From an uncultured Candidatus Saccharibacteria bacterium (GTDB lineage: Bacteria > Patescibacteriota > Minisyncoccia > Minisyncoccales > CSSED10-335): 53,727 nt of DNA. Made by a program: the position numbers and the translations under genes. Below are positions 1 through 53,727 of the stretch, one piece after another. How positions within the stretch are numbered: the stretch's first letter is position 1; the number at the start of each line of letters is the position of its first letter. The notes beneath the pieces are model-generated. The model saw only the letters and a program-made list of their open reading frames with translations. It ran no database searches and was not told the origin of the DNA. The stretch covers positions 1 through 53,727 of the forward strand of contig CAZPFW010000002.1 in NCBI GenBank assembly GCA_964586065.1, in the 5' to 3' direction.

Positions 1-9823: not shown

Positions 9824-11398
9824 TTATTTTAAAAGTGATTTAACCCGATTATACAGCAATTTAAGATTAGCGTAAACCCCTTTGAGAATTAGACTCTTGC
9901 CGCTCATCTCTTTCGGTTTTCTAACCCCCAAAATATCCAAAATTGTCGGAGCGATGTCTCTTAAACCGCCCCCATCTCTTAATGAAACAGCTCTGCCAGA
10001 GACGAAAATAAAGGGAACTTTGTTGGTGGTGTGGCTCGTTATCTTTCCGCCGCTTTGATCTTCAGCATTTCCGTGATCGGCCGTCACAATTATCTCATAT
10101 TGATGAGAAATCCCCGCCTCCACTATAGATCCGCAAACTTGATCGACAACTTCGACCGCGACCTTGGTCTTGTCTCTGTCTCCGGTATGACCAACCATAT
10201 CAACATTAACCAGATTAACCACGATTAAGTCATATTTTGACGAAGCTATCCCTGATATGACTTCCTCCCCCACCTGATAAGCACTCATCTCCGGCTTCTT
10301 GTCATAAGTCAAAACATCCTTTGGCGACGGAACAAGTATTCGTTCTTCATTTGAGAAAGGAGTCTCTTTTTGTCCGTTAAAAAAGAATGTAACATGAGCA
10401 TATTTTTCCGTCTCGCTTACTCTTAATTGATTCATTCCCTCTTTTTCAAGAACTTCCCCCAATGTGTTGTTGATATCAGTCTCATTAAAAGCGATTTCGG
10501 CATTCATCGATTTGTAATAATCGGTCATCGCCACAAAAAAGACTCCCGGCGCCTCTCTTTTCCAATGATTAAATTCAGGTTCAACTATCGCTTGAGTTAA
10601 TTGTCGAGGACGATCGGTTCTCAAATTATAAAAGATGACCGAATCTTTTTGACTCATTCCCTTGTAATCTTTATTGCAGGTAGGAACAATAAATTCGTCC
10701 GTCTCGTTGATGCTGTATCTGCTTTTCAAGAAAAGAATCGGGTCATCAAATTTATCATCAGATATTCCATCAACAATCGCGTCATAAGCTTTTTTAGTTC
10801 GATCCCATCTTCTATCTCTGTCCATCGCATAATATCTTCCAGATATCGTGGCTATCCGTCCAAATCCGACTTTCTTTATTTCTAAAACCAATTCATTGAG
10901 ATACTCTAATGATCTTGTCGGAAAAGCGTCTCTTCCATCGGTTACCACATGATGAAAAACTCTATCAAACTTCTCCCTTTGACAAAGATCTATGAGAGCC
11001 AAGAGATGATCCATATGAGAGTGAACTCCTTCTTTTTGAAGAAGTCCCATAATATGAAGACACCCGTTATTCTCTTTGGCTCTCTTTATGGCCGAAAGAA
11101 ATTCTTTATTGTTAAAAAATTCTCCGCTGTCAATTGATTTGTTTATTTTAACCAAACTTTGGTCTATTATCCTTCCGGATCCGATTGTAATATGACCAAC
11201 TTCAGAGTTTCCTTGATAACCGGGAGGCAACCCAACCGCTTCGGCTGAAGCTTTGATAAGAGTCCAAGGATAATTCTCTCTCAATGCGTCGTCAATTGGT
11301 GTATCAGCCTTCTTTATAGTATTGTCAATCTTGCTCTCCCTATATCCCCAGCCGTCTCTTATAATGAGAATGACTTTTCTTTTTTTTGTAAAACTCAT
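9824..11398 (-). CDS. gpmI: 2,3-bisphosphoglycerate-independent phosphoglycerate mutase
   Basis: IRDGWG, GNSEVGH, SETEKYAHVTFFFNG, DMVGHTG, ADHGNAE. Confidence 0.96.
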   Translation of the reverse strand: MSFTKKRKVILIIRDGWGYRESKIDNTIKKADTPIDDALRENYPWTLIKASAEAVGLPPGYQGNSEVGHITIGSGRIIDQSLVKINKSIDSGEFFNNKEFLSAIKRAKENNGCLHIMGLLQKEGVHSHMDHLLALIDLCQREKFDRVFHHVVTDGRDAFPTRSLEYLNELVLEIKKVGFGRIATISGRYYAMDRDRRWDRTKKAYDAIVDGISDDKFDDPILFLKSRYSINETDEFIVPTCNKDYKGMSQKDSVIFYNLRTDRPRQLTQAIVEPEFNHWKREAPGVFFVAMTDYYKSMNAEIAFNETDINNTLGEVLEKEGMNQLRVSETEKYAHVTFFFNGQKETPFSNEERILVPSPKDVLTYDKKPEMSAYQVGEEVISGIASSKYDLIVVNLVNVDMVGHTGDRDKTKVAVEVVDQVCGSIVEAGISHQYEIIVTADHGNAEDQSGGKITSHTTNKVPFIFVSGRAVSLRDGGGLRDIAPTILDILGVRKPKEMSGKSLILKGVYANLKLLYNRVKSLLK

Positions 11399-12609
11399 TC
11401 TTCTTGAACTCTTAATTCTTCTTCTATTTTGAGCAGACGATTATACTTGGAGACTCGCTCTCCTCTCGCCGGAGCTCCTGCTTTTATAAAGTCGGACCCT
11501 ATTCCAACCGAAAAATCAGCAATGAAATCATCCGTTGTTTCTCCTGATCGATGAGAAACCATCACTTTCCAGTTGAATCTTTGAGCTATCTTCGCTGATT
11601 CAATTCCCAAACTCACGGTTCCGATCTGATTTAATTTCAATATCATTCCGTTGCAAGCTCTTCTTTCGGCCGCCAACTTGATCCTCTTTGGATTGGTGGC
11701 CAAAAGATCATCGCCTATTATCAATACTCTGTCTGAAACTTTATCAGTCAACTCTTTCCAAAGATCCCAATCATCTTCAGCAAAAGGATCTTCTATTGAA
11801 ACTATCGGGTATCTGTCCAAAATATTAATGTAGTAATCCAAAAGATCTTTACCCGACAAAGAAGCGAAGCCCGTCTCGTATTTACCTTCTCTTAAAAATT
11901 CTCCGGCAGCCACATCCAATCCGATCGAGACTTTCTCGGGTAAAATATTCAGAGCGTCAACCGGATCTTTTATCGGAGGAGCAAAACCTCCTTCATCGCC
12001 GATATTGGTCGCGGAGAGAGAATATTTCGCTTCTATCTTCTTTTTCAAAAGATGATATTCTTCAGAAGCTTGTCGAAGTTGCTCTTTGAAACTCTCCCTA
12101 TCCGGAGATATCATAAACTCCTGAAAAGATAGATCGTTTCCAGCATGAGCTCCTCCGTTTATAAGATTAAAAAACGGTCTTGGAATCGATATCTCTTGAG
12201 CCGAGAGTCCGGATATGTATCTATAAAGAGGTATTTCGATTGACTTGGCCGCCGCTCTACAGACCGCCATGGAAACAGCCAATGTTGCATTGGCTCCAAG
12301 TTTAGAAAAATTATCAGTTCCGTCCAACCTGATCAAGAGATCGTCTACCTCTCTCTGATTGACAACTCTTTGTCCGATAAGAGCCGGAGATATGATCTCA
12401 TTGACATTAGCGATCGCCTTTAAGACTCCCTTGCCAAAAAACCTGTCTTCATTATCCCTTAACTCCAGAGCCTCGTAAGTACCGACTGAAGCTCCCGAAG
12501 GAACCGATGAAACGACTTCAGCTCTTTCAGTGCTAAGTTCCACCTCAATGGTCGGATTACCTCTTGAGTCGATTATCTCTCTCGCTTTAATACTTCTTAT
12601 TCGGTCCAT
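11395..12609 (-). CDS. eno: Enolase
   Basis: DSRGNPTIEV, VPSGASVG, GDEGGFAP, SHRSGET. Confidence 0.96.
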   Translation of the reverse strand: MDRIRSIKAREIIDSRGNPTIEVELSTERAEVVSSVPSGASVGTYEALELRDNEDRFFGKGVLKAIANVNEIISPALIGQRVVNQREVDDLLIRLDGTDNFSKLGANATLAVSMAVCRAAAKSIEIPLYRYISGLSAQEISIPRPFFNLINGGAHAGNDLSFQEFMISPDRESFKEQLRQASEEYHLLKKKIEAKYSLSATNIGDEGGFAPPIKDPVDALNILPEKVSIGLDVAAGEFLREGKYETGFASLSGKDLLDYYINILDRYPIVSIEDPFAEDDWDLWKELTDKVSDRVLIIGDDLLATNPKRIKLAAERRACNGMILKLNQIGTVSLGIESAKIAQRFNWKVMVSHRSGETTDDFIADFSVGIGSDFIKAGAPARGERVSKYNRLLKIEEELRVQEE

Positions 12610-13523
12610 TCAGCTTTTTTAATATAATCATAAGCAGAAAGCGCCGCTTTCGATCCTTCTCCGGCCGCAACAACTATCTGTTTATGATCAACATCCGTAA
12701 CATCTCCTGCGGCAAAAAGTCCCGGTGTCTTGGTTGAACAATCTTTGTGATTGATGATAATCTCCCCATTCTCATTGCAATCCGCAAGATCATTAATAAA
12801 GTCCGTCACCGGGTTTGACCCGATCTCAACAAAGACTCCCTCCACTTCAAGTCTCTTATCCTCTTTAGTCTTTAAATCTCTGTAAGTTATTGCGTTGACA
12901 AAATTATCTCCTTCTATCTTTAAAACCATCGCTTCCGTTAAAATCTTGATGTTGTCTTGTTTGGCGGCTCTCTCTTGAAGAATCTCGTCCGCCAATACTT
13001 TAGGGATCATCTCAAGCAGATAAATCTTGGGAGAGTTTCTTTCCGCCATCTCTATGGCAGTTTCGAATCCAGAATTGCCACCACCGATTACCGCAACGCT
13101 CTTTCCTGTAAAAAGAGGAGCGTCGCAAGTGGCACAATATGAAACTCCTTTACCGATATATTGTTCAATCCCTTCGGCTTTTAAGGGTCTTGGATTTCTG
13201 CCGGAAGCTATTATAACCGATTTTGCCTTCAACAGATCGTTATTAGTTTTTACCTCAAATCCTAAATCACTCTTTGTTATCTCTGTCACCGCATCTCCTT
13301 CCTTTATCTCTATCTTAAAAGATCTAAGATGATCTTTAAAGAGAGTGACCAAATCCGGCCCCATTACCTCAATGGCACCGGGCCAATTCTCAATTACTCC
13401 GGCTCTTCCAGTCTGACCCGTGAAGTTTCTAGTGATAAGGATCGTTTTAAGATTCTTTCGAGCGGCATAAATCCCGGCGGTTATTCCTGCAGGACCTCCT
13501 CCGACTATTATTAAATCGTACAT
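12597..13523 (-). CDS. trxB: Thioredoxin reductase (start re-assigned to ATG 13523, MYDLII)
   Basis: GGGPAG, CATC, GGGNSG, FAAGD motifs. Confidence 0.9.
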   Translation of the reverse strand: MYDLIIVGGGPAGITAGIYAARKNLKTILITRNFTGQTGRAGVIENWPGAIEVMGPDLVTLFKDHLRSFKIEIKEGDAVTEITKSDLGFEVKTNNDLLKAKSVIIASGRNPRPLKAEGIEQYIGKGVSYCATCDAPLFTGKSVAVIGGGNSGFETAIEMAERNSPKIYLLEMIPKVLADEILQERAAKQDNIKILTEAMVLKIEGDNFVNAITYRDLKTKEDKRLEVEGVFVEIGSNPVTDFINDLADCNENGEIIINHKDCSTKTPGLFAAGDVTDVDHKQIVVAAGEGSKAALSAYDYIKKAEWTE

Positions 13524-13530
13524 ATTCTTG

Positions 13531-14295
13531 CTATGCGGCAAGCCAACCGCCATCAACATTAATTAATGACCCGGTCATATAAGATGACGCGTCCGACGCT
13601 AAGAAAAGAACCACTGAAGAGATCTCCTCGGGTCTGCCCTTTCTCTTTATCAAGAGTCTCGAATAAACCCCTTTACTTTCTTCTTTGTTTGAATCGCCTG
13701 ACCCAGTTATATCGGTATCAATCATTCCCGGAGCAATGGCGTTAACTCTAATGTTGTATTGTGCAAGATCCACAGCCAACGCTTTGGTCATTCCCGAAAT
13801 TCCGCCTTTGCTTGAAGTATAATGAACCAATTTCGGAAATCCGATACCGAGTTGACCCATGGATATGGATCCGATATTTATTATAGCTCCCGATTTGTTT
13901 TGGGCCATTACCTTGGCCGCCGCCTGCGCACAGAGAAAATAACCTTTTAAGTTTATGTCTATCACTCTGTCCCAATCGGCCTCACTCATTGAGAGGAAGT
14001 CTCTGAATTCAGCAATCCCCGCATTGTTAACTAATATATCCACTCCGCCAAAAGCATTCAACGTTTTTTCAACTAACTCCGTTGCTTGATCTTTTGAAGA
14101 GACATCGCACTTTACTTCAATCGCCTCTCCTCCATTATTTTTAATCTCATCCACCACACTGCTTGAGTCGGATATATCGGAAACAACTACTTTTGCTCCG
14201 GCTTTTGCCAAAAGTATGGCATGAGTTCTTCCCATCCCTCGAGCCGCTCCAGTTACTATCGCAACCTTATCGTCTAATCTAAATAGATTATTCAT
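13531..14295 (-). CDS. Short-chain dehydrogenase/reductase (FabG-like)
   Basis: TGAARGMG, NNAG, YTSSK. Confidence 0.9.
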   Translation of the reverse strand: MNNLFRLDDKVAIVTGAARGMGRTHAILLAKAGAKVVVSDISDSSSVVDEIKNNGGEAIEVKCDVSSKDQATELVEKTLNAFGGVDILVNNAGIAEFRDFLSMSEADWDRVIDINLKGYFLCAQAAAKVMAQNKSGAIINIGSISMGQLGIGFPKLVHYTSSKGGISGMTKALAVDLAQYNIRVNAIAPGMIDTDITGSGDSNKEESKGVYSRLLIKRKGRPEEISSVVLFLASDASSYMTGSLINVDGGWLAA

Positions 14296-15172
14296 TTTCT
14301 TTAAAGTTATTTTTAATTACATTTGGTATAAAGTCTATAAGATCAAGAGCTGTCAAAGATTCACCGAATTTTTGGGCAGCCAATCGCCCGGCCATCACAT
14401 TGATGTAAGCTGCGGCCGATGCGGCTTTAACGGCAGGAGTCTTTCTCGAAGCTATTGCTCCGACGATGCCAGCCAACGTATCACCGCATCCTCCGACGGT
14501 AAGATATGGAGACCCTATCTCATTTATTGCAACTTCCGATCCGTCAGAAATTATATCAACGCTCCCTTTAAGAAGAATTGTTGCACCTAAATCTCGAGCT
14601 TCTTCTTTAACTGTCTCTATCTTTTCCTCCAAAGGTAACTCATAAATATCCTTACCGGTAAGTCGATAGAATTCATTATAATGAGGTGTTATGATACATT
14701 CTTTCCCTTCTAAAACTTTGGGATCCGATTTTATCGCCGCTATTGCATCGGCATCAATGATCGTTGTGACTGAAATTTTTGAAAGATATTCAAGAACCGT
14801 GTCTTGAGTATCTTTTGACAATCCGATCCCGCCTCCCAAAACCACTGCGATATTATCACGTGCGGCAACTTTGGCCGCTTCGGTCATAGAAACAAGGATC
14901 GGAATATCTTTTTGAGTCAGATAATTCCCTTTAAGCGGGTAAGCCGCCATATCAGGCGTGAAAGAAGCGATGATATCAGCTGCTCTCTTGGGAGCTATGA
15001 TCCTTACCATGTCAGCTCCCGATCTGAAGGCGGCCATTGCAGACAATGCCGGAGATCCCGAATAGAAGTTGGAACCACCGATTATTATGACCATTCCGAA
15101 ATCATACTTTCTACTCTCAATATCCCGCTCTTTATAAACTTCGGATAATATGGAAGCGTCGATCGTCTTCAT
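14288..15172 (-). CDS. nnrD: ADP-dependent NAD(P)H-hydrate dehydratase
   Basis: GGSNFYSGSP, IDADA, TPHYNEF, LLKG, GGCGDTLAG. Confidence 0.9.
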   Translation of the reverse strand: MKTIDASILSEVYKERDIESRKYDFGMVIIIGGSNFYSGSPALSAMAAFRSGADMVRIIAPKRAADIIASFTPDMAAYPLKGNYLTQKDIPILVSMTEAAKVAARDNIAVVLGGGIGLSKDTQDTVLEYLSKISVTTIIDADAIAAIKSDPKVLEGKECIITPHYNEFYRLTGKDIYELPLEEKIETVKEEARDLGATILLKGSVDIISDGSEVAINEIGSPYLTVGGCGDTLAGIVGAIASRKTPAVKAASAAAYINVMAGRLAAQKFGESLTALDLIDFIPNVIKNNFKENE

Positions 15173-16041
15173 AAAATATCTTTTAAATATTTTTTAAGTA
15201 ACGGTCCGAATTCCGGATGTTTCAACGAGAGAAAGAGATGTGACTTCAGCCAATTGGCTTTGTTTCCGCACTCAAGCCAATCACCTTCAAACTCATAACC
15301 GTAAACCGTCTTTCCATCGGATATCATTCTTTCAAAAGCATCTGCCAAGATCATCTCCTTACCCTTGCTCGGTCTGCCTCCTTTCTTGAGATAATCAAAA
15401 ACCTGCGAAGTGATGAGATATTTTCCAACGATAGCGAAATCTGAAGGAGCATCTTCTAAAGAAGGCTTCTCTATAATCTTTTTAATCTTATAAAATCTAT
15501 TGGCAATCTTCTCGACTTCAAGAATTCCGTAAGACGGAATCATCTCTTTAGGAACTCTTCTTATTGCGATAACTGGTTTTTGACACGTTTTATAGACATC
15601 GGCCAATTGTGCCAAGCAAGGCTTTTTTGAATAAGTGACATCGTCTCCAAAGAGAATTCCGCAAGGTTCTCCCGCCACCTCTTTTTCCGCTTGAAGAATG
15701 GCGTGTCCATCTCCCAATGGATTCTTTTGAGTAACATAAGAGAATTTTATACCTTCAAATCTTTTTTTGAAATCATCAAGTTCTTTAATCAGTGATGTTC
15801 TGTTTCTCTCTTTTAAAATTTCATTGACTTTTGGTGATTCACCGAAATAATCAACGATCATCTTCTTTTCCGGAGAGATAACAAATATTATCTCTTCGGC
15901 TCCCGAATCTACTGCTTCTTCAACAATATATTGAATTACCGGAAGGTCCGCCAAGGGCCAAAACTCTTTAGGTAATTCTTTAGACAAGGGCAGGAATCTC
16001 GTTCCAAGCCCCGCTATTGGTAATACAACTTTTTTTATCAT
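15169..16041 (-). CDS. galU: UTP-glucose-1-phosphate uridylyltransferase
   Basis: PIAGLGTRFLP, PKE, QKNPLGDGHAI. Confidence 0.9.
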   Translation of the reverse strand: MIKKVVLPIAGLGTRFLPLSKELPKEFWPLADLPVIQYIVEEAVDSGAEEIIFVISPEKKMIVDYFGESPKVNEILKERNRTSLIKELDDFKKRFEGIKFSYVTQKNPLGDGHAILQAEKEVAGEPCGILFGDDVTYSKKPCLAQLADVYKTCQKPVIAIRRVPKEMIPSYGILEVEKIANRFYKIKKIIEKPSLEDAPSDFAIVGKYLITSQVFDYLKKGGRPSKGKEMILADAFERMISDGKTVYGYEFEGDWLECGNKANWLKSHLFLSLKHPEFGPLLKKYLKDIL

Positions 16042-16042
16042 C

Positions 16043-17320
16043 TTAATTGTTATTTATACTTCTTCTGAGGAAGGCAGGTGTTTCCCATTTGTCTTCATTC
16101 TCCATTATCTCTTTTTCAACCTCCTCAATAGCTTTCTTAACCTCAAGTGCGTTTCTTCTAATCTTAATATCGACTTTTTCCTGTTGTTTCTCTTTCTTCA
16201 TCGGTTTGACTCTTTTTTTCACAACCCTTTCCGTTTTTTTAACGGGCGACTTGATCGTCTCCTTCTCTTTCATTGTTTTCTTTTCTTTGGGAAAAAGTTC
16301 TTCGGACTGACAACCGACGGCCAACAGAGTGATTCTTATCTTGTTACCGATCTTTGCGTCTTGAGATATGCCAAATATTATCTTGGAATTCTTACCGGCC
16401 AAATTGGTAATCCCTTCCGATATGAAAGATACGTCTTTGAGCCCGAGATTACCGCTCCCCGTTATATTGGAGAGAACACTGTTGGCTCCCTCTATTCCAT
16501 AAGAGTAAAAAAGACTGTGAGTTACTTTCTTTATCGCATCGTCTATCTCTTTAGTTGCGTCAAACTCCGCCGTATTAAGATAAGCAAGCCTACCTCTTCC
16601 GTCAAGAATGGTCTTAAGGTCGGCAAAATCAATGTTGATCAATCCGGATCCGTATATCGTCTCTATTAAACCTTCCAAACTTTTTGATAGATTTCTGTTA
16701 ATAATAGAAAGCGCCTCTTTAAGAGGAGTTTTCTTGTCTATCACTTTAAATATGTTCTCGTTTGGAAGAACTGAAATTGCGTTAAGATTGTTTTTAGCCT
16801 CGGCGAGAGCCTCCAGTGCTATTTCATTCTTTTTAACTCCTTCAAATTTGAAAGGCAGAGTAAATATCCCGTAAGCTATCACTCCCATCTCTTTTGCAAT
16901 CTTGGCAAAAACCGGAACTGCTCCCGCACCGGTTCCACCTCCGAGACAAGAAACAAATATACACATATCTTGCCCTTCCATCATTTTTTTTATCTTCTCT
17001 TTTTCAATATTAGCGGCCTCTCTTCCCAACTCACTGTTCATTCCGGTTCCAAAACCACCGGTCACTTTCTCACCAAATTGAAAAGGCCTAACTTTACCTC
17101 TAATCTCTTTAAGGGCCCTCTTATCGGTATTGGCTGCCACAAAACTGACTCTTTTAATATTGGTTGAGATCTCTTTAACTATTGAGCAACCCCCACCACC
17201 GATCCCGATTATCCTAATCTTAGTGTTTGAGGTTGATCTGTCGAGAGGTGAAAAATTAGAATTCAAATCTTTTTCCTTTTGCTTAACCGAGCTCTTTTTA
17301 CTTCTTTTTTTGGTGGGCAT
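16043..17320 (-). CDS. ftsZ: Cell division protein FtsZ
   Basis: GGGTGAG tubulin-like motif, PFKFEG, INIDFAD T7 loop, C-terminal PAFLRR. Confidence 0.92.
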   Translation of the reverse strand: MPTKKRSKKSSVKQKEKDLNSNFSPLDRSTSNTKIRIIGIGGGGCSIVKEISTNIKRVSFVAANTDKRALKEIRGKVRPFQFGEKVTGGFGTGMNSELGREAANIEKEKIKKMMEGQDMCIFVSCLGGGTGAGAVPVFAKIAKEMGVIAYGIFTLPFKFEGVKKNEIALEALAEAKNNLNAISVLPNENIFKVIDKKTPLKEALSIINRNLSKSLEGLIETIYGSGLINIDFADLKTILDGRGRLAYLNTAEFDATKEIDDAIKKVTHSLFYSYGIEGANSVLSNITGSGNLGLKDVSFISEGITNLAGKNSKIIFGISQDAKIGNKIRITLLAVGCQSEELFPKEKKTMKEKETIKSPVKKTERVVKKRVKPMKKEKQQEKVDIKIRRNALEVKKAIEEVEKEIMENEDKWETPAFLRRSINNN

Positions 17321-17348
17321 ATTTTTTTCTTAATCCATTTATTTCTCC

Positions 17349-17377
17349 ATTTTATAACAAGACATTGTTAAATGCAA
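17349..17377 (-). promoter_or_regulatory. Sigma70-type promoter for the ftsZ operon
   Basis: TTGCAT-17 nt-TAAAAT on the minus strand, about 28 nt upstream of ftsZ. Confidence 0.55.
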
Positions 17378-17401
17378 ACCAACCGATAATTCATATTACA
17401 T

Positions 17402-17430
17402 AAAAAAAGCCTTGAAATTAATCAAGGCTT
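17402..17430 (-). terminator. Rho-independent terminator
   Basis: AAGCCTTGA/TCAAGGCTT 9-bp stem, 6-nt loop, followed by a U-run. Confidence 0.8.
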
Positions 17431-17484
17431 GATACAAGACGAACGTCTTTCAAGATTAAACGGAACGAAAGCTTTCAACTGCTT

Positions 17485-17562
17485 TTAACACAGCACAGCG
17501 CAGAGTCTATTCACTATCTGCCAGCCATCTTTTTCAAGAATCTCAAACTTTACTTCCTTCAT
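17485..17562 (-). CDS. Unannotated 25-aa small ORF MKEVKFEILEKDGWQIVNRLCAVLC
   Basis: SD AAAGGAGGTG (17571-17580) 8 nt before the ATG; terminator downstream. Confidence 0.55.
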   Translation of the reverse strand: MKEVKFEILEKDGWQIVNRLCAVLC

Positions 17563-17657
17563 CCAAACGACACCTCCTTTTGTTTTAGTCAAAGAACAGA
17601 TGAGACGAATCTTTAAGCCCGCTCCCGATTAAGATATTGACTCGGCTGGCTCAAAAG

Positions 17658-18791
17658 TCAGTCTTGTTTAAAATACTTTCTGTTCTTTATCTTGTCAGGA
17701 AGAAGACTGTCTTTGGTATAAGGGTCATAGCCTTCGCCATAACCTGCTTCTCGAGAAGCTCTTCCCGTAGGATTCAATATCTGCGGGGGAATCGGAAGAT
17801 CCCCATATCTTTTAATGTCAGAGATTGCTTCTTTATAGGCGATGTAAGAACTTCTGTCTTTCTTGCAAAGAGAAAGATAAACTGTTCCGTGAGCCAGATT
17901 AATCGACGCCTCGGGAAGTCCGACGCTTTCAACGGCTCTAAAAACTTCATTGGCTACAACCAAAGCGGTGGGTTGAGCCATGCCAATGTCTTCGGAGGCA
18001 AAGACTATCATACGTCGCGCAATCAGTTTCGGATCTTCTCCCGATTCTATCATCCTCGCCAAATAATGAAGAGCCGCATCCGGTTGACTTGCTCTCATGC
18101 TCTTGATAAACGCTGATATCGTATTGTAATAGCCCTCTTTTCTTTTACCGTAAGCCATTGAGCCCGCTTGCATCGCTTCCTTTAGTGTGGTGATAGAAAC
18201 TTTATTGTAAAGTTGATAAGCATTCTCAATCAGACCAAGAGCCCGACGAGCGTCTCCTTTCGAAGCCTCTGCAAGCCATTCTTTCGCATCTTCTTCAACT
18301 TCAATCTCCAAGCGATCAATTATCTTTATCAATTCTTCTTCAGATAATGGTTTCAGTAAAAATATCAAACAACGTGAAAGAAGAGCCGGTATAACTTCAA
18401 ATGAGGGATTCTCCGTAGTTGACCCCACCAAGAATATCTCACCGGATTCTATGAAGGGTAATAAAAAGTCTTGTTGAGCTTTGTTAAATCGATGGATTTC
18501 ATCCAAAAATAGAATCTTTGGATCACCCTTCGAATCCTCTCTTATTATCTCTTGGACCTCTTTCTTACTCGCGGAAACGGCGGATAGTTCATATACCAAA
18601 GCATCGGAGTTTTTTAAATATATTTTGGCTAATGTTGTCTTTCCCGATCCGGGAGGTCCCCAAAGAATAAATGATGTCGCTCTCCCCTTCTCTATAATCA
18701 GCCTCAACGGTTTTCCCTCTCCGACTAAGTGTTCTTGTCCTACAAAGTCATTGAGATCTTCTGGCCTTATCTTAAAAGCAAGTGGTTTCAT
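17658..18791 (-). CDS. rarA: Replication-associated recombination protein A (RarA/MgsA AAA+ ATPase)
   Basis: GPPGSGKTT, LDEIHRFNKAQQD, TTENPSF, SEDIG. Confidence 0.95.
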   Translation of the reverse strand: MKPLAFKIRPEDLNDFVGQEHLVGEGKPLRLIIEKGRATSFILWGPPGSGKTTLAKIYLKNSDALVYELSAVSASKKEVQEIIREDSKGDPKILFLDEIHRFNKAQQDFLLPFIESGEIFLVGSTTENPSFEVIPALLSRCLIFLLKPLSEEELIKIIDRLEIEVEEDAKEWLAEASKGDARRALGLIENAYQLYNKVSITTLKEAMQAGSMAYGKRKEGYYNTISAFIKSMRASQPDAALHYLARMIESGEDPKLIARRMIVFASEDIGMAQPTALVVANEVFRAVESVGLPEASINLAHGTVYLSLCKKDRSSYIAYKEAISDIKRYGDLPIPPQILNPTGRASREAGYGEGYDPYTKDSLLPDKIKNRKYFKQD

Positions 18792-18802
18792 CTTTTTAAA
18801 GA

Positions 18803-19609
18803 TTAAATGTCTTCTACTAAATAATTTCCTTTTGTTTGAGCGTAGAGGGTTTGTACTTCATAGGCTGTTAGGGCTCTCGAATAGATGCGGACGTCGTCGA
18901 TGAGGCCGTTGAAATTACTACCGATGTAAACAATCCCATTCATCTCAATCGTTTTGTTTATTGAAAAGTCTGTTTTGCTTTGATCAATTTTTCCGTCAAC
19001 ATAAATATCCACTGTTCCGCCACTGTCCCAAGTAAACATTACATAGTGCCACCTATTATCATTAATCGCAGTTATTCCCGTTAAAGATCCTTCGTGATCG
19101 TCCCATAAATAAACTCTGATTCTTCCGGCGTTTGATTCAACGTTCTCCATGATTGCAAACAAGAATCCCGGATACCATCTTCTTACTATTGAATCATACC
19201 GATTACCTTCACCAGTTCCCAATGTTTTAATCCAAGCTCCAACCGTCATACCCTGGGTTGTGTGTGAAAAATTGTTTATCTTTACATTGTTGCTCCCGTC
19301 AAAAGAGAGTGAATATCCATTACTTGAAGGACTATCGCCTACGTAATGGGATCCACTCAATGTCCCGTCATTGCCGTATCCGGAAGAGTCTTTAGCTACA
19401 CTTCCCGTTCCTTCATCAAAGTTCCACCAACCTACTAAGTCAGCTCCCAAGAGATTGTGCATGTTTGATTGAAAGGAGAGAGCGTTGGATATCTTGGCTT
19501 GTTCTCTGGCTCCTGTCAGATTGGAGAAGACTATGCTGGCTAAAAGGGCTAAGACTGCTACTACTACAAGTAGTTCTACAAGGGTGAAGGCTTTGTCTTT
19601 CTTTATCAT
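18803..19609 (-). CDS. Pilin-like + LamG protein, copy 2 (last of the tandem array)
   Basis: KA|FTLVELLVV; LamG motifs. Confidence 0.9.
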   Translation of the reverse strand: MIKKDKAFTLVELLVVVAVLALLASIVFSNLTGAREQAKISNALSFQSNMHNLLGADLVGWWNFDEGTGSVAKDSSGYGNDGTLSGSHYVGDSPSSNGYSLSFDGSNNVKINNFSHTTQGMTVGAWIKTLGTGEGNRYDSIVRRWYPGFLFAIMENVESNAGRIRVYLWDDHEGSLTGITAINDNRWHYVMFTWDSGGTVDIYVDGKIDQSKTDFSINKTIEMNGIVYIGSNFNGLIDDVRIYSRALTAYEVQTLYAQTKGNYLVEDI

Positions 19610-19703
19610 TGTTCTTCTGCTAAGTAGTTGTCTTTTGTTTGAGCGTAGAGGGTTTGTACTTCATAGGCTGTTAGGGCTCTCGAATAGATGCGGACGTCGT
19701 CGA
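19413..19703. repeat. Array junction repeat 1 (3' end of one gene fused to the 5' end of the next)
   Basis: 291 bp with 1 mismatch versus 21046-21336; 19503-19703 identical to 20315-20515. Confidence 0.97.
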
Positions 19704-20421
19704 GTTTTCCATCAAATGTATAGGATCCTCCGGGATTGTAGTTCCCGATTATGTATAACTTCGATCCGGTACCCATCGCCTCGGACCATTGGGCCCCCAA
19801 TTCTCCGTCGAGATAAGCCTTGGCATTTGTTCCGTCAGTTGAAAGAATCAAATGATGCCAGTTTCCGTCATGAGTATCTCCACCGAAGTTATTCGCGCTA
19901 CTGCTGCTTCCGTTGGTATCACAACGAACCTGACCGCTTATATAACTGTAACAAAAAAGAGCTCCTTGACCTCCAAAAACCATCTGCGACCCCGACGCAA
20001 AAGTCGAGTTATACCATATCGATATCGTCGCTCCGACCCCCGGACTAAAATCATAAGAGCCAAGACTTACATGATAACTCCCTCCTCTTACATCTATTCC
20101 CGATCCTCCGGCAACCGGACTATCCGATGTACATTTAGCCCCGTTATTGGATCCGACCGGACCTCCTGCATAATTCTTTATTGAAGCAGGAGCAAGACCT
20201 CCTTCGGATACACCTTGACAATCTTCATTAAAGTTCCACCAACCAATCAGGTCCGATCCCATCAGATTATGTACCTGAGACTGAAAAGCTAATATGTTGG
20301 ATATACGAGCTCCCTCTCTGGCTCCTGTCAGATTGGAGAAGACTATGCTGGCTAAAAGGGCTAAGACTGCTACTACTACAAGTAGTTCTACAAGGGTGAA
20401 GGCTTTGTCTTTCTTTATCAT
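19606..20421 (-). CDS. Pilin-like + LamG protein, copy 3
   Basis: Same leader; diverges after TGARE; ATGA overlaps with neighbours. Confidence 0.9.
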   Translation of the reverse strand: MIKKDKAFTLVELLVVVAVLALLASIVFSNLTGAREGARISNILAFQSQVHNLMGSDLIGWWNFNEDCQGVSEGGLAPASIKNYAGGPVGSNNGAKCTSDSPVAGGSGIDVRGGSYHVSLGSYDFSPGVGATISIWYNSTFASGSQMVFGGQGALFCYSYISGQVRCDTNGSSSSANNFGGDTHDGNWHHLILSTDGTNAKAYLDGELGAQWSEAMGTGSKLYIIGNYNPGGSYTFDGKLDDVRIYSRALTAYEVQTLYAQTKDNYLAEEQ

Positions 20422-20515
20422 TGTTCTTCTGCTAAGTAGTTGTCTTTTGTTTGAGCGTAGAGGGTTTGTACTTCATAGGCTGTTAGGGCTCTCGAATAGA
20501 TGCGGACGTCGTCGA
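20315..20515. repeat. Array junction repeat 2
   Basis: 201 bp identical to 19503-19703 (offset 812). Confidence 0.97.
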
Positions 20516-21242
20516 TGAGGCCTGTATAGTAGTAGTTTTGACTGACGGCTCTTCCAATAAAATTACCGTCACATTCAGATAGGCCTAATAAGCCGACCCC
20601 GTGATTTAAAGAAGTTCTTCTTGCAACAGACACTCCATTTTCATAAATCTCTTTAACTCCATTATTTCCGTCAAAACTGAAGACGAAATGAACCCAACCT
20701 TCACCCTCTATAATCGGAATTGCAAAATCATCTGCGGTACCACCATCGGGCTTTCTTGTTCTCCAAAGATTATTACCATGTATACTTGATCTCCAATTAC
20801 TTCCACTTTGAAAAGAGAACATTCCCGAGAGATCTTCTGTGGCAGGCTTGGCCCAAATTGACATTGACCAATAATAAAAGTCTGTTGTTAAGATATTATC
20901 TTTTCCTAAATCTACATAACTATTAGACCCATTAAACTCCAATGCCTTACCACTTGTCCCTGGTACACCATCCACTCTGGTAGCTCCAACGATAGTTCCG
21001 TCATTACCATATCCGGAAGAGTCTTTGGCTATGTTACCTGTGTCATCATCAAAGTTCCACCAACCTACTAAGTCAGCTCCCAAGAGATTGTGCATGTTTG
21101 ATTGAAAGGAGAGAGCATTGGATATCTTGGCTTGTTCTCTGGCTCCTGTCAGATTGGAGAAGACTATGCTGGCTAAAAGGGCTAAGACTGCTACTACTAC
21201 AAGTAGTTCTACAAGGGTGAAGGCTTTGTCTTTCTTTATCAT
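20418..21242 (-). CDS. Pilin-like + LamG protein, copy 4
   Basis: Prepilin-type leader and LamG motifs. Confidence 0.9.
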   Translation of the reverse strand: MIKKDKAFTLVELLVVVAVLALLASIVFSNLTGAREQAKISNALSFQSNMHNLLGADLVGWWNFDDDTGNIAKDSSGYGNDGTIVGATRVDGVPGTSGKALEFNGSNSYVDLGKDNILTTDFYYWSMSIWAKPATEDLSGMFSFQSGSNWRSSIHGNNLWRTRKPDGGTADDFAIPIIEGEGWVHFVFSFDGNNGVKEIYENGVSVARRTSLNHGVGLLGLSECDGNFIGRAVSQNYYYTGLIDDVRIYSRALTAYEVQTLYAQTKDNYLAEEQ

Positions 21243-21349
21243 TGTTCTTCTGCTAAGTAGTTGTCTTTTGTTTGAGCGTAGAGGGTTTGTACTTCATAGG
21301 CTGTTAGGGCTCTCGAATAGATGCGGACGTCGTCGATGAGGCCGTTGAA
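21046..21349. repeat. Array junction repeat 3
   Basis: Matches 19413-19703 (1 mismatch, at 21117) and 161-249. Confidence 0.97.
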
Positions 21350-22123
21350 ATAACTCGTATTGTCATTTCTTGAACCAATTCGAACGTTATCGGCCAGAGT
21401 GGCGGGAGAGTTCTTACCGTAATAAAAATTATCTACTCTGTCTCCGTTTAAGTAAATATACCAATTGAGATCGCCTCCGACACGCGTAAAAATAAAATGA
21501 TACCATTTATCAGCCAAAAGAGAGTCGGATGACGAAGTGTAGCTGCTCCTTCTGTGAGAATCTGAAGTTGTGTGCATAACTGTTACTATTTCGCTCTCCA
21601 CCAAGCTTGTTACCGATCCAAACGATATTGAAAAATATCCCGAAGTTCTCTTACCTAAATCTATTGGTGTTGCAGATGAGCTAAGTTCAGTAATCGGAAC
21701 ATTTGGCTTAATCCAAAAACTGATTGTTTCGGCATATTGATAGATGTCTCCCACATCCACGTAATCATTACTCCCATCAAACTTTAAAGAATTACCGCTG
21801 GGAGACGGAGTATCGTTATTCCATCCAGATGAGTCATTGAAGTTGAAGTTCTTGAGAATCCCGTCATTACCATATCCGGAAGAGTCATGAGTCACAGTCC
21901 CCGTTCCATCATCAAAGTTCCACCAACCTACTAAGTCAGCTCCCAAGAGGTTGTGCATGTTTGATTGAAAGGAGAGAGCGTTGGATATCTTGGCTTGTTC
22001 TCTGGCTCCTGTCAGATTGGAGAAGACTATGCTGGCTAAAAGGGCTAAGACTGCTACTACAACTAAAAGCTCTACTAGTGTGAAGGCAGATTGTTTCTCT
22101 TTGGTTTTTAGAGCTGAAAACAT
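21239..22123 (-). CDS. Pilin-like + LamG protein, copy 5 (first of the tandem array)
   Basis: SA|FTLVELLVV; LamG motifs. Confidence 0.9.
   Translation of the reverse strand: MFSALKTKEKQSAFTLVELLVVVAVLALLASIVFSNLTGAREQAKISNALSFQSNMHNLLGADLVGWWNFDDGTGTVTHDSSGYGNDGILKNFNFNDSSGWNNDTPSPSGNSLKFDGSNDYVDVGDIYQYAETISFWIKPNVPITELSSSATPIDLGKRTSGYFSISFGSVTSLVESEIVTVMHTTSDSHRRSSYTSSSDSLLADKWYHFIFTRVGGDLNWYIYLNGDRVDNFYYGKNSPATLADNVRIGSRNDNTSYFNGLIDDVRIYSRALTAYEVQTLYAQTKDNYLAEEQ
21910..22096. repeat. 5' constant block (leader type A) of copy 5
   Basis: 2 mismatches versus 777-963; 21980-22094 identical to 24731-24845. Confidence 0.95.
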
Positions 22124-22144
22124 TTAGAATTAACGAGATATTCA

Positions 22145-23461
22145 CTATTTGACACATCTGAAGCCGGTAATAGAGTGAATCACGTGAGATCCAGTTCGAA
22201 AGTTTATTGAATAGACTCCCGCATAACTTCCGTCACTCCATCTACCCCCTCTTCTGAACACTCTGTCTTCATCATTTCTGATAAAGATCTTCCCCATTCC
22301 TTGGGCGGTTCCCCATTCATCTTTTGATGCTCTGTAAAAGTCATAATCCCATTTATCTCCGTAATTATCTATCTCAAACCATTGGAGCCAAGTTCCCGAA
22401 TCCTCTCCTCCCACAAGAAGATCTTTTATCGGAGTGGTATTTAATTGTTCATTGTAGCTTGCGAAATCATCGAGCCATTCCCAAACATTTCCGGAAAGAT
22501 CCCAAATAATCTCTCCGTTAGTCAATTTAAAAACTCTTTTTTCTTTTCCTTTACCTTCATTTTCGGCCGGTAACGGTCCTTCTTCGAGAGGAGCAAAAGA
22601 ATTTCCTTGTATTAAAGAACCTTTTCCCGGAACTCCGCCAGTCCAATTTTCTCCGATCGCTTCAATGTTTCTTGCGATTGTCATCCATTGAGCATTATTT
22701 ATCAATTTTGCATTAACCGATTCACAAGCATCTTTAACATCATAACCCTCAGGGTCATACAAACTCAATCCAACCCAAGGCCTCGCTTCAGAAACCGAAA
22801 CCGGTATGTAATTGTCGTCGGCCCATGATATCGGCGGGCGAAGAGAACATCTATCGATATCCCAAAATCCCCCGCAACCATCCATGGATAGTTCCCCCGT
22901 CTCGGTATTTAAAGCTTTTGCTTGATACTTCATTACGCAAAAATCATCAGTCTCATAGAGCGGATTGCCCGGAACTGAAACATATCCTTCCGGACAATCT
23001 ATCTTTTTATTCCCAATGACTATTCCTATCTTTGATCCGTCATAAGACTTGGCTATCCAATACCCTGTTTCAGAACCATTTTCGTTTAAGCCCGGATCTT
23101 TTGGAATGGAAGATATCTTATCCGGAACGAGAGAACAAAGATTCACTTTCCCCGAACAAAAACCGGGATCTATCTCTCCGCAAGAGCTCGATCCGGTATT
23201 GCATATCTCCTTCAAAGTGGTATCAATTTCCAATGACGTCCCTGTGCCAGGATTGGTTATCTCGGCAGCATACAAAAGATTTCTATCCGACTCTCTAATC
23301 TCATTCCACTTCTTATTGGTTTCTTCTGAAAGCTTCTCAGCTCTTTGAGGAACAAGAACAACGGCGATTGAGACTATCGCCACAAACAATATGATCAACG
23401 AGAATACGATCAAAGGCTTCTCTTGCCAACTACTCTTAATTGAAAGTTTTTCTTTGTTCAT
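22145..23461 (-). CDS. Membrane-anchored pilin-like domain fused to an FGE-sulfatase/C-type-lectin-fold domain
   Basis: Hydrophobic N-helix, LVPDKISSIPKDP pilin-like motif; DLSGNVWEW, RGGRW, GFRC FGE-like motifs. Confidence 0.75.
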   Translation of the reverse strand: MNKEKLSIKSSWQEKPLIVFSLIILFVAIVSIAVVLVPQRAEKLSEETNKKWNEIRESDRNLLYAAEITNPGTGTSLEIDTTLKEICNTGSSSCGEIDPGFCSGKVNLCSLVPDKISSIPKDPGLNENGSETGYWIAKSYDGSKIGIVIGNKKIDCPEGYVSVPGNPLYETDDFCVMKYQAKALNTETGELSMDGCGGFWDIDRCSLRPPISWADDNYIPVSVSEARPWVGLSLYDPEGYDVKDACESVNAKLINNAQWMTIARNIEAIGENWTGGVPGKGSLIQGNSFAPLEEGPLPAENEGKGKEKRVFKLTNGEIIWDLSGNVWEWLDDFASYNEQLNTTPIKDLLVGGEDSGTWLQWFEIDNYGDKWDYDFYRASKDEWGTAQGMGKIFIRNDEDRVFRRGGRWSDGSYAGVYSINFRTGSHVIHSITGFRCVK

Positions 23462-23472
23462 ATGTCAATGGA

Positions 23473-23874
23473 TTAGTTGTTTGATTCTTTTTTAATAATA
23501 TTCCAATGGAACAGATAGAGAGGAATACCAACTAAAATTGCCGCCAAATTACTTGAAGCCTCTCTGTGACGCCTTGCTTTTTGCGGATCCAACTCACGAG
23601 CAAGCTCCCAATAATCGTGATCAGCAATGATTGATTCAAGTTCTCTTAACTCGTTTTCGATCAATACCCTACCCTCTTCAGACAAACCTCTGATATCTTC
23701 TGGGGATTTATAAGTCATGCGAGAATAGAAAAGATTCTCATTGTCAGCATCGGTAAAAATAAATTCTCTTAATCCCATATCTAAAAATCGAACCACTCCG
23801 ACTACAGCAAGGATCAGTCCGATCGAAGAAAAGAGATAGAGATAAACTTTTCTTATCAAAGATTGTTTTTCCAT
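23473..23874 (-). CDS. Small membrane protein (DUF5671-like)
   Basis: IRKVYLYLFS...; LAAILVGIPLYLFHW two-TM pattern. Confidence 0.6.
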   Translation of the reverse strand: MEKQSLIRKVYLYLFSSIGLILAVVGVVRFLDMGLREFIFTDADNENLFYSRMTYKSPEDIRGLSEEGRVLIENELRELESIIADHDYWELARELDPQKARRHREASSNLAAILVGIPLYLFHWNIIKKESNN

Positions 23875-23977
23875 AAAATCATTTTATCATATTAAGAAAA
23901 ATACCGCCACATTATCATAATTTAAAGAATTGAATAAGAGGATAAAGCTTGTTGGCATTCAATCAAAATCCTTATAA

Positions 23978-24868
23978 TTAATCACCTCTTGTTAAATAAC
24001 CTCCGCTTCCTTGAGCAAACAATGATTGTATTTCAGAAATCGCCAACGCCCTGGAATAGATACGAAAATCATCTACCTGCCCGTCGGTAATCCATCCGTA
24101 CATTGTCCCTAAAGACAAGGTTGTCTGACTGACAGCACTTCCGGTAATCGATGATATGTCTAAATGATGGCTTTGCTCAATACCATCGACAAAAGAAGAT
24201 ACAACCTTCCTGTCTCTATCAACCGTAAAAACCAGATGCACCCATCTTCCAGTAAGATTTTCGGGTCTGTTTTCTGCGTTAAATCTAAGAGTTGTACGAA
24301 GCAGATTAACTCCATCGGCCAAGCAAAAATCAATTCCGTTATCACGAGGCCCGTGTCCAAAATCCCAACCCTTTCCTCCTGATTGATAACAGTTCGGGTT
24401 TGATCTTTTTACCGCACCAAAAGTCTTTGGGTAAATAAAATCTCTGTAAAAGCCCCAAAAAGAGATTGTGAAACTCTCAAAATCTAAAGAATCGTTGTAA
24501 TTCAGTGTTAAAGAGCGAGTCGTCTCTCCATCAAAGTCAACGCATTTTCCCAACGAATTAATTGAGTTATCCGCAAACGTGGTTCCGTTATTGTTTCCGT
24601 GGTTATTGTAACCCGAAGAATCGCAAACTTTATTACTTCCGCATGAAGGACTCTCTCCATGATCAAAATTCCACCAAACAACCAAGTCTGCCCCGAGTAT
24701 TGATTGAACTTGCGATTGAAACGATAAGATGTTGGATATCTTGGCTTGTTCTCTGGCTCCTGTCAGATTGGAGAAGACTATGCTGGCTAAAAGGGCTAAG
24801 ACTGCTACTACAACTAAAAGCTCTACTAGTGTGAAGGCAGATTGTCTTTTTGAAAGAAAAGACCTCAT
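23978..24868 (-). CDS. Pilin-like + LamG protein, copy 6
   Basis: Type A leader identical to copy 5 over 115 bp; diverged 3' end (DDFRIYSRALA). Confidence 0.9.
   Translation of the reverse strand: MRSFLSKRQSAFTLVELLVVVAVLALLASIVFSNLTGAREQAKISNILSFQSQVQSILGADLVVWWNFDHGESPSCGSNKVCDSSGYNNHGNNNGTTFADNSINSLGKCVDFDGETTRSLTLNYNDSLDFESFTISFWGFYRDFIYPKTFGAVKRSNPNCYQSGGKGWDFGHGPRDNGIDFCLADGVNLLRTTLRFNAENRPENLTGRWVHLVFTVDRDRKVVSSFVDGIEQSHHLDISSITGSAVSQTTLSLGTMYGWITDGQVDDFRIYSRALAISEIQSLFAQGSGGYLTRGD
24731..24845. repeat. 5' constant block of copy 6
   Basis: 115 bp identical to 21980-22094. Confidence 0.95.
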
Positions 24869-24878
24869 AAGCTATCGA

Positions 24879-25838
24879 TTAAGGTTGAAATAAATCCTCG
24901 GGTTCGAATTGTACATCTTCAATTCCGGTAAATTGCTTCGCTGTTTTTTCTATCTGCAACCAAAGAATCCCACTTCTGCATGATCCTCCCGATGTTTTGA
25001 AATAGGGGTCGTCAAACTCAAGAGTTAAAATATTATCAACTATCTTAGCTCCTTTCAATTTCAATCCATCAAGAGGAAATTCGGTGGTTATACCTCTGTC
25101 CTTCTCTTCCGGAAGAATCTCTCCTTTAATCAGCAAGTTTATCGCATCTTGAACCGGAGTTATGCTGATCGGAACCTCTCTTGAGACTGCGACCAAGCCG
25201 GCTTCGCTACAGATGACATTATCAGCATCATCTAAATCTTTCAGCGGATCGTAATAGTAGAGATTTATCGTCTTCATTTGAGGTTTCTTAAATTTAACGG
25301 GTATTTTTAATTCATCATCATTCTCTTCCAATCCCGATGGATTGTCTCTTTCAAGCACCAAGAAACCAGACTCTGTCAAAGAATCGAATTCAAGCCTCCC
25401 TTCAAATGAGATAAAGTCTTCTGTCATCCAATCTTCATTGGTTGAGGCAAATCCTTTTGCCATCAAATTGCCTTTTTCGTCTTCTATTCTTATAGGGAAG
25501 TCCCCTTCAAAAAACCAATATCCTCTGGCCTTCCCGAGAACCGTCAAAGGTGATGACACTTGAGAATATGGTTGAGGGTGATTTACGGTAATAAGGTCTT
25601 TTTTGGAGTTGACTTTGTCTATCAATTCTTCGTCCATCTCATCAACTTCTTTCTCAAAGATTCTCCCATCAGGAGTCTGACACGTTTCCGGATAAGTCTG
25701 CAGTATCGGGTAACCCTCTTCAACACACTCTTCAAACGAATCCACCGTCTTAATTGTTTTTTTCTCTTTTTTGAAGAGATAAAAACAACTGACAAAAACG
25801 GATAACAGAATAACGAGAAAAAAGATTTTTCTTTTCAT
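24879..25838 (-). CDS. Membrane-anchored surface protein with Ig-like (Gmad2-type) and GerMN domains
   Basis: SFEECVEEGYP..YPETC module, VSSPLTVLGKARGYWFFEGDFP, GGSCR. Confidence 0.7.
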   Translation of the reverse strand: MKRKIFFLVILLSVFVSCFYLFKKEKKTIKTVDSFEECVEEGYPILQTYPETCQTPDGRIFEKEVDEMDEELIDKVNSKKDLITVNHPQPYSQVSSPLTVLGKARGYWFFEGDFPIRIEDEKGNLMAKGFASTNEDWMTEDFISFEGRLEFDSLTESGFLVLERDNPSGLEENDDELKIPVKFKKPQMKTINLYYYDPLKDLDDADNVICSEAGLVAVSREVPISITPVQDAINLLIKGEILPEEKDRGITTEFPLDGLKLKGAKIVDNILTLEFDDPYFKTSGGSCRSGILWLQIEKTAKQFTGIEDVQFEPEDLFQP

Positions 25839-26671
25839 TTCTTGTCAATTAAACTTCTTAATACTTTAAGATTTTCTTCGCTCATCTTTTCGGTTTCTGG
25901 AGTCTCGAGTATCTTTGGAATACCTTTGAATCTTTTGTCGTTTAGTAGTTTTTTGAAAAAATCCAAACCAATTTTTCCTTTACCAATATGTTCGTGCCTA
26001 TCAACCCTAGATCCACAATCGGTCTTTGAGTCGTTCAGATGGAAGGCTTTTATCTTCCTGATCGAAATCAACCTTTCAAATTCTTCAAAAACTTCATTAT
26101 ACCCTTCTCCTCTGATGTCATAACCGGACTGAAAAACATGAGCGGTATCAAAACAGACGCCAAACAGATCATCTTTTCCTAACAAATGAAGCAATTCTGC
26201 TATCTCTTCAAACCTTGATCCTAAAGCATTGCCTTGTCCCGCCATCGTCTCAATAAGAATCTTAACATCTCCAAAATCAACTGATTTGAATATATTATCA
26301 AAGCTTTTTTTGATCTTTAGAAATCCCTTGTCTCTTCCTTCAGGAGTACTGCCCGGATGCAAAACAAGATATTTTACTCCGAGAATTTTCGCTCGCCCTA
26401 TTTCGGATATCATTCTTTGAACGGATTTTTGAACAACCGTATCGTCATAAGATGCCAAATTGACAAGATAAGGGATATGAGCAACCACCTCTTTGACATT
26501 GGATTCCTTCCAACTTTCCTTGAAAAGCTCGATCTGATCCGGCTTCATATCGTTAACTTCCCATTTTCTGGAAAGAGTTAAATAAAATTGGACTGAGTCA
26601 CAACCCCACTTATCTCCCCAATAAAAGGCTTTATCAATACCTCCAATTGTTTTTACTGTTGAACCAATCAT
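25835..26671 (-). CDS. nfo: Endonuclease IV (AP endonuclease)
   Basis: HIPYLVNL, HPG, IETMAG, DTAH, HLNDSK, DRHEHIG, LETP. Confidence 0.95.
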   Translation of the reverse strand: MIGSTVKTIGGIDKAFYWGDKWGCDSVQFYLTLSRKWEVNDMKPDQIELFKESWKESNVKEVVAHIPYLVNLASYDDTVVQKSVQRMISEIGRAKILGVKYLVLHPGSTPEGRDKGFLKIKKSFDNIFKSVDFGDVKILIETMAGQGNALGSRFEEIAELLHLLGKDDLFGVCFDTAHVFQSGYDIRGEGYNEVFEEFERLISIRKIKAFHLNDSKTDCGSRVDRHEHIGKGKIGLDFFKKLLNDKRFKGIPKILETPETEKMSEENLKVLRSLIDKK

Positions 26672-27837
26672 CTCTTCAATACCTCTTTAGTATAGTGATT
26701 TTTTGGATTCCATAACATATAACCGACGTAATTTTCCCCCAAAGAATCTTCAGTCGCGCGAATTTGATCCGATACCATATCTTTATCATAGATGGTCTCA
26801 AGAGAGAAATCTTGCAACCAAGGACGAATCTTTGATTCAATCTCCGTCCCTTTTAATCTAATCAATGCGTTATCCATCGAATACTTAACAACCTCATAAG
26901 GATGTTGAGCCGGATTCTCAAACCCGAGAAAGCCGGAATCATAATGAGAAGGGTAAGCCATCGGAGATATGAAATCAAAATAAGGGAAGGCGTCTTCTAT
27001 TATCTGACCGATGCCGAGATCAAATTGGCTCACCGTACTAAGGCCGAAGAGATCAACGGATATGACCGTATCGGAAAGAGATTTTCTCAGATAAGAATAA
27101 AACGATCTTATCACTTCTGATTTTGAACTCTCTTTATCCCAAAAAGGAAACACCATGTCATCCAATGATCCGTCCGAAGGAAATCTGATGTAATCAAAAT
27201 TAATCTCGTCAAAACCAAAATTAATCGCTTCTTTTGCGATGGATATATTGTAATCCCAAACATCAGAAGATGCCGGGTCCACCCAAGCCAATCCTTTTCT
27301 GTCTTTCCAAAGAGCCGATTTTCCGCTTAATCCTTTCGATATTTTTTGATTGCTCTTAATCGCAACATCCGGCCTTCTATCAGCCAGTATCGGATCTTGA
27401 AAAAGAGTGATTCTTCCTATGACATAAATACCTCTTTGATGCAGTCGATCAATCAATTCTATTGGATCGGATATCATCTTTTTGTCAGCTCCGTAATTCA
27501 AAACTTCTTTGATATCGCTGGAATAAGACAAACTTCCCGAATAATCTTTGATGTCTATAACAACCGCGTTCAGGTTCGTCTCATCTATCAAGCCAAAGAG
27601 GTAATCTTGATAACCGCTGCTCCCAGCCGACCAACCTGTAAGATAGATACCTTTTATGACTCTCGGCTCTTCAATAACTTTCGGTTCCTTAATTGATAAC
27701 TCGATCTCGTTTTGAGGAATCTCTTCTGTTACATCAAGATCTTCATCGTTCAGGTCAATCTTTAAAACAAGCCAAAACACTAAAGATAAGATAATCGCAA
27801 AGATAAAAAGATCTTTTCTGCCTCTGAATTTCATCAA
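26668..27837 (-). CDS. Putative glycoside hydrolase (DUF4015-like TIM barrel), membrane-anchored
   Basis: KGIYLT, AVVIDIKD, NFDYIRFP, PMAYPSHY, RPWLQDF. Confidence 0.75.
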   Translation of the reverse strand: MMKFRGRKDLFIFAIILSLVFWLVLKIDLNDEDLDVTEEIPQNEIELSIKEPKVIEEPRVIKGIYLTGWSAGSSGYQDYLFGLIDETNLNAVVIDIKDYSGSLSYSSDIKEVLNYGADKKMISDPIELIDRLHQRGIYVIGRITLFQDPILADRRPDVAIKSNQKISKGLSGKSALWKDRKGLAWVDPASSDVWDYNISIAKEAINFGFDEINFDYIRFPSDGSLDDMVFPFWDKESSKSEVIRSFYSYLRKSLSDTVISVDLFGLSTVSQFDLGIGQIIEDAFPYFDFISPMAYPSHYDSGFLGFENPAQHPYEVVKYSMDNALIRLKGTEIESKIRPWLQDFSLETIYDKDMVSDQIRATEDSLGENYVGYMLWNPKNHYTKEVLKR

Positions 27838-27874
27838 TTGTTTTCAGCTTCGGGAAGAGTTATCAAAAGTAAGA

Positions 27875-28759
27875 TTATTGCATTATCAGAGAATGACGAA
27901 TCTTATCAAACTCATTTATTAAGGCGTCTCTGTCAAACTCTTCAATAGTGTCTTCGGGATAATTGCTAATCTCTGTATAGTGAATCAGATAACGTACAGC
28001 GATGCAGGAATGAATCGTGTTGGTCGCCCAAACCTGCTCCTCATAACGATTGCCGACCGCCCCTTGAGTTGATGAAGCGAAGGAATAAACTTGATCTCCT
28101 TCAGTTATCTCTTTTGAAGTCTCGAGACCTTCCAAGAAAAGATCGGCGCTGCAATCAAAAGGGCTTGAAGTGACCTCCACCGAAACACCGGTATCAGCGG
28201 ACAAGTTGGTGCCAAATGTAAAAGCCTCGGGAATAGTGAATTTTACACCGTTGATCTCTTCGCCCGGACCAAAAGCTTCGTACTTGTATGAACTATCTTC
28301 TTCATAATCTTCAGGATAGCGAACAGAAAATTCATCACCCAAATAGATATTTGGTAAATCGACATCATCAGATAAAACAATACAACCCGAGAAAGTGTCA
28401 ATGTCATTTTCTAAAATGAAAGCTCCGTTTCCTTTACTCCAAAAAACAAATGATTCGTCTTCGTTGGCATAGCGTACTCCGGATGCGGATATTGTTTGAG
28501 GTAATTTCACTTCTCTTCCGTCACTTAATTTGAGAATCACCTCCCCCGTGGGAATAGGCATTTCTCCGTCTTCTGTTGGAATAAAATCACCTTCAAAATA
28601 GCTTGCGTCTATAGTCTTGCCATCCTTACAGGCATAGATTATTTGTGACAACAACGTTTTAGTAGGCAATTCCGGCTCTTCTGATCTGTTGATGTACCAA
28701 AATCCGACAATTACTAAAAGAACTGCTACTAAAACAATAAGTATGTGCTTTTTGTTCAT
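27875..28759 (-). CDS. MliC/PliC-family (lysozyme inhibitor) domain membrane protein
   Basis: YAC...SASGVRY...FWSKG...C motif. Confidence 0.72.
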   Translation of the reverse strand: MNKKHILIVLVAVLLVIVGFWYINRSEEPELPTKTLLSQIIYACKDGKTIDASYFEGDFIPTEDGEMPIPTGEVILKLSDGREVKLPQTISASGVRYANEDESFVFWSKGNGAFILENDIDTFSGCIVLSDDVDLPNIYLGDEFSVRYPEDYEEDSSYKYEAFGPGEEINGVKFTIPEAFTFGTNLSADTGVSVEVTSSPFDCSADLFLEGLETSKEITEGDQVYSFASSTQGAVGNRYEEQVWATNTIHSCIAVRYLIHYTEISNYPEDTIEEFDRDALINEFDKIRHSLIMQ

Positions 28760-28940
28760 ATCTTTTATTTATAATTTAAATTTAAAAAACAGAAGCGCCG
28801 ATCGAACTACCTCACTTGAATTTTCCCGCACTTTCAAGCAACCTCTTGCGATTATTATAACATTATCAAGAACAAAAAACTACTCTCACGGAAATAATAT
28901 AGCCTCTTTGTGATCTTTTAACTTCATTGTTGGCAAATCA

Positions 28941-29578
28941 TCAATTCTTATCAGCTTTTAATCTATTGATCTCGTTTTTGATTTCATCAATTACTTCAAG
29001 GTTATGAATCATTTTATCTTTACCTTTGGTTATTGAGATGATATAGAATACTTTTCCGCCATATCTTGCATTAAATTTCTCATGAGTCTTTTTTTGTTGC
29101 TCTCGTTCATTGATTATTTGAGTAATATATTCATACCCAGCAGGTTTTATCTGAAGGCCAATATATTTCCCATTTATTTTAATAAAATAATCAACATTAT
29201 AACCTCTATCCCATTCATCAGGAGCAGGCTCTATCTTCACTCTAAGTTTTCTTTCAAGTTGGCCGTAGATTGTTTGGATTTCTGATTGATAACCGTCAAA
29301 AGTTCTGTTAATCACCAGATTGTAGACAAAGTTTATACAATCTTTCTCGGTTATGTCTTCTATTTCAGCCTTGCAAACATCAGTGACCTTAATAAACAAA
29401 ACTTTCCCAAGCTGTTCAAGATGCTCTTTTGAATAAGCTTTTTCCAAATAAAATTCCTCCCAATCTTTTAGGGACTTGGGAGCACATTTTCTTATTAATT
29501 CTGCAACCGGACCAACCTTTTTTTCCTGGTTAGACCCCATCTCATATTAGCTTGATTTAGAATCCATTCTTTGGCCAT
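28941..29578 (-). pseudogene. MjaI-family type II restriction endonuclease, frameshifted at an A7 tract (29518-29524)
   Basis: ATG 29578 lies 1 nt after the MTase stop; frame 0 stops after 27 aa; the -1 frame carries the rest, including the VDY..GLQIKP PD-(D/E)xK-like motif. Confidence 0.7.
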
Positions 29579-29579
29579 A

Positions 29580-30866
29580 TTATTGTTGCATTAGATTTAA
29601 AAACTTTAATTTATATTTATAGTCAAAACTATTATCAACATCAACTAATCCATTTTTTATCAAGTGAGCATTGATAAAAGTTTTATTTTGTAGATACAGA
29701 TAGCAAAATAAGTTGTTCTTATTATCATATTTTCTCTCATCAAACTTGATGAAAACTCGCTTGTTCTCCAATTTAGATTGGAGAAACTTAGTTGCTCTAT
29801 CTGTCATCTCTTTCTTCGCCTTAACCCCGATTAATCTGATTGTCAAATCATTACTTAACAACAATCTCTCGGGATTTATAATCTGTTTTACGGAATATAA
29901 ATCAATTCTTTCATTATTTGTAGAATCAATCTTCGAGCCAAATCTTAATTTTTTGGGATCAACTTTTCTATTAAATTTTATCGGGTCCTTAAAAATATAA
30001 GGTGATTCCAATATTTTGCTTTTGTAATCAGTCTTTTCATCTTTTCGCTCAATAATTTCAAACGTTGTTTCTCTCAATAACTCTTTTTGATCCAAACCTA
30101 TCTTTCTTTTTATTATCGGTAGAAATTTTTTATTTATTTCATAGCCAACAGAATGACGATCTAAATTTTTAGCTACGAGAGTTGTTGTACCACTGCCTAA
30201 AAATGGATCTAAGACGGTGTCGCCAACAAAGCTGAACATTTTTATGAGTCGTTTTGGTAATTCTTCCGGAAACATGGCTAAATGTTTGTCTTGTTTTGCC
30301 CCACTGAAGTTCCAGTGTCCGGTAAAATACTGATTCCATTCATCTTTAGACATTTTAGATTTTTCTTTTATCTCTCTTGACACCGCTGGTGCACTCCCCA
30401 ATTTTCTAAAAATTAAAATGAACTCGTAGTCAAGTTTGATTATTCCATTTCTCGGATATGGAAAACTACCCATTATGGTTGCTCCACCAGTTGTGTTCAT
30501 TGTTGTAGTTTTTTGCCAAATAATCGCTCCCATATAATCAAAACCTATGGTTTCACAAAACTTTATAATTTCAGTTCTAATAGGGATGATTTTATAACGT
30601 CCATAATAGACGGAGCGAGCAAATTGATCACCAATATTTATGCAGAGACGACAACCGTCATTCAGAACTCTGTAAGATTCTTCCCAAACCAAATTAAGAT
30701 TATTGATATATTCTTCATAGCTATCATTAAAGCCGATTTGGGAGTAATTGCCATAATCTTTCAATTGCCAATATGGTGGTGAAGTAACGATAAGATGAAC
30801 GGACTTATCTTTTAATTCCGCCATACTTCTTGAGTCACCGATTATGATCTTATGATTAGTCTCCAT
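29580..30866 (-). CDS. Beta-class N4-cytosine/N6-adenine DNA methyltransferase with a C-terminal thermonuclease(SNase)-like domain
   Basis: TSPPY precedes DPFLGSGTT; C-terminal IRLIGV...YLYL..FINAHLIKNGL. Confidence 0.88.
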   Translation of the reverse strand: METNHKIIIGDSRSMAELKDKSVHLIVTSPPYWQLKDYGNYSQIGFNDSYEEYINNLNLVWEESYRVLNDGCRLCINIGDQFARSVYYGRYKIIPIRTEIIKFCETIGFDYMGAIIWQKTTTMNTTGGATIMGSFPYPRNGIIKLDYEFILIFRKLGSAPAVSREIKEKSKMSKDEWNQYFTGHWNFSGAKQDKHLAMFPEELPKRLIKMFSFVGDTVLDPFLGSGTTTLVAKNLDRHSVGYEINKKFLPIIKRKIGLDQKELLRETTFEIIERKDEKTDYKSKILESPYIFKDPIKFNRKVDPKKLRFGSKIDSTNNERIDLYSVKQIINPERLLLSNDLTIRLIGVKAKKEMTDRATKFLQSKLENKRVFIKFDERKYDNKNNLFCYLYLQNKTFINAHLIKNGLVDVDNSFDYKYKLKFLNLMQQ

Positions 30867-31015
30867 AATTATCTATCTCATCAAATCTTAGTTTGTTCAT
30901 TCAAGTAATATAGTATAATTGTATCAGAATATGCCAAAAGGAGAAAGCCAGCGCCTTTCTTATGGTATAGAGAAGGATTTTAGAAATAATTATAGATAGA
31001 AACTCTTTAAACCAG

Positions 31016-31086
31016 CTGCCGGGCTAGGACTCGAACCTAGATTAACGGAGCCAGAATCCGTCGTCCTACCATTAGACGACCCGGCA
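31016..31086 (-). tRNA. tRNA-Gln(CUG)
   Basis: Acceptor TGCCGGG/CCCGGCA, anticodon stem ACGGA-TTCTGGC-TCCGT, T-loop TTCGA; no encoded CCA. Confidence 0.93.
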
Positions 31087-31088
31087 AT

Positions 31089-31994
31089 TTAAACTTTCAA
31101 ATATTTAACTACGGCTATCAAACTTGATGCAACCGCAAGGAAAATCGCAACCCCGAAGTGAATTATAATCAAAGGTTTTATCTCCAAGAGAAGATATCCA
31201 TCAAGATTCAGTCCCGGTACAAGAGTGGTAATTCTTTCTCCAAAAACGAGGACCGTTGCAGCCAAAGTGATAAGGCTCGCTGTTATTCCGGCAATTCCCG
31301 TAATTATTCCTTGAAAAACGAAAGATGAAACCAGATAATTCCTTGAAACTCCGACCAACCTCATGACAGAAACCTCCTCTCTCATACTGCAGATAGCCAT
31401 TCTTATGACGTTAAAAACTATCAAAACAGATGTGACAGCCATAACGACCGCCAAAACCAATCCCACTTTTCCGATCGTCTCTGCTATATTAAACACACCT
31501 TCAATTATCGTCTTTCTCTGATCATAGTCCACTTTCTCAAAAAAGAGATTCGAAGGACTTTGATCAAGAGCAGCTACCACCATCTCATATCCTTCATGAC
31601 TGTCGGATATTATGCTCAAAGATGATTGAAAAGGATTTCCAACTTCCGCCAAAGCAGCCATTAAAACAGCATTGTCACTGTGTCGAGATATGAAGTTTTC
31701 CAAAGCTTTTTGCTTTGACGTATAATCAACAGATTTAACATAATCAAGTTCCAAAAGATCCTCTCTCACCATCAAGACCGTCTCTTCGTCAACTCCGTCT
31801 TTAAAATAGACGCTAACACTGATCTTATCTTTAACATCAGTTGAAACGTCTTCGCCAAAGTCTTTGGCAATAAGAGCAAATGTTAAAAACAGAAGCGTAA
31901 TCGCAATGGTAAAAACCGCCACCAGTGACAGTCCTAAATTACGAGTGAAATTTATCCAAGCAGATTTTAGAGATCGCTTAAGTGTAATAATCAT
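31089..31994 (-). CDS. ftsX: Cell division permease FtsX
   Basis: Four TM segments with an extracellular loop; REEVSVMRLVG; follows ftsE. Confidence 0.88.
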   Translation of the reverse strand: MIITLKRSLKSAWINFTRNLGLSLVAVFTIAITLLFLTFALIAKDFGEDVSTDVKDKISVSVYFKDGVDEETVLMVREDLLELDYVKSVDYTSKQKALENFISRHSDNAVLMAALAEVGNPFQSSLSIISDSHEGYEMVVAALDQSPSNLFFEKVDYDQRKTIIEGVFNIAETIGKVGLVLAVVMAVTSVLIVFNVIRMAICSMREEVSVMRLVGVSRNYLVSSFVFQGIITGIAGITASLITLAATVLVFGERITTLVPGLNLDGYLLLEIKPLIIIHFGVAIFLAVASSLIAVVKYLKV

Positions 31995-31998
31995 CTTA

Positions 31999-32694
31999 TT
32001 ATAATCTGAATTTTCCAGAAAGCTCGTCTCTTACCACCTTTCCGTTATCCAGAGTTATTACTCTTCTGTTTAATTTATTAATCACATCTTTATCGTGAGT
32101 AGCAAGAATAATCGTAGTTCCCGCTTTGTTAATCTCCAACAACAAGTTGATTATATCCATTGTATAATAGGGATCAACATTACCGGTCGGCTCATCAGCG
32201 AGAATCAGATCGGGCTTACAAATCAAAGCTCGGGCAATAGCAACTCTCTGCTGCTCTCCTCCCGAGAGCTCTCCCGGAAAATGATAAGCTTTAGCAGAGA
32301 CTCCGACAATTTCCAAGAGATCGGGAATGTTTCTTGATATCTCGTCATCCGGCATTCCCAACGCTTCCATTATGGATGATATGTTTTCGTAAACATTTTT
32401 ATTTGGAAGCAAGTTATAATTTTGGAAAATCATTCCTATTCTCCTTCTAAGTTTATGAATGTTTCCTGCGTTGTATTCCGATATGTCTTTTTCATCAAAG
32501 AATATCTTTCCTTCAGTCAACTTTTCCTCACCCAATATCAACCGAAAAATCGTGGTTTTTCCAGAACCTGACTTACCGGTAATAGAAACAAACTCTCCTT
32601 TTTCCACCTTGAAAGAGATATCGTCTAAAACAACATTCTCTTTTTTAGCCAAGTGTGCCGGATATCTTTTTGTAACTTTATCAAAAAAAATCAT
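31999..32694 (-). CDS. ftsE: Cell division ABC ATPase FtsE
   Basis: [24 protein letters not shown]. Confidence 0.88.
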
Positions 32695-32697
32695 CTT

Positions 32698-33802
32698 TTA
32701 TCTCTTATTTTCTATATCGAGCCTTATTCCCGACTTGATGAAGAGATCAAGGTCTCCATCAAGAACGGCTTCAATTTGTGAAGTTTCCACCCCGGTCCTC
32801 AAATCTTTTACCATTTTATAAGGATGAAGTACATACGACCTTATCTGATTCCCCCATCCAACCGAGACTTTCTCTCCTCTTACCTTACTTAACTCGGCAT
32901 CTCTCTCCTCTTCTCTCAATCTCGCCAATTTGGATGCAAGAATACTCATCGCTTTATCTTTGTTCATCGCTTGATGCCTCTCATTTTGAGATGAAGCGGT
33001 TAAGCCCGTTGGAAGATGAGTAACTCTTATCGCAGTCTCACGCTTGTTCACGTTTTGACCTCCCGGACCCGACGCTTTGTAAGTATCAACCTTTATCTCA
33101 CCGATCGGTATCTCCGTCTTTTGATCTTTAAAATCAATTTCGGGGATAACGTCCACTTTAGCAAAAGAAGTGTGCCTTAACTTCTTTGAAGAAAACGGTG
33201 AGATTCTGACTAACCGATGAACCCCTTTTTCCGATCTTAATGTTCCAAAAGCCCAATCTCCTTTCACTTCAAAGGTGACTTCTTTTATGCCGACTCTCCC
33301 GTCAGGTCCTCCCCCTTCGCCAAAAGACTCTTCCACAATTCTCACATCATACCCTTTTGATACAAGATATTTCTGATACATTCTCAACAAGATCGCCACC
33401 CAATCTTGAGCATCTTGTCCTCCGGCTCCTGAAAATATCTGTAAAATAGCATTTCTTTTATCATACTTACCAGACATGAAAGCTCTATTCTCAACTTCAA
33501 CGATCTTATCTAAAAGATCGGTCATCTGATTCTCAACTCCTTCCAAGTTTAGCTCGGCCAACTCTTTTATGTCCAAGAAATCTCTCTGAAGCATCTCCAT
33601 TTGACCAACTTCATCTTTAAGATCGGAAATCTCTTTACTGATAGAAGTGGCTTGTTCTATATCATCCCAAAAACCGTCTTGGGCCTGTTTTTTCTCAAGG
33701 ATCTCTATTCTCTCTTTACTTTTTTTGACATCAAAGACGCTCCTCCAAGAAGAGGAGCTTTTCTGCTATTACTTTGATTTCTTCCTTTACTTCTTCTTTC
33801 AT
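32698..33802 (-). CDS. prfB: Peptide chain release factor 2 with programmed +1 frameshift (about 367 aa; ATGs at 33811 and 33814 are also in frame)
   Basis: SPF and GGQ motifs; CTT TGA at 33736-33731 with an SD-like AGGAG 3 nt upstream. Confidence 0.93.
33731..33746 (-). promoter_or_regulatory. RF2 autoregulatory frameshift site
   Basis: GGAGGAGCGTCTTTGA(T). Confidence 0.9.
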
Positions 33803-33843
33803 AAACTTCATCATAACTTAAAGAATATCTAAAAACAAGTATG

Positions 33844-33915
33844 AGCCAGAGGGGAGATTTGAACTCCCGACCTACGGTTTACGAAACCGTTGCTCTGCCT
33901 CTGAGCTACTCTGGC
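33844..33915 (-). tRNA. tRNA-Thr(CGU)
   Basis: GCCAGAG/CTCTGGC acceptor; ACGGT-TTCGTAA-ACCGT anticodon arm. Confidence 0.93.
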
Positions 33916-33923
33916 ATTTAACA

Positions 33924-33994
33924 AGCGGGTGAGGAGAATCGAACTCCCGTCTCAACCTTGGGAAGGTTGCATTCTGCCATTAAACCACACCCGC
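33924..33994 (-). tRNA. tRNA-Gly(CCC)
   Basis: GCGGGTG/CACCCGC acceptor; CAACC-TTCCCAA-GGTTG anticodon arm. Confidence 0.93.
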
Positions 33995-33995
33995 A

Positions 33996-34367
33996 TCAAT
34001 CTTTTTTAAAGAAATCCCACCAACTTTTAGCTTCTTCTTTCTTCTCATCTTTTACATCCTCTTTCTTGGGAAACGTGATAAAGATAACTTCTTCTCCCGG
34101 CTTTTTAAGAAGCAATTGCTCTCGAGCTATCTTTTCAAGCAAAAAGTCATCATCGACTTCATCGGGAAATCTGTCCGAGTTAATCATTTTCTCTTTCAAA
34201 AGATTAATCTCTATCTCTTTCTCGGAAATATATTGTTGCAACTCAACGCGCCTCTTATAGGCTCGATAATTGGAAATGGCTAACGCCACGACAAAGAAGA
34301 GTATAAGTAATGTCACTAGTGATGCCAAAGCAGGACTGGGATCGGGCTTTATTCTCTTCTTTTTCAT
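33996..34367 (-). CDS. Septum formation initiator (FtsB/DivIC family)
   Basis: TM, coiled coil, LEKIAREQLLLKKPGE motif. Confidence 0.8.
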   Translation of the reverse strand: MKKKRIKPDPSPALASLVTLLILFFVVALAISNYRAYKRRVELQQYISEKEIEINLLKEKMINSDRFPDEVDDDFLLEKIAREQLLLKKPGEEVIFITFPKKEDVKDEKKEEAKSWWDFFKKD

Positions 34368-34390
34368 GATTTGATAATAGCCTTTATCTT

Positions 34391-36169
34391 CTATTCTTTA
34401 AAGACATTGAAAAAGACCTCCGAAGGAACCCTGACCCTCCCCATTCTCTCTTGAAGTTTTTTCTTCCCTTTCTTCTGCTTCTCCAAAAGCTTCCTTTTAC
34501 GAGTCACGTCACCGCCATAGAGAGAAGCCGTCACATCTTTTCTTTGAGCTTTCACCGTCTCTCTTGCGATGATTTTGCCATCCACTCTTGCTTGAAGCGC
34601 CAGCGCGAATTGTTGGCGAGGAAGAAGCTCTTTCAATTTCTCAACCATTCTCCTTCCTTCAGGATAAGCGTCTTTCTTTGAAACTATTTGAGAAAACACT
34701 TCCTCAACATTGCCTCCGATCAAGATTTCTAACTTGGTAAGATCTCCTTCTCGAAATTCCGCTATTTCGTAATTGAAAGAAGCGTATCCTTGCGTCACAC
34801 TCTTTATCTTGTCGTGAAAACCCGAGATTATCTCTCTCAATGGGGTTTGATAAACGATAACCGTACGATCTCCTTTGAGATATCTGTTCTCAACCAAGTA
34901 GCCTCCCATATTTCCCAAAAGTTCCATGATCTTTCCGATATATGAAGGTGGAGCCACGACCTCCAATACAGCCCATGGTTCAAGAGCCGACTTTATCAAT
35001 GAAGACTCGGGCCAATCGGCCGGAGACATTATAGTCACTTCTTCTCCCTTATTATCTATTATCTTGTAAACAGTCGACGGAGATGTGATTACCAATTCAA
35101 GCTCAAACTCACGGCGCAATCTCTCCGAGATTATCTCGGCGTGAAGCGATCCCAGAAATCCGCATCTGAATCCTCTGCCCAAGACTTCTCTGAACTCCGG
35201 CTCAAAAGTGAGTGCCGGATCGGTCAACTTTATCTTTTCCAAGACATCTCTCAAAACTCCGAATTGATCCGTATCTTCAGGGTAAAAACTGACAAAGACG
35301 ACCGGGTTCAACTCTTTGTATCCGGGTAACGGAATCGCATTCTTGTCGTCGGCTTTGACGATGGTATCTCCAACTCTGATGATACCCGCTTCTTTTATTC
35401 CCGTTGCGATATAGCCAATCTCACCCTCTTTCAAATCGTCTTGAGGAGAAAAGGCCGGTGTGAAATATCCAATCTCTTTGGCATCACCGTCTCTCTTTGT
35501 CGCACTGAGAAATATCTTTTCATTTCTCTTGACTGATCCGCTCATAAGACGACAATAAGCGATGACGCCCTTGAAAGAATCATATTTGGAATCAAATATC
35601 AATGCTTTGAAAGAACCAGATTTAGACTGCGGAGCTGGAATGTCCTCAATGACTCTTTCTAAAACTTTATCAACGTTCAAGTTTTTCTTGGCTGATATCT
35701 TCAATATTTTATCCCTGTCAACTTTTAGTAAGTCAGCCAAGCTGTCAACCGTCTCTTCAATCATAGCATTGGGCAAATCAATCTTGTTAACTACCGGAAT
35801 GATAACCAGGTTTTGTTTATTAGCAAGATCAAGATTGGCCAATGTTTGAGCTTGAATTCCTTTGGTTGCGTCAACTAACAAGACGACTCCCTCTACAGCA
35901 GCCAATGAACGAGATACTTCATAAGAAAAGTCGACGTGCCCCGGAGTATCTATCATATTTATAACATAATTTTGACCTCCGAAAGAGTAATTCATCCTGA
36001 CCGGCTGAAGCTTAATCGTTATCCCGCGCTCTCTTTCAAGATCCATCATGTCTAAAAACTGCTCTTTCATCTTGTCCGCTGAAATAGTTCCCGTAATCTC
36101 TATCAAGCGATCGGCCAAAGTTGATTTTCCGTGATCAACATGTGAAATTATTGAAAAATTCCTTATCAT
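34391..36169 (-). CDS. lepA: Elongation factor 4
   Basis: HVDHGKSTLADR, DTPGHVDF, YGGDVTRKRKLL. Confidence 0.97.
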   Translation of the reverse strand: MIRNFSIISHVDHGKSTLADRLIEITGTISADKMKEQFLDMMDLERERGITIKLQPVRMNYSFGGQNYVINMIDTPGHVDFSYEVSRSLAAVEGVVLLVDATKGIQAQTLANLDLANKQNLVIIPVVNKIDLPNAMIEETVDSLADLLKVDRDKILKISAKKNLNVDKVLERVIEDIPAPQSKSGSFKALIFDSKYDSFKGVIAYCRLMSGSVKRNEKIFLSATKRDGDAKEIGYFTPAFSPQDDLKEGEIGYIATGIKEAGIIRVGDTIVKADDKNAIPLPGYKELNPVVFVSFYPEDTDQFGVLRDVLEKIKLTDPALTFEPEFREVLGRGFRCGFLGSLHAEIISERLRREFELELVITSPSTVYKIIDNKGEEVTIMSPADWPESSLIKSALEPWAVLEVVAPPSYIGKIMELLGNMGGYLVENRYLKGDRTVIVYQTPLREIISGFHDKIKSVTQGYASFNYEIAEFREGDLTKLEILIGGNVEEVFSQIVSKKDAYPEGRRMVEKLKELLPRQQFALALQARVDGKIIARETVKAQRKDVTASLYGGDVTRKRKLLEKQKKGKKKLQERMGRVRVPSEVFFNVFKE

Positions 36170-37806
36170 TCTTTTCTGAGATTAAGCTGTCTTAACAACG
36201 CTTTCAACTCATCTGAGTCGAGAAGATACAATGTGGCCAAATAGGTAAAAACTCCCAAAGAAGATGCGAGAGCCAGTTGAATAAAGACCGCTTTGAATGT
36301 CGTCAATTGAACAAAGAAGACCGCCACTCTTAAGGAGATATATGTAACTAAGGCCATAACGATCGTTCCTGTTATCGTCTTTACCAATGAAATTCCGATT
36401 TTCTTCAGCGGGAAAGAATCTATTTTTTTTCTCAAAAAGTGACTTAGGAAGATAAACTGAAAAAATGTCGCTATAGATAAGGCTGCGGCCAATCCGATGA
36501 TTCTGATATCCTCAATTCCCGACAATTTCAATGATGATAATGCAAATTGATGAAAAATCGTATCTTTGTTTAAAAGCGAAATAAAAAGAAAAGAGAGTGC
36601 GATGTTAAAGCCGATGGAGACAACGCTGATGATGGCGGGAGTTTTCGTATCTTGAAACGAAAAAAAGACCCTTACTATAAGAGGTAGAAGTGAAGCGAAT
36701 ATCATGGCTAAAGTAAATATTCCAAGAGTCGCAGCAGTAAGTCTCGTTTCAGTCCAACCGAATTCTCCGGTTCCCAATGTCAACCTAACTATCTGCGCTC
36801 TTAAAATAAATATCATCGCGCTCGCCGGAATCATAATGAAAAGAATCTGCCTGACCGTTGAAAAAAAATCATCGATAAATCGTTTCATATCTCCATTGGC
36901 GAGTGATCGAGAAAAACTCGGGAACGCCGCTGTCGCAAATGATGTACCGATTATCGCTACCGGAAACAGATAAAGATTATTGGCAAAATTAAAAAGAGCT
37001 ATACTTCCAGCAGTCAGAAGCGAACCGATTGCCGTAATCACGATAAGATTCAGTTGAGAAGACGCTTGGCTTATCATCCGAGGACCAATCAATTTGATAA
37101 CTTTGGCAAATTCAGGATCCTTTAATTTAAATCTAAAACGATAGCGATATCCCGAACTTACAGCCGGAGGTATCTGAATACCCAAATGCATCAAGGCTCC
37201 GATTACGACTCCCCAAGCGACCCCGCAAATCGGCTCTTGGAAAAAATCCGATAAGAAGAGTATTCCGAAAATGATTCCGACATTGTAAAGGATCGGAGCA
37301 ATGGCATAAGCGAAGAACCTATCAAAGTGTTGAAGAATTCCCGAAAAGATTGCCGATATCGCAAAAATTATCGGGCTGACAAACATTATTCGTGCCAGAT
37401 TTATCGTTAATTCTTTTTGAGCTCCCGAGAACCCGGGAGCGATAACAGAGACGAGTTGAGGAGCAAAAATCCAAGTAAAGATTGATATGACAACCAAAAA
37501 GATAAACGAAATATTTATCATATTGTTTGCCAAATCCCAAGCTCGATCTTCTTTCTTTTGAAAGTTTTGTGAAAAAAGCGGTAAAAAAGAGACTATGATT
37601 CCACCAGTGATAATTGTGGCCGATATCAGATCGGGTATCCTGAAAGCGGCAAAATAGCTATCCAATGTGAAACCAACGTCAAACTTTCCGGCAAGCAATC
37701 TCATCTTCAAAACTCCGAGCAATCCGCTGACAAGTGTCGATAATCCAACAATCACGGCGGCAAGAGTTATTGTTCTTGCTTTGGAGTTAAGTATCTTTTC
37801 TACCAT
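36166..37806 (-). CDS. murJ: Lipid II flippase MurJ
   Basis: AAFRIPD motif; multi-TM MOP-family pattern. Confidence 0.92.
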   Translation of the reverse strand: MVEKILNSKARTITLAAVIVGLSTLVSGLLGVLKMRLLAGKFDVGFTLDSYFAAFRIPDLISATIITGGIIVSFLPLFSQNFQKKEDRAWDLANNMINISFIFLVVISIFTWIFAPQLVSVIAPGFSGAQKELTINLARIMFVSPIIFAISAIFSGILQHFDRFFAYAIAPILYNVGIIFGILFLSDFFQEPICGVAWGVVIGALMHLGIQIPPAVSSGYRYRFRFKLKDPEFAKVIKLIGPRMISQASSQLNLIVITAIGSLLTAGSIALFNFANNLYLFPVAIIGTSFATAAFPSFSRSLANGDMKRFIDDFFSTVRQILFIMIPASAMIFILRAQIVRLTLGTGEFGWTETRLTAATLGIFTLAMIFASLLPLIVRVFFSFQDTKTPAIISVVSIGFNIALSFLFISLLNKDTIFHQFALSSLKLSGIEDIRIIGLAAALSIATFFQFIFLSHFLRKKIDSFPLKKIGISLVKTITGTIVMALVTYISLRVAVFFVQLTTFKAVFIQLALASSLGVFTYLATLYLLDSDELKALLRQLNLRKE

Positions 37807-37822
37807 CGTTGATATAATTAAA

Positions 37823-38192
37823 AGCCCAAAGGGATAGTAAGCCGAATTCTGTGCCCCTTCTCTTGAGAAGAGGTGGTGATCATTTATCTGTCTTATCCGT
37901 TACCGGATAAGATCAAGCGAACCACTTTTTCTTCATCTAAGATGAAGTTTGTTCTTGCACTCGGCAAGGATTTGGCCGTTTCACCTCCAATGTTACCATT
38001 GGAACTAACCCGATAATCGGGTTCCTTTGACTTTTCAGTCTCAGGCGTCTCTGTTCGCACCTCTATCTCGCCAAAGCGAGACGACGGGTGTTACCCGCTG
38101 CCCTTTTATCTTACATGATCGTAAGAGAGTGTTCGGACTTTCCTCTTTCTTTGAAAAAATCAAAAAAAGCGATCACCTTACCCCCTTGGGCT
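37823..38192 (-). ncRNA. rnpB: RNase P RNA
   Basis: GAGGAAAGTCC and ACAGAATTCGGCTTA P4 signatures; terminal P1 AGCCCAAGGGGGTA/TATCCCTTTGGGCT. Confidence 0.92.
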
Positions 38193-38198
38193 ATTAGC

Positions 38199-38226
38199 AT
38201 AGTAACAAAAAAGGTCGTTTTGTCAA
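38199..38226 (-). promoter_or_regulatory. Promoter for rnpB
   Basis: TTGACA-16 nt-TACTAT with an extended TG; predicted start near 38192. Confidence 0.6.
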
Positions 38227-38230
38227 TGAT

Positions 38231-38259
38231 TTGACAATTGATGAAAAGTGAAGTATAGT
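38231..38259 (+). promoter_or_regulatory. Promoter for rlpA
   Basis: TTGACA-17 nt-TATAGT; SD AAGGAGG before the TTG start. Confidence 0.7.
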
Positions 38260-38300
38260 ACAAATCAGTTCGTTGAAAATAAAAAAAGGAGGCGGTTTCA

Positions 38301-38825
38301 TTGACTAAAAAAGCTATTTTTCTTTTTCTCTTTTTAGCACCGATTCTTCTATCTGCTCCCGAAGATTGTTCAAAAGACAATTATATCGTTGAAAAGGTAG
38401 AAGCACCGATTATACTCGAAAGAGAGCAAGAAAAAGCATTGGAAATCAAACTTGAAGAAGAGCCGGTTGAGACGCCGGTTATCGATACTTCTACCGATGT
38501 TTCTGTTAAAACCCCCACTAATGATTCTCAAATTCAAGAAGGAGTTGCTTCTTGGTACGGTTCTTCCTTTCATGGGAAAAAGACGGCCAGCGGAGAGATC
38601 TATAATATGCATGATCTGACTGCGGCTCACAGAGATTTGAAGTTTGGGACAATGGTGAGAGTGACTCATTCAAGAAGCGGCAGATATGTTGATGTAAAGA
38701 TAAACGACAGAGGTCCTTACACCAAGGGAAGGATAATTGATTTGTCGGCTCAAGCGGCTCAACAGATTGGAATACAGAGTGAAGGAGTGGCTAAAGTGAA
38801 AGTTGAAGTTATAGAGACGCCGTAA
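38301..38825 (+). CDS. rlpA: RlpA-like septal lytic transglycosylase (DPBB domain); the only supported plus-strand CDS
   Basis: GVASWYG, TAAH, INDRGP, RIIDLS. Confidence 0.88.
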   Translation: MTKKAIFLFLFLAPILLSAPEDCSKDNYIVEKVEAPIILEREQEKALEIKLEEEPVETPVIDTSTDVSVKTPTNDSQIQEGVASWYGSSFHGKKTASGEIYNMHDLTAAHRDLKFGTMVRVTHSRSGRYVDVKINDRGPYTKGRIIDLSAQAAQQIGIQSEGVAKVKVEVIETP

Positions 38826-38830
38826 CCTAA

Positions 38831-38863
38831 AACCTCTTTCTTTATAGAAAGAGGTTCTTTTTT
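38831..38863 (+). terminator. Rho-independent terminator between convergent rlpA and rnhA
   Basis: AACCTCTTTCT/AGAAAGAGGTT 11-bp stem followed by a T-run. Confidence 0.8.
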
Positions 38864-39302
38864 AGATCAATTTTTTCTGATTGGCTTGATCAAGAGCTTC
38901 ATTGGCCATCGCATCAGCTTCTTTATTCTTTTCTCGAGGAATTGATTTGAAAGATACTTTAGAAAAACCAACTTTGAGATTCCATATCTCAAAAAAGAGT
39001 TTTTGCATCTTGGGATTGATTATCTTATATTCCCCTTTAAGCTGTTTGACTAAAAGTTCTGAATCGGACCTTATCTCTATTTGAGAATTAGCGGCTAACT
39101 TTTTACCAAAAAGCGAGATAAACTTCTTTAAGGCAAATATGACTGCTTGATATTCCGCTTCGTTATTCGTCACCTTATCCCCTATGTATTGACCGTACCT
39201 TTTAACGACCTCCCCTTTCTCGTTGCAAAATATCACTCCGATCCCCCCGGGACCCGGATTACCTCTCGAAGCGCCATCCGTATAGATTATCACTTTTTTC
39301 AT
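38862..39302 (-). CDS. rnhA: Ribonuclease HI family
   Basis: DGASRGNPG, NNEAEY, SDSELL, NKEAD. Confidence 0.9.
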   Translation of the reverse strand: MKKVIIYTDGASRGNPGPGGIGVIFCNEKGEVVKRYGQYIGDKVTNNEAEYQAVIFALKKFISLFGKKLAANSQIEIRSDSELLVKQLKGEYKIINPKMQKLFFEIWNLKVGFSKVSFKSIPREKNKEADAMANEALDQANQKKLI

Positions 39303-40444
39303 TTCTTAAAATAATCTTTTAATCTTTGTTCAAATTCTATTAAGTTTTCATTCAAGATCTTAAAACCGGCTGCTGGAGGATGACCGCCATATTCGATCAA
39401 TATATCGGAGCTTTGACTCATCAAATCAACCGCATTGAATCCTTGAGGCATTCTGACCGCTCCGCGACTTGTTTTGTCTCCTTTCCTGTAAAGAAAGACC
39501 GGCAATTTCATTTCAGCTACAATCTTTGATCCAGCTGATCCCAAAAAAGGAACTTTCCAATTCTTATTTCCTTTAAACACGAGAACATCGTTGTCGCTCA
39601 CCGTTTGCCTGACTTCCTCGACCATATTGGAGACTTCTGCTTGCTTCAATTCATTTTTTTTATTAAGAGATTTTATCGTCTCTTCCATCTCTTTTTGATC
39701 ATCGGATGTTAATACGTTATAAGCTTCGGTCTTATGATCTATGACACCGCTTGCTCCAAATACGGAAACAATTTTTTGAGCAATTTCTCTTATCGACATC
39801 TCGTCATTGACTATCCCTTGAGACCAGAAAGTTCTGAGTCCAGCTCTTTCGGTCTTCTCTAAATTTTTAAGTCCTTCTTCGATGATATCTTTGTTATCAT
39901 CTTCTTGCTTCATCATATCGGCTATGGTTGACAAAGCTGCGATCTCGGAGAGACCGTCTCTTATCTCGGAGAAGAGATCTCCGGTCATCTCTTCGGCCAA
40001 ATAGAAGATAAGTCCCGCATTGGCAAAATCTTTGAACGGATAATTGTCACCCTCTTGCTTCGGATCGACTATAATTGAAGCTTCAGGCAATCTGCTATGC
40101 GGTTGATGGTGATCAATTATTATCAACTCTATACCCAATCGTTTCGCGGTTAACGCTTCATCGAAATTGGCTATTCCGCAATCCATTACGATAAGTAATA
40201 TTTTGTCACCCATTTGAGATATGAATTCGAGAGCTTCATCGTTTAAGCCATAACCCTCCTCCGATCTGTCAGGAAAATATACGAAAGATACTTCTCCTTT
40301 AAGATATTCAATCGTCTCTTTTAATATGACAGCTGATCCGGTTCCGTCCATATCAGCATCGCTGTAGAGAATTATCTTCTCTTTCTTGTCCATCGCTTCT
40401 TTAATTCTTTGAGCGACTTTTTCTATATTTTTAATCTTTTCCAT
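39299..40444 (-). CDS. RecJ-like DHH/DHHA1 exonuclease (short form)
   Basis: SDADMDG, DCG, IDHH, GGHPPAAG. Confidence 0.82.
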   Translation of the reverse strand: MEKIKNIEKVAQRIKEAMDKKEKIILYSDADMDGTGSAVILKETIEYLKGEVSFVYFPDRSEEGYGLNDEALEFISQMGDKILLIVMDCGIANFDEALTAKRLGIELIIIDHHQPHSRLPEASIIVDPKQEGDNYPFKDFANAGLIFYLAEEMTGDLFSEIRDGLSEIAALSTIADMMKQEDDNKDIIEEGLKNLEKTERAGLRTFWSQGIVNDEMSIREIAQKIVSVFGASGVIDHKTEAYNVLTSDDQKEMEETIKSLNKKNELKQAEVSNMVEEVRQTVSDNDVLVFKGNKNWKVPFLGSAGSKIVAEMKLPVFLYRKGDKTSRGAVRMPQGFNAVDLMSQSSDILIEYGGHPPAAGFKILNENLIEFEQRLKDYFKK

Positions 40445-41582
40445 AGTACCCCAAAGCTCTTAACCCCGGTAACTCTGTTCCGGCCATAAACTCCAACATG
40501 GCGCCGCCTCCGGTAGATATGTGATCTATAGAGTCTTTGACATTAAACTTATTAATCGCTATTCCGGTATCTCCTCCGCCGACCACCTTAAACGCTCTGT
40601 GATTCAAAGCCATCGCTTTAGCTATCTCTCGCGTGCCTCTTTCATAGCGTTTATCCTCAAAAAGACCCAAGGGTCCGGCCCAGATCATCATCTTAGCCTC
40701 ACTGATTATCTTAGTAAAGATCTTTATCGTCTCAGGTCCTATATCGTATATCCCTTCGTCGCTTTTAAGATCGGCCGGCGAATCGATTCTGACACAATTG
40801 TCGCAACTGTAAGGAGAGACGACCAGATCAACCGGAAGATGAATCTTGGGTGAAGTTATCTCAACATCTTTGATTTCATTGACAGTCTCTTCGTTCGGCC
40901 AAGGTCTGTTATGACAAATCCCTTTGACCACCAGTATCTCATTAGCAACTTTTCCTCCTAAAAGAAGATGATCCGAGTTCTTCAAAAATGATTTGACAAC
41001 TCTGATCTTTGAGGCAACTTTAGCTCCTCCGATAATTGTTACCATCGGATGCCAAGGGTTATCCTTTACTTTTGAGAGAACGGCAACTTCTCGAGCCAAT
41101 CTGAATCCGGCGCAAGAAGGTAAAATTGAAGGCAGTGCCACTATTGATGCGTGCTTTCTGTGAGATACTGAAAAAGCCTCATTGATATAAAAATCGGCTA
41201 AAAGAGCCAATTCGCCCGCAAAAAAATTACTGTTAACCGTCTCTCCTTCAAAAAGTCTCAGATTCTCAAGAAGAAGAATGTCTCCGTAATCGGATCTTCT
41301 GATCGCTTTCTCCATCAAATCCCCTAACTCTTTGATAAATATAATCTTCTTGGAGAAAGTCTTTTCTAAGAAGGGGACAATCTCTTTCAAACTCTTCTTT
41401 TCTCCCGCATGACTAATAATCACCGCTCTTCCACCGTCATTGATTACTTTCTCTATAGTCGGAACAGATTCTCTTATTCTTAGATCATCTAAAGGCTTTC
41501 CTTCATGATCGATTGAAACATTAAAGTCACACCTTATTAAAATCGTCTTCTTGTTAAAATTAAAATCAGCGGGTGTCTTCAT
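40431..41582 (-). CDS. pgk: Phosphoglycerate kinase (probable start ATG 41582)
   Basis: RCDFNV, LLENLR, GGAKV, STGGGAMLEF. Confidence 0.9.
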   Translation of the reverse strand: MKTPADFNFNKKTILIRCDFNVSIDHEGKPLDDLRIRESVPTIEKVINDGGRAVIISHAGEKKSLKEIVPFLEKTFSKKIIFIKELGDLMEKAIRRSDYGDILLLENLRLFEGETVNSNFFAGELALLADFYINEAFSVSHRKHASIVALPSILPSCAGFRLAREVAVLSKVKDNPWHPMVTIIGGAKVASKIRVVKSFLKNSDHLLLGGKVANEILVVKGICHNRPWPNEETVNEIKDVEITSPKIHLPVDLVVSPYSCDNCVRIDSPADLKSDEGIYDIGPETIKIFTKIISEAKMMIWAGPLGLFEDKRYERGTREIAKAMALNHRAFKVVGGGDTGIAINKFNVKDSIDHISTGGGAMLEFMAGTELPGLRALGYYGKD

Positions 41583-43152
41583 CTTTTTTTCTTTTACCAA
41601 GCGAACTCTTGAGAGCACTTCTTAACTTATCGATTTCTATCTCTTTCTTTTCCTTCTTTTTATCGGGCTTGCTTTTTTTCAATGAAGAGAAAAGGATCGG
41701 CTTTTTCAGCACTTCTTTCTCTAATGAAATCTCTGGAGTCTTTTTAGTCTTCTTTCTGCAACTCTTACAAAGAACCGGTCTCCCCGGTTGAGGTTCAAAA
41801 ACAACTTTGGTTTTCCTGCCGCAATTGGAGCAAATCGCATCATAGAGAGGTTGAGCCGGTAAAGAAGTCAGAGGAACCGACTCGGGTCCAAACCATCTTC
41901 TTATCTTGTCCTCAATGATTTCTCTTGGCATTCCATATCTCTCCCTTGACACTTTCATTATCTTGTCTTTGGGACTCTCTTCTTCCAGTCGAGGTGGAAC
42001 CAATGTTTCAGCTGAAAACGGATTACTAGTAAGACCATCTATCATTAATTTTACGTAAATATTATACTTTGGAAGGTTCACCAGATCTGTTGCAGAGAAT
42101 TCGGGACTGAACTCTTTTTCTAAGAACTCCGCGTCTTCGGGTCCGACTCTGAAAGATATCAATGTTCCGATATTGCCAAAAACAGCGTCTCTTACAGGCT
42201 CTTCCATTTGGGCGATATACTGATGTCCCAATGTAAGAGAGAGTCTATACTTTCTGGCCTCGGATAGAATTGTGACAAATGAACTGGTGGCAAAATTTTG
42301 AAATTCGTCGACATAGAGAAAGAAATCTTTCCTCTCCTCTTCGGGAACATCGACTCTCGACATTGCGGCCAATTGAAGCTTGGTGATAACTAATGATCCC
42401 AATAATTTTGAATTATCTTCACCAATTCTTCCTTTTGATATATTAACAATGAATATCTTCTTCTCATCCATTATCTTTCTGATATCTATGGTTGATTTTG
42501 TTTGACCGACGATATTTCTTATCAACGGATTGGATATGAATTGTCCGATCTTGTTCTGAATTGCACCAGTTGCCTCCGATTCATACTGTTGACTGTACTT
42601 GGCATATTCTTGAGTCCAATAATTCTTAACGATCGGATCGGTAACATTATCCACAACTTTCTTTCTGAAACCCGGATCGGCAAACATTCTGTTTATTCCT
42701 AAAAGGGTCGAATCGGGATACTCAAGAAGAGCCAATATCGCATTGTTTAAAATATATTCCATTCGAGCCGACCAGACATCGGGCCATATCTTCTTAAAGA
42801 CTCCCATCAATCCTGAAGATATCAGATGACGGTGAGACGGATCAACGTTCTCCATAACGTTAAAAGCTATCGGATGAGACAGATCGGCCGGATTGAAATA
42901 GACTACATCGTTTATCCTGTTTGACGGAACAAAATCAATCAACTTTTCAGCCGCTTCGCCGTGCGGATCGATAAAACCGATACCGTTGCCGTTTTGAAGA
43001 TCTTGAATCGCCATATTCTCCATAAGAGAGGTCTTTCCGACACCGGTTTTTCCGATAATATAAAAATGACGTCTTCGATCGTCAAGCTTTATCCCAAACT
43101 TTTTTCTCTTGTTTCGGAAAGTGGTTTTACCAAAAAAAATTATATTCTTCAT
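41566..43152 (-). CDS. TraG/TraD/VirB4-like (HerA clade) P-loop ATPase with a C-terminal CxxC-x17-CxxC zinc ribbon
   Basis: GKTGVGKT, LYVDEFQNF, SEARKY; CSNC...CKSC. Confidence 0.85.
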   Translation of the reverse strand: MKNIIFFGKTTFRNKRKKFGIKLDDRRRHFYIIGKTGVGKTSLMENMAIQDLQNGNGIGFIDPHGEAAEKLIDFVPSNRINDVVYFNPADLSHPIAFNVMENVDPSHRHLISSGLMGVFKKIWPDVWSARMEYILNNAILALLEYPDSTLLGINRMFADPGFRKKVVDNVTDPIVKNYWTQEYAKYSQQYESEATGAIQNKIGQFISNPLIRNIVGQTKSTIDIRKIMDEKKIFIVNISKGRIGEDNSKLLGSLVITKLQLAAMSRVDVPEEERKDFFLYVDEFQNFATSSFVTILSEARKYRLSLTLGHQYIAQMEEPVRDAVFGNIGTLISFRVGPEDAEFLEKEFSPEFSATDLVNLPKYNIYVKLMIDGLTSNPFSAETLVPPRLEEESPKDKIMKVSRERYGMPREIIEDKIRRWFGPESVPLTSLPAQPLYDAICSNCGRKTKVVFEPQPGRPVLCKSCRKKTKKTPEISLEKEVLKKPILFSSLKKSKPDKKKEKKEIEIDKLRSALKSSLGKRKKDEDTR

Positions 43153-43158
43153 ATCAAA

Positions 43159-44481
43159 TTACTCTTCTATCGGTAACTCAAGAGGAGCTTCTCCTTTCTT
43201 CGCCTCGACTCTCGGAACTTGAGATGCCGGAGTGAGAGTTCTTGAAGGAAAGTGCCAAATAGTGGCCAATTCTTCAGTGTTTAATACAAACGAACCTCCC
43301 GAAAGCGGATAATCATAAGGGAGTCGTTCCACATATCTTCTAAATATTTTTCTCTTCTTCAGATAAAGTCTCCTCTCGGGAAACCAGAAAGGGTCATACC
43401 ATTTCTTTCTCACCTTGGGTATCGTCTTTCCATTGGGCACCGGAGCGCAAGTATTGGTCCCAAAGTTGGTAAAATAGCTCATCGGAAGTCTGAGATTCGG
43501 TTTAACCATTACGTCTTTTTTGGACAGATAGATATACCTGATACCCACTTCAAATCCGAGCTTGCTTATCTTACGCTCTATTCCAGCAACGACGTCTCTC
43601 TCTCCTGGTGTGAGCTTCATCTCAGGAGGTATGACTTCAGTCTTTTTCTCTTCTCCGGCCGACAAAGTTCCTCCTTTTAAAACAGTGATAACATCTTCCA
43701 ATATCGTTGTCGCCGGTGACGGCTTCTTTCTGTTCACTAAAGCGTTTATCTCGTCCTTTCCTTGCTTAATCCATGGAATCTCTCCGCCGATTGCGGTAGC
43801 TCTGATCTGAACCCAGATTTGCTCTCCTTTTTTCAAACTGCCCATTCCTTCAAGAAGGGAAGCCATCGGATCGACTCGCTTCTCTTCTTTAGCCTCTCTC
43901 TCGGTCTCAAAATCTCTATAAGTCTTGATCGGATAACAATTTTTGTTTGTTAACTTGTAATCGGTTCCCCACAGATCCCACTCTTTATTGGGAATATCTT
44001 GAGGGACTTTTTTGGCGTAATCATCAACTTCAAATATTTCGGCTTCGGGAAACTGCGAGTATAGGTGAGTCTCCACCAATCCTCTAGCTGATTTGTGGCA
44101 TCTGATATAGAAATGTGGCACTCCATCTATCGATACAATGTCAAAAGAGTAAGAGAGTAAGTCTTGTCCATCCCACCACTTTTCTATCCAATTCGGTTCG
44201 GACCAGATCTGCCATAGACCGGTAATGACCGGCTCCATGGCTCTTATCGGTTTTGGATTCTCCCGAGGAATCCTTATCTCTAAAATGATCTGCTTCTGTT
44301 TGCTCCACCAGAGTTCATTGCGCCACCAGAGCCAAAAGAATGTGGCCGGCTTCCAGAGAATAAAAGGAAGAATCACCCACCACCAATTAATGAAGATCTT
44401 TTTAACGATCTCAAAATATGGCATCGCAATTGCCAGATACTCAGGTGCGACGCTCATCAAGTTTTGCCAAATCGATTGCAT
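43159..44481 (-). CDS. Conserved membrane-anchored protein of unknown function that partners the ATPase
   Basis: N-terminal TM; 6-nt gap to the ATPase; resembles CPR hypothetical proteins (recalled, not searched). Confidence 0.6.
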   Translation of the reverse strand: MQSIWQNLMSVAPEYLAIAMPYFEIVKKIFINWWWVILPFILWKPATFFWLWWRNELWWSKQKQIILEIRIPRENPKPIRAMEPVITGLWQIWSEPNWIEKWWDGQDLLSYSFDIVSIDGVPHFYIRCHKSARGLVETHLYSQFPEAEIFEVDDYAKKVPQDIPNKEWDLWGTDYKLTNKNCYPIKTYRDFETEREAKEEKRVDPMASLLEGMGSLKKGEQIWVQIRATAIGGEIPWIKQGKDEINALVNRKKPSPATTILEDVITVLKGGTLSAGEEKKTEVIPPEMKLTPGERDVVAGIERKISKLGFEVGIRYIYLSKKDVMVKPNLRLPMSYFTNFGTNTCAPVPNGKTIPKVRKKWYDPFWFPERRLYLKKRKIFRRYVERLPYDYPLSGGSFVLNTEELATIWHFPSRTLTPASQVPRVEAKKGEAPLELPIEE

Positions 44482-44489
44482 TAAGAGCT

Positions 44490-45470
44490 TTAGTTAGTTA
44501 CATAACCTCCACCGGGCTCTCGTCTGAAATATTCTTTATTACTCAAATTTTGAATAACCGTATTCTCTTTAACGACTCTCCTTTTAAGAACCTCTTCCAC
44601 TATCTCACGCCTGTTCATTGGGCGTCCAGCTTTTTCAAGAATCCTTTTTATAACGTCTTTCACTTCCCCCGGTTCATAACCCCACTCCCCGAGAGCATAA
44701 ACACCTCTGCCAACCAAAACAAATCTTTTGTCTTTAATCAGTTCATTATGAACGGTTTGAGGAAGAACCGACTCGCCTATCTTTTTTGCAATTTCTCTAA
44801 AGTGAAGTGGCTTGGCACTCTTTTTTAATGTTAAGTAAGCTTTGTCTTTAATCCCCTTTGGATTTATTTCGGGCCAATCTTTCAATCCAAACATCCCGCT
44901 ATCAGTTAGATGAATATCTTTTGATATCTCAAGATAAGAATTAATCTTTGAAGGAGACTTCGAGTCTAACATACTCAAACAATCATCAATTTTCAAAGGT
45001 TTCTTCTCTCTTTGTAAAATATCTTTTATATAAACAACCGCTGACTTAACATCTTCAAACTTTCTGTCGTTTAATCTCCAAAAAGAGTGAAAATCTTTGT
45101 TTTCTGAAAATCGACTGAAATTATCGTTGACCGAGAGAAGAAAAAAGATGTGATTTCTCATATCAATGTCTCCCAAAGATTTAATATACAGGTCTTCTTT
45201 TTTTAATCCTCCAAAATCAGATATCTTATCTCTTAATTCGGAGAAAACGCTGTTATACTTTTTGGATCTGTTTTCAATCTTGGAAAGTCCGTCACTCTCT
45301 ATCTGACGCACCCTCTCTCTTGTGATTCCATAATCAACCCCAATAGACTCAAGAGATTCTTTTGATTTATAAGAATTTTTATTTAGCCCAAATCGACGCG
45401 ATATTATATCTCCGGTTCTATCGGGGAGATCTTTAATAAGATCTGATGAAATTTGACGATAATCAAACAT
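44490..45470 (-). CDS. Sigma70 region-4 HTH + winged-helix (HARE-HTH/RNAP delta-like) protein
   Basis: RRFGL..ESLESIGVDYGITRERVRQIE; TVHNELIKDKRFVLVGRGVYAL. Confidence 0.75.
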   Translation of the reverse strand: MFDYRQISSDLIKDLPDRTGDIISRRFGLNKNSYKSKESLESIGVDYGITRERVRQIESDGLSKIENRSKKYNSVFSELRDKISDFGGLKKEDLYIKSLGDIDMRNHIFFLLSVNDNFSRFSENKDFHSFWRLNDRKFEDVKSAVVYIKDILQREKKPLKIDDCLSMLDSKSPSKINSYLEISKDIHLTDSGMFGLKDWPEINPKGIKDKAYLTLKKSAKPLHFREIAKKIGESVLPQTVHNELIKDKRFVLVGRGVYALGEWGYEPGEVKDVIKRILEKAGRPMNRREIVEEVLKRRVVKENTVIQNLSNKEYFRREPGGGYVTN

Positions 45471-45473
45471 AAG

Positions 45474-46379
45474 CTATCTTTGTGTTCTAAATTTTAAATT
45501 GGACCAAGAAACTAACAAAGTTCCGGCCAAAAAAATTGATGAATAAGTTCCTAAAATAACTCCTGATATCATGGCAAAAATAAACCATCTTAAAGTTTCT
45601 CCTCCGAAGAAAAATATCGAAAAGAGTACTATCAGAGTTGTTAGAGATGTACTGATCGATCTGCCAAGAGTCTCATTAATGCTTTTGTTGACCACTTCAT
45701 CAAATCGTAATTTTGGGTTTTTAGGACCGACCTCTCTAATACGGTCAAAGACCACCACGGTATCATTTATTGTGTATCCAAGCACTGTTAAAAGAGCCAC
45801 TGCTATCGGTATCGTCATCTGAACGTTATAATACTTTCCCAAAACAACAAAGATTCCCAAAACAATCAAGACATCGTGCAAAAATCCCAATCCCGCCGCT
45901 ATCACTCCATATTGCCATGATTTAACGTTAGCTCCACCGGTTCCGCTGAAAGTAATCGTGATATAAAGAGCAATCGCCAGAGAAGACAATACTATACTCA
46001 AAAGCGCTTTTTGACCCAACTCCTTACCAATAGTAGGTCCGATAGACTCAAATCGATTCTCGGTTGCTCCAACAAGAGCCGACTTGACTTCTTCATACTC
46101 TTTTTGTCCCAAATCGGACATTCTGATAACAAAACCGTTATCATCAATCGGTTGAATCACGACTTCTCCAATGTCAAGATTCGAGAGAGTCGCTCTCAAA
46201 TCTTCGATTTGAGGTCTCTCGTTTTGATACTCAATCTCCATAATACTCCCTCCGGTGAATTCAATGCCCGGATTAACTCCTATCGTCACAATAGCAAATA
46301 TGCTTGCTATAATAAGCAATCCCGAAATCGCATAACATAATTTTCTGTATTTAAAAAAAATAATCATATTCAAATCCAA
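45474..46379 (-). CDS. secF: Protein translocase subunit SecF
   Basis: GIEFTGG, GYTINDTVVVFDRIRE, GTYSSIF. Confidence 0.95.
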   Translation of the reverse strand: MDLNMIIFFKYRKLCYAISGLLIIASIFAIVTIGVNPGIEFTGGSIMEIEYQNERPQIEDLRATLSNLDIGEVVIQPIDDNGFVIRMSDLGQKEYEEVKSALVGATENRFESIGPTIGKELGQKALLSIVLSSLAIALYITITFSGTGGANVKSWQYGVIAAGLGFLHDVLIVLGIFVVLGKYYNVQMTIPIAVALLTVLGYTINDTVVVFDRIREVGPKNPKLRFDEVVNKSINETLGRSISTSLTTLIVLFSIFFFGGETLRWFIFAMISGVILGTYSSIFLAGTLLVSWSNLKFRTQR

Positions 46380-48043
46380 AATGACTTTTTCTTCTCAAAC
46401 CAAGTTCCCACGAATGACCTTAAGAAACTTCTGGTGACTACCATGGTGGAGAAAAGGCTGACTAAAAGTCCGATGATCAGCGTAAGGGCAAATCCTTTGA
46501 CAAAACTGGTTCCAATGAAAAAGAGTATCAGAGCGACGATCAACGTTGTGAGATTGCCATCTCTTACCGAAGGCCAAGAACGTTCAAAACCATTGTTTAT
46601 ACTGTCTTTTAGATCACGACCATCTCTTAATTCTTCTCTCATTCTTGAAAATGTTAAGACATTGGCATCAATTGCCATTCCGATTGAGAGTATAAATCCC
46701 GCTATTCCAGACAGAGTAAGCACCACTGGTATAAGCTTAAAGATTGAAAGAACCACTATCGCATAAAATGTGAGACTTAATGATGCAAGAAATCCCGGAA
46801 ATCTATAAACTATTGTCATAAAAAGAGCGATTATCAGAAAACCGACCATTCCGGCCATCAAAGATTGATTTAACGAATCAGTTCCCAAGGCCGCTCCAAC
46901 ATTTTGATGAGAAACCACTTCAATCGGAACCGGAAGAGCTCCGCTTCTCAATCGACTGACGATGCTTCTGACACTTGATTGATCAAGATCTCCTGTTATA
47001 ACAGCTTTACCTCCCGATATCTTCTCCTTGATGATCGGAGCATAGAGATCGTATTCGGTAATTATACCGTCACCATCCGTATCTATGATTGATTTTCCGT
47101 CCAAAAAAATTGCCAACGGTTTATTGATGTTTCTTTGCGTCACCTGCTCAAATATGTCGGCTCCCTCGAGCGTGAATTGAAGCTCGATTATCATGGCTCC
47201 GGTGTTTTGATTGAATGTATGTCTTGCAGTCTTGAGATGACTCCCACCGAGTTCAGTACTTTTCCATTGCGAAAAAATCGGTAATTCTCTGGAAATCAAT
47301 ATGTGACTTGCTTCAATCTCTTGATTCTCATCTTCATCGGAATTTTTCAAAATTATGTGATAACCGAAGTCAGTTTCGACAATCCCACTCAATTCGCCCT
47401 GCGAGAGTCCGAAAACAGCATCTTCAAACTCTTCAACCATCGCTCCTCTGCCAAATCTGCCAAGATATCCTCCGTCTATCGCACTAAAAGTATCATCGGA
47501 ATATCCTTTGGCTGTCTCAGCAAAATCAGCTCCCCCTTCAATCATCTCAAGAATTTCTTTCGCTTTCAGGTAAGCTTTCTCATCGATTTCATCTATCTCT
47601 TTTTCAAACTCCGAGTCACTTTTTAACTCTTTGAACTCTAAAAATGGTGTTTCTCCTATCATCTCCATCGCTTCTATCGGATCAACCACCCCAGCCAATT
47701 CAACGATCAATCTGTCGCCCTGAACTTGAACTAATGGCTCTGCGACTCCGAACTGATTAACCCGTTGCTCAATCAGATTTCTCAAACTGTCCATTCTGTC
47801 GGATTCCTCACTTTCAGTCGTTTCTGAAAGGTCCGCTTGATAGAGGATTTGAGTTCCACCCTTAAGATCGAGTCCCAACTTAAAAGATTTTTCGGATGCT
47901 TGAGGTAATCCGATGTTTGTCTTCTCCTTTATCCAACCGACTGCTCTGTTATATGGTGCAGGCACCACGAATGCGGTTAAGATAAGAGCGATGAAAATAA
48001 TCAAAAGAGAGACTGTTCTATAATGTTTTCCATTCATTTTCAT
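46370..48043 (-). CDS. secD: Protein translocase subunit SecD with an inserted parvulin-type PPIase domain
   Basis: LGLDLKGG, GMAIDANVL, ERSWPSVRDGN; insert GGYLG..GYHII..ASHIL. Confidence 0.93.
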   Translation of the reverse strand: MKMNGKHYRTVSLLIIFIALILTAFVVPAPYNRAVGWIKEKTNIGLPQASEKSFKLGLDLKGGTQILYQADLSETTESEESDRMDSLRNLIEQRVNQFGVAEPLVQVQGDRLIVELAGVVDPIEAMEMIGETPFLEFKELKSDSEFEKEIDEIDEKAYLKAKEILEMIEGGADFAETAKGYSDDTFSAIDGGYLGRFGRGAMVEEFEDAVFGLSQGELSGIVETDFGYHIILKNSDEDENQEIEASHILISRELPIFSQWKSTELGGSHLKTARHTFNQNTGAMIIELQFTLEGADIFEQVTQRNINKPLAIFLDGKSIIDTDGDGIITEYDLYAPIIKEKISGGKAVITGDLDQSSVRSIVSRLRSGALPVPIEVVSHQNVGAALGTDSLNQSLMAGMVGFLIIALFMTIVYRFPGFLASLSLTFYAIVVLSIFKLIPVVLTLSGIAGFILSIGMAIDANVLTFSRMREELRDGRDLKDSINNGFERSWPSVRDGNLTTLIVALILFFIGTSFVKGFALTLIIGLLVSLFSTMVVTRSFLRSFVGTWFEKKKSFWI

Positions 48044-48094
48044 ACATTCTATAAGAAAACTAAGGTTTTGTCAAACAATGATTTAAATCATCGG

Positions 48095-48574
48095 TTATTG
48101 AACTTTCAACCCGTTTCTTTTGTTCTCAACCATCATAATCTCATCAAATATGGCGTCGAGAAGCTGATATTCTTTGGCTTCTTTCAAGTTGACCCAAGCA
48201 AATCGATCACTCTCTTCTTCTTCCAATTCAACTTCTCCCGAAAGATAATCCGCCATGCAAGAGATCACTAATGACGGGTTGCCGTCCAAATGAACGGTGG
48301 CCAAACTTGTCACATACTCAATATTATCTATCTCTATTCCGACTTCTTCTTTAACCTCTCTCTTTAGGGTTTTTTCCAACACATTATACCAGTAAAACTC
48401 CGTATCTTTGGGTAATTTAAGATAATCGGAAGTCTCCACTTTACCTCCAGGAACGGTCCACATTCCGGGAAAACGCTTCTTATTCGGCGATCGCCGCGTT
48501 ATCAAATACTTTCGATCTTTTATTATTATGGCGGTTACCGCCACTTCATGAAGATATTGTTGATTGAAATTCAT
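48095..48574 (-). CDS. NUDIX hydrolase
   Basis: PGGKVE...REVKEEVG (Nudix box with an insertion). Confidence 0.85.
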   Translation of the reverse strand: MNFNQQYLHEVAVTAIIIKDRKYLITRRSPNKKRFPGMWTVPGGKVETSDYLKLPKDTEFYWYNVLEKTLKREVKEEVGIEIDNIEYVTSLATVHLDGNPSLVISCMADYLSGEVELEEEESDRFAWVNLKEAKEYQLLDAIFDEIMMVENKRNGLKVQ

Positions 48575-48912
48575 CGGATGATTCTGTTATCACAATTATC
48601 TTTGCCGATCCTTTCAAATGTCAGATAATCCCATTGATCGATTCCGTATTCTTCACCCTTCTTTAGAGAAATCATCATCTCTTTATCAAAGTAACTCCGT
48701 GTCGGGATGTCTTCAAGCTTAGTATATCTTCTTACGCTTGTAATCTTAATCAAATCACCCCATGGAGTTGCATAAACTTCACCGACCTTGTATCTACCCA
48801 ACTCTTGGCAACATCTTATACTCGAACATATGCCCCTCTCTTTGAGAGATTTGGCGATCTCTTTCCATTCTCGTTCAGGAAATGTTATCAAATGATAAAT
48901 ATCATTTCCCAT
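48571..48912 (-). CDS. Hypothetical protein, possibly ASCH/PUA-like
   Basis: SIR...YKVGEVY...IKITSVRRYTKLEDI pattern; coupled to its neighbours. Confidence 0.5.
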   Translation of the reverse strand: MGNDIYHLITFPEREWKEIAKSLKERGICSSIRCCQELGRYKVGEVYATPWGDLIKITSVRRYTKLEDIPTRSYFDKEMMISLKKGEEYGIDQWDYLTFERIGKDNCDNRIIR

Positions 48913-48914
48913 AA

Positions 48915-49337
48915 CTATGAATCATAATAGATCTCTCCTTTTTGGTAACTATCTATCGCCAATTTGCACATCTCAAAAATGGGTTGGGGAAGATCGTCAA
49001 GATCATACCAATCCCATGAATCCAATTTATGAGGTTCCAATACTTTTGGCTGACCGCTTTGCCATTTGGCTAAAAGCCCGATATGCACATAATGTTTCGG
49101 ATCGTATTTGGTCACATTTGCCAAAAATTGAAACGTTATATCCTTAATCTCAATATCGGATTCTTCTTTCACCTCTCTTTTGGCACAATTTTCAAAAGAT
49201 TCCATGTATTCAAGATGACCGCCGGGAAAAGCATATTCCCCCTCGCCATGCGATCCTTTCCTTTTTCCGAGCAAAACCTTGCCGTTCTTAAGAATCATCA
49301 CTCCCACACCAACTTTTGGTTTATTTGCCTGGTTCAT
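48915..49337 (-). CDS. NUDIX hydrolase (NUDT15/MutT-like)
   Basis: VGVGV..VLLGKRKGSHG...PGGHLEYMESFENCAKREVKEE. Confidence 0.88.
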   Translation of the reverse strand: MNQANKPKVGVGVMILKNGKVLLGKRKGSHGEGEYAFPGGHLEYMESFENCAKREVKEESDIEIKDITFQFLANVTKYDPKHYVHIGLLAKWQSGQPKVLEPHKLDSWDWYDLDDLPQPIFEMCKLAIDSYQKGEIYYDS

Positions 49338-49584
49338 CCCTTGAAAAACTCAATTCATTGAAAAATTATGGTTTGTAATTAAAACCGTCTCGGCATTTAT
49401 AATCTCCCTATCGAACCTTGATTCTATCTTGTTTCTTATTGACTCGTCTCTAACTCTCTATATGCATATTTATCATCGCACTTTGAGACTATCCACCCAT
49501 TTTGACCATCTTTTTCAATACGGATGTACTGTCTTTTCCATATCTCCGTCTTACAACATCAAATTACCAATAGATCGCAATGCT

Positions 49585-49887
49585 TTATGACTCTTCTAAG
49601 ATAATTCTTTTCTTAAAAGCTCCGCGTTCTTTAACTTTCTTTTCCCTTGCTTTGCCAATCTCTTCTTTACTGAAGTTCTTAAAAACAGATATCGCATCAA
49701 TCACTTCTTGGATATCTGCCATCTCCTCGATCACCTCACTTTCACAAAATTCTTTCACTTCTTCCAATAATTTATCTTTCAGTTTTTCCCAATATTCATC
49801 ATCGTCGGCAATATGTATGACAGGAGTTCCGCCCTTACTCTTTATATACTCCGGAATCTTATCTCTGACTAATTTATCGTATCTCAT
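49585..49887 (-). CDS. MazG-like/HisE-superfamily nucleoside triphosphate pyrophosphohydrolase
   Basis: [25 protein letters not shown]. Confidence 0.82.
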
Positions 49888-49923
49888 GATTTTTATTCTG
49901 CTTCCCGCAACACTTTTCTTGAT

Positions 49924-50319
49924 TCATTTCTCATCTCGCAAGATTTCTGTAATCTTATCTCGCGGAATAATCCTCACATTCACCGTCTCCGTTCCTTGAA
50001 TATGAGCCTTCATAAGTCGGTGCAGTCCATCAAGGATCAACCATCTCCCTTTATTCTCCATTATGTCTATCGGATATTTCAGTTCGGCTCTCACGGTTCG
50101 TTGATATTCGTCTTCATACTTTCTAGGATTTTCAATAACTTCTCTTGGAGTTAGGTTATACACTCCTCCTTTGTGCCAAAGAAACGGAATATCAAAATGC
50201 CAAACAAGCTCCTTAATATTCATATCGGTCACGGGAACATTCAATTTCCAAACTTTCTCTTCATCCCAGTCAAAATCAAATCCTACATCTTCGATAATCT
50301 TTGGAATATTATTTTCCAT
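49924..50319 (-). CDS. ParB/Srx-like domain protein (probable start ATG 50319)
   Basis: YPI...LILDGLHRL motif. Confidence 0.6.
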   Translation of the reverse strand: MENNIPKIIEDVGFDFDWDEEKVWKLNVPVTDMNIKELVWHFDIPFLWHKGGVYNLTPREVIENPRKYEDEYQRTVRAELKYPIDIMENKGRWLILDGLHRLMKAHIQGTETVNVRIIPRDKITEILRDEK

Positions 50320-52798
50320 GACATTTCTTATATTTCTTCCCGCTACCACAGTAGCAAGGATCGTTTCTCCCTATCTTTTTACCATCGGGACTTCTTTTAA
50401 CCGACGAAGGGGCCTGATCTCTCATATCAACTCCCCCCTTCTCAATCAAGCTCGGCGCCAATGTGACGGATTTAAGATTAAATATCGTCTCTATAATTTG
50501 AGCTTCCCATAACTTAATCAGCGTTTGAAAAGCTCTGTGCCCCTCATTCTTATACTCTATCAGAGGATCTTTTTGACCATATGCTCTTAACCTGACCGAT
50601 TCCCTGATCGATTGCATATTTTCTAAATGGTTGACCCAGAGAGAGTCAAAGACTCTTAAAGCCACCATCTTTTCAACTTCTCTCATCTTATCTTCTCCAA
50701 TATCGGCCTCTTTCTTTTCATATTCCTCTCTGCTTCGTCCATACTCTTGAGCTAAATCTATTATGAAGTCTTTTAATTCTCCCCTATCAGCTAAACTCAT
50801 CACCTCATCTCTTTTTTTGTAAGCGATCTCACGATGTTTATTCATCACATCGTCATAATCAAGAAGATGTTTTCTGGCGTCAAAGTGAAATCCTTCTATT
50901 CTACCTTGAGCCGATTCAATTATTCCAGAAAGCATCTTGGCTTCTATCGGTTGATCTTCCGGAACTTTGAGGTATTGCGCTAAAGATTCAATCTTTTCTC
51001 CTCCGAAAACCCTGATAAGGTCGTCTTCTAATGATAAAAAGAATTGGCTTGACCCCGGATCGCCTTGTCTCCCTGATCTTCCTCTTAACTGATTATCGAT
51101 CCTTCGAGCTTCGTGTCTTTCGGTTCCTATGACATGAAGTCCTCCGGCAGACCTGACTTTTTTTTCTTCTTCCGGATCAGCGGGATTCCCTCCGAGAATA
51201 ATATCAACTCCTCTTCCCGCCATGTTGGTCGCCACAGTTACACTACCTAGTCTTCCCGCTTGAGCTATAATCTCTCCCTCTTTCTCATGATTTTTGGCAT
51301 TTAATATTCTGTGAGCTATCCCTTCACGGTTAAGCATCGCCCCCAAAAGCTCATTCCTCTCAATCGATGTTGTTCCGATCAATACTGGTTGCCCTTTATC
51401 ATTTCTCTCTTTTACCTCATCCACTATCGCTCTGTATTTTCCTTTAGTGCTTCGAAAAACCTTATCCGGCAAATCTTTTCTTATCATAGGTTTATTGGTC
51501 GGAATAGGGATCACGTCAAGGCTATAAACCTTGTCAAATTCTTCGGCTGAAGTCAGAGCGGTTCCGGTCATTCCCGATAATTTATGATACATTCTGAACA
51601 AGTTCTGAAAAGTGACTGACGCCAATGTCATCGATTCCGGTTTAACCAAAACTCCTTCTTTAGCCTCAATCGCTTGATGTAATCCGCCCGACCATCTGCG
51701 ACCCGGCATCTGTCTTCCGGTTGATTCATCAATAATGATTATCTCCCCGTCTTTTACGATATAGTGATGATCTTTTTCAAAGAGCGGTTTTCCGGTGGTT
51801 GAATTTATCGCTTGAGCTCTAAGGGCTTGCTCTAAATGGTGCAGATAATTGACTCCTTTGTCTTCATAGATATTATCCACTCCCAATATTTTCTCAATTC
51901 TCTCTATTCCTTGTTCGGTTAAGGTAACCGTTTTCTCTTTCTCAAAAACTTCATAATCTTGATTGGCCTTCAATGAGGGAACTATTCTTGAGAAGCTTTT
52001 ATACATCTCCGAGTTCTCCGTATCCGGTGCTGATATGATAAGCGGAGTTCGCGCTTCATCTATCAAGATTGAGTCAACTTCATCAATGATACAATAATGA
52101 AATCCTCTCTGGTTTCTGAATGAAAGATCATAAACCATATTATCTTTAAGATAATCAAAACCGAACTCATTATTGGTCCCGTAAGTGATATCCGCGTTAT
52201 AGGCTTCTTTCCTAGAGCAAGGTCTTAAAAAATCTTGAATTATCTTAAAACCGCCGAGTTGATCCCTTATTTTATCACTCTCCTCTCCTTGGGCCGAAAA
52301 ACCGGAATCATAGATAAAAGATTGCTGATGATTGACGGACGATGTGGTCAACCCGAGAAAATTGAATATTTGACCCATCCAAACCGTATCTCTTCGAGCC
52401 AAATAGTCATTAACTGTTATTATATGAACACCCTTGCCTTCAAGAGCGTTAAGGTATGCTGGCAGGGTTGCCGCCAAAGTCTTTCCCTCTCCCGTTCTCA
52501 TCTCGGCTATCTTCCCTTGATGAAGAACGATTCCTCCTATGAGCTGAACGTCATAATGTCTCTGTTTCAATGTTCTTTTTGACGCTTCTCTTACTAATGC
52601 AAAAGCCTCGGGTAAAAGATCATCGATCGCCTCTCCACCTTTGAGTCTCTCTTTAAATTCTTCCGTCTTTTTAACGAAACCTTCCGATTGTAACCCGTCA
52701 AACTCGGATTCAAATCGGTTTATCTTATCTATAACCGACTGAAGACTTTTAATGTATTTTTCATTCGGATCACCGAATATTTTTTTAAGTAGTGACAT
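50309..52798 (-). CDS. secA: Protein translocase ATPase SecA (probable start ATG 52798)
   Basis: MRTGEGKT, DEVDSIL, TNMAGRG, C-terminal SEC-C GRNDPCYCGSGKKYKKC. Confidence 0.97.
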   Translation of the reverse strand: MSLLKKIFGDPNEKYIKSLQSVIDKINRFESEFDGLQSEGFVKKTEEFKERLKGGEAIDDLLPEAFALVREASKRTLKQRHYDVQLIGGIVLHQGKIAEMRTGEGKTLAATLPAYLNALEGKGVHIITVNDYLARRDTVWMGQIFNFLGLTTSSVNHQQSFIYDSGFSAQGEESDKIRDQLGGFKIIQDFLRPCSRKEAYNADITYGTNNEFGFDYLKDNMVYDLSFRNQRGFHYCIIDEVDSILIDEARTPLIISAPDTENSEMYKSFSRIVPSLKANQDYEVFEKEKTVTLTEQGIERIEKILGVDNIYEDKGVNYLHHLEQALRAQAINSTTGKPLFEKDHHYIVKDGEIIIIDESTGRQMPGRRWSGGLHQAIEAKEGVLVKPESMTLASVTFQNLFRMYHKLSGMTGTALTSAEEFDKVYSLDVIPIPTNKPMIRKDLPDKVFRSTKGKYRAIVDEVKERNDKGQPVLIGTTSIERNELLGAMLNREGIAHRILNAKNHEKEGEIIAQAGRLGSVTVATNMAGRGVDIILGGNPADPEEEKKVRSAGGLHVIGTERHEARRIDNQLRGRSGRQGDPGSSQFFLSLEDDLIRVFGGEKIESLAQYLKVPEDQPIEAKMLSGIIESAQGRIEGFHFDARKHLLDYDDVMNKHREIAYKKRDEVMSLADRGELKDFIIDLAQEYGRSREEYEKKEADIGEDKMREVEKMVALRVFDSLWVNHLENMQSIRESVRLRAYGQKDPLIEYKNEGHRAFQTLIKLWEAQIIETIFNLKSVTLAPSLIEKGGVDMRDQAPSSVKRSPDGKKIGRNDPCYCGSGKKYKKCHGK

Positions 52799-52867
52799 GT
52801 TAAGAATTGATTGTAGCAAAAAAGTTCAATAATTTAAAGAGATTCTTTTGGACTAAAAGAAAGAGCT

Positions 52868-53668
52868 TCAATTCTTTGTATAGTCAAAAGATCCTTGAGC
52901 GTAAAGAGCTTTGATCTCAAAAGCCGTAAGAGCTCGAGAGTAGAGACGAATGTCGCCGATATCTCCGTTAAACCTGTAAGATGATCCGTGCCCCCCTATC
53001 CAAGCAACGGTTTTCAATATTTCAGTGCTGTTGGATCCCGACATCACCATCTCTCCATTGAGAAAAAACCTGATGGATCCGCCCAAATCTCGACTCAAAG
53101 CTACGTGACTGAAGATGTCCAATTCAACCTCTTGCCCCGATCGCAGAACATCTCCGATTCTGTTTGCGAGTTTTCCATCAGATACCGAAAAATGAAATCT
53201 TCCCGAATCACCGGACTCGTATTGGTCGAATATGAAAAGGTAAGAACTAACAGAATGTGGCTTAATCCAAGCCGACACGGTAAAAGAATCGCTTCCCTCT
53301 AAGATACCGTTTGTAAGACGAATTCCGTCTTGGCTTCTGTTAAAACTCATCGCCTTACCGCTTGTCCCAGGCACTCCGTCCACTAAAGTAGGACAAGATG
53401 TACAACTTCCATTGTTACCGTAGCCTGATAAGTCTTTGTATCTGTTGTCTTCATCATCAAAGTTCCACCAACCTACTAAGTCAGCTCCCAAGAGATTGTG
53501 CATGTTTGATTGAAAGGAGAGAGCGTTGGATATCTTGGCTTGTTCTCTGGCTCCTGTCAGATTGGAGAAGACTATGCTGGCTAAAAGGGCTAAGACTGCT
53601 GCTACTACAAGTAGTTCTACAAGGGTGAAGGCTTTGGAAAAGTGTGGTCTTTTTCGATCAATTCTCAT
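52868..53668 (-). CDS. Pilin-like + LamG protein, copy 7 (ATG 53668)
   Basis: Type B leader nearly identical to copies 2 and 4; diverged 3' end (GDIRLYSRALT). Confidence 0.9.
   Translation of the reverse strand: MRIDRKRPHFSKAFTLVELLVVAAVLALLASIVFSNLTGAREQAKISNALSFQSNMHNLLGADLVGWWNFDDEDNRYKDLSGYGNNGSCTSCPTLVDGVPGTSGKAMSFNRSQDGIRLTNGILEGSDSFTVSAWIKPHSVSSYLFIFDQYESGDSGRFHFSVSDGKLANRIGDVLRSGQEVELDIFSHVALSRDLGGSIRFFLNGEMVMSGSNSTEILKTVAWIGGHGSSYRFNGDIGDIRLYSRALTAFEIKALYAQGSFDYTKN
53454..53636. repeat. 5' constant block (leader type B) of copy 7
   Basis: 183 bp with 1 mismatch versus 19413-19595, 34 kb away. Confidence 0.95.
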
Positions 53669-53727
53669 CAATCACCAAAACCCTGCCTTCCCGAGAGTTC
53701 TTCTGCTTTCTTACGACTGTATTGTGA
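53668..53727 (-). CDS. 3' end of an upstream gene truncated by the window edge (...SQYSRKKAEELSGRQGFGD*)
   Basis: Open frame whose TGA overlaps the copy 7 ATG (TGATG). Confidence 0.45.
   Translation of the reverse strand, partial: SQYSRKKAEELSGRQGFGD

Follow-up and report, generated by a model that had tools for sequence, protein, structure and literature searches.

We consider it likely that four complete modular type IV pilin genes of an uncultured, ultrasmall Candidatus Saccharibacteria bacterium form a lineage-specific tandem array (Minisyncoccales, Patescibacteria/CPR) with recombining ends, and that the array encodes an adhesin repertoire. The adhesin-like pilin family is real and dynamic, and is of a known evolutionary kind. 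The array lies on the minus strand at positions 18803–22123 of the stretch of DNA that we analyzed as a whole (the window, 53,727 nt), and consists of four co-oriented tandem ORFs in which successive pairs are joined by an ATGA stop/start overlap. The first gene, G4 (21239–22123, minus strand; PF07963, 30 bits; PF13385, E = 3.9e-22), differs from the other units in its leader, as tabulated together with the tails. This leader is long, MFSALKTKEKQSA|FTLVE, and is followed by the prepilin N-terminus, the LamG core and a tail ending in KDNYLAEEQ. Two internal units follow, each identified from its ORF and domain matches: G3 (20418–21242, minus strand), with leader MIKKDKA|FTLVE and tail KDNYLAEEQ, and G2 (19606–20421, minus strand). 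The last unit, G1 (18803–19609, minus strand; ORF and domain matches), starts with the leader MIKKDK and ends in a "terminal" tail of its own, GNYLVEDI. The array is bounded downstream by rarA/mgsA (17658–18791, minus strand; domain match and synteny), a conserved neighbor outside the pilin system that begins 11 nt downstream of G1. Upstream is a gene for a membrane-anchored protein with an FGE-sulfatase/C-type-lectin-like domain (22145–23461, minus strand; weak match to PF03781), many homologs of which bear N_methyl. With co-oriented tandem paralogs that each contain a highly conserved nucleotide segment, the array has the layout of a tandem paralog cluster of the Staphylococcus aureus lpl type.

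The product of each gene is a small protein of about 270 aa in which a short leader and a type IV prepilin N-terminus (PF07963) join straight onto a LamG/ConA-like jelly roll (PF13385). PF07963 scored 25–33 bits, above its cutoff of 21.2 bits, in 7 of 7 pilin genes in the window, and TIGR02532 was also above its cutoff. The PF13385 matches (E = 2.7e-13 to 6.2e-24) cover profile positions 1–151. A class III signal peptide is present (...KDKA|FTLVELLVVVAVLALLASIVF), with a helix at 10–56 in the model; residue −1 before the predicted cleavage site is Ala. The usual residue at this position in prepilins is Gly. An AlphaFold2 model of G3 (pLDDT 81) comprises a helix (10–56), a beta-sandwich (58–249) and a second helix (255–269); alpha-1 runs straight into the LamG sandwich, and no separate pilin beta-sheet is predicted. 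A Foldseek search with this model returned ConA-like lectin matches in the PDB, among them neurotoxin Hc-N lectin-like domains and AbnA CBM domains, both at probability 1.00. The whole-domain profile match and the modeled jelly-roll beta-sandwich identify a Laminin_G_3/ConA-like fold, and the pairing of N_methyl with PF13385 gives these proteins the domain architecture of the modular pilins defined by Raynaud et al. 2021, a pilin module with a grafted functional module. At E <= 1e-10, the family counts 313 homologs in Minisyncoccales under the name LamG domain-containing protein, and an 8-gene pilin array is present in another species. Pilus machinery (PilB/PilC/PilM-O), prepilin peptidase and recA were not found within the 53.7-kb window.

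Three junction repeats, all on the minus strand, were delimited by ungapped extension outward from the three gene boundaries. Each contains the C-end of one gene, the ATGA overlap and the N-end of the next. J3 (21046–21336; G4 to G3) is 291 nt long and has 1 mismatch relative to J1 (19413–19703; G2 to G1), around which weaker similarity extends out to 19362–19722. J2 (20315–20522; G3 to G2) is shorter than the other two, being 100% identical to J1 over 201 nt (20315–20515) and to J3 over 208 nt (20315–20522). A preceding sequence-only reading had located the junctions exactly to the base (19413–19703, 20315–20515 and 21046–21336); the match to J3 extends the middle one to 20522. Its period of about 812–821 bp agrees with the start-to-start distances of 812 and 821 nt, and its description of junctions linking a stop region with an ATGA-overlapping start matches the four overlapping ORFs. 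A 32-nt junction core occurs in 3 copies in the window, compared with 0 in 100 shuffles. The array edges carry half repeats: the C-end of G1 only at the 3′ edge (18810–18919, minus strand; repeat family D2, exact over a 70-mer), and the N-end of G4 only at the 5′ edge (about 21858–22100, minus strand; repeat family D1, exact over a 56-mer).

The same ends are found on genes outside the array. G5 (23978–24868, minus strand; pilin ends and domains), a dispersed paralog 1.85 kb upstream of the array, is identical to G4 at the N-end for about 113 nt and divergent thereafter, including at its C-end. Paralog A, at the window start (136–990, minus strand), has array-type N- and C-ends (repeat family D3) and shares part of its early core with G3. 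Paralog Z, at the window end (52868–53671, minus strand), combines an array-type N-end with a divergent C-end, in a context made uncertain by 1427 N upstream of it in another assembly. The 56-mer is identical in 7 of 7 genes (4 array and 3 dispersed) and the 70-mer in 5 of 7, and every long repeat in the window is an end of these pilin genes. What repeats at each junction is a pair of conserved gene ends, the 3′ end of one paralog followed by the 5′ end of its neighbor. Thus, the repeat–spacer layout proposed earlier stands as geometry, but not as a special element of the array, since the repeat consists of gene-family ends that solo pilin genes bear as well. Across at least 6 arrays, every fused pair shows a single fixed module of tail KDNYLAEEQ, ATGA overlap and leader MIKK[D/E]K. 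Of the 12 ATGA junctions in these arrays, 11 contain the exact 32-mer; the exception, in L099, has a single 32-mer mismatch and the leader MIKKEK. The exact 32-mer also occurs in other metagenome contigs with different cores. J3 is 99.3% conserved relative to a relative in which the adjacent cores are at 94–96%, and between strains the junction is more conserved than nearby synonymous sites. This indicates that simple neutral concerted evolution is not a full account of the junction.

Ends and cores differ sharply in divergence. Between paralogs, third-codon-position identity is 0.88–0.98 in the gene ends, where the near-identical stretches within one genome span ~190–290 nt at the 5′ side and ~100 nt at the 3′ side. 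The LamG cores share 22–35% amino-acid identity, with a random-like third-position identity of 0.25–0.40, which upholds the earlier claim that each spacer is a unique LamG core; the cores are anciently diverged. Could the family be static, with a fixed array and ends kept identical by very strong purifying selection on the pilin helix and the first and last LamG strands, or by recent duplication? The conserved segments do coincide with constrained structure in the model (alpha-1, 10–56; first strand, 58–62; last strand and helix, 240–269), amino-acid conservation is family-wide in 65 homologs, and the order of the G array is constant in all assemblies of the strain. However, protein-level selection does not fix synonymous sites, and yet the ends combine their high third-position identity with exact runs of 56–70 nt in 5–7 genes. 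Codons in the ends that specify the same amino acid differ synonymously in 16% of cases within the window, versus 55% between the window and the array of another species. This indicates that the ends are under no universal nucleotide-level constraint and have been homogenized within lineages. Saturated cores are, in addition, incompatible with recent duplication. We therefore regard a static family as highly improbable, the more so because mosaic breakpoints and four-gamete combinations exist. At the N-end, two 5′ haplotypes and the divergent blocks downstream of them occur in all 4 combinations. Shared early-core segments are attached to different cores and leaders, and in G2 the N-end identity to other genes ends early, at a mosaic breakpoint at 20315. 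The paralogs thus visibly appear to be mosaics with different breakpoints. Taken together, near-identical third positions in the ends, random-like cores and mosaicism point to ends that have evolved in concert, through gene conversion or unequal crossing-over. Orthologous G4 and G5, compared strain with strain, have dN/dS values of 0.11–0.15, indicating purifying selection on the cores.

We compared the arrays of related genomes, a comparison already proposed with the sequence-only reading; all inter-strain comparisons used metagenome assemblies or contigs. In a 98.5%-identical strain, locus A runs on through the same junction, and at least 2 further pilin genes follow, with the break at the edge of a 92-nt C-end repeat. 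At locus Z, a 96% relative has one extra unit, the break lying inside the N-end repeat. L013 and L099 share orthologous flanking pilins, between which they differ by one gene, and in three more distant relatives the FGE-like gene directly abuts RarA and the array is missing. The earlier proposal of changes in copy number and order is therefore supported for array content, which varies across relatives (loci A, Z and L013/L099), but not for the order of G1–G4, which is identical in every assembly spanning at least 2 of these genes. No order variant that would reflect recombination within the G1–G4 array itself was found among assemblies of the near-identical strain. Nor does the claim that units change "without creating pseudogenes" hold in general: G3 is truncated mid-core in a 96% relative, and one unit is frameshifted in L099. 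The unit-scale differences between strains have breakpoints that appear to fall in repeats, and several could be short-read mis-joins.

The reliability of the assemblies bears directly on these differences. In an independent assembly of this strain (589 kb), scaffold gaps of 10 N lie within two of the junctions, and the 1427-N gap lies upstream of paralog Z. These gaps indicate that short reads are unable to span repeats of 200–290 nt; some "indels" between strains may thus be mis-joins. Two independent JGI contigs confirm the orders G4-G3-G2 and G3-G2-G1-RarA. We judged it quite unlikely that, with the array itself real, the gains, losses and mosaics between strains are mostly errors of short-read assembly and binning across repeats of 90–290 nt, such as chimeric paths, collapsed units or mixed strains. 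In addition to the N gaps, such errors would be consistent with the many contigs that end exactly at repeats, with pilin repeats at both window ends, with one MAG that holds two versions of locus A, and with L111, in which mid-G3 is joined to unrelated DNA. However, reads of 150 nt are long enough to cross the 92-nt repeat at which locus A breaks, and the two versions of this locus are 1.5% apart along 8 kb, indicating different strains. The break in L111 is away from any repeat, no repeat is involved in the three relatives that lack the array, and the mosaic patterns of the window genes were confirmed by independent contigs at 99.6–100%.

We propose that the ends are homogenized by homologous recombination, through gene conversion and unequal crossing-over, perhaps RecA-dependent or of a slippage type. 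Recombination would begin in the identical ends and halt in the diverged cores. As by-products, whole in-frame units would be gained or lost, and leaders, early-core segments and cores would be reassorted among loci. The earlier claim that recombination keeps the reading frame is sound and extends beyond the junctions, as a crossover there or in any paralogs' ends would give an in-frame hybrid gene and an altered copy number. A further reading, built on the circles proposed with the sequence-only reading, is that of a cassette system, in which junction recombination excises circles of 0.8 or 1.6 kb with an intact pilin gene that re-integrate at dispersed pilin loci and so move cores at appreciable frequency. 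This model would explain the fixed junction module (AEEQ tail, ATGA overlap, MIKKDK leader), found with 0–1 mismatch in at least 6 arrays, and the array site that is empty in relatives. The arrangement seen in arrays, "unique leader, core X, junction, core Y" opposite a relative's "unique leader, core Y", is likewise the product expected of Campbell-type integration or excision. However, unequal sister-chromatid exchange or gene conversion yields the same products with no free circle, and homology-driven integration cannot account for a first arrival at a pilin-free site. Such a circle has no origin or dedicated recombinase, and integrase, recombinase and transposase were not found in the window, in which no ORF scanned or annotated showed a recombinase/integrase domain. 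The G array is, moreover, invariant among the assemblies seen. We consider circle-borne cassettes very unlikely. The broader idea that the junction is a selected recombination module, by which LamG heads are added, dropped or exchanged among the pilin arrays often enough to give host-range variants inside one population, possibly via excised unit circles, is itself unlikely; if true, it would give CPR bacteria a cassette-based means of recognizing hosts.

In the preferred reading, the four array genes would also be co-transcribed and translationally coupled. Their products would be cut by prepilin peptidase and enter one pilus via the common helix, and the different LamG heads may bind different host-cell surface glycans or other ligands. 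Different heads on co-assembled pilins would constitute a standing, slowly reshuffled adhesin repertoire and not a one-at-a-time switch. A switch of the latter kind, with one expressed pilin gene converted non-reciprocally by silent donor cassettes as in Neisseria, would likewise give rise to a family of mosaic pilin sequences made up of conserved and variable segments. We hold it to be extremely unlikely, since 7 of 7 copies are full length with start codon, leader and signal peptide, leaving no silent 5′-truncated donors; orthologous cores are under purifying selection, and the internal genes are set up for translational coupling by the ATGA overlap. A search for the G-quadruplex motif (G3+N1-7)x4 on both strands of the whole window found none. 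Two other diversification systems were considered and, on the content of the window, rejected. For variation driven by a shufflon or invertase (R64 pilV, Moraxella piv), no inverted repeats of >=40 nt were found in the window, and no relevant ones in the array region. For a target of a diversity-generating retroelement, the window contains no RT, its lone RVT_3 match being an RNase H-like protein; its only repeats are the pilin ends, and the cores differ throughout, including by indels.

An existence attached to host cells is generally assumed for CPR/Patescibacteria, with type IV pili as the leading candidates for recognizing the host. If one assembly helix is indeed combined with many lectin-like heads, and identical ends keep the genes competent for recombination, the family is a concrete candidate for a host-range determinant and diversifier in uncultured Minisyncoccales. 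As pilin repeats break or mis-join short-read assemblies, CPR MAGs probably contain more pilins than have been counted. Other families of surface proteins are well known to evolve in this way, with ends changing in concert and cores being reassorted; here the pattern is seen in a little-studied symbiont.

The pairing of N_methyl with PF13385 is among the 15 commonest modular pilin architectures, CPR representatives included (Raynaud et al. 2021, PMC8179133), pilins are enriched in CPR (PMC6744442), and Streptococcus sanguinis PilC is a characterized lectin-bearing pilin adhesin (Shahin et al. 2023, PMC9934059). The array pilins resemble modular pilins of the PilC type in that a ConA-like/LamG domain comes after a class III signal peptide and alpha-1, and in their predicted role as adhesins on type IV pili. 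Unlike these, they have LamG directly after alpha-1 in the model, without a separate pilin beta-sheet or Ig module, and they are about 270 aa long, with many paralogs per genome and tandem arrays. The adhesion pilins PilA1-6 of Haloferax volcanii have an identical N-terminal hydrophobic domain and different C-terminal parts. They share with the array pilins the principle of a common N-terminal assembly domain, presumably with one machinery for many adhesive subunits, but are archaeal and without LamG heads, and are not known to have a gene-spanning junction or to form tandem ATGA arrays. In the Neisseria pilE/pilS system, the silent donors are promoterless and 5′-truncated, and conversion depends on a G4 (quadruplex) structure. 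The likeness is that of a pilin family with conserved and variable minicassettes and mosaics formed by recombination, whereas the array copies are all complete and the window has no such quadruplex motif. The babA/babB/babC genes of Helicobacter pylori have near-identical 5′ and 3′ ends and divergent middles, and inter-locus gene conversion creates chimeras and alters which adhesin a given locus carries. The pattern of ends and middle is similar, but the bab products are not pilins, their loci are dispersed and not tandem, and expression differs by locus. The lpl genes of S. aureus are tandem paralogs whose cluster is reshuffled when conserved segments recombine (Tsuru & Kobayashi 2008, PMC2568036). 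Both clusters consist of tandem co-oriented surface-protein paralogs with a highly conserved nucleotide segment in each unit that is the site of homologous recombination in lpl and the probable one here, and in both a unit spanning two adjacent genes emerges. Strains differ by gain, loss and shuffling of lpl units in finished genomes, and apparently differ in pilin units in the metagenome contigs compared here. The pilin array is nevertheless a mirror image of lpl: there the conserved segment is central in the ORF and the gene-spanning unit is variable, whereas in the pilin array conservation straddles the boundary between genes and the ORF core is the variable unit.

The array (18803-22123, reverse strand) consists of four open reading frames, in transcription order G4 (21239-22123, 294 aa), G3 (20418-21242, 274 aa), G2 (19606-20421, 271 aa) and G1 (18803-19609, 268 aa), and at every boundary an ATGA provides both the stop codon of one gene and the start codon of the next. 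Three dispersed paralogs lie on the same strand, namely A (136-990), G5 (23978-24868) and Z (52868-53671). All four array proteins matched the prokaryotic N-terminal methylation motif (PF07963) above the profile cutoff, a prepilin assignment in which NCBIfam concurs with Pfam, and all four matched Laminin_G_3 (PF13385) across the entire profile (E = 1e-19 to 6e-24). An AlphaFold2 model of G3, built from 65 homologs (pLDDT 81, pTM 0.75), revealed a single long helix (residues 10-56) that passes straight into a beta-sandwich (58-249), with a second helix (255-269) at the C-terminus. Foldseek searches of the PDB with this model returned ConA-like lectin jelly rolls at a probability of 1.00, the matches being the N-subdomain of clostridial neurotoxin Hc and carbohydrate-binding domain 4 of the arabinanase AbnA. 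Taken together, the domain matches, the model and its structural neighbors indicate that the array probably encodes modular type IV pilins, each headed by a lectin-like domain. The names of homologs assign the organism to Minisyncoccales (Patescibacteria); an exact look-up with the Z protein gave no match.

The sequence-only reading had described three gene-spanning junction repeats, and the coordinates and periods proved exact. Ungapped extension from the ATGA showed 19413-19703 and 21046-21336 to be copies of 291 nt with one mismatch, while the third copy is 100% identical to the former over 20315-20515 and to the latter over 20315-20522; the copies recur with periods of 812 and 821 nt. The window contains three instances of a 32-nt junction core, and none arose in 100 shuffles. 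Tandem Repeats Finder detected nothing, since the period is longer than 500 nt and the divergent LamG middles of the genes, the cores, do not resemble one another. All seven paralogs share an identical 56-mer in the N-end, the conserved 5′ segment, and five of the seven share an identical 70-mer in the C-end, the conserved 3′ segment. The array is flanked by half-repeats with the same ends, which the solo genes also carry. Each junction repeat is thus made up of two conserved gene ends, the 3′ end of one paralog and the 5′ end of the following one. All repeats of ≥40 nt in the window are pilin gene ends, with no inverted repeats found in the window by the same search, and a shufflon model was rejected on these grounds.

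Across contigs from the organism and from close relatives, 12 ATGA junctions were found in at least six different arrays. The 32-mer is exact in 11 of them and has one mismatch in the other (contig L099, leader MIKKEK). Whenever a gene ends in KDNYLAEEQ, the next gene overlaps it by 4 nt and begins with MIKK[D/E]K. The first genes of arrays have long and unique leaders, and the last genes have other tails (GNYLVEDI, KYLSEKID/AN/VN) and are followed by spacers of 117-184 nt. In JGI metagenome contigs, a scan for the exact 32-mer located the module beside other cores. Another species (L097; GCA_036681025.1, 1-7281) has at least eight LamG pilin genes in succession, joined by a different 8-nt overlap and with ends less homogenised than those in the window. 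Tandem arrays are a family-wide habit. A contig profile search with the family alignment found only distant PVC (Planctomycetota, Verrucomicrobiota) and CPR pilins, and the degenerate pattern AFTL[VI]ELLV gave no species-level relatives among the matches listed.

Codon-aligned paralog pairs show a sharp step in identity at the boundary between end and core. Among A, G1, G3 and G4, the ends share 0.94-0.98 of their amino acids and 0.88-0.98 of third codon positions, whereas the cores of all pairs share 0.22-0.35 and 0.25-0.40, respectively, the latter being about random. Recent duplication as the cause of the identical ends is incompatible with such saturated cores. Purifying selection at the protein level cannot account for the ends either, as it cannot fix synonymous sites. 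Among N-end codons for the same amino acid, 16% differ between paralogs inside the window, compared with 55% between the window and the L097 array, though the peptide is nearly equal. This argues that the ends are homogenised within lineages by concerted evolution, without a general constraint at the nucleotide level. Orthologs in L111, a 95.8% relative, gave dN/dS values of 0.14 for G4 and 0.12 for G5, and the cores alone 0.15 and 0.11. These values for orthologous cores (0.11-0.15) rule out core hypermutation, and the cores are conserved and probably functional. When the window is compared with L111, identity reaches 99.3% in the junction, 94-96% in the adjacent cores and 90% in the G5 core. 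The differences among paralogs are old ones that are reassorted rather than made on the spot.

The paralogs are mosaics. The first 30 nt past GCCTTCAC occur as two haplotypes in the window, one in G1, G2, G3 and Z and the other in A, G4 and G5. Divergent blocks further downstream group G2 and G5 against the other paralogs, so that all four combinations of haplotype and block are present. G2 matches G1 and G3 at 100% over ~104 nt and at ~67% thereafter, and G5 equals G4 over ~113 nt before diverging. In related contigs, an early-core segment of ~100 nt (containing NFDDEDNRYKDLSGYGNNGSCTSCPTLVDGVP) occurs in combination with at least four different later cores and with several different leaders, and two genes (L013_1066 and L099_10858) have 392 nt in common at 99%, beyond which they are unrelated. 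A same-strain JGI contig (L005) differs from the window by five substitutions within 19 nt of the G3 early core (20946-20964). Its partial G3 holds 11 of the 14 differences, compared with none in the 807 nt of G1. The cluster resembles a short conversion tract, but a search of the sampled paralogs yielded no donor. The Gmad2/Germane gene at 24879-25838 is 100% identical to L111 over 960 nt and the adjoining G5 core (24090-24659) is 90.4% identical, a sharp step that suggests either inter-strain recombination or faster turnover at pilin loci.

An independent 589-kb ENA scaffold of the same strain contains the array as in the window, with 10-N gaps inside two junctions. Two JGI contigs, L005 (99.6%; G3-G2-G1-RarA) and L002 (99.8%; G4-G3-G2), have the same order, and numerous other same-strain contigs end at repeats. 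No alternative order of G1-G4 was seen among these assemblies. The window itself adjoins pilin N-end repeats at both extremities (1-135 and 53669-53727), and therefore is probably a whole contig broken at pilin repeats.

Comparison with relatives, a test that the sequence-only reading had proposed, came down on the dynamic side, although all structural comparisons are between metagenome assemblies, which handle these repeats poorly. At locus A, L098 matches window positions 158-8265 with 98.5% identity and, at the boundary of the 92-nt C-end repeat, runs through a junction into at least two pilin genes; unlike L098, the window, L101, L102 and L103 have a spacer and then a 295-aa pilin after gene A. 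The presence of L098 and L103 in one MAG suggests co-existing strains. At locus Z, the MRIDRK leader and the Z core of a 96% relative (L015) are separated by an additional unit, and the break point falls inside the N-end repeat. The 589-kb assembly has 1427 N (L104, 4274-5700) at exactly this place, just upstream of gene Z, which suggests that the leader-to-Z version in the window may be a collapsed array. Between orthologous flanking pilins, L013 has two genes and L099 has one. L111 reads G5-DUF5671-FGE-like-G4 and then G3, cut off in mid-core and joined to unrelated DNA (L111 5335-5844, corresponding to window 21242-20802). Either a true rearrangement left a pseudogene behind or the contig is chimeric; past the truncation, the other strand encodes a glycosyltransferase, a peptidase S11 and a tRNA synthetase. 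On the 634-kb JGI contig L099, the third array unit (11703-12481) is frameshifted near its C-end, with the conserved FNGLIDDVRIYSRAL out of frame; either the unit is a pseudogene or the frameshift is an indel error. Possible artefacts as they are, these two cases contradict the earlier claim that recombination creates no pseudogenes. Array content thus appears to vary across relatives, as far as such assemblies can be trusted at these repeats. Three more distant relatives, with FGE-like proteins 56-63% identical, retain the gene order DUF5671, FGE-like gene, RarA, FtsZ and onward, and none of the three has a pilin array between the FGE-like gene and rarA, where the gap is 0-63 nt. This argues that the array is lineage-specific.

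The array lies in a housekeeping stretch with glycolysis genes, ftsZ, rarA, nfo, secA/D/F, lepA, murJ, prfB and a restriction-modification pair. Directly upstream, 22145-23461 (reverse strand) encodes the FGE-like protein, which is membrane-anchored, has 438 aa and gives a weak FGE-sulfatase/C-type-lectin-like domain match. Many of its homologs have a prepilin N_methyl domain, and it may belong to a second, degenerate family of modular pilins; the order DUF5671, FGE-like gene, RarA is kept in relatives. Also on the reverse strand are a SecD (46370-48043) with a PPIC-type peptidyl-prolyl isomerase (rotamase) domain inserted at residues 150-232, and a TrwB/TraG-like coupling ATPase with a treble-clef zinc finger (41566-43152), which adjoins a 440-aa protein without a family (43159-44481). 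The latter two genes may be part of a Patescibacteria conjugation-like type IV secretion system. The restriction-modification pair (28941-30866, reverse strand), RE_MjaI and an N6_N4 methyltransferase with an SNase-like domain, was assigned from the Pfam annotation of an identical contig. A scan for promoters and terminators yielded no signal inside the array beyond shuffle expectation, its only match being a terminator-like hairpin past rarA (17407-17430); Rfam gave no match in 17300-25000. A domain and annotation scan found no pilus machinery, recombinase, transposase or DGR reverse transcriptase in the window, and a DGR model was rejected for want of the last. A pilE/pilS model was rejected because the window has no G-quadruplex (G4) motif.

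The best-supported interpretation is a standing repertoire of lectin-headed pilins, in which one assembly helix would be common to all. Gene conversion or unequal crossing-over would homogenise the gene ends and, as a consequence, whole in-frame units could be gained, lost or recombined. The geometric argument that recombination between junctions shifts intact in-frame units is sound; excised circles, and circles as donors of cores, found no support.

A full-text literature search found no paper on this pilin family or junction module in Patescibacteria. The CPR "Pam" pilus, described in a preprint, concerns donor-strand-exchange pili and is unrelated. CPR are enriched in pilins as a family (PMC6744442), the combination of N_methyl and PF13385 is among the commonest modular pilin architectures, with CPR examples included (PMC8179133), and a pilin adhesin with a lectin module has been characterised in S. 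sanguinis (PMC9934059). In the lpl genes of S. aureus, tandem paralogs for surface proteins are reshuffled by recombination at a conserved segment, with a unit that spans two genes; this layout is the mirror image of that of the pilin array (PMC2568036).
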